Assembly: GCA_041489925.1 (NCBI GenBank)
Contig: JBGPSD010000001.1
Location: forward strand, 102,414 to 166,413
DNA: 64,000 nt
Direction: 5' to 3'
From: Candidatus Nanoarchaeia archaeon
GTDB lineage: Archaea > Nanobdellota > Nanobdellia > Woesearchaeales > ARS49
Position 1 is the stretch's first letter. Every line of letters begins with the position of its first letter. The notes beneath the pieces were generated by a model. The model worked only from the letters and a program-made list of their open reading frames with translations. It was not told where the DNA came from and made no database searches. This document shows positions 1-64,000 of this stretch, in pieces. The position numbers and the translations under genes were made by a program.

Positions 1-297
1 GAGCTTGGCATATCAATCGAGATAAGGGAGCACTCAGGAAAAGAAAAGAGCAGGGGAAGCGCGCCTGAAACCGGCGGAAGCATCCCGTACCAGATGATTA
101 CCAAGGGCAAGACGCTGATATTCTCAGTGCCGGTCTCATACACCGGCAAGGACATAACGCTTTACATCGGGAACGAACAAGCAGGCACGTTCAACGTGGA
201 CAATCAGGGCAATGTCTATGTCAAGAAGACCTCTGGACTTGGCAAGGCAATCCTTGACGCATACCACGGCGGGGCAAAGCTAAGGTTTGTTGCGTAG
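1..297 (+). CDS. hypothetical protein, C-terminal fragment (ORF open to left window edge)
   Basis: Frame 1 has no stop from nt 1 to the TAG at 295-297. The listed 67-aa ORF (94..297) is only its Met-to-stop tail. No recognisable motif. Confidence 0.4.
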   Translation, partial: ELGISIEIREHSGKEKSRGSAPETGGSIPYQMITKGKTLIFSVPVSYTGKDITLYIGNEQAGTFNVDNQGNVYVKKTSGLGKAILDAYHGGAKLRFVA

Positions 298-311
298 AAA
301 ACTATATATAG
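297..311 (+). promoter_or_regulatory. BRE/TATA-like box (GAAAACTATATATAG) for serS
   Basis: A/T box centred about 27 nt upstream of the serS ATG (333). The same AAAACTATATATA core recurs at 16159, 17062 and, reverse-complemented, at 6780, each at the same distance from a start codon. This implies leaderless or near-leaderless mRNA. Confidence 0.6.
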
Positions 312-332
312 ACTGATTCTGCAGTTTGGACT

Positions 333-1607
333 ATGATTGAACTTATCAGGGAGAACCCGAAAAGGTTCAAGGATGACATAAAGAAAAGGCACAAGGACCC
401 TGCGATAATAGACAAAGTCCTTGACCTTGATGAGCAGTGGAGAAAGCACAAGGCAGAAAGCGATGAGCTCAGGGCAAAAAGAAACAAGATTTCCCTTGAG
501 ATTAACGAGCTGAAAAAGGCAAAAAAGGACGCGAGCAAGACAATCAAAGATGCTACTGCAATTCCCGGAAAGCTGAAGGCGCTCGAGGAAAATATGAAAA
601 AACTCGAGGTCCAGCTCGCAGAAGCACTGTATGTTGTCCCAAACCTGCTTGACCCAAGCGTTCCTGCAGGCAAAGACGCCTCTGAAAATGTTGAGGTAAA
701 GAAATGGGGCAAGCCAAAGAAGTTCTCATTTGAGCTTAAGACTCACACCCAGCTCGCGGAAGACCTTGGAATTGCTGACTTTGAGCAGGGCGCGGTTGTT
801 GCCCAGCGCGGCTTTAATTACATTTTCGGCCAGCTCGCAATGCTTGACATGGCATTGCAAAGGTATGGCATTGAATTCCTTGTTGAAAAGGGATTTACCC
901 CTGTTGTTCCCCCAATGCTGATCAACAAAGAAAGCCTTGGCGGCGCAGTTGACCTTTCTGCATTCAGCGAAGTCATTTACAAAGTTGAGAATGAGGACTT
1001 ATACCTGATTGGAACAGCAGAACACGCCCTTGTCACATCACAAAGAAACAAGACTTTGCAGGAAAAAGCTTTGCCCTTGAAGATTTGCGCTGCCACTCCC
1101 TGCTTCAGGAAAGAGATTGGCGCCCACGGAGTTGACACAAAGGGATTATTCAGGATGCACCAGTTCAACAAGGTCGAGCAGGTTGTTTTCTGCAAGCCAG
1201 AAGACTCCTCAAAGATTCACGAGGAAATGGAAGCAATCACAGAGGAATTTTTCAAGAGCCTTGAGATTCCATTCAGGGTGATTGAGCTGTGCGCCGGAGA
1301 TTTGGGACCGAAGTTCGCAAAGCAGTATGACATTGAAGCATGGTTCCCGAGGCAGAAAGAGTACAAGGAAGTCACGTCAGCAGGAAACTGCACTGACTAC
1401 CAGGCCCGAAGGCTGAACATAAAGTACCTCACAGGCACAGGCAAGAGGTATCCGCACATGCTGAACAACACAATGGTCGCAACTTCACGCGCAATGGTCG
1501 CAATCCTCGAGAACTTCCAGAACGAGGACGGCACTGTCACGGTTCCAAAAGTTCTCCAGAAATACACAGGTTTCAAGGTTATTGGGAAGCCTGTTAAGAA
1601 GAAGTGA
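333..1607 (+). CDS. serS: seryl-tRNA synthetase
   Basis: 424 aa with an N-terminal coiled-coil arm (KDPAIIDKVLDLDEQWRK...) and a class II core (TPCFRKEIGAHGVDTKGLFRMHQFNKVEQ; TSAGNCTDYQARRL; LNNTMVATSRAMVAILENFQ). Typical SerRS length and layout. Confidence 0.95.
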   Translation: MIELIRENPKRFKDDIKKRHKDPAIIDKVLDLDEQWRKHKAESDELRAKRNKISLEINELKKAKKDASKTIKDATAIPGKLKALEENMKKLEVQLAEALYVVPNLLDPSVPAGKDASENVEVKKWGKPKKFSFELKTHTQLAEDLGIADFEQGAVVAQRGFNYIFGQLAMLDMALQRYGIEFLVEKGFTPVVPPMLINKESLGGAVDLSAFSEVIYKVENEDLYLIGTAEHALVTSQRNKTLQEKALPLKICAATPCFRKEIGAHGVDTKGLFRMHQFNKVEQVVFCKPEDSSKIHEEMEAITEEFFKSLEIPFRVIELCAGDLGPKFAKQYDIEAWFPRQKEYKEVTSAGNCTDYQARRLNIKYLTGTGKRYPHMLNNTMVATSRAMVAILENFQNEDGTVTVPKVLQKYTGFKVIGKPVKKK

Positions 1608-2178
1608 CTGGCTTTTTTTCCGGAACTATAATCCCGCCCCTGTATTCCCTGTAAATGACCAGCTGCGGAGGGCAGCCGCACTCGTTCAGCGGCTTTGGTT
1701 TTTTGCAGGATGCAAGGTGCTTGTAAAGCGTGACGCTTTCCTTTCCGATAATATGCCTGGCTGTTCCGTCAGTGTCCTTGCGATAGCTCATGAATGCCAT
1801 GGAGTTGTCTTTTGCGAAAAATGTCTCTGACTTAAACCAGGAAGGACTGTCTTTTGGCAGCCTGTGCGTTTCCCAGAGGAAAAACAGGATGTCCCTCATC
1901 CTGTCAATTCTTGCATTTGTCAATCTGCTGTCATCAAGCCGCAGGTATCCTGTGTAATCAAGCTCCCAGACGGGCTTGTCGTGAAAATAAATAATTTTCT
2001 TGTCATTAACATCATGCACGCCTCCTGTAATCCAGGCATACTTGAATGAGCAATTCGTTAACTCATAAGTCAAAGCGCTGCGGGACTTTATCGCCTCGCC
2101 ATAAGTTGCCTTTTCAGCCACGCCTGAAAACCTGACTATTTCATCCAAGAAAGCTTGGTCTATTAGTGCTTCACTCAT
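1594..2178 (-). CDS. hypothetical protein (possibly DUF5680-like; weak recollection)
   Basis: Start trimmed to the Met (MSEALIDQ...) that lies about 27 nt downstream of a TTTTATAAAC box at about 2199-2210. Its 3' end overlaps the serS 3' end by 14 nt. The pattern ATYGEA..S..L.YE...F.Y......G.....II.F.DKPVWELDYTG resembles a family I remember as DUF5680. Not verifiable here. Confidence 0.5.
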   Translation of the reverse strand: MSEALIDQAFLDEIVRFSGVAEKATYGEAIKSRSALTYELTNCSFKYAWITGGVHDVNDKKIIYFHDKPVWELDYTGYLRLDDSRLTNARIDRMRDILFFLWETHRLPKDSPSWFKSETFFAKDNSMAFMSYRKDTDGTARHIIGKESVTLYKHLASCKKPKPLNECGCPPQLVIYREYRGGIIVPEKKPVTSS

Positions 2179-2278
2179 AAAAACAGGCAAAAGTGAAGGG
2201 TTTATAAAACTACGCAAACAGGCAAATCCTGCTGTTTTTTCCAAAAATATTTATAATGCCTTTTGGAAGCATGCTGTT

Positions 2279-2584
2279 ATGGCCGCAATACCCTCCTGGC
2301 TTTGGCTCGCAATCGGGCTTATCGTGTCTGTGACATCGTGGTATGCTGACATGACATTGTTCTTCTGGCTCGGCTGCGCATTCGTGGTTGTCGGGGTTGC
2401 GAAGATTGTAATTGGATTCATGCTTGGCAAAACTGAAACCAAAGCTGAAAAAAAGGTGGTGCAAAGGCTCGCGCCAGTGCAGGGGCAAATGCACCCTGCG
2501 CACCAGTATTACAGGTGCCCTTGCGGAAACCCTGTGAAAGTTTCTGACATTTTCTGCAGTTATTGCGGGCGAAGGCTGAGGTAA
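2279..2584 (+). CDS. small membrane protein with C-terminal zinc-ribbon
   Basis: Two hydrophobic helices (WLWLAIGLIVSV, FFWLGCAFVVVGVAKIVIGF) followed by a CPCG-x12-CSYCG four-Cys ribbon. TATA-like AAATATTTATAA lies about 25-30 nt upstream. Confidence 0.55.
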   Translation: MAAIPSWLWLAIGLIVSVTSWYADMTLFFWLGCAFVVVGVAKIVIGFMLGKTETKAEKKVVQRLAPVQGQMHPAHQYYRCPCGNPVKVSDIFCSYCGRRLR

Positions 2585-3009
2585 TGCTTAACATTCTGAT
2601 TACAGGTATGCCTAAAAATCTGCCAAAAGGAATGAAAAAGGCAGTTGAACACCTGAAAAAATGCAGGAGCAGGGAGGAATGCCTTAAAGAAGCGTACAAA
2701 ATACTTAAAAGAAAATTTGTCGGCAGAAAAATGTATTACTTAACACATTTTTGGCAGGTTTTCCAGACAAACATTGACTATGTATGGAACAAAAGAAAAG
2801 TGCTTAACTGCAATGAGGCAAATTACCTTCTCAGGGTGCTGCTCGTGAAAAGCGGGCATTTTAACAGCAGGGACATAAAAAACAACTGGACAATGGTCTG
2901 GTGGATAAGCCCGCACCAGTACCTGCGCGTTAATACCGGCAAAAAAGACATTATTGTTGATATGTGGGGCGCCTCAAACAAGGTGCCATTTGGCAAATAC
3001 GCACATTAG
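2584..3009 (+). CDS. transglutaminase-like (Cys-His-Asp) fold protein, putative
   Basis: LNCNEANYLLRVLLVKSG ... WWISPHQYLRV ... IIVDMWG has the spacing of the transglutaminase-core Cys/His/Asp triad. Start moved from the TTG at 2563 to the first ATG (2584). Confidence 0.5.
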   Translation: MLNILITGMPKNLPKGMKKAVEHLKKCRSREECLKEAYKILKRKFVGRKMYYLTHFWQVFQTNIDYVWNKRKVLNCNEANYLLRVLLVKSGHFNSRDIKNNWTMVWWISPHQYLRVNTGKKDIIVDMWGASNKVPFGKYAH

Positions 3010-3011
3010 GC

Positions 3012-3025
3012 AAACTTTTATATAG
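3012..3025 (+). promoter_or_regulatory. BRE/TATA-like box (AAACTTTTATATAG) for cdc6
   Basis: Centred about 28 nt upstream of the ATG at 3049. Confidence 0.55.
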
Positions 3026-3048
3026 ACGATAGTTCTCGATGAATTCTG

Positions 3049-4122
3049 ATGGGGATATTTGACAGTGGGCTAAAAGATGGTGAAACGCTCTTCAATAATG
3101 AGGACGCGCTCGACTACGCTTACATTCCAAAGGAGCTGCCTTTCAGGGAAAACCAGCAGCACGCGCTTGCCGCCTGCATAAAGCCGTTGTTCCAGGGGCG
3201 CAATGGGCGGAATGTCTTTGTTTATGGCGCGCCGGGAATCGGAAAAACCGCTGCGACAAGGTGGGTTTTGCAGGAGATTGAGGAAACCGGCGACGAGGTT
3301 CGCACGATTTACATCAACTGCTGGCAGAAAAACACCACTTTCAAGATTTTCGAGGCAATATGCCATGAAATCGGATACAAGTTCACGCAGAACAAGCACA
3401 GCGAGGAGCTTCTCAATGTCATCAAAAATTACACAGTCAAGAAGCCTGCTGTTTTCGTGTTTGACGAGATAGACAAGGTTGAAGACCTTGACTTCCTTTA
3501 CGCGCTATTGAACGACATTTACAAAAAGAGCATTGTCCTTATCACGAACTACAAAAGCTGGCTTGACGAGGTTGAGGACAGGATAAAGTCAAGGCTCACC
3601 CCTGAGCTTCTCGAGTTCAAGGAATATGACGGCCAGCAGACAAAAGACATACTCAAGAAGCGCATGGGCTACGCGTTTGTCCCTGGAGTCTGGCAGGCTG
3701 ACGCGTTCTCGCTGATTACTGAAAAGGCAGGCGAGATGCGCGATGTCAGGATGGGATTGTATTTGTTAAGGGAGGCAGGGCTTGCTGCAGAGGACGCGGC
3801 AAGCAGGAAGATAACTCTCGAGCATGCCCAGAAGGCGATTGTGAAGCTAACCGAGTTCGCGCGCAAGGACGCAAACCAGCTTGATGAGGACACCAAGCTC
3901 CTGCTTGGCGTTGTCAAGGAAAACTCAGGCGCAAAAATAGGCGACCTTTTCAAGGCTTACACTGACAAGGGCGGCAAGGCTGCTTACAAGACATTCCAGC
4001 GCAAGATTGAGAAGCTTGGCAAGGCAGGCTTTGTTGAAACAGAGAAAATAATGGGCGGAAAGGAAGGGACAACAACGCTTGTCAATTTCGCTGTTAAAGA
4101 CAAGAAGCTCGATGAATTCTAG
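3049..4122 (+). CDS. cdc6: Orc1/Cdc6 replication initiator
   Basis: 357 aa. Carries the Orc1/Cdc6 N-terminal signature (LDYAYIPKELPFRENQ), Walker A GAPGIGKT, Walker B VFVFDEIDK, and a C-terminal winged-helix-like region. Confidence 0.93.
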   Translation: MGIFDSGLKDGETLFNNEDALDYAYIPKELPFRENQQHALAACIKPLFQGRNGRNVFVYGAPGIGKTAATRWVLQEIEETGDEVRTIYINCWQKNTTFKIFEAICHEIGYKFTQNKHSEELLNVIKNYTVKKPAVFVFDEIDKVEDLDFLYALLNDIYKKSIVLITNYKSWLDEVEDRIKSRLTPELLEFKEYDGQQTKDILKKRMGYAFVPGVWQADAFSLITEKAGEMRDVRMGLYLLREAGLAAEDAASRKITLEHAQKAIVKLTEFARKDANQLDEDTKLLLGVVKENSGAKIGDLFKAYTDKGGKAAYKTFQRKIEKLGKAGFVETEKIMGGKEGTTTLVNFAVKDKKLDEF

Positions 4123-4673
4123 GATTTTGCTGCCATAAGATTAGTTGCGCTGCCGATGTTAACTGCAGGAATACACCGTTCTGTCTTTGGCTCTGGCTCA
4201 GAATACGGGCGAAGAACAATCCTGCCTTTTCCCTTATCTGCATAAAGAATCCTGCCTGATTTCCTTTCTGTATATGAGACCACCTTGAACTGGAATATTA
4301 CCACAGGCCCGTTGAAAATCCTGTCATCCTTGGCGACTGCTTCAGCATCTGCAATGGATTGCTCATAGCGCACGCCAATGCAGCCGTCAGGGTCATGGCC
4401 AACAACAAGCACCTTGCTGTCAATTCCATTTACTCTGGCCTTATAGACCGCTTCAATCTGCAGGTTAGACTCTATAAAAAGAGGATTGGTGATATCATTA
4501 AGTGCTGGCGCCTTGAAATAATGCTCGATTAAGCAAGTATGCTCCTCAAGAAGTTTGTCATAAAGCGCGGTGAATATTTTCTTTTTCTTTTCCATGCACC
4601 TGTCACGCGCATTCCCAAGTCTCCTGCAAAGAATATCTATTGATTCTGGCTCTCGTTCGCTTGATTCTGTCAT
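4119..4673 (-). CDS. hypothetical protein
   Basis: 184-aa ORF with no recognisable motifs. First ATG is at 4673 (the track's first M is a GTG at 4676). Its 3' end overlaps the cdc6 stop by 4 nt (convergent). Confidence 0.5.
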   Translation of the reverse strand: MTESSEREPESIDILCRRLGNARDRCMEKKKKIFTALYDKLLEEHTCLIEHYFKAPALNDITNPLFIESNLQIEAVYKARVNGIDSKVLVVGHDPDGCIGVRYEQSIADAEAVAKDDRIFNGPVVIFQFKVVSYTERKSGRILYADKGKGRIVLRPYSEPEPKTERCIPAVNIGSATNLMAAKS

Positions 4674-4849
4674 CACCAGAGGTCGCTCGTAGTCTTGTCT
4701 GCACTCACGGTGCCTCTCTCGACGATAACTAATAATTCACACATATAAAAGGTTTTCGGCTATCTTCCCGACATGCCACTGGTCACTGGACTTGGTGACG
4801 TGGCGTATTTAAAGCGAAAAAATAGCAAGTATGCAAAGAGGTGATGACT

Positions 4850-4948
4850 ATGGACGAAAAACTGATTGCATCATTGTTCTTTGAGTGCACAAAGGCACTG
4901 ACTATGAAAACCGTTCAGCCAGGGCTTAGGCTGAGACAACCAGTGTAA
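4850..4948 (+). CDS. micro-ORF, 32 aa (MDEKLIASLFFECTKALTMKTVQPGLRLRQPV)
   Basis: Below the 60-aa track cutoff. A strong SD, GAGGTGAT (4838-4845), sits 4 nt before the ATG. A TATA-like CATATAAAAGG lies at about 4741-4752 upstream. Coding status unproven. Confidence 0.3.
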   Translation: MDEKLIASLFFECTKALTMKTVQPGLRLRQPV

Positions 4949-5021
4949 AAAACAGAAAAAACGAGGCAGCGCCAACTGCGGTTGGCTGGTCTCGTTGTGA
5001 ACAAAAACGAGGTGAAAACAA

Positions 5022-5165
5022 ATGAGCAGGGTATTTACAAAGGCAGACAGGGAATTATTGGAACAGTTGAGGAATCCGAGAAAGGCTCAAAATGACTTCT
5101 TTATGGAACCGATAGTTGAGGACGTAGTTGAAGATGACTATTTCCCGTCAGGCGTAACTGCCTGA
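5022..5165 (+). CDS. micro-ORF, 47 aa, acidic C-terminus (MSRVFTKADRELLEQLRNPRKAQNDFFMEPIVEDVVEDDYFPSGVTA)
   Basis: SD GAGGTGA (5009-5015) lies 6 nt before the ATG. The stop is followed directly by a T-rich tract. Below the track cutoff. Confidence 0.4.
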   Translation: MSRVFTKADRELLEQLRNPRKAQNDFFMEPIVEDVVEDDYFPSGVTA

Positions 5166-5192
5166 TTATTTTTCTTCTTTTTTAAAATTAAT
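5166..5192 (+). terminator. T-rich tract (TTATTTTTCTTCTTTTTTAAAA), archaeal-type terminator candidate
   Basis: Oligo-T runs start immediately after the stop of the 47-aa ORF. Confidence 0.4.
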
Positions 5193-5206
5193 AACAATAA
5201 ATAACG

Positions 5207-5221
5207 GGCGCGTACCGCGCC
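5207..5221 (-). terminator. GC hairpin (GGCGCG-TAC-CGCGCC) followed on the minus strand by a T-rich tract
   Basis: Perfect 6-bp GC stem. On the minus strand it is followed by GTTATTTATTGTTATTAATTTT. It lies about 140 nt downstream of the glk stop. A sequence-related hairpin occurs at 36555-36589. Confidence 0.35.
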
Positions 5222-5357
5222 AGAGACCAACCATAAGAGGAAAGTCTTTGTTATTATTTCTCCGAACTCGCGCGACAGAACGGAGTTCGGAGCGCATGAG
5301 TGAGGAGTGTCTTTATCACCCGCAGGTGCCTCTGCAATTATGCCCCAATGCACGCGT

Positions 5358-6338
5358 TCAGAACAGCTCACTCGCCAATGCCGCGGCTCCAACGATTCCA
5401 AGCTGCTCGTTCCTGACGACGTACACAGGGAAGCGAGACATCATCTTTGAGAATCTGCCCTTGTTCCTGAACGCCTTGAGGAATGGGCTCTTTTTCATCA
5501 CGCCAATATTGCTTTTTACCAATCCGCCGATGATATAGACACCGCCGAAAGCCATTGCCTGCATTGCAAGATTTCCTGCCTCTGCGCCCAATACCGAGAA
5601 GAATACATCTGTTGTTTTTTTGCACAGCCTGTCCTTGCTTGCATTGTGCATTATGATTGCGGGCTTGTCAGCGCCCTTTGCAGCCATGAGCGTCCTTATT
5701 GCCGGCGATTCTTTGGCGTACTTCATCTTCTTCATGAATTCATAAACATTCATCAAGCCAGGACCTGAGAGGATGCGCTCATTGCTGACGTGGCCGAACT
5801 TGGCGCGCAAATAATTGAAAAGGTCAACCTGGATTGAGTCCTGCGGGGCAAAGTCCTGGTGCCCTCCTTCTGACGGAACAACTATTGAGTCTCCGCCGTG
5901 GTGGGCAACGATTGCCTCTCCAAGCCCTGTGCCAGGACCGAAAAGCGCCTTGTTTTCCATTCCCTCGTAAGTTCCACGCTGGATGACTGCGATGTCTTTC
6001 GCGTGCAAGGCGTCAAGCCCGTGGGCATGCGCCACAAAATCATTGACTATTGTTGTCCTGCCGATTCCTATTGCCTTGCTCAAAGGCCCAACATCAATCT
6101 TCCACGGCAGGTTTGTCGCCTTGCAGACACCGTCAAAAACAGGGCCTGCAATTCCGACTGCTGCAGCCCTTGGGTGCGCGTCGTTTGCTTCAAGGAAAAG
6201 CTTGATTATTTCAGAAAGGTTGTCAAAACGCTTGTTTGGATACTTCTCAAAAACAAGCTTTTTCACATCTCGGTTTTCCACGCTGAACAAGCCGAGCCTT
6301 GTCGATGTTCCCCCAACGTCACCTGCAAGCACTATCAT
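5358..6338 (-). CDS. glk: glucokinase (bacterial Glk-type)
   Basis: MIVLAGDVGGTSTRLGLF N-terminal ATP-binding motif, then GIAGPV, EGGH, GGVYIIGG; typical Glk family layout. Start set at the ATG 6338, preceded by SD AGGTGGTG. The 24-codon upstream extension in the track starts at a GTG and is Arg/Lys-rich. Confidence 0.85.
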   Translation of the reverse strand: MIVLAGDVGGTSTRLGLFSVENRDVKKLVFEKYPNKRFDNLSEIIKLFLEANDAHPRAAAVGIAGPVFDGVCKATNLPWKIDVGPLSKAIGIGRTTIVNDFVAHAHGLDALHAKDIAVIQRGTYEGMENKALFGPGTGLGEAIVAHHGGDSIVVPSEGGHQDFAPQDSIQVDLFNYLRAKFGHVSNERILSGPGLMNVYEFMKKMKYAKESPAIRTLMAAKGADKPAIIMHNASKDRLCKKTTDVFFSVLGAEAGNLAMQAMAFGGVYIIGGLVKSNIGVMKKSPFLKAFRNKGRFSKMMSRFPVYVVRNEQLGIVGAAALASELF

Positions 6339-6469
6339 TCGCCCACCACCTTTACGACGACGCGTTTTTTTCTCTGGCCGTCCCACTCGCCGTAAAATAT
6401 CCTCTGCCACGGCCCCAAATCAAGAGATTGTTTACTTATGGGTATAAAAACCTGATGGTTAATGCGGAT

Positions 6470-6757
6470 TCAATAAAGCTCTACTCTTGGCTTATCTTCT
6501 TCCTCAACAAGCTCTGATGCTGTTGGCTGCTGTGCAGGCGCATTATCGCCGAACATGTTTCCGAACGCAGCTATAGGATTGGCGCTCTGCTCAGACGGTG
6601 TTTGCGCAGGAGTGTCGCCGAACAATGACGGGCTGGGCGAGTCAAAAATGCTCCTTGACGCCTGCTGGCCCTCATGGCTGACAAGCGACTGCAAAAGCCT
6701 TATCGCTTTGAGTATGTCCTCCTTAGAATCAGTAACAGTGTCAATCGCGATTTTCAT
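6470..6757 (-). CDS. small acidic hypothetical protein (95 aa)
   Basis: Structured N-terminus (MKIAIDTVTDSKEDILKAIRLLQSL), then a low-complexity P/S/Q/A tail ending EEEDKPRVELY. The canonical promoter box lies 27 nt upstream. Confidence 0.5.
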   Translation of the reverse strand: MKIAIDTVTDSKEDILKAIRLLQSLVSHEGQQASRSIFDSPSPSLFGDTPAQTPSEQSANPIAAFGNMFGDNAPAQQPTASELVEEEDKPRVELY

Positions 6758-6779
6758 ATGCTTTAATCTGCTGTTTGGG

Positions 6780-6793
6780 TATATATAGTTTTC
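6780..6793 (-). promoter_or_regulatory. BRE/TATA-like box (reverse complement GAAAACTATATATA)
   Basis: Same 13-mer as at 297, 16159 and 17062, centred about 27 nt upstream of the ATG at 6757. Confidence 0.55.
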
Positions 6794-6897
6794 GTGAATA
6801 AACCGCAGTTAAGCTTAAATACCCAAATGCATTTACCCTTCTAATCGCGTGAGTGAAGGGTCAGCGATGACTAGGGACCACGTGTGAGAGAGCAACC

Positions 6898-7296
6898 GTG
6901 AGCAACGACATTGGTGTTATTGCGGAACGAGCAGCATCTGAGATTCTTGCACAGGGAACTGACGCCACAAAGATTAAAGTTATGAAAACTGACAATTTTC
7001 TGTTTCTTAATGTTCATTTAGGCAGAGACAAAAGGGAAATGAGAGCTTTCCCGCTGGACTATTCAAAGCTGACTTCCCCGCAAGTGCTTGCGTATGAAGG
7101 AAAGCACGCTGAAGCAAAATATGATATTGACCGCGACGGTCAGAGCAAAGAACAGCTTGCAGCGCTAGAGGAAAATTTAAAGGATTATGAGACCGAAAGA
7201 AAGAGGGCGCGGAAAGAAGAATCTGATTGGGAGGAAGGCGGTGCGCCAATTAGAGAAAGCACTCAGGACGGAATTCCGTATAAGCGCTGGTGCTGA
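6898..7296 (+). CDS. hypothetical protein (GTG start, uncertain)
   Basis: 132-codon ORF with a charged C-terminal half and no known motif. The start codon is GTG; the first internal Met is about 29 codons in. Confidence 0.4.
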   Translation: MSNDIGVIAERAASEILAQGTDATKIKVMKTDNFLFLNVHLGRDKREMRAFPLDYSKLTSPQVLAYEGKHAEAKYDIDRDGQSKEQLAALEENLKDYETERKRARKEESDWEEGGAPIRESTQDGIPYKRWC

Positions 7297-7299
7297 TTC

Positions 7300-8433
7300 T
7301 TAGAACACTGTTTCCTTTATCGTTATTACCGCGCCTATTACGAAGACAAGTATCATCAGCACGATAAAGACAGGGCGGACATTCATCTCATATTCTGGCT
7401 TTCTATCACCGTGCTTCCTTGCTTTAAGATAAGTCAGGAGCATGATTATTCCGTCAGCCCCGCCGGCTATTGCGCCTGTGATTCCAAGGATATTGATGAA
7501 TGAGTGCACTCCAAAAAGTATGAGAAGCACAGGGACTGAAAGCGTCAACAGCAGGGCATTAATGGGCTTGAACTTGTAATCGTGCCAGAACATTTCCCTC
7601 AGCCCGTTTCCTATTGCGATAAATCCTGTCGCCATGCTGAGAACTGCGAAAACGCTGATTATCACAAGCGGAAAGAATCCCATCAGCAGCCCCACCCCAA
7701 GGTTGGCAACTTCAGTGGTAAAACGCCCTGTTACACCGACGACTGCAAGCCCAAAGAGCGCATATGCGGCAATAGGAATCAGAGTGCCTATCAAAATGCA
7801 CTTTTTCAGGTCCTTGAGATGCCTGGAAAGCTCCTCGCGCATCGCAGGAATTGCAATTGCGCCAAGGAACGCAAAGAGTATGACTCCGTAAGGGACAAAA
7901 ATCTTGGTCAGGTCAATCTGCATCAGGCTTGCAGGGTCAAAGAACTGCGAGAATCCGAGAAGCAGAAGCGTTGTGAAAAGCGCGACAAACTTTATTATTG
8001 AAAGCACAAGCTCTGACATTCCAACAGCTTCCATTCCCTTGAAGATTATTAGGCTGGCAAGCACGAAAAATACAATGCTCCACATCCAGGGGTTGCCGCC
8101 GAATATTTCTGCCAAAGACTTTCCTTCTCCAATAATATACGCCATCAAGGCGCCATAACTGCTTATCATCATCGCCAGGGTCATCAAGCGCTTTCCCCTT
8201 TGGCCGAGGTAAATCCCTGCATAGCCGGTCAGCTGGTGCCGCCCTTTTGTCCTGAGCGTGACTTCGCCAATGCAAAGGTTGAGGACCACCATCACTGCGC
8301 CAAGAAGCAACAGGACAAGAAGCCCTGTAAGGAAGCCTGCCTTTGCCATCACATAAGGAATTCCCAGCACTCCTGCGCCGATAATCGTGCCTGTCAGTGT
8401 GGCAATTGCTTCATAAACGTGTTTTTGCGACAT
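7300..8433 (-). CDS. amino-acid permease (Aa_trans / Trp-Tyr permease-like)
   Basis: 377 aa with about 11 hydrophobic segments. The N-terminal ATLTGTIIGAGVLGIPYVMAKAGF motif is typical of this transporter superfamily. Confidence 0.8.
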   Translation of the reverse strand: MSQKHVYEAIATLTGTIIGAGVLGIPYVMAKAGFLTGLLVLLLLGAVMVVLNLCIGEVTLRTKGRHQLTGYAGIYLGQRGKRLMTLAMMISSYGALMAYIIGEGKSLAEIFGGNPWMWSIVFFVLASLIIFKGMEAVGMSELVLSIIKFVALFTTLLLLGFSQFFDPASLMQIDLTKIFVPYGVILFAFLGAIAIPAMREELSRHLKDLKKCILIGTLIPIAAYALFGLAVVGVTGRFTTEVANLGVGLLMGFFPLVIISVFAVLSMATGFIAIGNGLREMFWHDYKFKPINALLLTLSVPVLLILFGVHSFINILGITGAIAGGADGIIMLLTYLKARKHGDRKPEYEMNVRPVFIVLMILVFVIGAVITIKETVF

Positions 8434-8455
8434 TTTACCTCTTTTTTACTTTTAA

Positions 8456-8470
8456 TATGGGGCTACCCAG
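8456..8470. repeat. 15-nt exact direct duplicate (ATGGGGCTACCCAGA) of the tRNA-Pro 3' end
   Basis: Identical 15-mer at 8456-8470 and 8524-8538. The second copy is the acceptor 3' strand, discriminator and part of the T-stem of the tRNA. The two copies are separated by 53 nt. Confidence 0.8.
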
Positions 8471-8524
8471 ACAGCGGTCAACTCGGTTGACGAGCCTGTG
8501 TAGCCTCATTTCGCTAACGCTCAA

Positions 8525-8648
8525 TGGGGCTACCCAGATTTGAACTGGGGTCGCAACGTGTTTTGCGCAGACCGCAATGAACGCCCGCAGGCAATTTGTG
8601 CCGACTACGTCCCGAACGTTGAATCTTACCAAGCTAGACCATAGCCCC
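8525..8648 (-). tRNA. tRNA-Pro (CGG) with a ~51-nt intron at canonical position 37/38
   Basis: Hand-folded. Acceptor GGGGCTA/TAGCCCC, discriminator A, D-arm GTCT-AGCTTGGTA-AGAT, anticodon stem CAACG/CGTTG, loop TTCGGG|intron|A, T-arm CCCAG-TTCAAAT-CTGGG. I could not confirm the BHB splice motif by eye. Confidence 0.7.
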
Positions 8649-8731
8649 TTGGTTCAACAAACAGAATAAAATTTGCGGTTTAAAAGTCTTTGCTAAGCGC
8701 AACCTGTTGTGCAGATAAGAAAATAATCTGC

Positions 8732-9280
8732 TCAGGTCTCCTTTCTGCCGTGCAATGCCTCAAGCATCCTTGTCCAGCCGTGAGGATTCCACCAGGTTTT
8801 TTCTTCCAAATTAATTGTCCAGTCTATTGCATCCCTTGTGTCCTTTATTCTTTCAAGCTCAATAAAGTACTGCTTTGGCCCTTCAGTAGGAATGCAGGCA
8901 TAATGTGCGAGCAGGCACAGGTGCATAAAATGTTCGTAAAGCGGCTTTTTAATTTTGTCCCTATTTTTAGAAACTTCAATTATCTTATTCAGCCTGTAAA
9001 CGTGCGCCTTCATGTCCACAATGCGGTGCTTCATTGCTTCTGAAAACTCAACAATATCGCCTTCATCCTTATGGAACAAGTCATAAAACTGCTCAAAATA
9101 TTCCTGAGTAATAGTATTGACAAGAGCAGGATTGCTCTGTATCACAGCCTCAGGAGTACTGTGCTCATGAATCAAGTCTTCAAGGTGTTCTGCAAAATCA
9201 TCAATAACAACCAGGCCGTCCTCAGGCGCCATTATCTTATTGCTGCAAACCATGCATGGCCAATCTGGAAATTCTGCCAT
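8732..9280 (-). CDS. hypothetical protein
   Basis: Start trimmed to MAEFPDWPCMVC so that it no longer overlaps the upstream ACT gene. No recognisable domain. Confidence 0.45.
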   Translation of the reverse strand: MAEFPDWPCMVCSNKIMAPEDGLVVIDDFAEHLEDLIHEHSTPEAVIQSNPALVNTITQEYFEQFYDLFHKDEGDIVEFSEAMKHRIVDMKAHVYRLNKIIEVSKNRDKIKKPLYEHFMHLCLLAHYACIPTEGPKQYFIELERIKDTRDAIDWTINLEEKTWWNPHGWTRMLEALHGRKET

Positions 9281-9302
9281 GATTTTGTTAACATTTGGCT
9301 GG

Positions 9303-9683
9303 TTATAAAGCTTTGGCACCGAGCTTTTCAAGGGCATTTACTGCTTTTGAAAGGTCTGCTGACTTTACAAGAATGTGGTCTGTTGAGTAGGCAGATATTG
9401 CGAAAATGCTGACCTTTTTTTCTGCGAGAACTTTGGAAACAGCTGCAAGAAAGCCAACCAGCTCAAAAGGCAAAACCGCCTCGAAAGTAAGCAGCTTCCA
9501 TCCTTTGTTTGCCTCGATGATATCATTCTTCAGCTTTGACTGGTCAATTATGCAAGTGATTTCATTCTTGCCAGTGATAACTGCGAAAGAATCTGGCAGT
9601 GGCTTTTTGGCTTTGACAATAGCAAATTCCTCTTTCGCTATTGCGATTTTACAGTTTTTCAGGTAATCAGCCGCGGTTGGCAA
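9303..9683 (-). CDS. ACT-domain protein
   Basis: 126 aa. The stretch WKLLTFEAVLPFELVGFLAAVSKVLAEKKVSIFAISAYSTDHILVK matches the small stand-alone ACT (ACT_7-like) pattern. The only available start is a TTG at 9683, the nucleotide immediately after the tRNA-Val 3' end. Confidence 0.6.
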   Translation of the reverse strand: MPTAADYLKNCKIAIAKEEFAIVKAKKPLPDSFAVITGKNEITCIIDQSKLKNDIIEANKGWKLLTFEAVLPFELVGFLAAVSKVLAEKKVSIFAISAYSTDHILVKSADLSKAVNALEKLGAKAL

Positions 9684-9756
9684 TGAGCCCGCCCGGATTC
9701 GAACCGGGGATATTCTCCCTGTGAAGGAGACATCATAACCGCTAGATCACGGGCTC
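9684..9756 (-). tRNA. tRNA-Val (CAC)
   Basis: Acceptor GAGCCCG/CGGGCTC, D-loop with GG, anticodon arm TCTCC-TTCACAG-GGAGA, T-arm CCCGG-TTCGAAT-CCGGG, discriminator A. No encoded CCA. Confidence 0.9.
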
Positions 9757-9794
9757 GTATTCGTTATAAAGCAGGACTTGTTTTAAAAAGTTAG

Positions 9795-10595
9795 CTATCC
9801 AAAGACTCTCTGATAGTTAAGCAGGATATTGTTTGCAACTTCCTCTTCTGTGAATCCTTTTAATGTGGCAATTCGCTTTATTGTCTGAGCGACATTGGCT
9901 GGCTCATTGCGCTCTCCCTGCACAGGGCCAAGCCAGGGCGCATCTGTTTCTGTCAACAACTGGTTGATGCTGAGTGTCTGCACAACTGTCTCAAAGTGCT
10001 GAAGCCGCATAATAACCGGCGGGATTGAGCAGCACCAGCCCCTGTCATTTATTCTCTTCAGGAGGCTCTTCCTGCCGTGGAAGCAGTGGAAGACAACGTG
10101 CTTAAGCTTGCTTGACTCAATCATTTCAACGCAGTCAGCCTCTGCCTTTCTTGAATGAATGATTAATGGCTTGTTGATTTTCTCGCAAAACCCGATGATT
10201 TTCTGGAAGTTCTCCTTCATTTTCTTTATCAGTTCAGGGTCTGTGATTTCAGAATAGTCAAGCCCTGCCTCGCCTATTCCGACACAGGAATCCTTGTTCT
10301 TTTTAATCCATTCCAGCTCTGCGTCAAGGTCAAAGTGGCCGCTTCTTGTTATTCCGGACTCGTCAGGGGCTTCGCTCTTGTAGTTCAGGGCGTCAGTTGG
10401 ATAAGCGCCGAAAGTGCACTGCACAATGTCAGGATATTTTTTCGTGAGTTCAAGGATTTCCCTGTTAGCAGGCGGGCCTGTGCCTGAGCAGATTATTCTG
10501 ACAACGCCTGCTTTCTTTGCCCGCTCAATCACTTCAGGAAGGTCTTTCTGAAAGAGCTTGTGGTTCAAATGGCAGTGCACGTCAACGAGCTTCAT
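9795..10595 (-). CDS. TatD-family metal-dependent hydrolase
   Basis: MKLVDVHCHLNH start, internal GEAGLDY, IIHSR, VFHCF and TDAPWL motifs of the TatD amidohydrolase fold. Start set at the second Met (10595), about 22 nt downstream of a TTTTTAAAT box. Confidence 0.88.
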   Translation of the reverse strand: MKLVDVHCHLNHKLFQKDLPEVIERAKKAGVVRIICSGTGPPANREILELTKKYPDIVQCTFGAYPTDALNYKSEAPDESGITRSGHFDLDAELEWIKKNKDSCVGIGEAGLDYSEITDPELIKKMKENFQKIIGFCEKINKPLIIHSRKAEADCVEMIESSKLKHVVFHCFHGRKSLLKRINDRGWCCSIPPVIMRLQHFETVVQTLSINQLLTETDAPWLGPVQGERNEPANVAQTIKRIATLKGFTEEEVANNILLNYQRVFG

Positions 10596-10636
10596 AACTC
10601 TGGCGTTTAGCACGAAGATTTAAAAACCTTCCCTCG

Positions 10637-11665
10637 ATGCTTTTAAACATGGAAGACAAGCTGAAGAAGGGCCAGGAGAATGTTTTAAGGGAGTCAGAAG
10701 AACCAGAAGGCTTGGCTATTCGCGGTTATGACTTCAGCAATGGAGTTGATTATGACAAAATCATTGACAGCTATGCAACAACAGGCTTTCAGGCGTCAAA
10801 CCTTGCAAAAGCAATTGACATAATCAACCAGATGCGCAAAGACAAGTGCACAATTTATCTCGGTTATACTTCCAACATGGTAACTTCTGGATTGCGCGAT
10901 GTTTTCAGGTATTTGGCACAGAACAAAATGGTTGACGTGATTGTCACGACCGCAGGCGGGGTTGAGGAAGACATCATAAAGTGCGTGAAGCCGTTTATTC
11001 TCGGCAGTTTTGAGGCAAAAGGCACTGAACTCAGGGAAAAAGGCATTAACAGGACAGGAAACATATTTGTTCCGAACTCAAGATACTGCGCATTTGAGGA
11101 TTTCCTGAACCCACTCCTTGCCAAAATGTCAGATGAGCAAAAGCAGACAGGGAAAGTCATAACGCCGTCTGAGTTTGTCGCGCGCCTGGGAAAGGAGATT
11201 AACAATCCTGAATCAATCTATTACTGGGCGCAGAAGAACAACATTCCTGTTTTCTGCCCTGCGCTGACTGACGGCTCAATGGGAGACATGATTTATTTCT
11301 CAAGCTTCAAGCATCCTGACTTCAAGATAGACATTGCGCGCGACATGAAAAAGCTCAATGACTTCACTCTTGACGCAAAAAAGACAGGCTTGATAATTCT
11401 TGGCGCAGGGGTTGTAAAGCACTGCATACTCAATGCGAATATGCTGAGAAATGGCTCAGAGTACGTTGTTTACATCAACACATCGCAGGAATACGACGGC
11501 TCAGACGCAGGAGCCCGCCCTGACGAGGCAGTCAGCTGGGGCAAAATACTCCCGGGTGCAAAGTCAGTCAAGGTATTCGGCGATGCAACAATACTTTTCC
11601 CGCTGATTGTGGCTAAGACATTTGCGAGGAAATGTCAAGAACCACCTGCTAAAGGTGATTCTTGA
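10637..11665 (+). CDS. dys: deoxyhypusine synthase
   Basis: 342 aa. [39 protein letters not shown] and GAGVVKH are characteristic DHS motifs. Confidence 0.9.
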
Positions 11666-11714
11666 GCATGCTCGGAAACTCCAATATTGTTTCAGTGCAG
11701 GAGTTTCCGACATA

Positions 11715-11834
11715 ATGAAAGCTTCATTATTCTGGGCATGGTATGACTTCTGGATTGGATTGTACTGGGACCGCAAAAAGAAAACATTGTACATTGCGCC
11801 GATTCCAACTGTGATTATAAAACTGGAATTTTAG
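11715..11834 (+). CDS. 39-aa hydrophobic mini-protein (MKASLFWAWYDFWIGLYWDRKKKTLYIAPIPTVIIKLEF)
   Basis: C-terminal part of track ORF 11607..11834, starting at the ATG after the dys stop. The W-DFWIG-YWD-[KR]n-LYI-P-P pattern resembles small proteins I recall from phage and plasmid genomes. Recollection only. Confidence 0.4.
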   Translation: MKASLFWAWYDFWIGLYWDRKKKTLYIAPIPTVIIKLEF

Positions 11835-11869
11835 CTGACACATTATAGATTTCTATTGTTTAGAAATAG

Positions 11870-12829
11870 TCACGTTATCTTCCAGATTTCTACTGCGAGG
11901 AAGGCGGCGAAATAAGCCATGAATAAAAGGCCGTGCTTCCAGGTCAGGTATTTGCCGCGCAGGATTATCATCAGGGTTGTGATGCTGATTGCGAGGAAGA
12001 TGAATGCGTTCAGTACTGTGCTGACATTCACCTTGAGAGGGCTGATAAGCGCCATTATTCCGAAGAAAAGGAGGAACTCTATCATCAGGCTGCCGAGAAG
12101 GTCACCAAGCCCTATTGCCTCGTGCTTTTTCATTATCGAGCGGAGCTCCACTGAAATGTCAGGCATTGTCGCGCCAATGCCAATAACAGTCAAAGCAATG
12201 AAATAAGGCGGAATGTTGAATGAATTTGCCAAATTAACACTGCTGAAGACCAGCCACCTTCCTGCAAGAAGTATTGCGGCAAGGCAGCCAAGGAAAATAA
12301 ACGCGTCTTTCCAGAGCGACCTGAGCTGGACGTTCTTCTTCATCCTGCCAAGGGTGCCTTCCATGCGCCATAGGTTCACCAGGTAAAGCCCAAATGCGAC
12401 CAAAAGAAGCACACCATCAACCCTGCTTATCTCGCCGTCAAGGCCCAAAAGCAGGGGAAGCATCAGGGCAGCCCACATCATCATCTTGTTTTTCGAGAAA
12501 AGCCCTGCCTCAAGCTTGGTTTTACCGCTGATAAGGGCAAGCAGTCCAAGGGCAAATCCGACATGGACCATGTTTGTGCCGAGTATTGCGCCGAATCCGA
12601 CATTTTCCTGGCCGCTGAAAAACCCGGTCACAGAGCTCACGACTTCAGGCGCGCTTGCTGCCATTGCGACAACCACGAGCCCGATAATTGCCTCGCTAAG
12701 CCCCAGCCGGTGGGCGTAATCTGATATGCCTTCAACAAGAAGGTCAGCTGCCTTGAACATAATGAAAAGGCTTACCAGAATCACAATACTGTGAAAAAGC
12801 GTCGGGTTGCCAAAAAGCCATTCAAGCAT
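11870..12829 (-). CDS. Na+/Ca2+ exchanger family (CaCA/YrbG-like) membrane protein
   Basis: 319 aa with about 10 TM segments. Duplicated alpha-repeat motifs (GLSEAIIGLVVVAMAASAPEVVSS and GLGDLLGSLMIEF). Confidence 0.85.
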   Translation of the reverse strand: MLEWLFGNPTLFHSIVILVSLFIMFKAADLLVEGISDYAHRLGLSEAIIGLVVVAMAASAPEVVSSVTGFFSGQENVGFGAILGTNMVHVGFALGLLALISGKTKLEAGLFSKNKMMMWAALMLPLLLGLDGEISRVDGVLLLVAFGLYLVNLWRMEGTLGRMKKNVQLRSLWKDAFIFLGCLAAILLAGRWLVFSSVNLANSFNIPPYFIALTVIGIGATMPDISVELRSIMKKHEAIGLGDLLGSLMIEFLLFFGIMALISPLKVNVSTVLNAFIFLAISITTLMIILRGKYLTWKHGLLFMAYFAAFLAVEIWKIT

Positions 12830-12962
12830 TCCAGTGTAAATTTCAAAAAGGATATTTAAATGCTATGTATACTGCAAGAGCACAAGCTTTAAAAACACCT
12901 GCAAAGTTGGGGAATGTGAAGCCTTTATATACGGTCGGCATTAAAACGAAACAGGTGATTGT

Positions 12963-13385
12963 ATGACTGTCGTCGGATTGCAAATAAACAAGATTTTGGT
13001 TGAAAAGTATGCCCCTGCGAAGGGCAAGATTAGTGTGAACAACAATGTCGCAGTAAAGGATGTCACGAAGACAGACCTTTCATTCGGCAACTCAAAGCAG
13101 GATGCCCTGGAGTTCACTTTTGAGTTCAAGGCTGCTTACGAGCCGAAGATAGCAAACATGATTTTCGAGGGAACTGTCACTTACTTTGACACCCCTGCGG
13201 CAATAGAAGACGTAATGAAGGGATGGAAAAAGGACAAGAAGGTCGCGCCTGAAATAATGTCAGGAGTGCTCAACACAATCCTCGCAAGGTGCAATGTTGA
13301 GGCACTGCTGCTTAGCAGGGAAGTAAACCTTCCTCCGCCAATCCCGATGCCCAAGGTCAATGTCAGCACCAAGCCGTCAAAATAA
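12963..13385 (+). CDS. hypothetical protein (SecB-like fold suspected)
   Basis: SD AGGTGAT lies 3 nt before the ATG. A beta-rich N-terminal half is followed by ...ILARCNVEALLLSREVNLPPPIPMPKV, reminiscent of the SecB C-terminal region. Low confidence in the function. Confidence 0.45.
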   Translation: MTVVGLQINKILVEKYAPAKGKISVNNNVAVKDVTKTDLSFGNSKQDALEFTFEFKAAYEPKIANMIFEGTVTYFDTPAAIEDVMKGWKKDKKVAPEIMSGVLNTILARCNVEALLLSREVNLPPPIPMPKVNVSTKPSK

Positions 13386-13444
13386 GGCTTCTAGGAATGC
13401 AGAGTCCATAACCTATTTAATTAACAAGCCTGTTGGAAAAAACA

Positions 13445-15733
13445 ATGGCAAAGGAAATCAAGCTTAGGGTCGTTGAAGCCATACAGGACGACGTCAATAA
13501 GGGCATAGTCAGGATAGACAGCACCTTCATGCGCGAGGCAGACATACGGCCAGGAGACATAGTTGAGATTGAAGGCGGCAGGAAGACTGTTGGAATTGTT
13601 GACAGGGCTTTGCCAGGCGATATAGGCCTGAACCACATCAGGATGGACGGGCTTGGCAGAAAAAACGCCCAGACAGGAATAGGCGAGACAGTCAAGATAT
13701 GCAAAGTGGATGTCAAGGAAGCAAAGAAGATTGTCATTGCGCCTGCCCGCGAAGGAATCATTGTCAAAACCAGTTCTCCATATGTGTTCAAGCAAGGGCT
13801 TCTCGGAAGGGCTATTGTAAAGGGCGACATAATCTCCCTTGGCGGTGCAAGGCGCAGAAGGACAACAATGTCAGGCTCGCCATTCTTTGACGAAGTCTTC
13901 AGCATGATGGAAGAAAACATGGGCTTTGGCGGCGGGCTCGGATTCGGCGACCTGAAGTTTGTTGTTGCCGAGACAAACCCCAAGCAGCCGGTCATAATCA
14001 CAGACGCAACAGAAATCACGCTGAATCCAGAGGCAATGACTATTGAAGAGGAAAGCGCGCCAGGGGTCAGCTACGAAGACATTGGCGGGCTTGAGGATGA
14101 AGTCAAGAAGATACGCGAAATGGTTGAACTGCCATTAAAGCACCCTGAAATCTTTGAAAGGCTCGGAGTCGAAGCTCCAAAGGGAGTTCTTTTGCACGGA
14201 CCGCCCGGAACCGGAAAGACTCTTTTGGCTAAAGCTGTCGCGAACGAAACAAACTCGCACTTCATTGTCATAAACGGCCCTGAAATAATGAGCAAGTATT
14301 ACGGCCAGTCAGAAGAAAACCTGAGGAAGAAGTTTGAAGAGGCAGAGAAGAACGCACCTTCAATCATATTTATCGATGAAATTGACGCAATCGCTTCAAA
14401 GCGCGAGGAAACACGCGGAGAAGTTGAAAGGCGAGTTGTCGCGCAATTGCTTGCGCTTATGGACGGATTGAAATCTCGCGGCAAGGTCGTTGTTATTGCC
14501 GCAACAAACGTTCCAAACATACTTGACCCTGCACTCAGGCGCCCAGGACGCTTTGACCGCGAGCTTGAAATTGGGGTGCCGAACAAGGAAGGGCGCTTGA
14601 ACATTTTGAAAATTCACACCCGTAACATGCCTTTGTCAAAAGACGTCAACTTGAAGGAAATCGCTGCAATCACGCACGGATTTGTCGGAGCAGACATCGC
14701 TTCCTTGGCAAAAGAAGCAGCAATGATTGTTCTGCGAAGGGTTCTGCCAGACCTCAAGTATGACAAGGAAGAGGCAATCCCAGAGGAAATACTCAGCAAA
14801 CTACAAACCACAAAGGTTGACTTCAAGGACGCCCTAAAAGTTGTCCGCCCAAGCGCACTCCGCGAGGTGTTTGTTGAGATTCCAAACATCAAATGGACTG
14901 ACATCGGCGGTCTTGAAAACTGCAAGCAGGAATTAATTGAGGCAGTTGAGTGGCCGTTGAAGCACCCTGACGCTTTCACAAGGCTCGGAGTAAAGCCGCC
15001 GAAAGGAATACTGTTGTATGGCGCGCCTGGAACAGGAAAGACGCTTATGGCAAAAGCAGTCGCGAATGAAAGCGAGGCAAACTTCATTTCCATTAAAGGT
15101 CCTGAATTATTGAGCAAGTGGGTTGGTGAAAGCGAGAAGGCTGTCAGGGAAATCTTCAAAAAGGCACGCCAGACAGCACCTACAATCATATTCTTTGACG
15201 AAATTGATTCATTGGTTCCACGAAGGGGCTCAAGCTCAGACAGCAATGTTAGTGAAAGAGTTGTTAATCAGCTTCTTACTGAGATTGACGGGCTTGAAGA
15301 CCTGCACGACATAGTGATTATTGGCGCTACAAACAGGCCTGACATTGTAGACCCTGCGTTGCTCAGGCCCGGAAGGTTTGACAGGATTATTTTAACCAGT
15401 GTTCCTGACAAGAAAGCACGCCTTGAGATTCTCAAAGTGCACACAAAAGGAATGCCATTGAAGGATGTTGACATTGATTACCTCGCCGAGCAGACAGAAG
15501 GTTTTGTCGGAGCAGATATAGAGGCTCTTTGCCGCGAGGCAGCAATGCTTGCTTTAAGAGAAGACATAAAGACCAAAGTCATAACAGCAGACCACTTTGA
15601 GCAGGCGCTGATGAAAGTCTCGCCATCTGTCACAAAAGATGTCGAGCAGATGTACATTGCCTTGCAGGACAAATTCAAGGCTGCAAGGGCAAGGGAAATG
15701 AAAGCAGAAGCAAAGCCGCTGTACTTTGGATAA
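13445..15733 (+). CDS. cdc48: Cdc48/VCP-type AAA+ ATPase (two AAA domains)
   Basis: N-domain (LRVVEA..D..KGIVRID), then two Walker [17 protein letters not shown] and Walker [17 protein letters not shown] modules with SRH regions. Start is at ATG 13445, about 25 nt after a TATTTAATTAA box. Confidence 0.95.
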
Positions 15734-15734
15734 T

Positions 15735-16121
15735 TTAACGAGAAGCATCAACTAATTTCTCAATGGACGGCAATTTCATCTTTTTCGCCATTTTAATGAT
15801 ACTTTCCTGTTTTTGCGCAAGAATGGAAATTATTTCTTGAGGCAGACCTTTGCGTTTTTCTGGATCTACTATGGTTGAATGAACAATGACCGCGTCGTCA
15901 AGCAAATACGCTTTATTTGTGTAAGGGACAGGAACAGGGCGCCAATATTCTGGCTTGGGAATCTCCATAGCCATAAATTCAGCCCATTGTACAGCAACAT
16001 ACATTTGTTCTTCACTGACTCTGGTAAACTGATGCCATTCATCAGGCTTTCCTGAATACCAGAAATGCATATACCCCCTGGGCGGATTTTGAGGATTGTT
16101 AAATTTGCGCCATGGATACAT
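15735..16121 (-). CDS. hypothetical protein
   Basis: 128-aa ORF, Trp/Pro-rich N-terminal half, no known motif. Confidence 0.4.
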   Translation of the reverse strand: MYPWRKFNNPQNPPRGYMHFWYSGKPDEWHQFTRVSEEQMYVAVQWAEFMAMEIPKPEYWRPVPVPYTNKAYLLDDAVIVHSTIVDPEKRKGLPQEIISILAQKQESIIKMAKKMKLPSIEKLVDASR

Positions 16122-16158
16122 AAAAACCGCAAACCGGCTGATGTTTAAATAACTTCAC

Positions 16159-16172
16159 AAAAACTATATATA
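16159..16172 (+). promoter_or_regulatory. BRE/TATA-like box (AAAAACTATATATA)
   Basis: Centred about 28 nt upstream of the ATG at 16195. Confidence 0.55.
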
Positions 16173-16194
16173 CCGTCTTTCTGGTTGAGGTGTT

Positions 16195-17055
16195 ATGGGC
16201 TTGCTGAACAGGTTTTTCCGTTCTCCTGAAGAGGTTGCTAAAGAGCTTGTGCTCGATGAGTTACAGCTCGCAAAAGCTTGGCAGGATTATGCTGACTCTG
16301 CCTTGGAGAAAGGCAAGCTTATCAATGCGCTTCAACCGGGAACTCTTAAACAAATACTTCCGCAACTGAAGAATGCAGTTGTTTCTGAGCTTGTCAAGAC
16401 TGCTGGAGAAGAAAAAACAGAGGAACAACTGCTCGCTGACCTTAAAGCAGTTGAGCACGAAGAGCACATAAAGCGTGTCAAAAGACTCGAGTACACCCTG
16501 TGTTATGCTGAAACAAAACATGAATACATCCATCAATTGCTGAAGGAACTTTGGCAGATTCTCAACACGCAGCTGCATCTTGTGGAGCAGCTTATTGCCG
16601 GCAGCACGCAAGAAGTACTGCTCATACAAAAGCTGAAGGAATCCTGGAAAGTCGAACAGCACATACTCACGCTGGTCAACGAACGGGAAACATTTCACCA
16701 GCTCTTTGCAGCTTTGCTTAAGGGAGAACACATTGTCAGGCAATTGACCTCGCAGGAATCAAAATTCGTTGCAAGGGCTGAAAAAGAGACAGGAATTACA
16801 AACAGGATGCTTTCGCGCTGGCTTCACGAGATTAACTCACGCATACACGATAAAATAGATGAATGGGTTGCCAGCAGCGGCCGCGAGGAGCATTTTGAGT
16901 CGCATTTTGAGTTTGTAAACAGCCGTGACTTTGTACCTTTTGCGCGAGAGGTAATACAATCGCTGCGCAAGACAGAAAGACCTGTTTCTGAATCAGCCAT
17001 TAATACATTTGTGCATTTGTTCCGCGAATGGTACAATAAAAAAGTGAACGTGTAA
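16195..17055 (+). CDS. hypothetical alpha-helical protein
   Basis: 286 aa, heptad-rich with a high E/K/L/Q content, no catalytic motif recognised. Canonical promoter box upstream. Confidence 0.5.
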
Positions 17056-17061
17056 TTCTCC

Positions 17062-17076
17062 AAAAACTATATATAC
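17062..17076 (+). promoter_or_regulatory. BRE/TATA-like box (AAAAACTATATATAC)
   Basis: Centred about 29 nt upstream of the ATG at 17099. Confidence 0.55.
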
Positions 17077-17098
17077 ACTTATTCTGCACGCTGTTGTT

Positions 17099-17380
17099 AT
17101 GGTAACACAAGTAAGAGCAAGGCATATTCTGGTAAAGACTGAAAGCGAAGCCTTTCAGGCATTGTATGATGTGCAGCACGGCAAGGACTTTGGAGCCGTA
17201 GCAATGGAAAAGTCAATGTGCCCGAGCAAGAAGAATGGCGGAGACCTTGGCTGGTTCGGAAGGAACATGATGGTCAAGGAGTTTGAAGTCGCCGCGTTCG
17301 CATTAAAGCCGGGAGAAATATCAAAGCCAATCAAGACCCAGTTTGGCTGGCACATCATCAAGGTTGAAGAGGTCAAGTAA
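17099..17380 (+). CDS. parvulin-type peptidyl-prolyl cis-trans isomerase
   Basis: 93 aa. ARHILVKTE ... [23 protein letters not shown] ... [11 protein letters not shown] is the PpiC/parvulin signature. Confidence 0.85.
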
Positions 17381-18682
17381 ATGGCTAAGCCAGGAGACAG
17401 GGTTAAGGTCGTGACTCAGGAAGAAGGCATCGAGGGAGTTTTGATGCCAGAAGAGAAAGAGTTTGTAATGCTCAAGCTAGACACTGGCTATAATATGGGA
17501 ATTGACAAGAAAAGAGTCAGGGAAATAATTCTCATCAAGGAGCACAAGGGAAAAGAGCTTGAAGCGCCAAAGGCAGAGCAAAAGAAAGGCCTGCCCACAA
17601 TCGCAATACTGCATACAGGTGGAACAATCGCGAGCAAGGTTGACTATGAGACAGGAGGAGTCATCTCAAAGTTCAAGCCAGAGGAAATGCTTGAAATGTT
17701 CCCAGAGCTCAAAGAGATTGCAAACATCAGAAGCAGGCTCATAAGGCAGATGTTCTCAGAAGACATGAGGTTTGCACATTACAATATACTCGCAAAAGAG
17801 ATTGAGAAAGAAATCAAAGAAGGTGTTGACGGAATAATCGTAACGCACGGCACAGACACGCTTCATTACACAGGAGCTGCGCTGAGCTTTATGCTCCAAA
17901 ACCTCGGAGTGCCTGTTATTCTTGTCGGAGCGCAAAGAAGCTCTGACAGGGGAAGCACAGACGCTGCCCTGAACCTGATTGCAGCAGCATTCTTCATCAC
18001 AGCAAGCAAGGATTTCGCTGAAGTCGCGCTTTGCATGCATGAAAACATAAGCGATGAATGGTGCGACATACTGCCAGGAACAAAAAGCAGGAAAATGCAC
18101 AGCTCAAGACGCGATGCTTTCCAGTCAATAAACGTAACGCCGTGGGCAAGAGTCAATGTCAAGGAGAAAAAAGTTGATTTGATGCGCACAGGCTACAGAA
18201 AAAGGGCAAAAACAACTGTTGGAGTGCGCCTGTTCAAGGAAAATATCAAAGTTGGCTTCCTGAAATCGCACCCAAACCTCACTGCACAGGAAATTGAGTT
18301 CTACAAAGGCTTTGACGGGCTTGTTTTGGAAGGAACAGGCTTCGGCCACCTGCCAATAAATGAGATTGACGCTGAGACAAAAGAGCACACAAAAATTGCA
18401 GACGCTGTCAAAAAGCTAATTCAGGCAGGAACAATAGTGGCAGCAGCAACACAGACAATCTCAGGAGGGGTCAATCTCAATGTTTACTCAACAGGCAGGA
18501 AGATGCAGGAGCTTGGAATCATAGGCAATCTTACAGACATGACTCCTGAGACTGCGTTTATCAAGCTCGCGTGGCTGCTCAGCAATGAAACAAAGGAAAA
18601 GGCAAAGGAAATGTACTCAAAGAACATTTGCGGCGAGATAAGCGCAAGGCTTGAAAACATTGAGCAGAAGAAATTCCAATGA
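17381..18682 (+). CDS. gatD: Glu-tRNA(Gln) amidotransferase subunit D
   Basis: 433 aa. N-terminal GatD domain plus an asparaginase-like core (ILHTGGTIASKVDYETGGV; THGTDTL). Immediately upstream of gatE. Confidence 0.92.
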   Translation: MAKPGDRVKVVTQEEGIEGVLMPEEKEFVMLKLDTGYNMGIDKKRVREIILIKEHKGKELEAPKAEQKKGLPTIAILHTGGTIASKVDYETGGVISKFKPEEMLEMFPELKEIANIRSRLIRQMFSEDMRFAHYNILAKEIEKEIKEGVDGIIVTHGTDTLHYTGAALSFMLQNLGVPVILVGAQRSSDRGSTDAALNLIAAAFFITASKDFAEVALCMHENISDEWCDILPGTKSRKMHSSRRDAFQSINVTPWARVNVKEKKVDLMRTGYRKRAKTTVGVRLFKENIKVGFLKSHPNLTAQEIEFYKGFDGLVLEGTGFGHLPINEIDAETKEHTKIADAVKKLIQAGTIVAAATQTISGGVNLNVYSTGRKMQELGIIGNLTDMTPETAFIKLAWLLSNETKEKAKEMYSKNICGEISARLENIEQKKFQ

Positions 18683-18700
18683 GGGGTTGGCCATCAACTG

Positions 18701-20542
18701 ATGCTTATGGCGGAAATTAACTACGAACAGCTCGGCTTGAAATGCGGGATTGAAATTCACCAGCAGCTTGAGGGAAAAAAACTGTTCTGCGGCTGCCCGA
18801 CACTTATGCGGGAGGACGAGCCGCACTTCACAGCAATAAGAAGCCTAAGAGCTGCAGCAGGAGAGTCAGGACAGGTTGACATCGCGGCATTACAGGAAAT
18901 GAAAAAAGGAAGGCGCTATGTCTATCACGGCTATCAGGACACAACCTGCCTTGTTGAGCTTGACGAAAGCCCGCCTGAAAGGATAAATCCTGACGCATTC
19001 AGCACAGCACTGCAGGTTTGCAAGATTCTCAAAGCAAATATTGTTGACTGCGTGCAATTCATGCGCAAGACAGTTGTTGACGGAAGCAACACAGCAGGAT
19101 TCCAAAGGACAGCGCTTATTGCAAGAAATGGAGTCCTTGAAAGCTCACTAGGACCGATTGGCATTCCGATAATCTGCCTTGAAGAGGACTCGTGCAGGCC
19201 TGTGAGCGAAAGCAACACAGAAGTTGTTTACTCGCTTGACCGCTTGGGCATCCCGCTGATGGAAATAGGCTCAAGCCCTGACATCAAAAGCCCTGAACAA
19301 TGCAAGGAAGTGTGCGAAAAAATCGGATTAATACTAAGAAGCGCAGGAAAAGCAAAGCGCGGCATAGGCACAATCAGGCAGGATGTCAATGTCAGCATAA
19401 AAAAAGGAAACAGGATTGAAGTCAAAGGGGTTCAGGACCTGAAATTAATACCATTGATTGTGGAGCGCGAGGCAATAAGGCAGAAAAACCTTGTTGAAAT
19501 AAAGGAAGAGCTTGAAAAACGCAGGGCAAAGAAGTTCCCAGGGCAGATAAAGGATGTCACAAATGTCATAAAGAGTTCTGGTGCAAAAGTAATCTGCAAA
19601 GCCATAGAGGCAAACGGGATTATTCTCGGAATAATGCTGCCTGGCTTTGCAAGGCTTGTTGGAAAAGAGATACAGCCAGGGCGCAGATTGGGAACAGAAT
19701 TTTCAGACCGCGCAAAAGTAATCGCAGGTGTTGGCGGAATATTCCATTCAGATGAGCTTCCAAACTACGGAATTACTGACCGCGAAGTTGAATTCATTAA
19801 GCAAGAGCTCGGCTGCCTTGAGAATGACGCTTTTGTGATTGTGGCTGACTCTGCTGAGCGCTCAAAGAAAGCCCTTGAGGCGGTTATTGAGCGCGCAAAT
19901 GAGGCAATTGACGGCGTGCCTTGCGAGGTCAGGGGTGCAAAAGATGACGGAAACACCACATACCAGCGCCCAATGCCTGGAGCGGCGAGGATGTATCCCG
20001 AGACAGACATTCCAAGGACAATAGTCACAAAACAGATTCTTGAATCAATCAAAATGCCTGAGCTTATTGAGGACAAGACAAAGCGCTTTGAGAAAATGGG
20101 CATTGGAAAAGACCTTGCAGAACTCACAGCAAGGTCTGAACGCGCTGACTTGTTTGACAAATTCGTAACAGATTTCCTTGAACTCAAGCCAGCTTACATC
20201 GCAGAATTGCTTATGACCGGCGCAAAGACAATCAAGCGCAACTTTAATGTTAACATAAACCCTTCAGAGCAGGACTTCCTGGAGCTTTTCGCAGCGCTTT
20301 CAGCAGGGCAGGTGTCAAAAGAGTCTGTCCTTGAAATCCTGAAGGAAAACCAGCCTGTCTGCGAAGTGCTGCCCAAGTATCAGAACATGTCTGACACAGA
20401 CCTCAGGGCGGCATTGAAGAAAATAATCCAGGAAAACAAGGGAATGCCGTATAATGCGCTTATCGGAGCAGCCATGAAGAATCTAAGGGGTAAGGCTCCT
20501 GGAGAGAAGATTGCGCAGTTCCTGAAGGCTCTTTCTTCTTAA
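18701..20542 (+). CDS. gatE: Glu-tRNA(Gln) amidotransferase subunit E
   Basis: 613 aa. GLKCGIEIHQQL start motif, a GatB/E catalytic core, an insertion domain and a C-terminal GatB/YqeY-like tail. Confidence 0.92.
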   Translation: MLMAEINYEQLGLKCGIEIHQQLEGKKLFCGCPTLMREDEPHFTAIRSLRAAAGESGQVDIAALQEMKKGRRYVYHGYQDTTCLVELDESPPERINPDAFSTALQVCKILKANIVDCVQFMRKTVVDGSNTAGFQRTALIARNGVLESSLGPIGIPIICLEEDSCRPVSESNTEVVYSLDRLGIPLMEIGSSPDIKSPEQCKEVCEKIGLILRSAGKAKRGIGTIRQDVNVSIKKGNRIEVKGVQDLKLIPLIVEREAIRQKNLVEIKEELEKRRAKKFPGQIKDVTNVIKSSGAKVICKAIEANGIILGIMLPGFARLVGKEIQPGRRLGTEFSDRAKVIAGVGGIFHSDELPNYGITDREVEFIKQELGCLENDAFVIVADSAERSKKALEAVIERANEAIDGVPCEVRGAKDDGNTTYQRPMPGAARMYPETDIPRTIVTKQILESIKMPELIEDKTKRFEKMGIGKDLAELTARSERADLFDKFVTDFLELKPAYIAELLMTGAKTIKRNFNVNINPSEQDFLELFAALSAGQVSKESVLEILKENQPVCEVLPKYQNMSDTDLRAALKKIIQENKGMPYNALIGAAMKNLRGKAPGEKIAQFLKALSS

Positions 20543-21173
20543 TCAGGAAATGAATTAGGCTCATGAAAATAACCGCAGCGATTGTGCCGAATGCATTATA
20601 CGCGAGGTCAAGCTCTGTATTCAAATAACCCCCTCCCTGCTCTATGATTGCCCGCGCTTGCGCATCAGTAACTGCTTCTGCATCACCGCCGCCTGCGCCG
20701 CCAAACCAAAGCCCGCCTTCCCCATAACCCAGCGATAGGAAGCCTGCGAACTCAATATTCTCAATAACCGAGCCAATTCCAAACCCTGCCAAAAGCAGGA
20801 ACATAATCACAGACCAAGTCTTAACAGTCCAGAAGCGCTTTGCCATCCAGGGACGCGCGAAATTGTAAAGGAACATTGTGAACGCAAACAGCGGGAAAAA
20901 GTGCGTGATGTGGTCCCACTGGATAAACAACGGCGAATTACTATACCACCCAAAGACACCGCACATGTGCAGGCAAAGCGCGAGCACAAGCGAGGCATAA
21001 ACAGGAGTGTTCAGGCGCCAGAAATTAAACGTGAAATACAAAAACAGGATAAATGCAGTGAAGAACGCAGCATCAGGCCAGTAATACTTAAGCGTGCCTT
21101 CAGTCCAGCCGATGCCAAGAAATACTGCGTAAATCAGTACTGCAAGGATTGCCACTATAGTCTTCTGCTGCAT
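20460..21173 (-). CDS. polytopic membrane protein, unknown function
   Basis: 237 aa with about 6 hydrophobic segments and a Gly-rich loop (GGLWFGGAGGGD). The 3' end overlaps the gatE 3' end by 83 nt, so the true stop or frame at the C-terminus is uncertain. Confidence 0.5.
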   Translation of the reverse strand: MQQKTIVAILAVLIYAVFLGIGWTEGTLKYYWPDAAFFTAFILFLYFTFNFWRLNTPVYASLVLALCLHMCGVFGWYSNSPLFIQWDHITHFFPLFAFTMFLYNFARPWMAKRFWTVKTWSVIMFLLLAGFGIGSVIENIEFAGFLSLGYGEGGLWFGGAGGGDAEAVTDAQARAIIEQGGGYLNTELDLAYNAFGTIAAVIFMSLIHFLIKKKEPSGTAQSSLQEPYPLDSSWLLR

Positions 21174-21232
21174 GTAACAAACACAAGAAGACCTTTTTTA
21201 AAGGTTAGGGCTCATAGAAGTGTTAGCATGTT

Positions 21233-22273
21233 CTATTCTGTGACATTGTGCAGCACCTTCTCAATGGTCGTGAATAACGACTGAAGGTGCCACAAGGGGC
21301 GCTTTTTCAAAGCTTGGCGTTGCCGGTGCAGCCCTGCGAGGAATTTCCTGATGACTCCTGCCGTAGCCTCGTGCGCCATCACCCCATAGCCGAGCTTTTC
21401 CAGATAGTGCGCGTTGATAATCTGCTCGCATTGCCTGATGACTGGCACAGAGAGCACAGGCTTGCGCAAATAGACAGCCTCGCTCAGCAGCGAGAAGCCG
21501 CCGTTTGCGATGACTGCCTTTGCTGAGACAAGGTCGCTGAAAAATCCGTGCTCGCTGAAACGCTTGAACAGCAGGTTGGCATTCTGACCCTCGCGCGGGA
21601 AGCCGTAGACGATGAACTGCTGCTTCGGGAAGCGCTTGAGCGTATCCAGCAGCCGCAGGTTTGTCTGGGAAGTCTGATAGACCAGCACGTACCCTTTGTC
21701 AGTCGGCTTCCTGCCTGCGATTTCCGGCCGAATGACCGGGTTGACGTACTTCGCCCGCGGGTCCTTGAGCGGCGGGAAGAAGAACGACGGGATGATTGTG
21801 GCGCGCGCACTCGGGATGAAGAACATCGTGACCAGCCACGCCTTGATAAAATCAGCCCGGTGATGCCGCGGCAGGCTGAGCTTCGCGCACGTGATGACGT
21901 TCTCGTTGTCAATACTCACGACTGGAACGCCGGTGAGCAGCGCAGTCCAGCAGCTCCATGGTTCGTAGTCTGTCACGAGGACGTCCGGGCGCTGGAAGAG
22001 CATAATGAAAAGCATCTTCAGGAATGAAACAACATAGAGCGGCAGGCGGACAATGTTCAGCAGCACAGTCCTGCCTTCCATCACAGCATTATTGCGGTAG
22101 ACAATGTGCATGCTCCCAAGCCAGGACACGTTGAAAAAGCGGCGCAGATACGGCAATGCCTTGCCTCCTGCGAACACCCTGACGTTGTGCTTCTTCGCGA
22201 GGTGCGCAATAATGGGCCTGCTGCGCGTCGCGTGCCCCATTCCTTCTCCTGCGATGGCATAGACAATATTCAT
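21233..22273 (-). CDS. glycosyltransferase (GT-B fold, MurG/MGT-like; MJ1255-type)
   Basis: The MNIVYAIAGEGMGHATRSRPI N-terminal motif and the C-terminal AVIANGGFSLLSEAVYLRKPVLSVP are typical of GT28/GT1-like enzymes. Start set at the ATG 22273. Markedly GC-richer than its neighbours. Confidence 0.75.
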   Translation of the reverse strand: MNIVYAIAGEGMGHATRSRPIIAHLAKKHNVRVFAGGKALPYLRRFFNVSWLGSMHIVYRNNAVMEGRTVLLNIVRLPLYVVSFLKMLFIMLFQRPDVLVTDYEPWSCWTALLTGVPVVSIDNENVITCAKLSLPRHHRADFIKAWLVTMFFIPSARATIIPSFFFPPLKDPRAKYVNPVIRPEIAGRKPTDKGYVLVYQTSQTNLRLLDTLKRFPKQQFIVYGFPREGQNANLLFKRFSEHGFFSDLVSAKAVIANGGFSLLSEAVYLRKPVLSVPVIRQCEQIINAHYLEKLGYGVMAHEATAGVIRKFLAGLHRQRQALKKRPLWHLQSLFTTIEKVLHNVTE

Positions 22274-23346
22274 AGGAGCACCCTTAGGTTTGCAACCCAC
22301 AGCATGCCTTCGTCGCAGGCATAGAACAGCGTCTTGTACGGCTTTCTTCCGTCAGGGGAATAGACCTCAAGGAAAGTTTTGTAGTTCTCAACAAGGTTTT
22401 TGTACGAATTAATGTCCTCGCTTGCCCTTGATTTGTCAATCTGGCTGAGAAGTTGGATGTAAAGCAGGCCCATATGCGCCCAGATTGTGTTGCCTTCATA
22501 GTTTCGGGCAAACAGTTTTTGCGGCAAAACATCAGGAGAAAGCCTAAAAGAGGTGTATTTCAGGGGGAAAGGATGGTCAAGCCCTGCCTCCTGAAGTGAA
22601 ACAAAAGCTTTTTGCATTATTTTTTTATCTGTTATCACACCAGTCCAGAAAGGAAACACCTGTGCATCGCCTGCAACATAATCCTTGCCGCTTAAATCAT
22701 CCAAGAAATAACTGCCAGTCCAGTACTGCTTCATCAGGATTTTCTTTGCATCAGGAAGGCTGTGCCTGATTCCCGCCGTTCTAAGTTCTTTTGCAAGCAT
22801 CCCGACCATGCAAGTGTCATAACAGCTGCAGTGGCGGTAAAAGCCATCCTTCATCGACGAGAATTTTTTGTCGCAAACAAGCCCGGTTTCAGGGTCTATA
22901 ACCCTTGATTCATACCGCTTTGCCTGTGCCTGCAGGAAAGTTTTGTGCTTTTTTACCAGCGATTTTGCATTGGCGGCGTTAAGCGCGTGCATAAGGAAAG
23001 GGAATGAGTCAGGGGAAAAGCAGGGAAAATTAAACGGCTTTCCAGAGGGTGAAATTGTTGTTGCAATTCCTCCTGCCCTTGAGAATTTTTCAAGCGCATA
23101 ATCAAGTGTCTTCAGGACTTCCTTCCTGTAGCCGAGCTTCAAAAGCGAATCAGCGCACCATCCAAAATCCCTTGTCCAGAACTCTGCGAAATGCCCTGTG
23201 CTTGCCTGGAAATATTCTCCATTCCAGCACTCATTGACAATCTGCTCGCAAATTTGTTTTGCCTCTCCTGCATATTTGTGAAAGCCCAGAATACGCACTC
23301 CTGCAGCACGGCCAAACATCCTTAGCCCTTCGAGGAATAGCGGCAT
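22270..23346 (-). CDS. six-hairpin (alpha/alpha)6 glycosidase-like protein
   Basis: 358 aa. FWTRDFGW and a periodic aromatic/acidic helical pattern resemble GH63/GH15/debranching-enzyme C-terminal barrels. Its stop overlaps the downstream glycosyltransferase start (22273) by 4 nt. Its ATG lies 3 nt after the tRNA-Arg 3' end. Confidence 0.55.
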   Translation of the reverse strand: MPLFLEGLRMFGRAAGVRILGFHKYAGEAKQICEQIVNECWNGEYFQASTGHFAEFWTRDFGWCADSLLKLGYRKEVLKTLDYALEKFSRAGGIATTISPSGKPFNFPCFSPDSFPFLMHALNAANAKSLVKKHKTFLQAQAKRYESRVIDPETGLVCDKKFSSMKDGFYRHCSCYDTCMVGMLAKELRTAGIRHSLPDAKKILMKQYWTGSYFLDDLSGKDYVAGDAQVFPFWTGVITDKKIMQKAFVSLQEAGLDHPFPLKYTSFRLSPDVLPQKLFARNYEGNTIWAHMGLLYIQLLSQIDKSRASEDINSYKNLVENYKTFLEVYSPDGRKPYKTLFYACDEGMLWVANLRVLL

Positions 23347-23349
23347 AGA

Positions 23350-23424
23350 CGCGCCCGGGAGGATTTGAACCCCCGATCTTTTGGTTAGGAACCAACCGCT
23401 CTGTCCAAGCTGAGCTACGGGCGC
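23350..23424 (-). tRNA. tRNA-Arg (CCT)
   Basis: Acceptor GCGCCCG/CGGGCGC, D-arm GCTC-AGCTTGGACA-GAGC, anticodon loop TTCCTAA, T-arm GGGGG-TTCAAAT-CCTCC, discriminator G. There is one 27:43 G-A mismatch. Confidence 0.85.
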
Positions 23425-23448
23425 AACAGTGGATTTCTCATTCGGAGG

Positions 23449-23458
23449 CTATATAAAG
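23449..23458. promoter_or_regulatory. shared, possibly bidirectional TATA box (CTATATAAAG)
   Basis: Centre is about 29 nt from the tRNA-Arg 5' end (23424, minus strand) and about 27 nt from the truD ATG (23480, plus strand). Confidence 0.5.
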
Positions 23459-23479
23459 ATTGCTCTATAATCCAGTAGT

Positions 23480-24421
23480 ATGAAGCTGAAACAAACTCCT
23501 GAAGACTTCATTGTAAGGGAAATAAGCTCAATAGAGCCGGGAAAGGAAGGCGAATACACGTATTTCCTGCTGAAAAAGCGAAATTACACAACGCTAAAGG
23601 CAATGCAGGCAATTGCTAATGACCTCCACACCCAGCTGAAGCACATTGGGTGCGCAGGAAACAAGGACAAGACTGCTGTAACAGAGCAGGTTTGCTCTGT
23701 CACATCTGATTCCCCTTACTCTTTGGAAAAAATTTCCATAAATGACATTGAAATAAAACCGATTGGAAAAGGAAACAAGCCAGTCAGCCTCGGCGACCTG
23801 AAAGGAAACGAGTTTGAAATTGTTGTCAGGGATATTGAAAAGCTTCCTGCGGCAAAAAACAGGTTTGTCAACCTATTCGGGGAGCAAAGGTTCAGCACAA
23901 ACAATGCCGCAATCGGAAAGGCGCTTGTAAAACGGGATTTCAAGCAGGCTGTTGCCCTGATTCTTATCACAAAAAGCATGGCGGCAATAAAAATCCATGA
24001 AATTCTTACGCTGGAGCCCAAGAACTACCTTGGCGCACTTAAGAAAACCCCCCTGCGCCTGCTGAAGCTTTATGTCCACGCTTATCAGTCATTATTGTGG
24101 AACGAGCTCGCGAAAAAGCACGCTGACACTCATAATGAAAACACAAAACTGCCAATTATCGGCTTTGGAACTGTCCCTGACAGGCAGCTTGATGAAATCC
24201 TGAAGCGCGAGGGCATTTCAACAAGGGATTTTGTCATAAAGGAATTCCCTGAACTCAGCTCCGAAGGCACAGAAAGGGATGTTTTTGCAGAGGCTTCTGA
24301 ACTTAAAATCGGCGCGCTTGAGAGTGATGAGCTAAACGAGGGCAAAAAGAAAGCAAGGCTCACATTCAGGCTGCCAAAGGGATGCTATGCGACAGAATTC
24401 GTGAGGCAATTGTTCAGCTGA
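23480..24421 (+). CDS. truD: tRNA pseudouridine synthase TruD/Pus7-type
   Basis: MKLKQTPEDFIVREI N-terminus, an NKDK motif (GCAGNKDKTAVT) and FGEQRF are TruD signatures. Confidence 0.85.
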   Translation: MKLKQTPEDFIVREISSIEPGKEGEYTYFLLKKRNYTTLKAMQAIANDLHTQLKHIGCAGNKDKTAVTEQVCSVTSDSPYSLEKISINDIEIKPIGKGNKPVSLGDLKGNEFEIVVRDIEKLPAAKNRFVNLFGEQRFSTNNAAIGKALVKRDFKQAVALILITKSMAAIKIHEILTLEPKNYLGALKKTPLRLLKLYVHAYQSLLWNELAKKHADTHNENTKLPIIGFGTVPDRQLDEILKREGISTRDFVIKEFPELSSEGTERDVFAEASELKIGALESDELNEGKKKARLTFRLPKGCYATEFVRQLFS

Positions 24422-25022
24422 GAGCCTGCATAATACGCTTGAAGACTTCCTCAACAGTGCCAGTGCCGTCAATCACGTGGACAATTTCCCTTGGCTTGTA
24501 GTATTCCATCAACGGCTCTGTTTCCTCGCGGTAATGCTTAAGGCGCTCTTTGACAATCTCAGGCGTGTCATCCTTGCGCTGGAAAAGTTCTCCGCCGCAT
24601 TCAGCGCACTTCTTCGCATCAGGCCCGAAAACAGCAGAGCACTTCCTGCAGGTCCTTCTTCCTGAAATTCTTTTTACAGAAATATCCTCAGGAATATCAA
24701 CAACGATGACCGCATCAATATCAGTGACGCTGTCGAGGAATTCTGCCTGTTCAAGCTGCCTCGGGTAGCCGTCAATGACAAACCCTTTTTTCGCGTCAGG
24801 CTCTTCAAGGCGGAGCTTTATGATTTTGTCAACCGCTTCAGGGGGCACGAGTTCGCCTTTCATCATTGGCTTCTCGATTATTTTTCCTATTTCTGTCTTT
24901 TTTGCAATATGCTCCCTTAGCAAAGAGCCTGTGTCAATATGCGGGATGCTGAAACGCTTGCTTATGAGGTCTGCCTGTGTGCCCTTGCCAGAACCCTGCG
25001 GGCCCATAATAACTATTTTCAT
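24414..25022 (-). CDS. adk: adenylate kinase (long form with Zn-binding lid)
   Basis: P-loop GPQGSGKGTQ, GFVIDGYPR, and lid C-x2-C ... C-x2-C (CRKCSAVF...CAECGG). Confidence 0.92.
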   Translation of the reverse strand: MKIVIMGPQGSGKGTQADLISKRFSIPHIDTGSLLREHIAKKTEIGKIIEKPMMKGELVPPEAVDKIIKLRLEEPDAKKGFVIDGYPRQLEQAEFLDSVTDIDAVIVVDIPEDISVKRISGRRTCRKCSAVFGPDAKKCAECGGELFQRKDDTPEIVKERLKHYREETEPLMEYYKPREIVHVIDGTGTVEEVFKRIMQALS

Positions 25023-25486
25023 CCGAAATACCCCACAGCATCTTTTTTCGCCATTGGCTTTGGCCAGCTTTCGGCGAGCTTCTGGACAAAAGGCTTCAAT
25101 GCCTGCCTTATCGCAGGGAATTCAGCAGCAGCCCTTGATATTAATGCAGCGTCCTGCGCGTTATCTGCGCTCAAGTCAGCGGCAATTGACGCCCTTAACA
25201 GTGCCATAAGCAACTGAAACTGCTTCAGTACCTCCTGCCTCTCAGACTCTGACAAACAGCGGTACTCAAAAATAGAGCAGAATGAATTCGCGTCAGGCTG
25301 AAGCAACGGGTCAAGGAAATGCGTGATGTTCTCAATGCGCTCGCCAATCTTTTTCCTTATCGCGCCAATCAGCAAAACCGGCTTTTCTATTGTTGATATT
25401 TCAAACTCCCTGTCAAGCAGGCTGAAGTTAGGCAAAGAGAACTTTTTCTTAAGCTCAGCATAGTGGTGCTCTATATCGCTTGGCAT
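25019..25486 (-). CDS. hypothetical protein, translationally coupled to adk
   Basis: 155 aa with no motif. Its stop overlaps the adk start (ATGA, 25019-25022). Confidence 0.5.
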   Translation of the reverse strand: MPSDIEHHYAELKKKFSLPNFSLLDREFEISTIEKPVLLIGAIRKKIGERIENITHFLDPLLQPDANSFCSIFEYRCLSESERQEVLKQFQLLMALLRASIAADLSADNAQDAALISRAAAEFPAIRQALKPFVQKLAESWPKPMAKKDAVGYFG

Positions 25487-25583
25487 AATTGTGCTCTGTG
25501 AGAAGGTGATATTTATGGATTGCGGTCATTAGTCAAGATTTCTTGAGCGAAAATATATAAGCGGCAGGGCTTATTCCATATGC

Positions 25584-26288
25584 ATGCAACAAGCAAGCCT
25601 TGGAAAGGAGGAAAGGGAAAAAATATTCCAGCAGTTCCTCAAGAACAGGCAGTTGAGGTTTTCTGACATTGAGGAAGGCGTTGGCATAAGGTCAAACCAC
25701 CTTGCTTATCACCTTGAACAACTGCAAAAAGACGGCGTAATCAAAAAAGACGGCGAGCTTTACACTCTCACTGACAAAGCAGAGCAGATGATTCCATTCT
25801 TCAACCAGATGACAGGCAAGGAAGTCGGAGTGATGCCTGTTGTGCTTGTGGCAATACAGCACAAGGGAAAAATCTGCCTTTTAAGAAGGGAAAAGCGGCC
25901 ATACAAGGGTTACTGGGGGCTTATCGGAGGAAAGCCGAAATTGCAGGAGTCAATCCCTGAGGCTGCTTTGCGCGAGGCAAAGGAGGAAACGGGGCTTGAA
26001 TGCGAATTTGAGAAGATTAACGCAATAGTGCACGAGCGCGTAAATGAGGAAGGGACAATGAAGCACGCATTCCTTTTGATGCTGACAACTGTAAAGCCAA
26101 AATCTGACAAGTTATGGGAAAGCGAGGAAGGAAAAGTCGCCTGGTTTGACTCAGAAAAGCTTGACAAAAGCACAATCATACCATCAGATTACTGGATGAT
26201 TGAAAACCATTTGAAGAAACAATCCGCAATACCGCACGTTGTTCTTGAGCAAAAAGGAGAGGACGTAATCGGTTTCAAGGTGGAATGA
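25584..26288 (+). CDS. winged-HTH + Nudix hydrolase fusion protein
   Basis: N-terminal ArsR/MarR-like wHTH (FSDIEEGVGIRSNHLAYHLEQLQKDGVIKK), then the Nudix box GGKPKLQESIPEAALREAKEETGL. Confidence 0.8.
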   Translation: MQQASLGKEEREKIFQQFLKNRQLRFSDIEEGVGIRSNHLAYHLEQLQKDGVIKKDGELYTLTDKAEQMIPFFNQMTGKEVGVMPVVLVAIQHKGKICLLRREKRPYKGYWGLIGGKPKLQESIPEAALREAKEETGLECEFEKINAIVHERVNEEGTMKHAFLLMLTTVKPKSDKLWESEEGKVAWFDSEKLDKSTIIPSDYWMIENHLKKQSAIPHVVLEQKGEDVIGFKVE

Positions 26289-26677
26289 TGAGAATAAACA
26301 CAAATCAACCAGACGGCAGGCTGTCCGACGAGCATATTTGCAGCATAGTATGCAACACTGTTTTCACATTCAGGGATGATACTGACCTGACAAACCAGAA
26401 GCTGCTTGATGGAATGCTGGAGTGCAAATACATTGACGGGCTGCAGTACTTCAGGACGTGCACTGAAAAATGGCAGATGCTCAGGCTTGTCAGCGTTACA
26501 AATTATTACATCAAGAACCAGAGTGAATTGTGGCAGTATTTCACAAGAGAACTGCCCCGCGACCAGTTATTGCGGCATGACCGCTCAGGGCCTATAAGCG
26601 ATAGATACCTTGACCTCATCTTCAAGTACACTCCAATAAAAAACTGGTTCAGATCCTGGTGGATTATCAAGGACTAG
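26285..26677 (+). CDS. hypothetical protein
   Basis: 130 aa, 4-nt overlap with the upstream Nudix gene, no motif. Confidence 0.45.
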   Translation: MMRINTNQPDGRLSDEHICSIVCNTVFTFRDDTDLTNQKLLDGMLECKYIDGLQYFRTCTEKWQMLRLVSVTNYYIKNQSELWQYFTRELPRDQLLRHDRSGPISDRYLDLIFKYTPIKNWFRSWWIIKD

Positions 26678-26713
26678 GCAAGCTTTATAAGAATCCGCAG
26701 CCATAAAAAACAG

Positions 26714-27541
26714 ATGGTGTTGGAAAGGAATATTCTTGTTGCTTTTAACGGCCTCAAAGGGGCATATGCGGATGAAGTGGCTTCAAAGCTGTCGCCGAAG
26801 GCTGTTTCAGTCTGCTGCGAATCAATTGAAGATGTATTCCAACAAGTCGCAGACAGAAATGCAAAATATGGGGTCGTGCCCATAGAGAACTGCATTGCCG
26901 GCGCTGTAAAAGACAATCATGACCTTCTTTTCTATTACACTATCAACCACAGAATTAAAATCTGCAGGGAATTGCATTACAGAATAAATCACTGCCTGCT
27001 TGCAAACAAGAACGCCACTGTGAGGACTGTCAAGAGAGTGTATGCGCATCCGCAAGCGTTTGCGCAATGCATTGATTTCCTGGAGGCGCACAGTTACAAG
27101 CAAACACAGAGAAATGACAACGGAACAGCAGCTGCATTTGTACACTTGCGCGGCAGAAAAGACGAAGCGGCAATAGCAGGAAAAACAGCGGCGCAATTGT
27201 ACCGCCTCAATGTTCTTGAGGAAAATATTGCCAACCGCGAATACAACATGACACGGTTCCTGATAATCGGCAGGAGCAACAAACCGCCGAAAAACGGGAA
27301 AGTATCAGTTGCGTTCACGTGCCGCCATAAGCCAGGGGGGCTGCACGCCTGCATCAACGAGCTGAGAAGCATAAATATGACAATGATAGGGTCAAGACCC
27401 ACAGGGGAAAAACTTGGCGAATACCGGTTTTACATTGATTTGGAAGGCAATACACAAGACATTTATTGCGCGCTGAAAAAAATGAAGAAACATACTGCGA
27501 GTATGGCCTACCTCGGGGCTTACCGCACGCAGGCTTTATAA
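26714..27541 (+). CDS. pheA: prephenate dehydratase (PDT + ACT domains)
   Basis: GLKGAYADE, VVPIENCIAG, NMTRFLIIG, and a C-terminal ACT-like region (VSVAFTCRHKPGGLHACI...). Confidence 0.85.
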   Translation: MVLERNILVAFNGLKGAYADEVASKLSPKAVSVCCESIEDVFQQVADRNAKYGVVPIENCIAGAVKDNHDLLFYYTINHRIKICRELHYRINHCLLANKNATVRTVKRVYAHPQAFAQCIDFLEAHSYKQTQRNDNGTAAAFVHLRGRKDEAAIAGKTAAQLYRLNVLEENIANREYNMTRFLIIGRSNKPPKNGKVSVAFTCRHKPGGLHACINELRSINMTMIGSRPTGEKLGEYRFYIDLEGNTQDIYCALKKMKKHTASMAYLGAYRTQAL

Positions 27542-27564
27542 AACAACAATGATTTCTCAGAGGC

Positions 27565-27927
27565 ATGGCATACCAGCAAAGGTGCATTGTTTGCAAGAAG
27601 AACATGGTGCTGATTACTTATTACAAGCAGCGCCCTGTTTGTTTGGAATGCGAGATGAAGGACATAAGCGATGAGATTACAAACAAGAAATGGAAGAAAT
27701 TCTTTGACATTGACCCTGAATTGTACAAGAAAAGCTCTTTTCTTCGCAGCATAAAGAGAAATTATCTTCGCCAGGGCATGCTAACTGTAAAACAAAAGGA
27801 AATGTTCAAGAAAGTTGTGAAAGAAGGCGCGCAGGGATTCCCTAAAAAGAAGAAAAAGGAAACAAAATCAGATGAAAACAAAAATTCTAAAGCTCAACCA
27901 GAAGAAACCACAAGCAAATTTGATTAG
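27565..27927 (+). CDS. small basic protein with N-terminal zinc-ribbon
   Basis: C-x2-C ... C-x2-C (CIVCKK...CLEC), then a Lys-rich tail. Overlaps the sua5 start by 56 nt. Confidence 0.5.
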   Translation: MAYQQRCIVCKKNMVLITYYKQRPVCLECEMKDISDEITNKKWKKFFDIDPELYKKSSFLRSIKRNYLRQGMLTVKQKEMFKKVVKEGAQGFPKKKKKETKSDENKNSKAQPEETTSKFD

Positions 27928-28876
27928 AAAGGCAGCAGAGCTTCTCAAAAAAGGGCAGGTTGTTGCATTTCCGACAGAAACAGTGTACGGCTTAGGGGCT
28001 GACGCGTTCAATCCTTCTGCTGTCAAGAAGATTTTTTCAGCAAAAGGCAGGCCTGCTGATGATCCTTTGATTGTTCATGTTGCCTCGATAGCTGACGCTG
28101 AGAAGGCAGTGAAAGAAATCCCTGCTGTTGCGCGCAGGCTGATGAAAAAATACTGGCCAGGACCGCTAACGCTGGTGATGCCCAAGTCAAAGAAGGTGCC
28201 GGGGGTAGTTACTGCTGGCCTGCAGACAGTTGCAGTGCGAATGCCTGCGCATCCTGTTGCCCTTGCGCTGTGCAAAGCAGTTGGACCTATCGCAGCTCCG
28301 AGCGCAAACTCGTTTGGCAAACCATCGCCAACCAAAGCAGCACATGTCTTTGCTGATTTGAAAGGGAAAATACCATTGATTCTTGACTCAGGAAGCGCGC
28401 ACATCGGAGTTGAGTCAACAATTGTCTCTCTTGCAACAAAGCCTGCCAGGTTATTGCGCCCTGGAAAGATTACTGTTGAGGAATTGCGCAGGATTTTGCC
28501 TGTTGAGATGGTCACAAGCGTGAAAAAATCAGAAAGACCGCTTGCTCCCGGGATGAAATACCGCCATTATTCACCAAAGACTCCTGTTTTACTGGTCTTG
28601 AAACCGGCTGCAGGAAAAATAGAGAGGCTTGTTAAAAGCGAGCAGAAAAAAGGCAAACGAATCGGATTGCTTTGCCTCGGAAGGTATCACACAAGCGCTG
28701 AAAGAGTCATAATCGTCGGCAAAACACCAGAAGCAGCTGCAAAAAGATTGTTTGACGCTTTGCGATGGCTTGATTCTCAAAAGCTTGACCTGATAATCGC
28801 AGAAGGTTTGCCTGAAAAAGGGTTTGGAATGGCAGTGATGAACAGATTGAGAAGGGCTGCATCAAGAATTCTTTGA
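27872..28876 (+). CDS. sua5: L-threonylcarbamoyladenylate synthase (Sua5/YwlC: TsaC + Sua5 domains)
   Basis: The VVAFPTETVYGLGADA, KGRPADDPLIVHV and SANSFGKPSPT motifs, plus a C-terminal Sua5 domain. Confidence 0.9.
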   Translation: MKTKILKLNQKKPQANLIRKAAELLKKGQVVAFPTETVYGLGADAFNPSAVKKIFSAKGRPADDPLIVHVASIADAEKAVKEIPAVARRLMKKYWPGPLTLVMPKSKKVPGVVTAGLQTVAVRMPAHPVALALCKAVGPIAAPSANSFGKPSPTKAAHVFADLKGKIPLILDSGSAHIGVESTIVSLATKPARLLRPGKITVEELRRILPVEMVTSVKKSERPLAPGMKYRHYSPKTPVLLVLKPAAGKIERLVKSEQKKGKRIGLLCLGRYHTSAERVIIVGKTPEAAAKRLFDALRWLDSQKLDLIIAEGLPEKGFGMAVMNRLRRAASRIL

Positions 28877-28902
28877 GAAAGATTAACTGGCAGGTTTTAG
28901 GG

Positions 28903-30075
28903 CTAATTTTTTCTTGAAGGGTGCAGAACAAGAAATACTGCCAGTGCGACAAGCGCAATCAGTGCTGCAGCTGCAAAGGAATAGTTCGGGGATATTACCC
29001 ACAAACCGCCTGCAATCAGCGAGGCAGGCAGGTAAATTATTCCTGTGAGCACGTTGTAAACGCCTATTGCTGTTGCGCGCCTTGAAGGCGCAAGGTCAGA
29101 AATAAACGCTTTTGCCTGGGCTTCGTCAATCGCGTAGAAGATTCCGAAAACAACAAACAATCCAGCGACCTGAAGCTTTGTCTGCGCGAAAATAAATCCA
29201 ATGCACATCAGGAAATAAATGATATAGCTCAGCGCAATAATATTTTTCCTGCCTATTCTGTCGCCAAGCATGCCCACAAGCGGAGAGACGATTACAAAAG
29301 ACAAATTGAAAAGCGCATACAACAGCGGGATGTATGCCAGCGAAAACCCTGCAGAGTATGCCTTTAACAGCAGGAATCCAAAGCTGAAATAAGCAAGCGA
29401 GAAAATCCCTGCTGCGAAAAGATATTTTTTAAAACCCTTTCCAAGCATTGCAAATGAGGCAAATGGGCTTTCCCTGCGCATTGGCTTTGAAGGCTTGTCG
29501 CTGATAAATGCCAGCACAATAACTGAAAGAAGAGCAGGAATTATGGCAATGATAAACAGCAGGCGGAAAGAGCTCATGCTTTGCCCAAGCCAGTACAGCA
29601 ATGCAAACGCGATTAAAGGACCAAGCACAGCGCCTGCCTTGTCAAATGCCTTGTGCAGGCCGAATGCATAGCCCCTCCTGCTTGAGCGGGCAATTGACGC
29701 AATCCAGGCATCCCGCGGAGGACCCCTGAAGCTCTTGCCCAGGCGCTCAACAACACGAAAGGCAAACAAGGCGCTTACTGAGTTTGCAAACAAAAGAACA
29801 AGCTTGGCAAGAGTTGAAAAACCATAACCAAGCATTGTAAACGGCTTGCGCTTTCCTGACTTGTCAGAAAAATAGCCTGCGACATAGTCAAGCGAGCAGG
29901 AAGCAGTGTCAGCCAGGCCTTCAACAGTTCCAAGCAGGGCTGCAGACGCTCCAAGAATGACTGTGAAGAAAGTTGCAAATACAGAGAAAATCATTTCAGA
30001 GCTTACATCAGTGAGAAAGCTGACAATGCCGAGAAGGATAACATCCATCTCAACCCCAAACATCCTCTTTTTCAT
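28903..30075 (-). CDS. MFS transporter
   Basis: 390 aa, 12 predicted hydrophobic segments, MFS loop motif (GYFSDKSGKRKP; GDRIGRKN). Confidence 0.85.
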   Translation of the reverse strand: MKKRMFGVEMDVILLGIVSFLTDVSSEMIFSVFATFFTVILGASAALLGTVEGLADTASCSLDYVAGYFSDKSGKRKPFTMLGYGFSTLAKLVLLFANSVSALFAFRVVERLGKSFRGPPRDAWIASIARSSRRGYAFGLHKAFDKAGAVLGPLIAFALLYWLGQSMSSFRLLFIIAIIPALLSVIVLAFISDKPSKPMRRESPFASFAMLGKGFKKYLFAAGIFSLAYFSFGFLLLKAYSAGFSLAYIPLLYALFNLSFVIVSPLVGMLGDRIGRKNIIALSYIIYFLMCIGFIFAQTKLQVAGLFVVFGIFYAIDEAQAKAFISDLAPSRRATAIGVYNVLTGIIYLPASLIAGGLWVISPNYSFAAAALIALVALAVFLVLHPSRKN

Positions 30076-30096
30076 AATAAGCCCGTTTTAGTAATA

Positions 30097-30169
30097 AGCC
30101 CCCGGAGGGAGTTGCACCCTCGACCTCCTGCTTACAAGGCAGGTGCTATAGCTACTAAGCTACGGAGGC
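30097..30169 (-). tRNA. tRNA-Thr (TGT), non-canonical D and T loops
   Basis: Acceptor GCCTCCG/CGGGGGC (one G-U), anticodon arm CCTGC-CTTGTAA-GCAGG, discriminator U. The D-loop AGTAGCTA lacks the GG pair and the T-loop is TGCAACT (G at position 55). Confidence 0.7.
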
Positions 30170-30209
30170 GAATATGCAGGTAAACTAGAAGGACCTTATT
30201 TAAAGATTA

Positions 30210-30713
30210 TTATTGAAAACGTTCCAAATTGAGGAATGCCTTTACCTGGTCCTTGATCTGGATGGTGTCGTTCCTGACGCTTGTGATGAAGCCGCTGAGG
30301 AACGGCATGTAAACATACTTCTCAAACAGGGAGCGAAGGACGTAAAATGCAGGCTGGGTTTCCCACTTGTGCTCGTAGTCTGTCTCAAGCCAGGAATCAA
30401 AAGTCATTATGACCTTTCCCTTCTGCATCTTTTTCTTGTGGCCGTCCTTTGCCACCTCAACATCAGTAAGGTTGTGCGCTGTTGCGTGAATCCTGATAAC
30501 GCTCTTTGCGTAGTCAGAAAACTTTTTGAACGGCTCAAGCTCAAGCTCAACATGCTTGCCTGATTTTGTGACGCTTTCCTGTGCGCGCTTCTCAATCGGC
30601 ACATATCCCTTGTCGCCCATCCACCCATAAAGAAGCTTGTAGAGCTCCTTCAGGCTGAAAATTCCCTCATAAACCACCTGTTCGTGTTCAATAACCGGGC
30701 GCTTCTCAACCAT
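30210..30713 (-). CDS. unassigned family, tandem paralogue A (167 aa)
   Basis: Start trimmed to MVEKRPV, which overlaps the stop of paralogue B by 1 nt (TGATG). Shares a block pattern with B and C (see finding). Confidence 0.6.
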   Translation of the reverse strand: MVEKRPVIEHEQVVYEGIFSLKELYKLLYGWMGDKGYVPIEKRAQESVTKSGKHVELELEPFKKFSDYAKSVIRIHATAHNLTDVEVAKDGHKKKMQKGKVIMTFDSWLETDYEHKWETQPAFYVLRSLFEKYVYMPFLSGFITSVRNDTIQIKDQVKAFLNLERFQ

Positions 30714-31213
30714 CAGCTCACCTCTATTCCAAGCACGTCCTTGATTACCGCAAGCAGTTCTACCTGCTTCAGCATAAGGTCGTCCTCCCAAACGTCCTTG
30801 ATAGTCTGCCGTATAATATACTTTTGATAAATGTCATGCAACCACTGGACAAACTTATTACCCTTAAACCTCTTTGCGTAGTCAAACTGGAGCTCACCGC
30901 CAACTTCGGCATTGATATACCCCTCGTCAAGCTTGTGCTTCTCACCGTCCCTGATAACCTCAACTTCCTTAAGGTCACGAATCCACATGTGAACAGTAAT
31001 TACATACCTGACATATTCTGTTATGTCACGCTCTGTCTTTATCTCATACTCAGCCTCGTCGGCCTTGAGCTTGTATTTTGGCGCGTGAAACTTGTAACTG
31101 TTGTCATCAAACCATTTCTGGATAGAGCTGACAAGCAGCTTGTGGTTAAAAGTGCCCTTGTGCTTCAGATAAAGCGTCGGGGACGGGTCACTGGGGGCAG
31201 CATGCTCTACCAT
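30713..31213 (-). CDS. unassigned family, tandem paralogue B (166 aa)
   Basis: Alignable by eye with A and C: an N-terminal helix, the central DLKEVEVIRDGEKHKL block, and a C-terminal long helix. Confidence 0.6.
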   Translation of the reverse strand: MVEHAAPSDPSPTLYLKHKGTFNHKLLVSSIQKWFDDNSYKFHAPKYKLKADEAEYEIKTERDITEYVRYVITVHMWIRDLKEVEVIRDGEKHKLDEGYINAEVGGELQFDYAKRFKGNKFVQWLHDIYQKYIIRQTIKDVWEDDLMLKQVELLAVIKDVLGIEVS

Positions 31214-31285
31214 ATGCAGAGAAGTCCTTGGCTGCCTATTTAAATTTTATCTCGCCACAGGCTCAACTGCGCACAAACCAGCCAA

Positions 31286-31891
31286 TCAGCCTTCAGGAAT
31301 GCGCTTTGGCCAGAACTCAGGCAATTCCTTTGTCGGCAGGTATGTCTCAATGGTCAGGAATGTGTTGATTGCGTCGCGGAACTGCATTGCCTCGCGGTAC
31401 AGCTCCTTTTCAAGCATGTCAAACTGCTGTTTCCACATCCTGCCGTAAAGAAGCTTCTTCAAGTCCTTGAACGCGCTCTTTTCCATTATTTTGTCAGGGT
31501 CGCGGACAAGGTTTGCTGAGACATTGGCCTCTGCCTCGCCCTGCTGCGCCTTGTATTTCTTGCCTGAGATAATGACTTCAACATCCTTCAGTGTGAGGAT
31601 GTGCACGTCAATATTAAGGTCAAAGCGCCAGAGCTGGTTGTTAGCCAGCGGGAACTTTGTGGGGCGCCAGCGCCACCATATTTCCTTTCCTCCATGCGAA
31701 GGACCTTCCTTGTGCAGGTAATATTTTTCAGGAAACTTGTAATCATCCCTTGTTGCGTAGCCGTGCTCAATAAGCCACTCGTGCATAAGCAAATACAGGT
31801 TGTTCAGGTGGAAAACATCCTTCCTGTTGACAGTATAAGAGGTAACGGTCTTGTAATCTGTGCCGGTATACCTGTGCCTGATCAGCGCCAT
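31286..31891 (-). CDS. unassigned family, tandem paralogue C (201 aa)
   Basis: Start trimmed to MALIRHRY (31891), about 27 nt downstream of a TTTTAAA box. This removes the overlap with the divergent GTPase gene. Shares LKDVEVIISGKKYK and the other family blocks. Confidence 0.55.
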   Translation of the reverse strand: MALIRHRYTGTDYKTVTSYTVNRKDVFHLNNLYLLMHEWLIEHGYATRDDYKFPEKYYLHKEGPSHGGKEIWWRWRPTKFPLANNQLWRFDLNIDVHILTLKDVEVIISGKKYKAQQGEAEANVSANLVRDPDKIMEKSAFKDLKKLLYGRMWKQQFDMLEKELYREAMQFRDAINTFLTIETYLPTKELPEFWPKRIPEG

Positions 31892-31970
31892 TCGCCCAAA
31901 CAATTGGCAAACAGGTTTAAAAGGCTTTCTACACAAAAGTTTATAAGAGAACGCCTTGAAATAACCTGTT

Positions 31971-33161
31971 ATGCAAGTCGGAGTGGTGGGCAAGGCAAAC
32001 GTTGGAAAAAGCACTTTTTTCAAGGCGCTAACATTAGCTGAAGTGCTGATCGCAAACTATCCGTTCGCGACAATTGAGCCGAACAAGGGGTGTGCATTTG
32101 TCAGGGTGCCGTGCGCTGACAGGGACTTTGGAGTGCAGTGCAATCCGCGGTTTGGGCACTGCATGAATGGCACACGCTTTGTCCCTGTTGAGGTTATTGA
32201 CGTAGCAGGGCTTGTCCCTGGCGCGCACCTCGGAAAGGGAATGGGAAACCAGTTCCTTGACGACCTGAGGCAGGCGCACGCTCTTATTCACATTGTTGAC
32301 ATGGCAGGCTCGACAAACGAGAAAGGGGAGCCAATAGAGCCGGGCAAATATGACCCTGCATTTGACGTCAAATTCCTTGAGGTTGAGCTTGACTTCTGGT
32401 ACCTCTCGATTTTGAAGAAAGGCTGGGACAAGCTTTCAAGGAACCTCCAGCATGAGCACAAGGAAATCGCAAAAGCGCTCGCAACACAGCTCTGCGGCCT
32501 TGGCGTGACAGAGGCAATGGTTGTTGATGCGATAAAGCAATTGAAGCTCAGCGAAAACACAACCGCCTGGACAGAGGAACAAATGCTCCAGATGGCAACA
32601 ATACTCAGAAAGAAAACAAAGCCAATGCTCATTGTGGCAAACAAAATGGACATCCCCTGCGCAAAAGCAAACCTTGAAAGGGTGAGCAAGCAGTTCCCTG
32701 AATACATTTTCGTGCCCTGCTCTGCAGAAAGCGAGCTCGCACTGAAAGAAGCGTCCAGAAAAGGGCTTATTGAGTACCTGCCTGGCAGCAAGGAGTTCAA
32801 ACCGACAGGGCAATTGCAGCCTGCCCAGGAAAAAGCCCTGAATTTCATCAAGGCAAACGTCCTTGATGCGCTTGGCTCAACAGGAGTGCAGGACGCAATT
32901 GACACCGCAGTGTTCAAGCTTTTGAATTACATCGCGATTTTCCCTGGCGGAGTGAACAAGCTCTCTGACCAGTTTGGAAATGTCCTTCCTGACTGCTTCC
33001 TCCTGCCACCAGGAAGCACTGCGCTTGATTTTGCAGCAAAAATCCACACAGACCTGGCAAAGAACTTTGTCGCGGCTATTGACGTGAAGACAAAACGCAA
33101 GGTTGGAAGGGAGCACTTATTGAAACACCGCGATGTTGTGGAAATTATGACAAGCAAATGA
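31971..33161 (+). CDS. Obg-like GTPase/ATPase (YchF/DRG-type) with C-terminal TGS domain
   Basis: G1 GKANVGKST, G3 DVAGLV, NKMD, and a C-terminal TGS-like region (GSTALDFAAKIHTDLAKNF). A TTTATAAG box lies about 27 nt upstream. Confidence 0.8.
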   Translation: MQVGVVGKANVGKSTFFKALTLAEVLIANYPFATIEPNKGCAFVRVPCADRDFGVQCNPRFGHCMNGTRFVPVEVIDVAGLVPGAHLGKGMGNQFLDDLRQAHALIHIVDMAGSTNEKGEPIEPGKYDPAFDVKFLEVELDFWYLSILKKGWDKLSRNLQHEHKEIAKALATQLCGLGVTEAMVVDAIKQLKLSENTTAWTEEQMLQMATILRKKTKPMLIVANKMDIPCAKANLERVSKQFPEYIFVPCSAESELALKEASRKGLIEYLPGSKEFKPTGQLQPAQEKALNFIKANVLDALGSTGVQDAIDTAVFKLLNYIAIFPGGVNKLSDQFGNVLPDCFLLPPGSTALDFAAKIHTDLAKNFVAAIDVKTKRKVGREHLLKHRDVVEIMTSK

Positions 33162-33811
33162 ACAGCAAAGAAATAATCAGCAATATCAGGGACATCTTCA
33201 AGAAATTTCCTGTTCCGATAAACCTGCAGAGGCACCTTTTCAAGGTGACTGCTGTCGGCGAGGTGATTGCAGACCACTGGAAAGGCCCTGCGCTTGACAG
33301 GGATGAGCTTGTGGCATTCATGCTTCTCCACGACATTGGCAATCTTGTCAAGTATGATTTCAACCATAAGCTTTACGACGGCGATATTGGGTCTGACATT
33401 GAGGGATGGAAGAAAAAGCAAAAGGAAACAATCGCAAAATACGGCGAAGACGACCTGAAGGCAACGATTGCATTTGCAAAAGAGCTTAATGTTTCCAGCC
33501 GCATGATTGAGCTTTTGGAAGAAAGCCACTTCCACAGGCTCAGGCAAACGCTGGAGAGCAGCGACTGGGTGCTGAAAATCGGGAAATACTCGGATATGAG
33601 GGCTGCGCCGCAGGGAATTGTTTCCGTGAACAGGAGGTTTGATGACCTTGAGAAGCGCTACATCGGCAGGCAAATCGGATTAAGCCTGCCTGATTTTGAG
33701 GAACACAGGAAATTGGCGCTTGAGCTTGAGAAGCAAATCTTTGAAAACACAGACATAACCCCTGAACAGGTTGATGAAAAGGCAATACAGAAATACATTG
33801 ATTCTTACTGA
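33158..33811 (+). CDS. HD-domain phosphohydrolase
   Basis: The H ... HD ... D pattern (LLHDIGNLVKYD) is present. The start overlaps the GTPase stop (ATGA). There is no GYP motif. Confidence 0.7.
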   Translation: MNSKEIISNIRDIFKKFPVPINLQRHLFKVTAVGEVIADHWKGPALDRDELVAFMLLHDIGNLVKYDFNHKLYDGDIGSDIEGWKKKQKETIAKYGEDDLKATIAFAKELNVSSRMIELLEESHFHRLRQTLESSDWVLKIGKYSDMRAAPQGIVSVNRRFDDLEKRYIGRQIGLSLPDFEEHRKLALELEKQIFENTDITPEQVDEKAIQKYIDSY

Positions 33812-34794
33812 TTCACTTTTCCAAATCCGCCTGCCTGCTGGACATCTATAACACCGAGTGCCTTGTCAATTATCAGGAAAGTCCTTGTCTGGTTCTTCCC
33901 ATTGCGCTTTGCGACATACAATGCCTTGTCTGCCTCTTTCAGCAGGGTTTCAGGAGAGACAGAGGCATTAAGGCAGGTTGCAATTCCGATTGATATTGTT
34001 GTCGGAAACTTGTCCTGCACTGTCTCCCTAAGGCGCTCTGCGAAAGAATGCGCGTGGTCGTGCTGGGTTTCAGGCAGTATGATTGTAAATTCCTCGCCGC
34101 CATAGCGCGCAGGAATGTCAATAGCGCGGATGGATGCCCTAAGGAGCTCGCCAAGCTGCTGCAATAACTTGTCGCCTTCAACGTGCCCCTGGGTGTCATT
34201 GAGTTCCTTGAAGTTGTCAAAGTCAAACATAACCAGTGATATCGGCCGCTGGGAGCGGGCTGAGCGCGCAATTTCGTTCTTAAGCGACTCAAGGAAATAC
34301 GCCTTGTTGTAAAGCCCTGTCAATGCATCTGTCATTGCTGAATACTGCGCGTTCTGAAACCTCTGCGCCCTTGCCAAAGCGATTGAGAGCTTGTCAAGAA
34401 GAAGTGAAACAAACTCGGTTGTGTGGCTGACCTGGCCTGCGCCAAGGACAAGCGTTGCAGCATGCTTGCCCTGCACCCTCACAGGAAAGGCAGCCAGCTG
34501 GGCGCGAAGCTGGCTCGCGTCATTAACTTGCATTGTCAATACATCATTTCCCGCATTATTGACCAGCGTGAACGTGTTGTTGGCTGCAACGTGGTTGTGC
34601 AATACCTTGCTTACATCAAGGAATGGCTGGCTTGCAGGAACCTGGGAAACATTTGTGCCATTAACCCACAATGCGCAATGGTCAGGCCTGAAAATCCTGC
34701 TCACAAACTCAGCTGTCTGCTGCAAAAGCTGCTCAACAGTCGTGCCTGAGTTAAGGGAGTCAAGGAACTCAATCACAATGTCTTTCTGGTCCAT
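33805..34794 (-). CDS. GAF-GGDEF diguanylate-cyclase-type protein (intact GGEEF and RxxD I-site)
   Basis: An N-terminal ~150-aa GAF-like sensor, then DALTGLYNKAYF, FDFDNFKELNDTQGHVEGD, RAID-IPARY-GGEEF, SIGIA and ADKALYVAKRNGKN. All canonical GGDEF blocks are present. Confidence 0.88.
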   Translation of the reverse strand: MDQKDIVIEFLDSLNSGTTVEQLLQQTAEFVSRIFRPDHCALWVNGTNVSQVPASQPFLDVSKVLHNHVAANNTFTLVNNAGNDVLTMQVNDASQLRAQLAAFPVRVQGKHAATLVLGAGQVSHTTEFVSLLLDKLSIALARAQRFQNAQYSAMTDALTGLYNKAYFLESLKNEIARSARSQRPISLVMFDFDNFKELNDTQGHVEGDKLLQQLGELLRASIRAIDIPARYGGEEFTIILPETQHDHAHSFAERLRETVQDKFPTTISIGIATCLNASVSPETLLKEADKALYVAKRNGKNQTRTFLIIDKALGVIDVQQAGGFGKVNQ

Positions 34795-34877
34795 ACTGCA
34801 TTAGAAATAACCAGTGTATAAATGGATTATGGTGATAGAACTAATGAAATGAAAATAATAAAATAAAAATTTTCTTC

Positions 34878-35360
34878 TTATTGCACTGTGCAGCAGTAGA
34901 AGTCCTCGTAGCCTACTGGGATTCTTCCTTCACTGCCCACGTTGGGATCTACGCCAGACCTTATGCAGTTGCGCCCCAATGCATTGTTTGCAGTTACACG
35001 CGCCGAGTAAGGCGGGTATGGGCATGCGCTGTCAATAATTGGTCCTGTGCGCTTGTAGTCTGTGTCTAACGTCGGGACAGGAACAGGCGCTCCACCAGTG
35101 TCCTGTATGCGCTCAGGATAGATGTATCCTGCGCCAGCATAGACACGGCCGTCACTATATCTCACAAATCCCTGCGGGTCCTGGTATTGGTCCAGGCCAT
35201 GTGCTATTTCTCCGCCACCGTATACATTCGCCTCAGTGGATGATGCCAACAGGGTCGCATTACCTGCTGCTCCCTTAAAGAGAAGTACAAGTCCGACCAC
35301 TGCTATAACCGCAACAATCCCAAGAATTGCGAATGCAACTCCCTTATTTTCATCTGCCAT
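34878..35360 (-). CDS. N-terminally anchored/secreted Cys-motif protein (family member 1)
   Basis: Start set at MADENKG, with a strong SD AAGAGGTGA 7 nt upstream. KG|VAFAILGIVAVIAVVGLVLLF resembles a class III (pilin-type) or signal-anchor peptide. The C-terminus reads ...EDFYCCTVQ. A T-rich tract follows the stop. Confidence 0.6.
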   Translation of the reverse strand: MADENKGVAFAILGIVAVIAVVGLVLLFKGAAGNATLLASSTEANVYGGGEIAHGLDQYQDPQGFVRYSDGRVYAGAGYIYPERIQDTGGAPVPVPTLDTDYKRTGPIIDSACPYPPYSARVTANNALGRNCIRSGVDPNVGSEGRIPVGYEDFYCCTVQ

Positions 35361-35367
35361 AGTTAAT

Positions 35368-36522
35368 TCACCTCTTTGGTTGTTCATGATTTGATTGATT
35401 AGTATATAAATTTTTGCTCAGGCTGTCGAGGATGCGCTGCCTGAACACAGGCAAGTCTGCAGTGCGCATGTGTGCACCTGCTGCAGGGATGTGCCCTCCG
35501 CCGGCTGCATCCTTCAGCCCTTTGACCGCGTTCTTGAGCAATTCATTCATTTTCACGCGCTGGCTCTGGCACCTTCCTGACACCTTGATTACATCCTTGT
35601 GCATTTCCAGGATGATTATGACCCAGTCATTGAACTGGGGCTTGAGCGAGAGGACTGTTGAAACAGGGGAGTTAATGTGGTACTTCGGACTGATTTCATA
35701 CCAGATGAGCTTGAGCTTTTCATTCTTTTCCATCAGCTTGGGGGCGTCCTTAATCCACTTGCTGATTTCTTTTTCAAACGACTGCCTTATCGTGCTAAGT
35801 TTTTTGTCTTTCAGTATGCCCTGCGGTTCTTTTGACTTCATCAGGGCATCAAAGCAGTAGTTGATGTTTTTGTCGTCAATAATCATCGCGGCGAGAAGGA
35901 ACTCAGCAACTTCCCCGAGGTCTGTCCTGAACCAGTCTTTGGGATTGGGCCTGAGCTTTTGCTTTTCAAACACCTTTGACAGGAAATCAGGCCAGGCGCG
36001 TCCTGCCATATCGCCAATCAGCCCGACAGACGCAATCCATGCCGAGTCATCCATATCTGCGTGCCTGTTCGCAAGGTCGTATGCAAGCTTGCTTGCAGTG
36101 TACCGTGAGGGGTCAATGTCGTCAGCGAGCAGCTGGGGCATTGCCAGCACAGTGCGTTCAGATGTTATGTCCTTGAAAAATGTGTGATGGTCTATTATCA
36201 GGATTTCGCATTGCTTCTCAAGCTTTTTGACAGCAACTGCATCCTCGTGGACAGGAAGGTCTGTGAATATTACTTTGGAGATTTTTTTCTTTTTCAGGGC
36301 GTCTGCAATTTCCGGATGGATTGTGTTGCGCGAGCCGCGGGGCGGGGAGGCATGGAAATCAGCAGGCTTGCCGCGCAGGCGCTCGATGAGCCTGCTGAGC
36401 ACGACTGCGGAGCATACGCCGTCAGGGTCTGAGTCGTGTATTATCGCGATTTTTTCTTCAGGGGAAAAGGACATGAGGAAGCGGTCAATCCGCTCCCACT
36501 GTTCGGGATTCTTGGGAATCAT
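35368..36522 (-). CDS. DHH/DHHA1 family phosphoesterase (NrnA/RecJ-like)
   Basis: Motifs HDSDPDGVCS (I/II), IIDHH (III) and GGGHIPAAGA (DHHA1). 384 aa. Confidence 0.85.
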   Translation of the reverse strand: MIPKNPEQWERIDRFLMSFSPEEKIAIIHDSDPDGVCSAVVLSRLIERLRGKPADFHASPPRGSRNTIHPEIADALKKKKISKVIFTDLPVHEDAVAVKKLEKQCEILIIDHHTFFKDITSERTVLAMPQLLADDIDPSRYTASKLAYDLANRHADMDDSAWIASVGLIGDMAGRAWPDFLSKVFEKQKLRPNPKDWFRTDLGEVAEFLLAAMIIDDKNINYCFDALMKSKEPQGILKDKKLSTIRQSFEKEISKWIKDAPKLMEKNEKLKLIWYEISPKYHINSPVSTVLSLKPQFNDWVIIILEMHKDVIKVSGRCQSQRVKMNELLKNAVKGLKDAAGGGHIPAAGAHMRTADLPVFRQRILDSLSKNLYTNQSNHEQPKR

Positions 36523-36543
36523 TGGGCATCACAGCCCGCTGCA

Positions 36544-36589
36544 GAATAAAAAAGGGGCGCGTACCAGAATAAGAATTGGCGATACGCGC
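36544..36589 (-). terminator. GC-rich hairpin + T6 run (minus strand); the T-run could double as the TATA box of the DHH gene
   Basis: The minus strand reads GGCGCGTA-loop-TACGCGCC followed by CCTTTTTTATT. It sits 29 nt after the stop of 36618..37436 and about 25 nt before the ATG at 36522. Confidence 0.45.
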
Positions 36590-36617
36590 CTGGTGAGAGA
36601 GGGGGATGAATGTGATT

Positions 36618-37436
36618 TCATGCTGCACTGCTCGTGTATGGTTTTTTAGGAGAGTGATGACCGGCCGAATAATGGTGGCCGGTCTTTTGCAGGATGAATT
36701 CATGTATGCCCTGCAATGAGATGGCACGGTCGCGCCCTTCGTCCTTTGCGGCATCAAGCGCGTATTCCGCACCGTGATACAATTCTTTCAGTGTCGCTGC
36801 TGTCTCTGTGGTTGCAATTCCAATACTCATTGTGATTGGGATCTGGCCGCTTTTTGCAAGATAAGGATTAGTCTTCAATGCATTGCGCAGGCGCCCGGCA
36901 ACATTTAATGCGTTGCCAGAGCTAGCGCCATATAACGCAATGCCGAATTTATCTCTGAATTCCCGGCCCACTGTCTCCACTGCTTCTTCATGCATTGTGC
37001 AAATCAAGTCAATGTTTCCATCGATTGGCCCCATTCTTCTTTCAATATTGTGATTTGTTGGTTTTGAACGGATATTATCGTAAATCACTTGTGCGGCATG
37101 CGCGATAACACGGGCTGCGACTTCATCGCCGTAAGCGTCCTTTACTTTTTTGAAATGGTCAAGGTCTGCCTGAAGGTATGCGACAGGCAGGTGATTGGCA
37201 TTGGCGTGCGCAATCATTGACCTGAATTTTTCCTCAAAAACACCGCGTACATACATCTTGGTGATGCTGTCGCGCTCCAATCTGGCGATTACTGCTTTTG
37301 CCTCATCGAGCGATTTGGGTTTGGGGCTATAGAAAAAGGGTTCTGCTCCTTGGGGCAATATTTCAGCTGCGACCACTAGATCGCCTAAGTCTAACAGCTC
37401 TTGTTCGAAGTTAATCACCTTTTGTTGTGGTGTCAT
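36618..37436 (-). CDS. degenerate GGDEF-like (nucleotidyl-cyclase palm) domain protein
   Basis: Residues ~85-255 align by eye with the GGDEF protein in this window (DSITKMY.RGVF / ADLDHFKKVKDAYGDE / ..RDKF / ITMSIGIA / AEYALDAAKDEGRDR). The signature position reads RRMGPIDGN rather than RYGGEEF, and there is a ~35-aa insertion. Confidence 0.55.
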   Translation of the reverse strand: MTPQQKVINFEQELLDLGDLVVAAEILPQGAEPFFYSPKPKSLDEAKAVIARLERDSITKMYVRGVFEEKFRSMIAHANANHLPVAYLQADLDHFKKVKDAYGDEVAARVIAHAAQVIYDNIRSKPTNHNIERRMGPIDGNIDLICTMHEEAVETVGREFRDKFGIALYGASSGNALNVAGRLRNALKTNPYLAKSGQIPITMSIGIATTETAATLKELYHGAEYALDAAKDEGRDRAISLQGIHEFILQKTGHHYSAGHHSPKKPYTSSAA

Positions 37437-37526
37437 GTTTTTGGTATGAACAACAACTTGGTATGGGAATGTGCCCGGGCATTAGCGGTTGTGTTTTGGT
37501 GCTCAGCAACCGGGTCTATGTGTCCA

Positions 37527-37565
37527 CACGCGTGCGTTTGTGCACCTTTGCTTCACACGCGCGTG
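37527..37565. promoter_or_regulatory. two GC palindromes (CACGCGTG, CACGCGCGTG) in a divergent intergenic region
   Basis: Perfect palindromes at 37527-37534 and 37556-37565, with GTGCAC between them. They lie in the 241-nt spacer between 37436 (minus-strand start) and 37678 (plus-strand start). Confidence 0.35.
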
Positions 37566-37624
37566 CCCAATGGGTTATTGTTCATTGTTAGGTATTCTTA
37601 GGCAAAAGAATTATATATACATAT

Positions 37625-37658
37625 CGTACTTACACTACGATAAGTACGTTAAGTACGT
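37625..37658 (+). promoter_or_regulatory. operator-like repeats just downstream of a TATA box
   Basis: TATA ATTATATATA is at 37610-37619. It is followed by the inverted repeat CGTACTTA-n8-TAAGTACG and a tandem copy TAAGTACGT (37641-49 and 37650-58), then SD GAGGTGAT and the ATG at 37678. Confidence 0.45.
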
Positions 37659-37677
37659 ACTAAATGAGGTGATTTTG

Positions 37678-38622
37678 ATGCATATTCGCAGGTTAGTGAA
37701 GGCAGGACAGGCATCGCACACTATTTCCCTTCCAAAAGAATGGCTGGACAAGAACAAGCTTGGGAAGGGCGCAACACTGTACATCCACGAAAAGTCTGAC
37801 TCAGAGCTTCTAATAACGCCACACCTTGCAGGACATTCCACAAGCGAACAAAAGGCAGTAACAATACAGGTTGACGGCAAGGAGCTTGACACAATCCAGC
37901 GCGAGATAACCGCGGCTTATGTCAACAATGCGAGCAACATCGACCTTATCGGAGAAACAATCTCAAAGCACGCAAAAGAAATCCGCAGGATGCTGCATGA
38001 CTTTGTCGCGCTGGAAATCTCAGAGCAGACTGCAAACAGGATTTCAGCAAAAGATTTGCTTAACCTGCAGGAAATATCAGTTGACAAGAGCATCAAGCGC
38101 ATGGACGTGATTGTAAGGACAATGCTGCAGGACTGCAAAATAACTGTCACCGGAAAGGATTTGAGCGAGAGCGTGATGTTCAGGGATTATGACGTGAACA
38201 GGCTTTATTTCCTGCTTGCGCGGCTTTTGAAAAGCTCGCTGAGCAATCCCAGCATGGCAGCCCAGCTGCAGATTTCGCCTCCAAAAGTCCTGGGCAAATG
38301 GATGCTCGTGCATTATGTTGAGCAGCTCGCAGACGCTGTCAAGGGGCTGTGCGCAGACTGCGGAACTCTTGACGCAAAACAGCGCAAGAATGTCTCCGCA
38401 CTGCTCGGGCAGCTTGAGCAGGATTACCTTGACACAATGAAGGCAGTGCACGAGAAAAACGCAAAGCTCGCTGATGAAATCGCGCGAAGGAGGATTGAGC
38501 GCCAGATGTCCTGCGCTTCCCTGAGCGCAGAACTGCCGAATGCGGCGCACGGCTGCAGCACAATATCATCATTGCTGTCAGACATCGCGAGGCTTGTTAT
38601 AGACGAAGAAAAGGAAAATTAA
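37678..38622 (+). CDS. AbrB/SpoVT-domain + PhoU-like regulator
   Basis: MHIRRLVKAGQASHTISLPKEWLDKNKLGKGATLYI is a SpoVT/AbrB swapped-hairpin N-terminus. The rest is helical PhoU-like repeats, as in the archaeal 'phosphate uptake regulator' fusion. The upstream 63 codons in the track are spurious. Confidence 0.75.
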   Translation: MHIRRLVKAGQASHTISLPKEWLDKNKLGKGATLYIHEKSDSELLITPHLAGHSTSEQKAVTIQVDGKELDTIQREITAAYVNNASNIDLIGETISKHAKEIRRMLHDFVALEISEQTANRISAKDLLNLQEISVDKSIKRMDVIVRTMLQDCKITVTGKDLSESVMFRDYDVNRLYFLLARLLKSSLSNPSMAAQLQISPPKVLGKWMLVHYVEQLADAVKGLCADCGTLDAKQRKNVSALLGQLEQDYLDTMKAVHEKNAKLADEIARRRIERQMSCASLSAELPNAAHGCSTISSLLSDIARLVIDEEKEN

Positions 38623-39044
38623 ACAAGTGTGGTCGGCTGCTGGAGGTTCTGGAACACCGGCGCAGCAAGGCACTTTGTCTGCGCGTCAAGCTTTGCCTGA
38701 TACGCGCATTCTCCTTCGCGGCTCTGCCTGCCAGGGTTAAGGTACTTGCACTGGCGCCAGACAAAAGTCTCAAATGTGGCAGGCCTTTGCTGTGCAAGCG
38801 CACAGATTACATCATCAATAGGCATAAGCTGGGTGTGCGGGCTAGGCTGGTTGATAATCGTGTTGCCGGGCAACTGCGGGTAAACAGGATGCTGGGCAGT
38901 AGGGTCGTCGGATATCTGCGTGTCACCACGCTGAGCCATAGAAAACATCCCTGTCGATGATGACGAAAACACAATCGCAAGACCGCCAACTGCAACAAGA
39001 AGCACAAATCCAAGGATAAGCGCCATAACATGCTTGTCTTCCAT
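38619..39044 (-). CDS. N-terminally anchored secreted protein (family member 2, divergent)
   Basis: Start MEDKHV lies about 27 nt downstream of a TTTATATAG box (leaderless). It has the hydrophobic anchor MALILGFVLLVAVGGLAIVF and four Cys in the C-terminal half. Its stop overlaps the PhoU-like gene stop by 4 nt. Confidence 0.5.
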   Translation of the reverse strand: MEDKHVMALILGFVLLVAVGGLAIVFSSSSTGMFSMAQRGDTQISDDPTAQHPVYPQLPGNTIINQPSPHTQLMPIDDVICALAQQRPATFETFVWRQCKYLNPGRQSREGECAYQAKLDAQTKCLAAPVFQNLQQPTTLV

Positions 39045-39140
39045 GGTTAAGTTGTTTTGCCTCACAGCTATATAAACATTTTCATTAGTAGGAGAAAATC
39101 AAAATTAAAAAGAATTAGAAAAATAAAAAAATTAAGCGCC

Positions 39141-39596
39141 TTAGCGCTCAATTACGTATGGTCCGACCGGAACGCCAACATCGCGCTCGTTTGGAAGTCC
39201 GCCGAAATCATTGAATGGGGGTCCCTTGACAAGCGACTCGTCTCCGTGGAGAACGCTCTTGTCGTTCACTGTCGGGCAGCAGCAGTACAGGTTGTCATCA
39301 CCTGACACTAGCACGCCCGGATATCTCGGGTCCTCATAACCGGTCTTGAAGCAGCTCTTGCCGAACGCCTTCTCAAAGTCGTCCTTCTGGTAGAGTGCAT
39401 CTGCCTCTGTTGGTCCCATAAGCACAGGTGTGCACGGGCTGTCACACATCGGTTGTCCGCCAAGCGCAGGAACATTAAGGATGTTTCCTGTCTTTGCAGC
39501 CTTACCGCCTGACAGCAGCAGGACAAGTCCTACCACTGCGATAATTGCGACTATGCCCAGAATCACGAGACTCAGGTTTCTGCCTTCTTCAGCCAT
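39141..39596 (-). CDS. N-terminally anchored Cys-motif protein (family member 3)
   Basis: SD AAGAGGTGA 7 nt upstream. The anchor VILGIVAIIAVVGLVLLL matches 16 of 18 residues of member 1 (about 75% DNA identity there by eye). Contains the LYCCCP motif. Confidence 0.6.
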   Translation of the reverse strand: MAEEGRNLSLVILGIVAIIAVVGLVLLLSGGKAAKTGNILNVPALGGQPMCDSPCTPVLMGPTEADALYQKDDFEKAFGKSCFKTGYEDPRYPGVLVSGDDNLYCCCPTVNDKSVLHGDESLVKGPPFNDFGGLPNERDVGVPVGPYVIER

Positions 39597-39676
39597 TGAG
39601 TATCACCTCTTGATACAGATGCTCATTTGTTTTACTTACTCATATATAAACTTTTCCTAACATCGACGAGAACTAT

Positions 39677-39991
39677 TCAGGCTGCATCAGGGTAGCCTAC
39701 TGTGGCGCTTTGAGCCCATTCCCCAACAGGAAGGCAGCAGTTGTTTGTCCTGAAGCAGCACGGCGTTATCCCATCATAGCCGAAGACGCACTTGTGGCCG
39801 AGCCTGAGATATGACTGCAGTTCTCTGACATAAACCCCTTTGCCCTCTGCATACACCGGCGCAGAGCCGACCGGGCAAATGCCTGTTGTTACTGCGCCTG
39901 TTGGCGAGAACGCACCGAAAAAATACATCAGGATAATAAGCGCGGCAATCGCGGCAGCCGCAACAATGCAAACGCACCAGACTCCTTTCAT
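39677..39991 (-). CDS. small Cys-rich membrane-anchored protein (family member 4, divergent)
   Basis: 104 aa with an N-terminal hydrophobic helix, then PCCFRTNNCCLP. The start overlaps the upstream Zn-ribbon gene stop by 4 nt. Confidence 0.5.
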   Translation of the reverse strand: MKGVWCVCIVAAAAIAALIILMYFFGAFSPTGAVTTGICPVGSAPVYAEGKGVYVRELQSYLRLGHKCVFGYDGITPCCFRTNNCCLPVGEWAQSATVGYPDAA

Positions 39992-40377
39992 TTCTTGTCC
40001 TTCCGCATCCGCCTGAAGGTTTCCGCGACATCAATAATGTATTTTCCTTCCGCGAGCTTGAAAATCAAAGGCTCTCCCTTGAACAGCTGGACAAGGTCAA
40101 GCTCGTACTTGCCAGGCTTCAATACCCTGACGCTTTCCAGGTCAAGGACCACAGGCTCTTCAGGCTCCTCAACACCAAGAACATTGTAAACATCCTGCTC
40201 AATCTGCTTGCGCTCCTCAATAGTTACCGGCGGCGCCTGCTCTGCGGCTTTCTGCAGCTTTTCAAGGCGCTCTTTCTTTATGAAAAAGAACAGTTTCGCG
40301 CCGCACGAGCATCCCTTGAGGATTACCTCATTGCCATCGTCATAAAATGTATTGCAGCGCACGCACTGGTGTGGCAT
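39988..40377 (-). CDS. Zn-ribbon protein (archaeal DUF2072-like, by recollection)
   Basis: C-x2-C ... C-x-C (CVRCNTFY...GCSCG), then an acidic linker and a beta-rich C-terminus. Third gene of a GTPase operon that I recall as conserved in archaea. Confidence 0.65.
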   Translation of the reverse strand: MPHQCVRCNTFYDDGNEVILKGCSCGAKLFFFIKKERLEKLQKAAEQAPPVTIEERKQIEQDVYNVLGVEEPEEPVVLDLESVRVLKPGKYELDLVQLFKGEPLIFKLAEGKYIIDVAETFRRMRKDKK

Positions 40378-40380
40378 GAT

Positions 40381-40770
40381 TCACCTTTTTCTCTTCTTTT
40401 TTTCAGAAGTGAGCAGCTCTATCTTGTTCGGGTCCTTCTTGATTGCCTTGACAACGCTTGCAGGCCCGATAATCGTAAGCCCCTGCCTGTCTCCGAGAAC
40501 CGCGCCTATCATGTCATTCTTTAACTTCTGGAATCCTGACAGCTGGTTGTTTGCCGGATTGATGACCGCGAGCTCAATTCCCTGGAACTCCTTGTTGATT
40601 TCCTCCATCGTGACCTTGATGAGCTCTGTCTCCTCCTCTTTTCTCAGCCTTCCCTGAAGCAAGACAATCTTGTCCTGCTTTGCGATATTGAGGAGCTTCC
40701 TTATCCTTCCGATTGAGCTCAATCCCTCGATTTCCGTGTAAGGCAACAGCTGCAGCGTAACCATTTTCAT
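40381..40770 (-). CDS. conserved archaeal protein (DUF2073-like, by recollection)
   Basis: 129 aa, in the middle of the GTPase / Zn-ribbon operon. 4-nt overlap with the GTPase gene. Confidence 0.6.
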   Translation of the reverse strand: MKMVTLQLLPYTEIEGLSSIGRIRKLLNIAKQDKIVLLQGRLRKEEETELIKVTMEEINKEFQGIELAVINPANNQLSGFQKLKNDMIGAVLGDRQGLTIIGPASVVKAIKKDPNKIELLTSEKKKRKR

Positions 40771-41411
40771 CTCACCAGTTCAAACACTTTTTCGTACAGT
40801 TCCTTGACATTCTTGCCGTACTTTGCCGAAATTCCGAGGACTTCGTACTGCGGGAATGCCGCCTGCACTTTCTTCATGCTTGCTTTCTTGAGGTCAACCT
40901 TGTTGGCGACTATTAGGACAGGAATGTCCCTTGCCTGAAGGTTGCCGATAATTGTGACATTAACCTGCGAGTATGGGTCCTGGGTTGCGTCAAGCACCAC
41001 CATGACAGCGTCCATTTCGTCAAGCCACTTGATTGCGTCAATGACGCCTTTTGTCGCTTCCCTTGCGCGCTTCTTTGCCTTTGCCTCTGACATCCCTGCC
41101 TTGAGGAATTCCTCGTAGTCAATCCTTGTCGCGATGCCGGGGGTGTCGACAAGGTTGAACATGAGCTCCTTGCCGTCCTTGCTCCTGATTGAGATTTGCT
41201 CCTTGATCTGGATTTCCCTTGTTTCGTGCGCCAGCGGGCTGACTTTGCCAAGTTCCTCGCCCACCCAGTCTATGCAGATTTTGTTGGCAAGGGTTGTCTT
41301 TCCAGAATTTGGCGGGCCGTACAAGCCGAGCTTCAGGTCCTTTCGGCTACCAAAGAATTCCCGCACGAACCTGTTGAAGATTTGCTTTACAAAACTGAAT
41401 GCCACAACCAC
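40767..41411 (-). CDS. small GTP-binding protein
   Basis: G1 GPPNSGKTT, G3 DTPG, G4 NKVD. About 210 aa. The start codon is uncertain: GTG at 41411 or 41405, preceded by AAGGTG. Confidence 0.85.
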   Translation of the reverse strand: MVVAFSFVKQIFNRFVREFFGSRKDLKLGLYGPPNSGKTTLANKICIDWVGEELGKVSPLAHETREIQIKEQISIRSKDGKELMFNLVDTPGIATRIDYEEFLKAGMSEAKAKKRAREATKGVIDAIKWLDEMDAVMVVLDATQDPYSQVNVTIIGNLQARDIPVLIVANKVDLKKASMKKVQAAFPQYEVLGISAKYGKNVKELYEKVFELVR

Positions 41412-41507
41412 ACCTTTTATTCGCTGTTATTGCTTTGCTGTCAAGTTGCTGTCTATATATACTTTTCGGCACTAAAAAATAAGAAATTAAAAAATAAAAA
41501 AAGCGGC

Positions 41508-41741
41508 TTATCTGCCGCCGCGTGCCATCTTTGCCCGCGATATGTCGCCGCTCTTGTCAATGAAGTAAAGGTATCCCTTCTGCTTCTTGACGCCTGCCTT
41601 TGCGACCTTTTCTGGCCTGCCGCCTGCTCCTTTCTTTCGGCCGCGTGCCATCTTGGCGCGGGAAACGTCTCCTGCCTTATCAACGAAGTACAGGTATCCC
41701 ACTGCCTTCTTTACTCCAACCTTTGCAACTTTTTCTGCCAT
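41508..41741 (-). CDS. small basic protein made of two ~32-aa repeats (77 aa)
   Basis: MAEKVAKVGVKKAVGYLYFVDKAGDVSRAKMARG-RKKGAGGRP-EKVAKAGVKKQKGYLYFIDKSGDISRAKMARG-GR. The repeats match at 26 of 32 positions. A strong SD, GGAGGAA, lies 7 nt upstream of the ATG at 41741. Confidence 0.6.
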   Translation of the reverse strand: MAEKVAKVGVKKAVGYLYFVDKAGDVSRAKMARGRKKGAGGRPEKVAKAGVKKQKGYLYFIDKSGDISRAKMARGGR

Positions 41742-41756
41742 TGTAGATTCCTCCTT

Positions 41757-41795
41757 TTTGTGGAATCCGCTGGTGAACCAGAGACCCCCCACAAA
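41757..41795 (-). promoter_or_regulatory. structured 5' leader hairpin
   Basis: A 7-bp outer stem TTTGTGG/CCACAAA encloses an inner CTGG-TGAA-CCAG hairpin. It sits between the TTTATAAAGG box (about 41834-41846) and the SD. Confidence 0.4.
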
Positions 41796-41985
41796 CGACG
41801 TTTTCCGTCGATAATTTTATTGAAAACACTATTCCTTTATAAACTTTTCGTCGGTAGAAGCCTGTTTTACCGACGAGTTAATGCCTGAATTTAGTAATAA
41901 CCCAAAAATAGTAAATTCCGGCAAATATGGAAAAGGAAAGAGCAAACAATAGAATTTACTTCCTTTTCCACAAGCAACCAAGAAA

Positions 41986-42195
41986 TCACTTCTTCTTGAG
42001 CTTCTTTCCCTGCTTGTCAACGTCCTCAACAAACCATTCGGGCTTGAGGAGCTTCTGCAGGCGCGGCACTTCCTCCATCCCTTCCTTGTAAATTTTGGTT
42101 ATTTCCTCTTTTGACGGCTCAGGAATCTTCTCAAGCTCCTTCGCAGCAGCAAGTGCTTTCTTTTCCACGCAGTTCTTCTTGTGCTTGTACGCCAT
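41986..42195 (-). CDS. small Lys/Glu-rich hypothetical protein (69 aa)
   Basis: Start trimmed to MAYKHKK, about 27 nt downstream of a TTTTATAC box. No family recognised. Confidence 0.4.
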   Translation of the reverse strand: MAYKHKKNCVEKKALAAAKELEKIPEPSKEEITKIYKEGMEEVPRLQKLLKPEWFVEDVDKQGKKLKKK

Positions 42196-42329
42196 AAGCA
42201 CTACGGATAATAATAGGTATAAAATAGTTTGGGTGGCGTACGGCCACAGAGACATAAACATAATGGAAGTTGTTCACACATATCTTTATATTGACCGCTT
42301 TGCTTGAAGTTTTTGGGGGATTTGCTGTT

Positions 42330-43535
42330 ATGAAATTCGCGCATCTTGCTGACGTGCACCTTGGAGGGTGGAGGGAGCCAAAGCTCAGGGAAGCCAATGC
42401 AAAGAGCTTCTGCATTGCAATTGACAAATGCATTTCTGAGAAAGTTGACTTTGTTTTGATTGCAGGAGATTTGTTCAACACCTCTTTGCCGTCAATGGAT
42501 GCGCTGAAAGTATGCGTGCAAAAACTGAAAGAGCTCAGCAACAACAAGATTCCAGTGTATCTTATTCCGGGCTCGCACGACTTTTCTCCGAGCGGAAAGA
42601 CAATGATTGACATACTTGAGCATGCAGGGCTTGCGTTCAATGTTGCCCGTGGGGAGATTGTTGAAGACAAGCTCAAGCTCGGATTCACTGTTGATGCCAA
42701 GACAGGGGTGAAAATTACAGGCGTGTTCGGCAAGAAAGGCGGGCTTGAGAAGCACTATTATTATGAGCTTGTCAAGGAGCACCTTGAAACAGAGCCAGGC
42801 ACAAAGATTTTCCTTTTCCACTCGCCAATAGCAGAGCTTATGCCTGAAGAACTGCAGGGAATGGAACTGATGCAGATTTCTTTATTGCCAAAAGGGTTTG
42901 ATTACTATGCAGGCGGCCACATCCACATTGTAAAGCACGAAAACCTTGACGGCTACAGGAATGTGGTTTATCCCGGTCCTGTTTTCCCGAACAGCTTTAA
43001 CGAGCTTGAGAAACTCGGCGGCGGAAGCTTTGTGATGTATGACAACGGAACTGTAAGGCACGAAAAAATAACACTGAATCCTGTGGTGAAAATAACAGTC
43101 GATGCAAATGGCAAGACTGCTTCTGAGGTTGCTGGTGAGCTTGAGCGGGCTGCAGCAACGCAAAACGTGAAAGACGCGATTGTTTTGTTCCGCGCAGAAG
43201 GGGTTTTGAAGCAGGGAAAGCCAGGAGACATAAACTTCGCGGCAATACTTGACTCATTTTCTTCAAAAGGCGCTTTTGTCGTGCTGAAAAACACAAACAA
43301 GCTCGAGAGCAAGGAGTTTGAGGAAGTCAAGGTGAGCACAGCAGGAGTTGACGAGATTGAAGACAAACTTCTCAAAGAGCATGCGGGCCAGCTGAAAATA
43401 ATGCCTGCTGACAAGGAAGAAGCGCTCGCAAAAGAACTGATGCGAGTCCTCAGCGCAGAAAAAGAAGAAGGAGAGCGCGTGGCAGACTTTGAGAAAAGAA
43501 TATCACTGGATGTGGACAAGCTGCTTGGAATTTAG
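42330..43535 (+). CDS. mre11: Mre11-type DNA repair metallophosphoesterase
   Basis: MKFAHLADVHLGG (motif I), IAGDLFN (II), GSHD (III), GGHIH (V). About 400 aa with a charged C-terminal tail. Confidence 0.8.
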   Translation: MKFAHLADVHLGGWREPKLREANAKSFCIAIDKCISEKVDFVLIAGDLFNTSLPSMDALKVCVQKLKELSNNKIPVYLIPGSHDFSPSGKTMIDILEHAGLAFNVARGEIVEDKLKLGFTVDAKTGVKITGVFGKKGGLEKHYYYELVKEHLETEPGTKIFLFHSPIAELMPEELQGMELMQISLLPKGFDYYAGGHIHIVKHENLDGYRNVVYPGPVFPNSFNELEKLGGGSFVMYDNGTVRHEKITLNPVVKITVDANGKTASEVAGELERAAATQNVKDAIVLFRAEGVLKQGKPGDINFAAILDSFSSKGAFVVLKNTNKLESKEFEEVKVSTAGVDEIEDKLLKEHAGQLKIMPADKEEALAKELMRVLSAEKEEGERVADFEKRISLDVDKLLGI

Positions 43536-43544
43536 AATTTCTGA

Positions 43545-44216
43545 TTAAAGATTAACCATCTGTGCCAAGCCAATAGCGCGCTTTGCCTCGTATGAATCCT
43601 CTGTAAGGTTTGTCGGCAGGTGCGATAGCCTAATCTGCTCTATTCGGTCTGCCATTAAGCTGTCAAAAGCCTCGAGATAACGAATCTGCCAGTCAAGCGA
43701 ATCGCGCCATTCCTTCAGCAAATCCCCTCCTCCAAATCCCTTGGTAACCGGAATTTCGAATTTCCTGCAAAGCTCCTCAACCTTTTGCTCGATTGCACTT
43801 CTTCCTGATGCCTCCACTTTTACAAACTCATTTGAGAACAATGAAGAAATGAAATAATCATTTTTTGGAACGTCATACATCAGCACAGGCATTCTTCCTT
43901 CCTGCAGAACTTCAGGGATTGCGGCGCATAGTACAATAATTTCAAAAGGCATTCCACCAAAATTCCTGGCTGCTGACGCTTTCTTTAATTCATCTGCCTT
44001 GTTTTTGTCAAAAGTCCTGTAAAACTCAATTACTGCGGGATGGACAAGACCTGTTTTCCCAACCAGGTAAGGCGCGTGGTTTATTTCCGGCTTGAAGCCC
44101 TTTGACTTATAATGCAGACCTCCCCAAGTGGAACGTTCACGTCCTGTTGAAACCGCCTTGCAAAAAGCCCTTTTTGCATCTGTAACTAAAACATAATATT
44201 TCTCAGGCATGTACAT
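43545..44216 (-). CDS. hypothetical protein
   Basis: First ATG (MYMPEKYY) lies about 25 nt after a GTTATATCAG box. No motif recognised. Confidence 0.45.
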   Translation of the reverse strand: MYMPEKYYVLVTDAKRAFCKAVSTGRERSTWGGLHYKSKGFKPEINHAPYLVGKTGLVHPAVIEFYRTFDKNKADELKKASAARNFGGMPFEIIVLCAAIPEVLQEGRMPVLMYDVPKNDYFISSLFSNEFVKVEASGRSAIEQKVEELCRKFEIPVTKGFGGGDLLKEWRDSLDWQIRYLEAFDSLMADRIEQIRLSHLPTNLTEDSYEAKRAIGLAQMVNL

Positions 44217-44245
44217 GCATTGGCGCAACTGATATAACTAATTTT

Positions 44246-44449
44246 CTAGAATTTCTTAAAATACACCTGCACTAAAGGCTTTTTTCTTTTTTTGTAAAAG
44301 AGCGAGATAATCCATAGTATTATTGCGGCGACTATAACCACAGGAATAAGCAGGATAATTACGTTAAGAACAAAAATAAGTATGATAAGCCCGAGCAGGA
44401 CTAACAGCAGGAAAACAACAAGCCCTTTCAATCCCTTAAACTCTGCCAT
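44246..44449 (-). CDS. small membrane protein (67 aa)
   Basis: MAEFKGLKG, then two hydrophobic helices and a Lys-rich tail. The start overlaps the DedA stop by 1 nt. Confidence 0.45.
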   Translation of the reverse strand: MAEFKGLKGLVVFLLLVLLGLIILIFVLNVIILLIPVVIVAAIILWIISLFYKKRKKPLVQVYFKKF

Positions 44450-45066
44450 TAATCCCTCTTTGAGATGTAAAGTATAAAATTCCTTATGGTCTTCCTGAAC
44501 AGGCACACGACAATCGCGGACAAGACAAAAAGGATAAGCAGGACAAGGGGAATTGCAGCGTCAACAGAATACACAAAAGAAAATGCCTTCTCAACCTGTG
44601 GGCCAAGCGCTTTGCCAATCCAGATTAATATCGGAGTCTGAATGACAGCTCCAAAAGTGTCTGCGAAAAAGAATTTTCTCTGCTTCATCCCTGACGTGCC
44701 TGCAACCCATGCGGTAACAACACGCGTTCCAGGCACAAACCGCGCGAAAAACACTGCATATGGGCCGTGCGAATCAACTGATTTCTGAACGCGCGCAATA
44801 ATCCTGCCGTTCACAAAACGCCTCAGGATTGAATGCCCGTGGCTTGCCAGGTAAAAATGCGCATTGTCAACAATAATCACGCCAATTAACGCAACCAAAA
44901 CCGCAGGCCAAAAAGAAAAAACCCCCTCAAAAGCAAGACAGCCGATAATCAAAAGAAGAATTTCCTCAGGAATCGGCAGAAAGCCTGAACCATTAAGCAG
45001 CACCACCAAAAAGATTGCAAAATAGGACAACTTTGCAAGATAAGGTATTGTCAACTCTATTACCAT
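44449..45066 (-). CDS. DedA/VTT-family membrane protein
   Basis: 205 aa. The FLPIPEE..L and FFARFVPGTRV motifs are typical of the DedA (SNARE-associated) family. Confidence 0.8.
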   Translation of the reverse strand: MVIELTIPYLAKLSYFAIFLVVLLNGSGFLPIPEEILLLIIGCLAFEGVFSFWPAVLVALIGVIIVDNAHFYLASHGHSILRRFVNGRIIARVQKSVDSHGPYAVFFARFVPGTRVVTAWVAGTSGMKQRKFFFADTFGAVIQTPILIWIGKALGPQVEKAFSFVYSVDAAIPLVLLILFVLSAIVVCLFRKTIRNFILYISKRD

Positions 45067-45097
45067 GTGAAATATCCCAAGAATGCTCGTTTTAAAG

Positions 45098-46480
45098 CTA
45101 TTGCTTCAGGGCAATATCCAGAAGCTCAAGCACAGTCTTTTCCTTTGCCCTGCCTTTGCTCGCGCGGATAACCTGACCCACAAGGAACTGAATTGCTTTC
45201 TCTTTTCCTGATTTCACATCATTGACCGCGTTTGGATTTTCCTTTATTGCTTTTTCAACAAGTGATTTTGTCTCTGCCTCTGACAATGCGAGCAAGCCAA
45301 GGCGTTCTGCTGTTTTTTTCGCAGGCTCTGGCTTCATCACCAGCTCGCGCAAAAGAAGCTCTGCTCCGCGCTTTGAGACTTCGCCTGACGAGAGAAGCGC
45401 AAGGAATTCAACCATGCTGTTTGCCTTGAATCCTGTCTTGTCAAAACGGACCGCGTTGAAGTTGAGAATCTTCTGGACATAAGAATACCACATTGCCGCG
45501 AGTGCAGGGTCTGATTTTTTGGAGACTTCCTCAAACTGGTCTGCAAGCGCGCGCTCTGACATCAATGATTCTGCCTGCTCCTCCTTGATCTTGTATTCTT
45601 TTACAAATCTTGCGATTCTCTGGTAAGGCGGCTCTGGCATCTCTGCAATTATTTTTTTCAGTTCAGGGTCTGTGATTGTCAATGGCGGCAAGTCCGGCTC
45701 TGGAATGTAGCCGTATTCCTCCTCTGTCTCCTTGTGCCTCATGCTGTCTGTTGTGCCGGTGCGCTGGTCAAATGAGCGCGTCTCTGTGACGCCCTGTTCC
45801 CCTCTTGCCACGACGCTTTCCTGCCTGATAATTTCAAACTGCGCTGCGCGCTCAGCGTCTCGGAAGCTTGTGATGTTCTTGACTTCAACCCTTGGGTGCC
45901 CTTCTATTGATACATTGACATCTGCGCGAATTTTTCCCTCCTGCGCGTCAAAGATTCCAATGTAGTCAGCGAGCTTCATCAGTTCCTCAAGGAATGCGCG
46001 CGCTTCTGCAGGGCTTGTGAAAACAGGAGGCGTCACGATTTCGCACAGCGGAGTGCCGGAACGGTTGTAGTCAATCAAAACATAGGCTGCCCCGTTTTTG
46101 CTTTCAACGTGCTTCAGGCTCGCAGGGTCTTCTTCAATGTGGATTCTTGTGATTTCAACCTCTTTGTCCTTCATCTTGAGCTTTCCTTCTGTTGCAAACG
46201 GCTGGTCATACTGGGTTATCTGGAAATCTTTTGGAAGGTCAGGGTAAAAGTAAGTCTTTCTCGCGAAGAAAGAGATGTTGTGGATTTTGCAGTTCATTGC
46301 TATTGCGAGCTTTAATGCCGCGATGAAGGCGTCTGAGTTTAACCGCGGCTTTGAGCCAGGCATTCCCATGCAAATCTGGCACACTTTTGTGTTCGGCTCA
46401 ACCCCTTCTGTTGAGCACGTGCAGAAAAGCTTGCTCTTTGTATTCGGCTGCAGGTGGATTTCCAATCCGATTTTAACCAT
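45098..46480 (-). CDS. gatB: Asp/Glu-tRNA amidotransferase subunit B
   Basis: MVKIGLEIHLQ start, cradle-domain motifs, and a C-terminal GatB/YqeY tail (FLVGQVIRASKGRA). Overlaps the gatA stop by 8 nt. Confidence 0.9.
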   Translation of the reverse strand: MVKIGLEIHLQPNTKSKLFCTCSTEGVEPNTKVCQICMGMPGSKPRLNSDAFIAALKLAIAMNCKIHNISFFARKTYFYPDLPKDFQITQYDQPFATEGKLKMKDKEVEITRIHIEEDPASLKHVESKNGAAYVLIDYNRSGTPLCEIVTPPVFTSPAEARAFLEELMKLADYIGIFDAQEGKIRADVNVSIEGHPRVEVKNITSFRDAERAAQFEIIRQESVVARGEQGVTETRSFDQRTGTTDSMRHKETEEEYGYIPEPDLPPLTITDPELKKIIAEMPEPPYQRIARFVKEYKIKEEQAESLMSERALADQFEEVSKKSDPALAAMWYSYVQKILNFNAVRFDKTGFKANSMVEFLALLSSGEVSKRGAELLLRELVMKPEPAKKTAERLGLLALSEAETKSLVEKAIKENPNAVNDVKSGKEKAIQFLVGQVIRASKGRAKEKTVLELLDIALKQ

Positions 46481-47756
46481 ATTTCTCACCCACCTGCACA
46501 AGAAGCTCGTCATTGTTGTGGTCTGCCATCAAATGCAAGCCAACAGGCATTCCTTTTGCAGTGCCGCAGGGAATGCTCAAATGCGGAATTCCAGCGACGT
46601 TTGCAGGAACTGTCAAAACATCCATTGAATATTCCTCAATCGGAGTAAGCTTGCTGATTTCATCAAAAGTAGGCGCGATAATCGGCATTGTCGGAGCTGC
46701 AATGATGTCAACTTCCTTGAATGCATTCTTGAAGTCATTGATGAGAAGCTGCCTGACTTTTTGCGCCTGTATGTAATACTTGTCGCAATAGCCTGCCATG
46801 CGCACAAAAGTGCCGAGCAGAATCCTCCGCTTTGCCTCTGCGCCGAAATATTTGCCTCTTACTTTGCTGAAGTACTCCCAGAATTCGCCTCCGCCTTCCA
46901 ATGGCAGAGTCGCGCCGTAGCGCAAACCGCAGTATTTTGCAAGATTTGTGGATGCTTCTGCGAGCGCGATGATGTAATACGCTGCGAGCGCGTAAGGAGT
47001 TGATGGAATGCTGATTTCTTTTACTGCCATTCCCTGAGCCTGAAGCTTTTTTACTGCCTCTTCAAATGATTTTTTTACTTCCGGGTCAATTTTTTGCGCA
47101 AGCCACTCTTTTGGAATGCCAATTGTGATTTTCTTTGACAGCACAGGCGGGTCTTTGAACTGCGCGCCCTGACAGGTCTCGTCCCTGCTGTCAGGTCCTG
47201 AGATTATTTCCAATGCCTTGCTCGCGTCCCTCACTGTTTTCGCGACAACGCCTATTTTGTCCAATGAGTTTGCATAGTCAATCAAGCCATATCTGGATAC
47301 TCGGCCATAAGTCGGCGTTAATCCGACGACGCCGCAGAATGCCGCAGGAGCTGAGATTGAGCCTCCTGTTGACTGCGCAATTGCGAACTTTGCAAGCTTT
47401 GAAGCTGCAATGTATCCTGCGCTTCCTCCTGATGAGCCTCCGCACGCGCGCTTTGGGTCATGCGGGTTTTTTGGAATCCTGAAAGTGTTCACGCAGAAAG
47501 TGCCAAACCCGAACTCGTCCATTGCTGTCTTGCCAAGGACGCTGAAGCCTTTTGCCTTTAAGCGCTCAACAACTGTCGCATCAAAAGGCGGAACATACGG
47601 CTCAAGGATTTTTGAGCCGGCGCTTGTTTTTATCCCCTTTGTGCAGATGTTGTCCTTGAACGCGATTGGAATCCCTTCCCTTGGAGCTTCAAGGGTGATG
47701 AAGAAATTGAATTTTTCATTGAGCTTTTTCGCTTCTTCAATTATCTCGGTGCTCAT
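46473..47756 (-). CDS. gatA: Asp/Glu-tRNA amidotransferase subunit A
   Basis: Amidase signature GGSSGGSAGYIAA...GGSISAPAAFCGVVGLTPTYGRVSRYG. 427 aa. Confidence 0.93.
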   Translation of the reverse strand: MSTEIIEEAKKLNEKFNFFITLEAPREGIPIAFKDNICTKGIKTSAGSKILEPYVPPFDATVVERLKAKGFSVLGKTAMDEFGFGTFCVNTFRIPKNPHDPKRACGGSSGGSAGYIAASKLAKFAIAQSTGGSISAPAAFCGVVGLTPTYGRVSRYGLIDYANSLDKIGVVAKTVRDASKALEIISGPDSRDETCQGAQFKDPPVLSKKITIGIPKEWLAQKIDPEVKKSFEEAVKKLQAQGMAVKEISIPSTPYALAAYYIIALAEASTNLAKYCGLRYGATLPLEGGGEFWEYFSKVRGKYFGAEAKRRILLGTFVRMAGYCDKYYIQAQKVRQLLINDFKNAFKEVDIIAAPTMPIIAPTFDEISKLTPIEEYSMDVLTVPANVAGIPHLSIPCGTAKGMPVGLHLMADHNNDELLVQVGEKYG

Positions 47757-48028
47757 TTGGTTGGCGGGCCCTTTACAAAGCCCTCCTCCTTGTGCTCTGT
47801 GTTTTTCAGGGCTTCATCGCGGCTCATTGACTCTGCAACAACATCCTTTCTTCCCATCTGCTTCAGAGGAACAGCGTGAGTCGCAGGCTTGATTCCTTTT
47901 GTCGGAGCTTTTGCAATGATGTCAAATGCCTTCAGAATGCCGTCTAGGTCTTTTGCGAACTTGTCCCGTTCCTCTTTTGTGAGTTCAAGCCGCGCAATCT
48001 TTGCCAGCTTGTCAATTGGCTCGTCCAT
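47753..48028 (-). CDS. gatC: Asp/Glu-tRNA amidotransferase subunit C
   Basis: 91 aa. LAKIARLELTKEERDKFAKDLDGIL is the GatC pattern. 4-nt overlap with gatA. Confidence 0.85.
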   Translation of the reverse strand: MDEPIDKLAKIARLELTKEERDKFAKDLDGILKAFDIIAKAPTKGIKPATHAVPLKQMGRKDVVAESMSRDEALKNTEHKEEGFVKGPPTK

Positions 48029-48032
48029 ATTA

Positions 48033-48105
48033 CGCCCGAGGCAGGACTCGAACCTGCGACTTCCTGGTTAACAGCCAGGCGCTCTACCTGCTGAGCTACT
48101 CGGGC
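48033..48105 (-). tRNA. tRNA-Asn (GTT)
   Basis: Acceptor GCCCGAG/CTCGGGC, D-arm GCTC-AGCAGGTA-GAGC, anticodon arm CCTGG-CTGTTAA-CCAGG, T-arm GCAGG-TTCGAGT-CCTGC, discriminator G. Confidence 0.9.
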
Positions 48106-48297
48106 ATGAAATAAATGAGCAGGACATGGATTGGACTATGAGAAGCAATTCAACGATTATTATTGCCGCGAACTGAAATTGCCATAATAGTCGGGATTTT
48201 GGCTGTCTTTAAAAAGGTTGTTGTACAAAAGGCCCACTCAGGGCGCAAAGGCAAAAATTAAATACGTGGAGCGCAAAAAGCACTGCGGTGATGATTT

Positions 48298-48513
48298 ATG
48301 ACAAGCGGAACAGCAGTAATGCCGAGAAATGTTCAGGAAATTAGCCGAATAACCAAACAAATGAAGACGCAATTGGTTCAGATGGAGGAAATTAATTCAG
48401 GGATACTCAAAACAATGCCTGAATTTTCAAAGGAAGTAGCAATTGTTAACGCAGAAATCAGCAGAATAGCAATTTCCCTGAACCAAATCAGAAGAACACT
48501 GAATCTGGACTGA
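48298..48513 (+). CDS. 71-aa coiled-coil protein
   Basis: SD GGTGAT 5 nt upstream. Heptad-like sequence with (E)ISRITK / EISRIA motifs also seen at the C-terminus of 52934..53620. Confidence 0.5.
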   Translation: MTSGTAVMPRNVQEISRITKQMKTQLVQMEEINSGILKTMPEFSKEVAIVNAEISRIAISLNQIRRTLNLD

Positions 48514-48519
48514 GAAGTT

Positions 48520-49830
48520 TTAGGGCTCTAATCTTTCAGGGTCTCGCGGGAAGAGGACAGCTTCCCTGACGTTCTCCAGCTGGGTGATTGTCTGCACCAT
48601 GCGGTCTACTCCGATGCCGAATCCGCCGTGGGTTGGGATGCCGTACTTGAATGCATCAAGGTAGAATTCAAATGCATCAGGGTTCATTCCCTTGCCTGAA
48701 ATCTGCTGCTTCAAAACTTCATACCTGTGCTCGCGCTGGCCGCCTGAGGACAATTCAAGACCGCGGTACATGAAATCAAAGCCCCTGCAGTATTCGCCCT
48801 CGTTCATTATGTAAAACGCCCTGACTTTTGTCGGGAACTTTGTGAGGAAGTAAGCGCTTGCTCCGTACTTTTTCTGCACGAGCTTGCCGAGCTTTTTCTC
48901 ATCCTCTGAGCCCACGTCATCGCCAAGCTTCATCTTTGAGCCTGCCGCATTGAGCATCTCAACACCTTCCTTGTAAGTTACCCTTGGGAAAGGGAATTTC
49001 GGAATGTCAAGCTTGATGCCAAGGAGTGCGATTTCCTCTTTGCATTTCTCCTCAACCTGCTTCATAACGTACATGAACATCCTTTCCATAACCTTGAGGA
49101 CATCATCCTCGTCGTCAATGTAAGCCATTTCAAAGTCAAAGTGAGTGAATTCTGTCAGGTGCCTTGTTGTGTGGGATTTTTCAGCGCGGAAAGTCGGACC
49201 GATTTCAAACACTTTTTCAAAACCAGCGGCGAGCATCATCTGCTTGTACAACTGCTGGCTCTGGCTCAAAAACGCTTTCTTGTTGTAATAAACCACTGGG
49301 AAAAGCGTTGCCCCGCCCTCTGCTCCTGCTGAAATAATCTTGGGAGTCTGCATTTCTATGAATCCTTCCTGTATGAGGAATTCCCTGATTGCCATGTTTA
49401 CGCGCGAGCGTATCTTGAAAATTGCAAGAACTTTCGGGTTTCTCAGGTCAAGAATCCTGAAGTCAAGGCGCTTGTCAAGGTTTGTTGGAACCTTTCCTGA
49501 AAAATCAATCGGCAGGTTTGGCTGCGAGGGATTGACAACCTCAAACTCCTTCAGCTGCAGCTCTTTTGCACCGCTCTTGAGCTTGCTTGCTTTGACAATA
49601 CCCTTGAGTGTGATAACGCTTTCCTTGGCGATTGCGCCAATGTCCTTAAACTGCTTGTTTTCAGGAGTTGCGACAATCTGCACAGTGCCAGAGCGGTCGC
49701 GAAGGGTGATGAATGCAATTTTGCCCATTTCTTTTGCATCAGCTGCAAAGCCTGCGACTATGACTTCGTCTCCCTCTTTCTTGGTCTGAACATCTTTTGC
49801 ATGAATCCTTTTCGCAAGCAATATTGCCAT
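48520..49830 (-). CDS. aspS: aspartyl-tRNA synthetase (archaeal type)
   Basis: 436 aa. N-terminal OB fold, class II motifs (FRAEKSHTTRHLTEF; GGFGIGVDR), and no bacterial insertion domain. Confidence 0.92.
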   Translation of the reverse strand: MAILLAKRIHAKDVQTKKEGDEVIVAGFAADAKEMGKIAFITLRDRSGTVQIVATPENKQFKDIGAIAKESVITLKGIVKASKLKSGAKELQLKEFEVVNPSQPNLPIDFSGKVPTNLDKRLDFRILDLRNPKVLAIFKIRSRVNMAIREFLIQEGFIEMQTPKIISAGAEGGATLFPVVYYNKKAFLSQSQQLYKQMMLAAGFEKVFEIGPTFRAEKSHTTRHLTEFTHFDFEMAYIDDEDDVLKVMERMFMYVMKQVEEKCKEEIALLGIKLDIPKFPFPRVTYKEGVEMLNAAGSKMKLGDDVGSEDEKKLGKLVQKKYGASAYFLTKFPTKVRAFYIMNEGEYCRGFDFMYRGLELSSGGQREHRYEVLKQQISGKGMNPDAFEFYLDAFKYGIPTHGGFGIGVDRMVQTITQLENVREAVLFPRDPERLEP

Positions 49831-49870
49831 AAGCGTGAACGAATTGGGGATTTATTTAAAGGTTGTGACT

Positions 49871-50452
49871 CTAATGTTTCTTCATCTTTATCTGCAATGC
49901 AAGGTCTTCAAGCTTCTCAAGCCCGTATTTTATCGAGTCAAACTTCCTTCTTACCGGCGAGTTGCGGAAGTCAAACAGCATTAATTCCTGGTAAACCTGA
50001 GTTACAAAGTCCCTGATTTCCAAAGCGGTCTTTGTGTCATTCTTTATCGCGCTGTTGATTGCCTTCCTCACAAGCTCTCCGACAAGGTCGCAAAGCCCTG
50101 GAACATAGCTGTCAATGTCAACTCCAAGCTGCTTTGGAGTGGGCAGTTCCTTTTTCGCGAGCAGGGAATAATAGCAGGACGCCTCGACATACTCCTCTAT
50201 TGCCTCAAGATATGCCCCTGTAACCGCCAAATGGGCGTCTTTCCTAATAAGGGCGTTCATCTTTGCAATGATTTTCTTAGCAGAAGCAAGCTGGGAACTT
50301 GCCTCTTTTGACTCCCCGCGGTGCAATGAGTAGATTGATTTCTTGCTCAAAGTAAGCGCATCGCGCGAGGTCTTGATAAGCTCGTCCCTCAAAGAATCGT
50401 GGAGGGACATCTGCTTTCTCATCAGCGCAAACGCGTTCTTGTCTACCTTCAT
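49871..50452 (-). CDS. translin-family protein
   Basis: Start trimmed to MKVDKNAF. The pattern L.DSLRDELIK.SRD...SKK.I..LHRG ... EEYVEA ... PGLCDLVGELVR ... RRKFD matches archaeal translin/TRAX-like proteins. Confidence 0.7.
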   Translation of the reverse strand: MKVDKNAFALMRKQMSLHDSLRDELIKTSRDALTLSKKSIYSLHRGESKEASSQLASAKKIIAKMNALIRKDAHLAVTGAYLEAIEEYVEASCYYSLLAKKELPTPKQLGVDIDSYVPGLCDLVGELVRKAINSAIKNDTKTALEIRDFVTQVYQELMLFDFRNSPVRRKFDSIKYGLEKLEDLALQIKMKKH

Positions 50453-50519
50453 ATTTTTCCCGACGAAAGTTTTATATAGGAACGTATTTAAAGTTATCGT
50501 ATAAAAAAGAGATGACAAT

Positions 50520-51116
50520 ATGGCTGCACCTACTGTATTGGGAAATGTTCTTTTGTTCTTCCAGCGTATTGGCATTTATGACGTAGTCCTGCCATTCCTG
50601 CTCACATTCACAATAATATTCGCAATATTTGAGAAAAGCAAGATTCTCGGCACAGAAAAGGTTGAAGACACGGTTTACACGAAGAAAAACCTGAATGCAA
50701 TGGCTTCATTCGTTATTGCCTTCCTTGTAATTGCATCAAGCAGGCTTGTCGAGACAATCACCCGAGTCAGCTCAAACATCGTGATTCTGGTGCTGCTCGG
50801 AGTGTTCTACCTTTTGCTCGTCGGCACATTCTGGACGCCCTCAAAGGAAACAGGGGAGAACTGGACTGCGCTGACAGGAAAGTGGAACACACTGTTCATG
50901 ATAATAATGTTCATCGGCATAATCATTGTTTTCCTTGATGCGATACGCGATGAAACAGGAAGAAGCTGGCTTGAGGTGTTATGGGACTATCTCAGCCAAT
51001 TCTGGACATCTACTGCTGTAGCATCGATAATCTTAATAATCTTCATTATTGTCTTTGTATGGTTTATGGCCCGAGGCAAAGAGGGCGAAGAGGAAAAACC
51101 CAAGAAGAAAGAATAA
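50520..51116 (+). CDS. polytopic membrane protein, tandem paralogue 1
   Basis: 198 aa with about 5 TM segments. The N-terminal block IGIYDVVLPFLLTFTIIFAIFEKSKILG is shared with the next two genes. Confidence 0.6.
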   Translation: MAAPTVLGNVLLFFQRIGIYDVVLPFLLTFTIIFAIFEKSKILGTEKVEDTVYTKKNLNAMASFVIAFLVIASSRLVETITRVSSNIVILVLLGVFYLLLVGTFWTPSKETGENWTALTGKWNTLFMIIMFIGIIIVFLDAIRDETGRSWLEVLWDYLSQFWTSTAVASIILIIFIIVFVWFMARGKEGEEEKPKKKE

Positions 51117-51128
51117 ACGAGGTGTCAA

Positions 51129-51785
51129 ATGGTACTATTCCAATTTTACGGCGGAAGCAGCAACTGGGGCGGAGGAATGTTCAATGACTTTGTCTACTGG
51201 CTTGACTACTGGGGCGTCCGCGACATAATACTGCCCTTCATACTGATATTCACGATTTTCTTCGCGGTAATGCAGAAGATTAGCTTATTCGGGCCGAAGA
51301 GCAGGAAATACAACGTCGTGCTTTCGCTCGCAATATCACTGCTTGTCATAATTCCGCACGCAATAGGAATGTACCCTGCTGAAACTGACGTCATCAATAT
51401 TATCAACGACTCAATACCTGAAGTAGCACTGCTTGTCATTGTTGTTGTGCTTGTGCTGATGATGCTCGGAATGGTTGCAGGAAAGACAGTAAGGCCTGGC
51501 GCAGGAGTGCTTAACATAATTGCCGCAGCGTCAGTAATAGTGTTGCTGCTCATCTTTGCGAACTCAATCTTCCCAATGCCTGTCCTGAGCTACATTGACC
51601 CTGCAATACAGTCATTACTTGTGATTTTACTTGTGTTCGGGCTGATAATCTATTGGGTTGCAGGACCAAGCACGCCGTCAGGTGTCAGCTCAAGGTTCTG
51701 GTTCGGACCACGCACGACAGCAGAAGAGGCAGAAATGCAAGCGCAACACAAGAAGTATGAAGAGGATCTGGCAAAAGAGGAATAA
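51129..51785 (+). CDS. polytopic membrane protein, tandem paralogue 2
   Basis: Block WGVRDIILPFILIFTIFFAVMQKISLFG. The start could instead be the Met at 51177. Confidence 0.6.
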   Translation: MVLFQFYGGSSNWGGGMFNDFVYWLDYWGVRDIILPFILIFTIFFAVMQKISLFGPKSRKYNVVLSLAISLLVIIPHAIGMYPAETDVINIINDSIPEVALLVIVVVLVLMMLGMVAGKTVRPGAGVLNIIAAASVIVLLLIFANSIFPMPVLSYIDPAIQSLLVILLVFGLIIYWVAGPSTPSGVSSRFWFGPRTTAEEAEMQAQHKKYEEDLAKEE

Positions 51786-52346
51786 ATGGCAACACCTTTA
51801 GACGTCGGACTATTGCAGAAGTTTGACGTAATCTTTCCCTTTTTGTTTGTGCTCGTCATAGTTTATGCTTTGCTTGCAAGGACAGAGTGGTTTAAGGAAA
51901 AGCAGGGAATCGCATTCCTGCTTGCATTTATTCTTTCAGTAATGACACTGTTCAGCAGCATTGCAGTAAAGACAATCAACAGGATGGCGCCGTGGTTCGT
52001 CCTGCTTGTCATTTTTGCAATACTTCTTTTGCTTGCTTACCAGGCGCTGGGCATTCAGGAAAAAACAATACTTGAAGTAGTCACCGGGCCAAACTACGGC
52101 GGCAACATTGCTTTCTGGGTTCTTGCGCTTATGCTGATAATCGGAATCGGTTCGCTGACATCTGTTGTTTCAGAGGAAAAGCAGTTCACCTCGCTCGCAG
52201 CAGGCGAGAATGCGACATCGGTAGTATTAGGCCAGGGAGAGCAGGTTGGCTTCTGGGCAACATTGTTCCATCCCAAGGTTCTCGGGCTGGCGCTAATCCT
52301 GATGATAGCAATGTTCACAATACAAAAGCTGGCTGCGAAAGATTGA
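51786..52346 (+). CDS. polytopic membrane protein, tandem paralogue 3
   Basis: Block QKFDVIFPFLFVLVIVYALLARTEWF. The ATG abuts the stop of paralogue 2. Confidence 0.6.
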   Translation: MATPLDVGLLQKFDVIFPFLFVLVIVYALLARTEWFKEKQGIAFLLAFILSVMTLFSSIAVKTINRMAPWFVLLVIFAILLLLAYQALGIQEKTILEVVTGPNYGGNIAFWVLALMLIIGIGSLTSVVSEEKQFTSLAAGENATSVVLGQGEQVGFWATLFHPKVLGLALILMIAMFTIQKLAAKD

Positions 52347-52402
52347 AGTTGAGTTCTAGATACTACGCACCTTTATAAACCGCAAAAACATGATTTGTAG
52401 GC

Positions 52403-52933
52403 ATGGTAGAGACACTAAGATGCGGGTCAATCAATGACGTTGCAGACCTGATTTCATCAGGTTACCGTGCATTTTATGCAAAAAACAGGCGCCCTCTTAC
52501 AGTATCAACTAATTTCTGGAAGCCTGAATGGATTAAGCAATCAGCCGATTGTAAAATTCCGGAAGATGAAGATGTAAGGCGGAATTTCCAGATTGTATGC
52601 AAAAGAGACCAGCTTTCTAAGATTAAGCCGTACGCAGCGCAATTTGCCGTGACCATTCACGCATATTCAGACACATTAAGAGAGGAAGACCTTGAAATAA
52701 CAACACACGTATTTAACAGCACAATGCTTGAAGATATTGTTAAAGGGCAGACTTTTGCAGCAAGTTCAAGCAGATATGTGATATCAAGCACGTGCGAATC
52801 TTCTGAAATAAAACACTTTTTTGACAAATGGCTGGAGCACAGAAACTCACTTATTGCTGAGGCAACGGCAAGGATAATCGGACCTGTATTGACAGTTTAC
52901 AGAGTGCCAGTGTTGTTCATAGAAAAGAAATGA
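52403..52933 (+). CDS. hypothetical protein
   Basis: 176 aa, soluble, no motif. Confidence 0.45.
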   Translation: MVETLRCGSINDVADLISSGYRAFYAKNRRPLTVSTNFWKPEWIKQSADCKIPEDEDVRRNFQIVCKRDQLSKIKPYAAQFAVTIHAYSDTLREEDLEITTHVFNSTMLEDIVKGQTFAASSSRYVISSTCESSEIKHFFDKWLEHRNSLIAEATARIIGPVLTVYRVPVLFIEKK

Positions 52934-53620
52934 TTATTTCTTCTTTGCAAGCACTGGAGCAGACTTTGTCTTTACAGTCTTTGTAATCCTTGACAGTTCA
53001 GCAACACTGCCTGTCAATTCCGGAAGGACTTTCTGGAAGACCTTTTCCATTGCCTTGATTTCCGTGCCTACGTCAAGAAGGTTCTTGTCATACTCTGAAA
53101 TCTTGCTGACTATTGCCTTGTGGAGGTTGTCAAGGTCTGACTTCATGTCTACCATTGACTGGTCAACCTTGTCAAGCCGTGATGTCGCAGTTTCCTTCCA
53201 CTCATTCATCTTGCCAAGCTCCTTGCTGAACTCATTCCATTTCTCCTCAACGATAGACTCTGCGATTTCCTCAAAGCCTTTTGGAGCTTCGCGCTGGCCT
53301 CCTTCGCCGCCCATTCTGCCTGCGGCCGGGAATTCTCCTAGCCCTCCGCTTGGCGCTTCTGGCATTGGCTCAGGCCCGCCTCGGGATTCTGCCTGCGCCA
53401 TCGCGTCATAAATCTGCTGGGGCTGGAAGCCCTGCCTTTGCAAAGTCTGTATGATCTGGTTGTTGGTCAGGCCCTGCTGCTGCATTGCCATAACCTGGTC
53501 AGTCGGGGTTTCTCCGGGCATAGGACCAGGGACCTGCATCCCCATTGGAACAGGATAGCCTACGGTGGGCGCAGCAGGTTCTGCAGAAGGTTTTCTCTTG
53601 AATATGTCCATTAAGCCCAT
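52934..53620 (-). CDS. Pro/Gly/Gln-rich + coiled-coil protein (FlaC/D/E-like suspected)
   Basis: A low-complexity N-terminal half, then a ~110-aa heptad region (IVEEKWNEFSKELGKMNEWKE...DNLHKAIVSKISEYDKNLLDVGTEIKAMEKVF). Sits next to the filament ATPase locus. Confidence 0.5.
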   Translation of the reverse strand: MGLMDIFKRKPSAEPAAPTVGYPVPMGMQVPGPMPGETPTDQVMAMQQQGLTNNQIIQTLQRQGFQPQQIYDAMAQAESRGGPEPMPEAPSGGLGEFPAAGRMGGEGGQREAPKGFEEIAESIVEEKWNEFSKELGKMNEWKETATSRLDKVDQSMVDMKSDLDNLHKAIVSKISEYDKNLLDVGTEIKAMEKVFQKVLPELTGSVAELSRITKTVKTKSAPVLAKKK

Positions 53621-53659
53621 TATTGACCTCTTTTTCGCCTTTTTCCGTCAGATTAGTTC

Positions 53660-54157
53660 TTAAATGTTTTGGTCTTTGCCCTGAGGATTGAGCTTTTCCT
53701 CGACCACTTCGCGGGCAATCTTCTCTGCAAAGTCCGCTGTCACGAACTTCACAGGCTCCCAGAGCTCTATGTAGCGCTTCATCACGTCCACGTCGCTCTT
53801 GCGCGCTGTCAGGCGCAGCTCCTTGATGACTGTGATTATGCGGTCCTCAACATCCACCAGCTTGTGCCTGAGCTCGTCAATCTCGCTGTTGGACTGCTTC
53901 AAATCGCCCACGAGCTTTTTGTGGTTGGAAAGCATGTTCTGCTCTATGAACAGCAGCTTTTTGCGGAGCTCGTTAAAGCGCTCCTCAGAAACCCTGATTC
54001 TCGCCGAGAGCCCGTTAATCTGCTCATTGACTCCCATCATCTCTGCGCTTGGCCCTGGAGCAGGCTTTGAGCTGCCAAACAGGCCTTTCTTCGCAGGCGG
54101 CACAGGCATTCCGCCGAACGCCGAAGGGTCGCCAACCGCCAGTGCATCATCTGCCAT
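53660..54157 (-). CDS. coiled-coil protein
   Basis: 165 aa with a Gly/Pro-rich N-terminus, then heptads. Leaderless start about 25 nt after an AAAGTATATCC box. Confidence 0.5.
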   Translation of the reverse strand: MADDALAVGDPSAFGGMPVPPAKKGLFGSSKPAPGPSAEMMGVNEQINGLSARIRVSEERFNELRKKLLFIEQNMLSNHKKLVGDLKQSNSEIDELRHKLVDVEDRIITVIKELRLTARKSDVDVMKRYIELWEPVKFVTADFAEKIAREVVEEKLNPQGKDQNI

Positions 54158-54280
54158 ACATAGGGAAAAAGCGAGGATATACTTTAATTTTGTGGTGCTC
54201 TTGGGGAGTGGTCAATTATATGATAAAATATATATTTTCGGATATAATATGTTTAAAAAACACAAAATATATAAAATAAT

Positions 54281-54445
54281 ATGTTGAAACAGGGGTTTAG
54301 AGTGAAAAAACCGATATCTGCAACGATAGAGGAAGACCTGATTACCTGGATAGGCCGGACGGTCTCGAAGGACAGGAAAAAGTACCGCAACAAGTCGCAC
54401 CTCATAGAGGTCGCGCTGGAAAGGATGCGCGAGGAGGAGGACTAA
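54281..54445 (+). CDS. ribbon-helix-helix (CopG-like) protein, 47-54 aa
   Basis: Not in the ORF track (under 60 aa). KKPISATIEEDLITWIGRTVS...NKSHLIEVALERM fits strand-helix-helix. The start is either ATG 54281 or the in-frame GTG 54302. The stop TAA abuts the ATPase ATG (TAAATG). Confidence 0.6.
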   Translation: MLKQGFRVKKPISATIEEDLITWIGRTVSKDRKKYRNKSHLIEVALERMREEED

Positions 54446-56725
54446 ATGCCGGAAGGGGCGAAATGCGGCACCACGGAAGTGCTCCGCGAGGGCGAGGAAA
54501 TCACAATCAGGATGGACTGCGAAACCTGCCAGTTCTTCCCTTCAATCGAGGACGACCCCCGCGTGATGTCGATGGTGATAGACGCGCTCGCAGAAGCAGG
54601 AACAGGGACAAAGATTGTCCTTGTGCAGAAGCGCGATTACGAGTATGACTACAACCAGACAGCAATGCTGCTTGAGATATCAAAGCTCTACAGGCAGTTA
54701 AGCAAGGAAAAGCTGTCAATCGGGCTTCTTTCAGACCCCCTTTCAATGAGGTTTATTAATACAAAATACACTGAACTGCAAAACATAATCCACCGTTCTC
54801 TGAAATCCGACCCCCTTGGCGCCTATGTGGAACTGGTTCGAATAGCCCGCCGGGAACGAACCCAGCTTGAGCAAGGCGCCATACCTCGAGAAGGTGTACC
54901 CTGCATCAGAAGTTTCTTGGGCTTGGTCGAGACCCTGGTCAGCCGCCTGGATAAGACGCGCCTGATAACCTTGGCCAAGCCCGCCCTGGCGGGTTACACT
55001 CTTGGAGACCGCGAGATATACCGCAAATTTCTCTCGCCCCTTGTAAAGCCTGACTTCATGTACACAAAGCTGCAGGCAAGCTATCCTCCGGAAGGGGAGG
55101 AAATCGGCGGATATGAGGTGGGCGACAGCGAGGTCACTGTTTTTTCAATTCCTGAAACCATTCAGTACCTTTACCATCTCTCACCGCCGGAATTCAGGCT
55201 GAATGAGGAAAAATACGAGCTTCTTGACGCCGCAAGAAAGATTCTGGCAGAGCACAAGCCAAAAAGGAGCGAATTCGTTGACCCTGAAAGGATGCGGCAG
55301 GTTTTCACAAATGTGGGAATGGACCTGCTTGAAGAGCTTGCCGGCTATAGGAACATAAGGCTCAGGGAAAAAGAGCTTGACGAGCTGACAAAAATCCTTG
55401 TCCGCTATACTGTTGGATTCGGGCTTGTGGAAAACCTGCTTGAAGACGAGCAGGTGCAGGACGTCACAATCAACAGCCCGATGGGAAGGACGCCGATTTT
55501 CATTGTGCACGCAGAATACGGCGACTGCATGACAAACATAATGCCCACTGTCACAGAGGCTGAAAGCTGGGCTTCAAAGCTGAGGATGATTTCAGGCAGG
55601 CCGCTTGACGAGGCAAACCCAATCCTTGACACAGAACTTATCCTGCCGACCGCGCGCGCAAGAGTCGCGGCAATCACAGCGCCGCTTAACCCCACAGGGC
55701 TTGCCTACGCGCTAAGAAGGCACAGGGACAAGCCGTGGACTTTGCCGCTTTTCATCCAGACAAAGATGATTACACCCATGGCCGCAGGAATACTCAGCTT
55801 CCTCATTGACGGAGCAAGGACAATGCTAGTCGCGGGAACAAGGAGCGCAGGAAAGACCTCGCTTCTTGGCGGAGTGATGACTGAAATCATGCGAAAAGGA
55901 AGGATTGTCACAATTGAAGACACGCTTGAACTGCCTGTTGACGCGCTCAGGAAGCTGAATTACAACATCCAAAGCATGAAAGTCGCGAGCGCCCTTACCC
56001 GAGGGACAAATGAAGTCAGCGCAGACGAGGGAATAAGGACAACGCTCCGCCTCGGTGACTCCTCGCTCATCGTGGGAGAAGTCAGAAGCGTCGAGGCAAA
56101 AGCGCTCTATGAAGCGATGAGAATCGGCGCGCTTGCAAACGTTGTCGCAGGAACAATCCACGGCGACAGCCCTTACGGAGTCTTTGACCGTGTTGTAAAC
56201 GACCTCGGAGTGCCCAGGACTTCATTCAAGGCAACAGACATAATCGTGGTAGCAAATCCTGTGCGCTCCCCTGATGGATTGCACAGGTTCAGGAGAGTCA
56301 CCCAGATAACAGAAGTCAGGAAGAAATGGGAGGAAGACCCGCTGGCAGAAGGCGGATTTGTTGACCTGATGAAGTATGAAAGCAAAAGTGACATGCTTGA
56401 GCCGAGCAAAGACCTTCTCGCAGGAGACAGCGACATCATAAAGGCAATCGCAGGCTCTGTCAGGGAATGGGCTGGCAACTGGGAGGCTGTCTGGGACAAC
56501 ATCCTGCTCAGGGCGAACATCAAGCAGGAGCTTGTCAGCGTCTCGAACAAGCTCAAGAACCCTGATTTGCTTGAGGCAAATTTCTCAATACTCGCGAATG
56601 ACGAGTTCCACCGCATCAGCGAGCAAATCCGCAATGACGTGGGATTCCTTGACAGCAAGAAAATCTTCACAGAATGGAGCGAGTGGCTTAAGCGGAAGGT
56701 CAAGAAACCGGTGCTGGTTACATGA
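54446..56725 (+). CDS. type IV filament assembly ATPase (FlaI/ArlI-PilB/GspE superfamily), long form
   Basis: 759 aa. Walker A GTRSAGKTS, the Asp-box/Walker B region DSSLIVGEVRSVEA and the His-box GTIHG lie in the C-terminal half. The N-terminal region is an unusually long ~430 aa. Confidence 0.85.
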   Translation: MPEGAKCGTTEVLREGEEITIRMDCETCQFFPSIEDDPRVMSMVIDALAEAGTGTKIVLVQKRDYEYDYNQTAMLLEISKLYRQLSKEKLSIGLLSDPLSMRFINTKYTELQNIIHRSLKSDPLGAYVELVRIARRERTQLEQGAIPREGVPCIRSFLGLVETLVSRLDKTRLITLAKPALAGYTLGDREIYRKFLSPLVKPDFMYTKLQASYPPEGEEIGGYEVGDSEVTVFSIPETIQYLYHLSPPEFRLNEEKYELLDAARKILAEHKPKRSEFVDPERMRQVFTNVGMDLLEELAGYRNIRLREKELDELTKILVRYTVGFGLVENLLEDEQVQDVTINSPMGRTPIFIVHAEYGDCMTNIMPTVTEAESWASKLRMISGRPLDEANPILDTELILPTARARVAAITAPLNPTGLAYALRRHRDKPWTLPLFIQTKMITPMAAGILSFLIDGARTMLVAGTRSAGKTSLLGGVMTEIMRKGRIVTIEDTLELPVDALRKLNYNIQSMKVASALTRGTNEVSADEGIRTTLRLGDSSLIVGEVRSVEAKALYEAMRIGALANVVAGTIHGDSPYGVFDRVVNDLGVPRTSFKATDIIVVANPVRSPDGLHRFRRVTQITEVRKKWEEDPLAEGGFVDLMKYESKSDMLEPSKDLLAGDSDIIKAIAGSVREWAGNWEAVWDNILLRANIKQELVSVSNKLKNPDLLEANFSILANDEFHRISEQIRNDVGFLDSKKIFTEWSEWLKRKVKKPVLVT

Positions 56726-58875
56726 GCGACGGAACACTTCCTGTGGACCTTGTACAAAAATACAAGCAGAAGCTTCAGTCACAGCTGGACCTCTCATCAG
56801 CAGAGCCCATGCCCGTAATAAGCAGGGAATACCAGTCATTCAAGCAGGAGTCAATGCCAGGCCATATGAGCGTGTATGAGAAATGCTGTGTTTTCGCCGG
56901 CAAAATCATGAACATCAAGGTTGACCCGAAGCGCTCGCAGGAGCTTCAGGAGTCAATAGACATTGCCCACCTTAACATAACCCCTGCAAACGCGATTGCA
57001 TTCAGCATTTTATTTCCAATCACATACATGGTTTTAGGGTCAATAGCGAGCATTGCCCTTGCAACTTCGCTGTTCTTCACGATGTTCTTTCTTATTTCAG
57101 GAATCGCGCTGATGATGGTGTTTGGCAAGTATCCGATGTTCCTCGCGAACAACTGGCGCATGAAGTCAAGCAACCAGATGGTGCTTTGCGTGTTCTATGT
57201 TGTTACGTTCATGCGCCACACAAGCAACCTTGAGCTTGCGATAGAGTTCGCGTCAGAGCACCTTACCCCTCCGCTTGCGCTTGATTTGAAAAAAATCCTA
57301 TGGGATGTTGAGACCCAGAAGTATGAGAGCATCAAGGAAAGCCTTGACCTGTATCTTGAGACCTGGAGGAAGTGGAACAATGAGTTTGTCGAGTCATTCC
57401 ACCTGATAATGAGCTCGCTGTACGAAACTTCTGATGAAAGAAGGCTCTCACTGCTTGACAAGTCCCTTGATGTCATCCTTGATGAGACATTCGAGAGGAT
57501 GCTGCACTATGCCCAGAATTTGAAAGGGCCGATAACAATCCTGCACATGCTTGGAGTCATACTTCCAATACTCGGGCTTGTGATTCTGCCGCTGGTTGTC
57601 AGCTTCATGAGCACAGTAAAATGGTACCACATCGCGACTCTTTACAACATAATACTGCCTGTCCTTGTTTACCTGGTTGGAAAGAATGTGCTTAGCAAAA
57701 GGCCGACAGGCTATGGAGACACAGACATAGCAGAGCTTAACCCTGCGCTGAAAAAATACCGCAACATACTTATCAAGCTCGGCGGAACAGAGCTTCAGAT
57801 CAATCCGATTTTCATCTGCGTGCTTATTGGTGGGGTTTTCCTTTTCCTCGGGCTTATTCCTCCATTGCTGCACTTCCTGCAGCCGGACCTGAGTTATGAA
57901 ATCAACCTGCCGTTTGTTGGCTGGAAGATGCTTGAGTACAGGCAGGACTCTGAAACAGGGGATATTGTTGGGCCGTTCGGCATGGGCGCATCCCTGCTCT
58001 CGCTTGCATTCCCCCTTGCCCTTGCATTCAGCATAGGGCTTTACTACAAGCTACGGTCGCAAAATGTAATCAAGATACGCAATGAGACAAAAAAGCTGGA
58101 GGATGAGTTCGCGACCGCACTGTTCCAGCTCGGCAACAGGCTTGGAGACGGCCTGCCTGCTGAGATTGCGTTCTCAAAAGTGGCAGAAGTGATGCCTGAC
58201 ACAGTGAGCGGAAGCTTCTTCAATGTTGTCGCGACAAACATAGTAAAGCTCGGAATGGGTGTGAAAGATGCCCTGTTCAACCCGCGCACAGGCGCGCTTG
58301 TGTATTTCCCAAGCAATATCATCCAGAGCTCGATGAAAGTGCTTGTTGAAGGCATAAAAAAAGGCCCGCTTATCGCTGCTCAGGCGCTGCTCAATGTTTC
58401 GCGCTACATAAAGGAAATCCACAAGGTCAATGAAAGGCTCAAGGACCTGATGGCAGACGTGATTTCAGACATGAAATCGCAGATAAGCTTTCTGACGCCC
58501 GCGATTGCAGGCATAGTCATTGCAATAACGAGCATGATCACAAATATACTCGGCTCATTGTCAGGCAACATCCAGAACCTTGGCGCGACAGAGCTCGCGG
58601 GCAACATCAGCCAGGTTGCAGGGATGTTCGGAGTCGGAATCCCCACGTATTATTTCCAGTTTGTTGTCGGGATTTACGTGTTTGAAATAGTGTTCATACT
58701 GACAGTACTCGCGAACGGCATTGAGAACGGCGCAGACAAGCTTCAGGAGCGCTACAGCCTCGGCAGCAACCTCATCAAGAGCACACTTCTCTACTGCAGT
58801 CTCAGCTTCATAATGATGATTGTCTTCAACACGATTGCGAGCAAGATTGTCGGCGTAGCAGGAGCAATGGGCTGA
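56722..58875 (+). CDS. FlaJ/TadC-type polytopic platform membrane protein
   Basis: 717 aa with multiple TM clusters separated by two cytoplasmic helical domains (T2SF-like duplication). 4-nt overlap with the ATPase gene. Confidence 0.65.
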   Translation: MSDGTLPVDLVQKYKQKLQSQLDLSSAEPMPVISREYQSFKQESMPGHMSVYEKCCVFAGKIMNIKVDPKRSQELQESIDIAHLNITPANAIAFSILFPITYMVLGSIASIALATSLFFTMFFLISGIALMMVFGKYPMFLANNWRMKSSNQMVLCVFYVVTFMRHTSNLELAIEFASEHLTPPLALDLKKILWDVETQKYESIKESLDLYLETWRKWNNEFVESFHLIMSSLYETSDERRLSLLDKSLDVILDETFERMLHYAQNLKGPITILHMLGVILPILGLVILPLVVSFMSTVKWYHIATLYNIILPVLVYLVGKNVLSKRPTGYGDTDIAELNPALKKYRNILIKLGGTELQINPIFICVLIGGVFLFLGLIPPLLHFLQPDLSYEINLPFVGWKMLEYRQDSETGDIVGPFGMGASLLSLAFPLALAFSIGLYYKLRSQNVIKIRNETKKLEDEFATALFQLGNRLGDGLPAEIAFSKVAEVMPDTVSGSFFNVVATNIVKLGMGVKDALFNPRTGALVYFPSNIIQSSMKVLVEGIKKGPLIAAQALLNVSRYIKEIHKVNERLKDLMADVISDMKSQISFLTPAIAGIVIAITSMITNILGSLSGNIQNLGATELAGNISQVAGMFGVGIPTYYFQFVVGIYVFEIVFILTVLANGIENGADKLQERYSLGSNLIKSTLLYCSLSFIMMIVFNTIASKIVGVAGAMG

Positions 58876-58895
58876 TTCTTTTAGAAGAAAAAAAA

Positions 58896-58969
58896 TGGGA
58901 ACGGCCGGATTTGAACCGGCGATTACGCCGTCTTCAGCGGCGAGTTCTCCCGGGCTAAACTACGTTCCC
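58896..58969 (-). tRNA. tRNA-Phe (GAA)
   Basis: Acceptor GGGAACG/CGTTCCC, anticodon arm CGCCG-CTGAAGA-CGGCG, T-arm GCCGG-TTCAAAT-CCGGC, discriminator A. Confidence 0.88.
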
Positions 58970-59012
58970 TTAAGTAATAGTCGAGAAATAAGGGCTTTAA
59001 AAGTCTTTTGTT

Positions 59013-60509
59013 TCAGAGCTGCCCGAACTTCTTCTGGCCTGTGTAGAGCTCGAAGACTGCCTGCCTTAGGTCTTTTATCTTGACGCGCTTCTGCTCTGTT
59101 GTGTCCCTGTCCCTCAAGGTTACGTCCTCGTTTTTCAAAGAGTCAAAGTCAATCGTGACAGCCCAGGGACAGCCGACTTCATCCATTCTCGCATATCGCT
59201 TTCCAATGCTTCCTGACGAGTCATAGAACGCGTCAAAGCACTGCAGGATTTCGTAAACCTCATTTGCCTTCTTCTTCAACTCATCCTTGTTGCTCAATAA
59301 GGGGAATACTGCGACTGTCAATGGCGCAAGAGCAGGCTTTATTCCGAGAACTACTCGCTTTTCGTTGTTCTTTTCCTCTTCCCTGTAAGAGTGCTCAAGC
59401 ATTGCGTAGAATGTGCGGTCAAGACCTATAGATATCTCCCAGATATGCGGGATTATCTTCTTGCCGTCAGGATAAACATATTCAAGGCTTTGCTTGCTTC
59501 CTGCAGCGTGGCCTTTTAGGTCATAGTCAGTGCGGTTGTTGTTCGCGACAAGCTCAACCCATCCAAGACTTGTTTCAACTTCAAAGTCCCATGTTTCTTT
59601 TGAGTAGAACGGGCGCTCATCAGAGCCGACTTCGCGGAATCTCATCTTTTCCCTTGGTATTCCCAGTGTTTCAAAGAATTTCTGGGTGTGTGCAAGATAA
59701 TACGCAATCATTTTTCCTGAAACAACGCCCTTGTCGACGAGGCTTCTTGCGAGGATTGACTCAACCTTTTCAGAGCCTGTGCGCATTATCTGTATCGGAT
59801 GGTCCTTGATTTCGTCAAAGCCCTCAACTTCATTGACTGTTGCAGGGTCAAAGAATACCTCTGCCTCCATTTGCGAGAACTCAACCTGCCTTAGCAGTGT
59901 CTGCCTTGGCGAGATTTCATTCCTGAATGACCTTCCAACCTGCGCAATTCCCTGCGGAAGCTTGATTCGCATTGTTTTCATCAATCTTGACCAGTCGCAG
60001 AATATGCTCTGGCAGGTTTCAGGGCGGAGATAAGTGTCTGACTTGGTTGAGACTCCGACTTCTGTCTTGACCATCATGTTAAAGCGCTTTACAGGCCCGA
60101 GAGCTCCCTTGCATTTGGGGCAGACGAGCTTGTGCTTCTGTATTTCAGAGTCAAACTGCGCATTCTGCATTGCCTCAGGGAAATGCTCTTTTGTGGCATC
60201 CTCGAGAAGCTTGTCTGCGCGGTGGATTGTGTTGCACTTTGCACACTGCGTTACAGGGTCGTTAAAAGAGGCAAGGTGGCCTGATGCCTTGAAAACATCT
60301 GCAGGCATTATCTGGCAGCCGTAAATTTCCATCATTCCTGTCTTGTTGACAATCTCTTTCCGCCAGGTGTCAATTATCTTGCGCCTTATTGTTGCGCCGT
60401 AAGGGCCAAAATCATAGAATCCTGCAGGAGCATTTGCATAGATTTCGCTCGCAGGGAAGAAGATTCCCCTTCGCAGAGCCCAGTTGACAACCTCTTCGTA
60501 TTTGGTCAT
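59013..60509 (-). CDS. glyS: glycyl-tRNA synthetase (archaeal/eukaryal alpha2 type)
   Basis: 498 aa. RRGIFFPASEIY, GFYDFGPYG and FRNEISPR class II motifs, plus a C-terminal anticodon-binding domain. Confidence 0.9.
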   Translation of the reverse strand: MTKYEEVVNWALRRGIFFPASEIYANAPAGFYDFGPYGATIRRKIIDTWRKEIVNKTGMMEIYGCQIMPADVFKASGHLASFNDPVTQCAKCNTIHRADKLLEDATKEHFPEAMQNAQFDSEIQKHKLVCPKCKGALGPVKRFNMMVKTEVGVSTKSDTYLRPETCQSIFCDWSRLMKTMRIKLPQGIAQVGRSFRNEISPRQTLLRQVEFSQMEAEVFFDPATVNEVEGFDEIKDHPIQIMRTGSEKVESILARSLVDKGVVSGKMIAYYLAHTQKFFETLGIPREKMRFREVGSDERPFYSKETWDFEVETSLGWVELVANNNRTDYDLKGHAAGSKQSLEYVYPDGKKIIPHIWEISIGLDRTFYAMLEHSYREEEKNNEKRVVLGIKPALAPLTVAVFPLLSNKDELKKKANEVYEILQCFDAFYDSSGSIGKRYARMDEVGCPWAVTIDFDSLKNEDVTLRDRDTTEQKRVKIKDLRQAVFELYTGQKKFGQL

Positions 60510-60542
60510 AAGGCGTTCGGGGAGAAGGGTTGCTTAAAAAGC

Positions 60543-61757
60543 TTACTTCTTCAGCCACTCAACTTCCTCTTCGTCAAGGTCGAGCTCTTCAGTCAGCTTG
60601 GCTGCCTGTTCTGGCTTGTTTTTGAAGACAACCTGGAGCCAGGGAAGCGTCTTCTGGATGGTAGTCCTTACAGAGCAGTGCGTTGCATCAGCGAGTTTCT
60701 GGGCAATTGCCTTTCGCTTGCTGTAAGTCATGTTTGCACGCCATATTTTGAGCATTCTTGTTGTCTGCTCGTACTCAGGCGGGTTTTTTGAGCGCGCTGT
60801 CTTTGCAACTGCGATTCCTGCAGTAAGAAGCTCAAAAATGTGGCTCAGGAAGCGCCAGTGCTGCTGCCTGCGGATTCTGCCCCTGAAAACATCTGCCCTG
60901 CTGAGAATGTCATAGGCGCGGGCAAGGTCTGCAGGATTATCATATTCTTTCGCAAGATTGTGGTCAAGCCAGTGGAAGCACTCGTCAACATCAGCGTCAG
61001 TCTGGTCAAAAGCGCCAAGCGCAAGCATCGGGTCAGAGTTCTTGAACACCTTGACAAGCGCGTTCTTGATTTGCTCAAGCCTGTTGCGCTCTCCAAGAGT
61101 CTCAAGGCCCTTTGCAGTAAGCTTTGCAGCGCCCTGCGAAAGCAATTGTAAGTCATTAATCGCCGAGCGCAAATCACCGCCTGACCTTCTGGCAAGGGAT
61201 TTCAGCACAGAGGGCTCTGCTTCAAGGCTTTCTTTTGCACAAATGTCCTGAAGTATTCCAGTAATAACATCGGCAGGCAATGAAGGGAACTCAACAAGCA
61301 CGCATTTGCTCCTCAAGGCGGAGAATTTCTTGTCCCAGGGGTCCTGCGCTGTCAAAACTATTGGAAAAGTTGATTTTACAATCAGGTCAACAAGCGCGGG
61401 AACACCGCCGCGGTCATTTGTGCCTGAAACGCCGTCAATCTCGTCGACAAGAACCAGCTTTCCCGAGTAGAACAATGAGCGCTGCTTCAGGACATTTCCA
61501 AGCCTTTCGTTAATCTGCGCCTCATTGCGGACATCAGAGGCATTGAGCTCGACAATCTCCCAGTTCAAATCCTTTGCGAGGGCGTGCACAGCGCAGCTTT
61601 TCCCTGTTCCGGAAGGGCCGTAAAGGAGCATTGCCTTTTTTTTCTGCTTTGCAAACGTGTTAACGAACTGCGCAAGCTTGACAATCCCCTCTGACTGGGG
61701 CACAGCCTGCAAGGTTTTTGGACAGTAATGATTAATCCAGAGCTTTCCTTCCCCCAT
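60543..61757 (-). CDS. rfcL: replication factor C large subunit
   Basis: Start trimmed to MGEGKLWINHYCP, about 27 nt after an AGTATTTAAAGG box. Walker A GPSGTGKS and DEID are present, with an acidic/basic C-terminal tail typical of archaeal RfcL. Confidence 0.88.
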   Translation of the reverse strand: MGEGKLWINHYCPKTLQAVPQSEGIVKLAQFVNTFAKQKKKAMLLYGPSGTGKSCAVHALAKDLNWEIVELNASDVRNEAQINERLGNVLKQRSLFYSGKLVLVDEIDGVSGTNDRGGVPALVDLIVKSTFPIVLTAQDPWDKKFSALRSKCVLVEFPSLPADVITGILQDICAKESLEAEPSVLKSLARRSGGDLRSAINDLQLLSQGAAKLTAKGLETLGERNRLEQIKNALVKVFKNSDPMLALGAFDQTDADVDECFHWLDHNLAKEYDNPADLARAYDILSRADVFRGRIRRQQHWRFLSHIFELLTAGIAVAKTARSKNPPEYEQTTRMLKIWRANMTYSKRKAIAQKLADATHCSVRTTIQKTLPWLQVVFKNKPEQAAKLTEELDLDEEEVEWLKK

Positions 61758-61891
61758 AATGCTGTGCAAAATAATTCCCTTTAAATACTTATTGCGGTCC
61801 TGCGGACAGGGACGCTCGCTCTGAGTTCGGCTCTCCGCAAGCTCGAGCCTCACTCAATCGCTCGAAACTTATAAAAAGAAGTGCTTTCTTG

Positions 61892-62296
61892 ATGGCTATT
61901 ATGAAGAGCGTTGCAGTGAAGTTTCTTGGCATTGATATTGCAAATTTCAATGCCCGCGATGAGCACCTGGAAGTCAGGGTTCTTCTTAATGACGGCAAGG
62001 ACAAGCAGCTCATAAAGCAGCTTCACGTTGACGACCCTGCAGGCCAGGCTGATGAGATTATCAGGGAAGTCAGGGAAAAGCTCAAGAAATCCCACAGCAG
62101 CGGGCCTTCTTACAGCGATGACCCCCTTAGCGGCATCGTGCATATCAAGTGGCTGCAGGACGAGGAAATAATACAGGAGCGCCTGACAAAATTCCTCACA
62201 GCACTCAGGGAAAAAATGAGGAATGCAAAGAGAAAGAACATCAGCTATTATGATTTGGAACAGCAGATGCGGCTTCTCAAGACATCATTTGATTAG
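61892..62296 (+). CDS. hypothetical protein
   Basis: 134 aa. First ATG at 61892 (the track M at 61889 is a TTG). No motif. Confidence 0.45.
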   Translation: MAIMKSVAVKFLGIDIANFNARDEHLEVRVLLNDGKDKQLIKQLHVDDPAGQADEIIREVREKLKKSHSSGPSYSDDPLSGIVHIKWLQDEEIIQERLTKFLTALREKMRNAKRKNISYYDLEQQMRLLKTSFD

Positions 62297-64000
62297 AATT
62301 CTATTATTACCTTTATTCCCTTTACTATCTCTTCCTTGCCTTTGCCCTTTTCTATCTTCTCTGCGCAGGTTGTTGACTGCAGGTCGCCAAAGGCAGGCGT
62401 AATGTCCACTTCGCTTTCAACAACAATCTTTTTCACAGGCGCCTTCATTGACAGTTTGTTCTCTGACTTTTTCTTTCGCACTGCCGCAAGGACTGCAACC
62501 ACAACAGCGCCAACCTTGCCTGCGTCCTCATACTTTTTCGCCACTTTAGGCCACCCTGAAACGTGAACGCTTGGGAAACCCTCGTGCGCGTGCAGGTAAG
62601 CGTGATAAACTTCCTCTGTTATGAAAGGAGTAAACGGCGCGAACAGCCTGACAAGCGCGCCAAGGCACCTGAATATCACTGCCTGTGCGCTTTCCTTGTC
62701 TTCTGGCTTTTTTGGCTCATACAATCTCTGCTTTGAAAGCTCAAGATAGTTGTCGCAGAAGTCACTCCAGAAGAACTGCTCAATTATTGTTTTCGCGCGG
62801 GAATAATCATAAGCCTCAAATGCCTCAGTTGCCTCTTCAATTGTTATTGCGAGCCTGTGCTGTATCCACTTGTCAATCTCTGCTGTGGGCTCTTTCTTCT
62901 CAAGCTTTTTCAAATCAGCGTCTTTCAGGTGCATTGCAGCGAATTTTGCAGCGTTCCAGAACTTTGTAACAAATTTGTCTCCGGAAACAAGCTCTTTTTC
63001 CTGATATGCGACGTCCTCGCCGAGCTTTCCGCTGCCAGACCAGTACCTGAGTGCGTCAGCGCTGAACTTTGCAAGGATTGCCTGCGGCTCTATGATGTTT
63101 CCCTTGCTCTTGCTCATTTTTTCGCCAAGAGGGTCCATCACATAGCCTGAAATCATAACTTCCTTCCAGGGATTGCACTTGTAATGCAAACGGCTCTTCA
63201 CAAGAGTGTTGAAAAGCCAGAACGTGATAATGTCATGCGCCTGAGGCCTCAATGACATTGGGTAAAGCTTTTTGCGGTATTTCTCAGGAACAAGCTGGAT
63301 TGCAAGCTGAGGAGTCATGCTTGAAGTTGCCCAGGTGTCCAAAACGTCTTTTTCAGGGATAAATTTGTCATTTTTGCATTTGGGGCAGGTTTTTACCGGC
63401 GCCTTGTCCTTTAATGGGTCAACAGGAAGCTTTTTTTCATCGGCAAAAACAGGCTCGTCGCACTTTGAGCAGTACCAGACAGGGAATGGAACTCCGAAGA
63501 ACCTCTGCCTTGAGATAAGCCAGTCCCACTGCAAGCCCTTGACCCAGTTGTCAAAGCGGTGCTTCATGAATTCAGGGTGCCACTTTAGCTCTGCGCCCCA
63601 CTTGAGCATGTCTTCGCGGAGGTCAAGATACTTGATGAACCACTGCTTGCTGTTGATAATCTCGATTTCAGTTCCGCAGCGCTCGTGGACCTTGACAGGG
63701 TGTGTGATTGGCTTCTGGCCTTGCAACAATCCTGCTGATTTCAAGTCCTCAATAATCAGCTTGCGCGCCTTGTGCAGATGCATTCCCTTGTACTTGCCTG
63801 CGATTTCAGTCATGTTTCCATTCCTGTCAATCGCCTGCTTCAAAGGAAGCTTGTGCGCAAGATACCAGGCAATGTCTGTTGTGTCGCCAAATGTGCAGCA
63901 CATAACCAAACCTGTGCCTTTTGCAGGGTCTGCGCGCTCATCAGCAATAATAGGAACTTCAAAGTCAAACAATGGCACTTTTGCTTTCTTTCCGAATAGC
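62293..64000 (-). CDS. valS: valyl-tRNA synthetase, C-terminal ~570 aa (5' end beyond window)
   Basis: The frame stays open to nt 64000. GTGLVMCCTFGD, WLISRQRFFGVPFP and KMSKSKGN are class Ia motifs with archaeal ValRS flavour, and the C-terminal coiled-coil tail also fits. LeuRS or IleRS is not strictly excluded. Confidence 0.8.
   Translation of the reverse strand, partial: LFGKKAKVPLFDFEVPIIADERADPAKGTGLVMCCTFGDTTDIAWYLAHKLPLKQAIDRNGNMTEIAGKYKGMHLHKARKLIIEDLKSAGLLQGQKPITHPVKVHERCGTEIEIINSKQWFIKYLDLREDMLKWGAELKWHPEFMKHRFDNWVKGLQWDWLISRQRFFGVPFPVWYCSKCDEPVFADEKKLPVDPLKDKAPVKTCPKCKNDKFIPEKDVLDTWATSSMTPQLAIQLVPEKYRKKLYPMSLRPQAHDIITFWLFNTLVKSRLHYKCNPWKEVMISGYVMDPLGEKMSKSKGNIIEPQAILAKFSADALRYWSGSGKLGEDVAYQEKELVSGDKFVTKFWNAAKFAAMHLKDADLKKLEKKEPTAEIDKWIQHRLAITIEEATEAFEAYDYSRAKTIIEQFFWSDFCDNYLELSKQRLYEPKKPEDKESAQAVIFRCLGALVRLFAPFTPFITEEVYHAYLHAHEGFPSVHVSGWPKVAKKYEDAGKVGAVVVAVLAAVRKKKSENKLSMKAPVKKIVVESEVDITPAFGDLQSTTCAEKIEKGKGKEEIVKGIKVIIEF

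What the first reader, a model, noticed from the sequence alone, without database searches (positions are those of the whole stretch)
33158..37436. Cyclic-dinucleotide-type signalling neighbourhood (GAF-GGDEF, DHH/DHHA1, degenerate GGDEF, HD) inside an archaeal backbone
The minus-strand run reads as follows. A degenerate GGDEF-like gene (36618..37436) is followed by a hairpin and T-run, then a DHH/DHHA1 phosphoesterase (35368..36522; HDSDPDG, DHH, GGGH motifs). Seven nucleotides later comes an SD-led Cys-motif anchored protein (34878..35360), then a GAF-GGDEF gene with its own TATA box (33805..34794). The GAF-GGDEF 3' end overlaps by 7 nt the 3' end of an HD-domain gene (33158..33811), which is ATGA-coupled to a YchF-type GTPase. 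The GGDEF domain looks fully catalytic: FDFDNFKELND metal site, a GGEEF signature, and an RxxD I-site exactly five residues upstream (RAID-IPARY-GGEEF, the same spacing as the textbook PleD RESD-LLGRY-GGEEF). All surrounding information-processing genes are archaeal. GGDEF/EAL/PilZ signalling is generally regarded as essentially absent from Archaea. No EAL, HD-GYP or PilZ is visible in these 64 kb. Any turnover or receptor role would therefore fall to the adjacent DHH/DHHA1, the HD protein or the degenerate paralogue. The DHH/DHHA1 family includes pGpG/pApA and c-di-AMP phosphodiesterases. The functional linkage is inferred from adjacency only.
Basis: partly seen in the sequence, partly recalled or inferred. 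Interest (0 to 1): 0.8.

Follow-up and report, generated by a model that had tools for sequence, protein, structure and literature searches.

The report
Archaeal diguanylate cyclase beside YchF
A tiny DPANN archaeon (Woesearchaeota type) carries a genuine, conserved and apparently active enzyme for making the bacterial signal c-di-GMP, but the neighbouring genes proposed as its partners are mostly ordinary housekeeping genes that only sit next to it in this sub-lineage.

Summary
The contig is archaeal (GatD/E, OapABC, Orc1/Cdc6, RFC, CDC48); relatives are labelled Woesearchaeota.

Gene 33805-34794 is a canonical GAF-linker-GGDEF diguanylate cyclase. Every catalytic and guanine-reading residue is invariant in 77 archaeal orthologues. 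Its I-site is RAID, as in PleD. dN/dS is 0.15.

Its lineage sits tail-to-tail with the archaeal YchF-like GTPase in about 45 species-level genomes, on contigs up to 697 kb. Contamination is excluded.

The "signalling neighbourhood" reading is only partly supported:
- The DHH/DHHA1 gene is an archaeal RecJ/Cdc45-family protein found across DPANN, mostly without a GGDEF and often on another contig.
- The HD protein belongs to a large stand-alone HD family found in unrelated contexts.
- The second GGDEF is a decaying copy of a short paralogue that is still intact (GGEEF) in one relative.

No EAL, HD-GYP, PilZ, MshEN or riboswitch occurs in the 64 kb.

The literature holds only a one-sentence mention of GGDEF hits in DPANN. 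This is a new member of a known kind, of moderate interest.

Side finding: an undescribed, conserved structured RNA-like unit lies upstream of the RecJ-like gene.

The parts
33805..34794 (-). GAF-linker-GGDEF sensor diguanylate cyclase, 329 aa. GAF covers about aa 20-140, the linker helix aa 122-154, GGDEF aa 153-302. The I-site is R223-A-I-D226 and the signature GGEEF is at 232-236.
   Evidence: Pfam and NCBIfam. PDB sequence matches to PleD and WspR around 1e-30. Catalytic residues invariant in 77 orthologues. AF2 model pLDDT 89.8; Foldseek hits IsPadC 4e-19 and Dcsbis 7e-18. dN/dS 0.15.
34817..34822 (-). TTTATA box 22 nt upstream of the GGDEF start codon, preceded by a T-rich tract after the small-protein stop. 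This suggests a separate transcription unit.
   Evidence: Sequence read directly. The promoter role is inferred.
31971..33161 (+). Archaeal YchF-related GTPase (PRK09602 type, with a TGS domain). It is the conserved convergent neighbour of the GGDEF gene.
   Evidence: NCBIfam 546 bits. A GGDEF lies convergent downstream of YchF in 30 of 80 Woesearchaeal YchF loci, and in nearly all with YchF identity of 65% or more.
33158..33811 (+). Stand-alone HD phosphohydrolase, 217 aa, with H26, H58-D59 and D146 invariant. It overlaps YchF by 4 nt and the GGDEF 3' end by 7 nt. It is an accessory gene of the window's subclade.
   Evidence: Pfam HD 24.3 bits. Alignment A5. Same slot in L001, L163, L164, L165 and L172. 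Large family in unrelated contexts. AF2 pLDDT 90; weak Foldseek top hits to PgpH and HDOD proteins.
34878..35360 (-). Small N-terminally membrane-anchored Cys-rich protein (C...C...CC), translationally coupled to DHH. It is paralogous to the proteins at 38619-39065 and 39141-39596.
   Evidence: The Shine-Dalgarno overlaps the DHH stop codon. Alignment A8. No Pfam family. dN/dS 0.13.
35368..36522 (-). DHH/DHHA1 phosphoesterase of the archaeal RecJ/Cdc45 family, with all DHH motifs intact. It is a DPANN-wide housekeeping gene.
   Evidence: Pfam. NCBIfam nearest match is archaeal RecJ, below cut-off. Alignment A1. Profile vs PDB. Distribution across DPANN.
36538..36624 (-). 3' module of a conserved structured RNA-like unit: C-string 36591-36605, hairpin GGCGCG...CGCGCC 36556-36590, T-run 36548-36553.
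   Evidence: About 85 nt nearly invariant in 8 genomes. Fold z-score -2.96. Covariance-model hits occur only directly upstream of DHH. No Rfam match.
36618..37436 (-). Degenerate stand-alone GGDEF paralogue, 272 aa. GGEEF has become FRDKF, the guanine-binding N is now K and the D is now A. It carries a ~28-aa insertion at the I-site position.
   Evidence: Pfam 82.6 bits. Alignment A6 shows the L159 copy with intact GGEEF and the L164 copy with GGDEL. Same slot in L159, L161 and L164. dN/dS 0.42.
37437..37625 (-). Consensus archaeal promoter (GTATATATAATTCTTTTG, about 37604-37620) and a ~165-nt conserved 5' region of the same RNA-like unit. Here it lies upstream of the degenerate GGDEF ORF.
   Evidence: Sequence compared with L004. 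The same promoter is present in 9 short-form loci. Transcription is inferred.
37681..38622 (+). AbrB/MazE-like plus PhoU-domain regulator, divergent from the RNA-like unit and DHH. The mechanical ORF starts at 37489; the likely true start is M65.
   Evidence: Pfam. PhoU(-)|DHH(+) is conserved in Woesearchaeal loci.

Best explanation
The window comes from a DPANN archaeon of the Woesearchaeota type. Gene 33805-34794 encodes a canonical sensor diguanylate cyclase.

Inferred mechanism:
- An N-terminal GAF-like domain, with an unknown ligand, and a long linker helix control dimerisation of a C-terminal GGDEF domain.
- The GGDEF dimer condenses two GTP into c-di-GMP.
- The product feeds back on an RxxD I-site identical to PleD's RAID.

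Shown here:
- The gene belongs to one archaeal GGDEF lineage that is fixed tail-to-tail beside the archaeal YchF-like GTPase.
- That lineage has swapped N-terminal sensor modules (GAF, PocR-GAF, or an unknown ~270-aa module).
- It is under purifying selection as strong as its housekeeping neighbours.

The other genes named in the finding are not a dedicated module:
- The DHH/DHHA1 gene is the lineage's RecJ/Cdc45-family nuclease. It is tied to a PhoU-type regulator and an upstream structured RNA-like unit, and it abuts the GGDEF only in this subclade.
- The HD gene is a member of a large stand-alone HD family that was inserted into the YchF transcription unit in this subclade.
- The second GGDEF is a decaying copy of a short paralogue.

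The phosphodiesterase and the receptors for c-di-GMP remain unidentified.
For: Domain and fold:
- GGDEF 153 bits, TIGR00254 164 bits.
- End-to-end alignment to PleD, WspR and GcbC.
- Full-length AF2 model pLDDT 89.8. It matches GAF/PHY-linker-GGDEF cyclases IsPadC and Dcsbis at about 1e-18, and c-di-GMP-bound GGDEF domains at rmsd 1.3-2.7 A.

Residue conservation in 77 of 77 orthologues: D191, D193, F195, N199, G203, H204, G207, D208, R230, GGEEF 232-236 and K296 are invariant. The I-site R is kept in 63 of 77 and the D in 66 of 77.

Selection: dN/dS 0.15, against 0.09-0.13 for neighbours.

Genuine archaeal residence:
- Archaeal markers on the same contig.
- The same gene order in independent assemblies on contigs up to 697 kb.
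- Normal GC, GC3 and codon usage.

Linkage:
- YchF linkage in 30 of 80 YchF loci. Together with the loci this gives about 45 species-level genomes.
- A single clade in the NJ tree.

DHH is RecJ-family and DPANN-wide. The HD family is broad. The paralogue is decaying.
Against: - No enzymatic data exist. c-di-GMP has never been detected in any archaeon, although only Haloferax and Sulfolobus were tested (PMC8646023, PMC10249747).
- No EAL, HD-GYP, PilZ, MshEN or c-di-GMP riboswitch occurs in the 64 kb, so a complete circuit is not shown.
- The GAF Pfam score is marginal (25.7 against 22.4), and pTM of the full-length model is 0.56, so the domain arrangement is uncertain.
- Bootstrap support for archaeal GGDEF monophyly is only 38 of 100.
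- The taxonomic placement rests on the labels of related MAGs, some of which are clearly wrong ('Methanosarcinales', 'Binatia').
Confidence: 0.72

Rival explanations
1. The degenerate GGDEF, DHH/DHHA1, small protein, GAF-GGDEF and HD genes together form a self-contained cyclic-dinucleotide module. DHH and/or HD would degrade c-di-GMP or pGpG, and the degenerate GGDEF would act as receptor.
For: - All five genes are adjacent in the window, and the full set recurs in L001 and L164.
- DHH catalytic motifs and the HD tetrad are intact.
- The best, though weak, fold matches of the HD model are the c-di-AMP phosphodiesterase PgpH and HDOD proteins.
- Archaeal RecJ homologues can degrade short RNAs. 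This rests on general knowledge of the MjaRecJ2 and PfRecJ entries; their activity was not examined here.
Against: - DHH occurs in about 70 DPANN loci, mostly without a GGDEF, and lies on separate contigs from the GGDEF in at least 6 MAGs.
- DHH is closest to RecJ/GAN, not to NrnA, GdpP or TmPDE.
- The GGDEF has its own TATA box, while DHH is coupled to the small protein instead.
- HD relatives lie in unrelated contexts, and the family has at least 1,783 clusters. Foldseek gave no match at E <= 0.001.
- The degenerate GGDEF lacks an RxxD I-site and is under relaxed selection.
Confidence: 0.15
2. The GGDEF protein is real but does not make c-di-GMP as an intracellular messenger. It could make another product (cGAMP-type 'Hypr' activity, or pppGpG). 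It could act as a nucleotide-binding regulator. It could produce c-di-GMP aimed at a bacterial or archaeal host of this presumed episymbiont.
For: - No recognisable receptor or phosphodiesterase occurs in the 64 kb.
- GGDEF domains with other activities exist (Hypr GGDEFs cited in PMC10249747; the ATPase GGDEF of GdpP/YybT cited in PMC8646023).
- DPANN archaea have reduced genomes and are thought to depend on other cells (PMC9938205).
Against: - The guanine-specifying Asp (D208, equivalent to PleD D344), which is replaced in Hypr enzymes, is invariant in 77 of 77 orthologues.
- GGEEF, both metal ligands and a PleD-identical product-inhibition site are kept. That is the full signature of a c-di-GMP synthase with feedback control.
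Confidence: 0.1
3. Artefact: the GGDEF-bearing stretch is bacterial contamination or a chimeric assembly.
For: - Galperin et al. 2018 raised this concern for archaeal GGDEF hits in draft genomes (PMC5847659).
- The tetranucleotide correlation of the region is at the low end of the window's range (0.894 against a mean of 0.938).
Against: - The same gene sits between the same archaeal genes in dozens of independent assemblies from different studies, on contigs up to 697 kb.
- Gene 3' ends overlap by 7 nt with an archaeal operon.
- GC, GC3 and codon usage are normal.
- A clean series of orthologues runs from 34% to 98% identity, tracking YchF divergence.
Confidence: 0.02

Closest known systems
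Dcsbis (PA2771) of Pseudomonas aeruginosa, a GAF-GGDEF diguanylate cyclase (PDB 4zmu)
   Same: It has the same two-domain GAF-linker-GGDEF layout and a similar length (341 against 329 aa). The Foldseek match spans 339 columns at E 7e-18.
   Different: It is bacterial, with only about 23% identity overall. The GAF ligand is unknown in both cases here. The archaeal gene is embedded in archaeal housekeeping synteny.
PleD (Caulobacter) and WspR (Pseudomonas) GGDEF domains (PDB 1w25, 3bre, 3i5a)
   Same: GGEEF, both metal ligands, the guanine-reading N and D, R366- and K442-equivalents, and an I-site five residues upstream. The I-site tetrapeptide RAID is identical to PleD's.
   Different: The input domain is GAF, not REC. 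No two-component partner is present.
Methanocella arvoryzae GGDEF protein CAJ37382, cited in 2018 as the only archaeal GGDEF (PMC5847659)
   Same: It is a GGDEF domain encoded in an archaeal genome.
   Different: It was not compared here because its sequence was not retrieved. The present family is a multi-species, syntenic Woesearchaeal lineage rather than a singleton.
Archaeal RecJ/Cdc45 family: P. furiosus RecJ (5x4h), T. kodakarensis GAN (5ghr), M. jannaschii RecJ2 (6tvv). Comparison for the DHH gene.
   Same: DHH motifs I-IV and the DHHA1 GGGH motif. Profile E-values are 1e-16 to 1e-15.
   Different: It is shorter (384 aa against 430-500). It scores far below the NCBIfam equivalog cut-offs (75.8 against 360). 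It forms a DPANN-specific subfamily.
PgpH HD domain (c-di-AMP phosphodiesterase, 4s1b) and HDOD proteins (3i7a, 3hc1). Comparison for the HD gene.
   Same: An all-helical HD fold with the H...HD...D tetrad. These are the top Foldseek ranks, and some family members give weak Pfam HDOD hits.
   Different: The matches are weak (E 0.011-0.05, TM about 0.42). There is no 7TM receptor module and no GYP motif. Family relatives occur in unrelated contexts and fused to PPDK_N/PEP-utilizer modules.

Membership tests
GGDEF diguanylate cyclases (PF00990 / TIGR00254) | Domain model score above the curated cut-off | tested here: met
   PF00990 153.2 bits (cut-off 23.8). TIGR00254 163.7 bits (cut-off 37.4)..
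GGDEF diguanylate cyclases (PF00990 / TIGR00254) | GG[D/E]EF active-site signature and metal-binding Asp (PleD D327 equivalent) | tested here: met
   GGEEF 232-236, D191 and D193 are invariant in 77 of 77 orthologues. They align to PleD.
GGDEF diguanylate cyclases (PF00990 / TIGR00254) | Guanine-specific substrate residues (PleD N335 and D344 equivalents) | tested here: met
   N199 and D208 are invariant in 77 of 77. The mapping to PleD numbering rests on the alignment and general knowledge of PleD.
GGDEF diguanylate cyclases (PF00990 / TIGR00254) | RxxD inhibitory site five residues upstream of GG[D/E]EF | tested here: met
   RAID-IPARY-GGEEF against PleD RAID-LPCRY-GGEEF. R is kept in 63 of 77 and D in 66 of 77 in the family.
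GGDEF diguanylate cyclases (PF00990 / TIGR00254) | Synthesis of c-di-GMP from GTP | not testable with these tools
   Requires recombinant protein and LC-MS.
GAF sensor domain | GAF fold N-terminal to the output domain | tested here: met
   PF01590 25.7 bits against a 22.4 cut-off, which is marginal. The AF2 model shows an alpha/beta domain plus a long linker helix, and matches the GAF-GGDEF cyclase Dcsbis over 339 columns. The ligand is unknown.
Complete c-di-GMP signalling circuit (cyclase + EAL/HD-GYP phosphodiesterase + PilZ/MshEN/riboswitch receptor) | An EAL or HD-GYP phosphodiesterase | tested here: not met
   None in about 70 window ORFs. The HD protein lacks the GYP motif. Only 64 kb of the genome could be examined.
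Complete c-di-GMP signalling circuit (cyclase + EAL/HD-GYP phosphodiesterase + PilZ/MshEN/riboswitch receptor) | A known receptor (PilZ, MshEN, degenerate GGDEF with I-site, GEMM riboswitch) | tested here: not met
   No PilZ or MshEN (same calls). The T4P-like ATPase has only the T2SSE domain. Rfam finds only tRNAs. The degenerate GGDEF lacks RxxD.
NrnA/GdpP/Pde2-type DHH-DHHA1 cyclic-dinucleotide or pGpG phosphodiesterases | Closest subfamily is NrnA, GdpP or TmPDE rather than RecJ | tested here: not met
   Profile vs PDB: RecJ, GAN and RecJ2 at 1e-16 to 1e-15; TmPDE at 4e-4; a 325-aa chain deposited only as 'DHH family' at 0.02.
NrnA/GdpP/Pde2-type DHH-DHHA1 cyclic-dinucleotide or pGpG phosphodiesterases | Phyletic or positional association with the cyclase | tested here: not met
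   About 70 DPANN loci carry the DHH and only about 9-11 have a GGDEF nearby. In at least 6 MAGs the two genes are on separate contigs.
Archaeal RecJ/Cdc45 (GAN) family | DHH motifs I-IV and the DHHA1 GGGH motif; profile similarity to solved archaeal RecJs | tested here: met
   H29, D32, D34, D88, DHH 111-113, D171 and GGGH 342-344 are invariant. PDB profile hits.
Archaeal RecJ/Cdc45 (GAN) family | NCBIfam equivalog score (RecJ_archaeal or GAN_nuclease) | tested here: not met
   75.8 bits against a 360 cut-off; 35.4 against 850. It is a member of the superfamily branch, not of the curated equivalogs.
HD-GYP c-di-GMP phosphodiesterases | HD plus the HHExxDGxGYP signature | tested here: not met
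   Only H26, H58-D59 and D146 are conserved, with no GYP. HD-GYP structures rank 15 or lower in Foldseek, with E of 0.38 or worse.
Rfam RNA families (for the element upstream of DHH) | A match to any of 4,227 covariance models | tested here: not met
   No match at gathering score in the window or in 10 related loci. Only chance-level hits at E up to 10.

The most novel reading that the evidence does not exclude
Woesearchaeal DPANN archaea run a working c-di-GMP circuit built without any of the bacterial EAL, HD-GYP or PilZ parts. A vertically inherited, YchF-linked sensor cyclase would make the signal. Turnover and reception would fall to non-canonical proteins. Candidates are the subclade-specific HD hydrolase, the RecJ-like DHH nuclease acting on pGpG, the short second GGDEF, the small anchored Cys-rich proteins, or the type-IV-pilus-like machinery. 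The circuit might control attachment to host cells.
Probability: 0.3. Interest if true: 0.85.

Novelty: new member of a known kind. Interest (0 to 1): 0.55.

Why it matters
Textbooks and recent reviews treat c-di-GMP signalling as bacterial. It was not detected in the two archaea tested, and archaeal GGDEF hits have been suspected of being contamination.

This work shows that one GGDEF lineage is a bona fide archaeal gene:
- It is fixed in position.
- It is catalytically intact.
- It is under purifying selection across dozens of Woesearchaeal species.

The question "does any archaeon use c-di-GMP?" therefore becomes a directly testable one. A specific 329-aa protein can be expressed, and there is a short list of candidate partners.

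The analysis also removes a tempting but unsupported inference: that the adjacent DHH, HD and degenerate GGDEF genes form the rest of the pathway.

Tried and rejected
1. The DHH gene as a dedicated phosphodiesterase. Rejected on subfamily and on distribution and unlinked contigs.
2. My interim view that the HD family is tiny and GGDEF-specific, based on 7 hits in the word-indexed search. Overturned by the exhaustive profile search (1,783 clusters) and by unrelated contexts.
3. My interim view that HD and the degenerate GGDEF occur only in the window and L001. Corrected by metagenome contigs L159, L161, L163-L165 and L172.
4. A remnant of the degenerate GGDEF in L002-L004. No protein-level trace was found; it is a clean indel with both flanks conserved.
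5. An MshEN or PilZ domain in the type-IV-pilus-like ATPase. Absent.
6. The conserved element upstream of DHH as a small ORF. Rejected, because no ATG or reading frame is conserved.
7. The same element as a C/D-box sRNA. No consistent D box.
8. The same element as an ORB-like origin element. It is single-copy and strand-locked to DHH.
9. The same element as a known Rfam family. No match.
10. A donor lineage for the GGDEF. Bacterial best hits are 45-52% identical over the GGDEF domain only and come from many phyla. The NJ tree has weak support (38 of 100). No donor could be named.
11. The context of P0088, which nests in the archaeal clade. Uninformative.

Full report
**1. Observation**

Pfam gives the following:
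- 33805-34794(-): GGDEF 153.2 bits and GAF 25.7 bits.
- 36618-37436(-): GGDEF 82.6 bits, split into two stretches.
- 35368-36522(-): DHH 34.6 and DHHA1 35.7 bits.
- 33158-33811(+): HD 24.3 bits.
- 34878-35360(-): no family.

NCBIfam calls 31971-33161 a YchF-related GTPase at 546 bits.

The fine details also hold:
- The GGDEF and HD 3' ends overlap by 7 nt.
- YchF and HD overlap by 4 nt.
- A GAGGTGA Shine-Dalgarno overlaps the DHH stop codon, 7 nt before the small protein's ATG.
- A TTTATA box lies 22 nt upstream of the GGDEF start, after a T-rich tract.
- A strong hairpin followed by a T-run lies between the second GGDEF and DHH.

There is one factual slip. PleD's I-site region reads RAID-LPCRY-GGEEF, not RESD-LLGRY-GGEEF. 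The archaeal RAID-IPARY-GGEEF is therefore even closer to PleD than claimed.

**2. The contig is archaeal and not chimeric**

The window encodes these archaeal or archaeal-type markers:
- GatD and GatE.
- CDC48.
- An archaeal-type GlyRS.
- A non-discriminating AspRS.
- Deoxyhypusine synthase.
- An Orc1/Cdc6-like protein.
- RFC.
- TruD.
- The origin-associated OapB and OapC proteins with their GTPase.

Composition is flat across the window. The GGDEF, HD and DHH genes have normal GC, GC3 and codon usage. The region's tetranucleotide correlation is 0.894, which is low but inside the range of other windows (minimum 0.887).

The closest relatives are MAG contigs mostly labelled Candidatus Woesearchaeota or Nanoarchaeota. 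Some are mislabelled 'Methanosarcinales' or 'Binatia'.

**3. The GAF-GGDEF gene**

Sequence and residue conservation:
- It aligns end to end with solved active cyclases (GcbC, WspR, PleD) at 1e-30 to 1e-33.
- In 77 full-length archaeal orthologues (33-100% identity), every catalytic position is invariant. These are both Asp of the DxD metal site, F195, N199, G203-H204, G207-D208, R230, GGEEF and K296.
- The RxxD I-site is kept in 63 of 77 (R) and 66 of 77 (D) sequences.
- D208 is the residue that is replaced in cGAMP-making 'Hypr' GGDEFs. Its invariance argues for GTP specificity.

Structure:
- An AlphaFold model built from 42 orthologues has pLDDT 89.8.
- It shows an alpha/beta GAF-like domain, a long helix (residues 122-154) and a GGDEF domain.
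- Foldseek's best full-length matches are the phytochrome-linked cyclase IsPadC (4e-19) and the GAF-GGDEF cyclase Dcsbis/PA2771 (7e-18 over 339 columns).
- Isolated c-di-GMP-bound GGDEF domains superpose at 1.3-2.7 A.

Selection: on the only unsaturated pair, dN/dS is 0.15. Neighbouring housekeeping genes give 0.09-0.13.

**4. Where the gene lives**

In 16 archaeal loci found through the GGDEF protein, the surrounding 12 kb is collinear. The order is:
- OapA-like GTPase, OapB, OapC.
- Small anchored proteins.
- PhoU-type regulator on the opposite strand.
- DHH, small protein, GGDEF.
- YchF on the opposite strand.
- Three paralogous unknown proteins.

Two reciprocal scans then separated the blocks.

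Through the DHH alignment:
- About 70 DPANN loci carry this DHH subfamily. They include Woese-, Pace-, Iain- and Nanohalarchaeota and the complete AR10 genome.
- Only about 9-11 of them have a GGDEF within 5 kb.
- Several keep Oap...PhoU(-)|DHH(+) with nothing GGDEF-like downstream.

Through YchF:
- 30 of 80 Woesearchaeal loci have a GGDEF convergent just downstream of YchF. This holds for nearly all loci with YchF identity of 65% or more.
- Most of those have no DHH nearby.
- In at least six MAGs the PhoU-DHH block and the YchF-GGDEF block are on different contigs: L097/L189, L112/L182, L103/L190, L110/L180, L100/L176 and L105/L231.

The GGDEF's constant partner in position is therefore YchF. 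The DHH adjacency in the window is a subclade-specific juxtaposition of two older blocks. Taken together, searches give about 45 species-level genomes with the gene.

The N-terminal module varies:
- GAF, 329 aa.
- An unknown ~270-aa module, 441 aa total.
- GAF, 467 aa.
- PocR-GAF, 492-523 aa.

All YchF-linked GGDEF domains fall in one clade of an NJ tree. Bootstrap support is only 38 of 100. Synteny is therefore the stronger argument for a single acquisition followed by vertical descent.

**5. The DHH/DHHA1 gene**

- All DHH motifs and GGGH are invariant, so it is probably an active enzyme.
- A profile of 12 orthologues hits archaeal RecJ/Cdc45-family structures: PfRecJ 1.2e-16, MjaRecJ2 6.4e-16, GAN 1.2e-15.
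- It hits bacterial RecJ at 4e-8. The nanoRNase/PDE-type TmPDE scores only 4e-4, and a 325-aa chain deposited only as 'DHH family' scores 0.02.
- NCBIfam's nearest models are archaeal RecJs, well below equivalog cut-offs.
- It sits next to origin-associated genes and is translationally coupled to the small anchored protein, not to the GGDEF.

It is best read as the lineage's RecJ-like nuclease. A side activity on pGpG cannot be excluded, but nothing here points to it.

**6. The HD gene**

- The family keeps H26, H58-D59 and D146, plus N62, K65, R148 and R160. It has no GYP motif.
- The word-indexed search found only 7 relatives, five of them in the same YchF-to-HD slot facing the GGDEF. That first suggested a GGDEF-specific family.
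- The exhaustive profile search overturned this. It found 1,783 representative clusters at E <= 1e-3 and 646 at <= 1e-30.
- Most are ~220-aa stand-alone proteins. Some are C-terminal domains of 700-1,500-aa proteins with PPDK_N, PEP-utilizer and PRTase-CE modules.
- Three close stand-alone relatives lie in unrelated contexts.
- The AF2 model has pLDDT 90. Its top Foldseek ranks are the PgpH HD domain (a c-di-AMP phosphodiesterase) and HDOD proteins. These matches are weak: E 0.011-0.05, TM about 0.42, and none at E <= 0.001.
- In other subclades the same slot holds a C39-like peptidase or nothing.

The HD gene is a candidate worth an assay. It is not an inferred partner.

**7. The second GGDEF**

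- It has only two close relatives among 5.8 billion proteins. Both are in the same slot between PhoU and DHH. L164 has a further copy.
- The L159 copy keeps every catalytic residue, including GGEEF. The L164 copy reads GGDEL.
- The window and L161 copies have lost the guanine-binding N and D, the GH, and GGEEF, which now reads FRDKF.
- All copies share a ~28-aa insertion where an I-site would be, and none has RxxD.
- dN/dS is 0.42.
- L002-L004 and L087 lack the gene as a clean indel.

The window's copy is a decaying version of a short, once-active paralogue. A receptor role is possible but unsupported.

**8. What the hairpin and T-run really are (side finding)**

Conservation:
- The ~85 nt before DHH are almost invariant in eight genomes whose DHH proteins are only 71-75% identical.
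- More distant Woesearchaeal loci keep the same layout: an ATGA-like motif, a C-string, a GGCGCG...CGCGCC hairpin with an AUUCU-like loop motif, and a U-run.
- There are compensatory changes, for example GGCACG/CGTGCC in L105.

Further upstream:
- There is a second hairpin whose sequence differs between lineages but always pairs perfectly. It is strong in 20 of 22 lineages; 19 of them have at most 6 of 200 shuffles doing as well.
- There is also a consensus archaeal promoter, AAGTATATATAAATCTTTTG.

Distribution:
- A covariance model of the 3' module finds the element only directly upstream of DHH in loci with the Woesearchaeal PhoU-DHH arrangement.
- It finds none in other DPANN DHH loci, and none in YchF-GGDEF loci lacking DHH.

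What it is not:
- Rfam has no match.
- A small-ORF reading fails, because no start codon or reading frame is conserved.

In the window, the promoter and about 165 nt of the 5' part lie upstream of the degenerate GGDEF ORF, and the 3' module lies downstream of it. The ORF therefore sits inside a unit that is non-coding elsewhere. This is an undescribed structured RNA, or a leader of the RecJ-like gene. It is independent of the GGDEF.

**9. Comparison with the literature**

- Galperin et al. 2018 knew one archaeal GGDEF and questioned the others as possible contamination (PMC5847659).
- Romling 2022 wrote that archaeal GGDEF proteins 'need to be confirmed in archaeal contigs' (PMC10086821).
- A 2023 review states that c-di-GMP has not been detected in any archaeon (PMC10249747).
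- Braun et al. 2021 noted in one sentence that BLAST finds more than 300 GGDEF hits in archaea, many from Asgard and DPANN MAGs (PMC8646023).
- A groundwater study counted diguanylate cyclase genes in ultra-small prokaryotes without separating archaea (PMC9938205).
- I found no analysis of this family in the searchable library.
- NCBI and JGI already annotate members as 'GGDEF domain-containing protein'.

**10. Verdict**

- The 'neighbourhood as signalling module' part is not supported.
- The enzyme is a canonical member of a known family in an unusual host lineage, so it is a new member of a known kind.
- Interest is 0.55. It makes an old question testable, but the presence of such genes has been noted before, and no new mechanism is evident.

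Noticed in passing
window 36538-36624 (-) and 37437-37625 (-); also L097:4794-4975, L004:5830-6265, L005:3500-3940: A conserved structured RNA-like unit lies upstream of the RecJ-like DHH gene in Woesearchaeal loci. It consists of a consensus promoter, several hairpins (one covarying strongly), a C-string, a terminal GGCGCG/CGCGCC hairpin and a U-run. About 85 nt are nearly invariant among 8 genomes. There is no Rfam match. It is single-copy and strand-locked to DHH. It could be an ncRNA, or a leader or attenuator.
   Followed up: partly
window 39988-41411 (-); GC-skew table: An OapA-like GTPase, OapB and OapC ('origin-associated proteins') lie 2.5 kb from the locus. Cumulative GC skew peaks at about 36-40 kb. 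An Orc1/Cdc6-like gene is 34 kb away, at 3049-4122. The region may be near a replication origin.
   Followed up: no
window 34878-35360, 38619-39065, 39141-39596, 39677-39991 (all -): A family of small proteins has an N-terminal hydrophobic anchor (…ILGIVAVIAVVGLVLL…) and conserved C-terminal cysteines (C…C…CC). It has no Pfam family and is conserved across Woesearchaeal loci. In L179, two copies sit directly upstream of the GGDEF gene, with no DHH present.
   Followed up: partly
window 30210-32023 (-): Three tandem paralogous proteins of unknown function (193, 166 and 245 aa; no Pfam family) are conserved next to YchF in nearly all Woesearchaeal loci examined.
   Followed up: no
window 50520-58875: A type-IV-pilus/archaellum-like ATPase (759 aa, T2SSE domain only, with a ~300-aa unannotated N-terminus) and a 717-aa membrane protein are preceded by six consecutive ORFs with no Pfam family. 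This is possibly a pilus locus. No MshEN or PilZ domain is present.
   Followed up: partly
L177, L180, L182, L186 (about 5654-6270, -): In another Woesearchaeal subclade, the slot between YchF and the GGDEF gene holds a ~204-aa C39-like cysteine peptidase instead of the HD gene. The slot appears to be a hotspot for accessory genes.
   Followed up: partly
P0200, P0220, P0227, P0228 (relatives of the HD protein): The HD family also occurs as the C-terminal domain of 700-1,500-aa proteins that carry PPDK_N, a PEP-utilizer swivel domain and, in one case, a PRTase-CE module. The architecture is unexplained.
   Followed up: no
L001 (CAYGVI010000003.1), L094 (DATILO010000051.1), L179 (JACQIC010000067.1) and many 'TPA_asm' loci: The taxonomic labels of several public MAGs carrying this archaeal DPANN-type synteny are evidently wrong or inconsistent ('uncultured Methanosarcinales', 'Candidatus Binatia bacterium', 'Aenigmatarchaeota').
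   Followed up: no
L015:6170-6958 (-): A Nanoarchaeia locus that lacks PhoU and DHH carries a second, 262-aa GGDEF gene (GGDEM) on the opposite strand. It groups with bacterial REC-GGDEF proteins in the NJ tree. This may be an independent acquisition.
   Followed up: no
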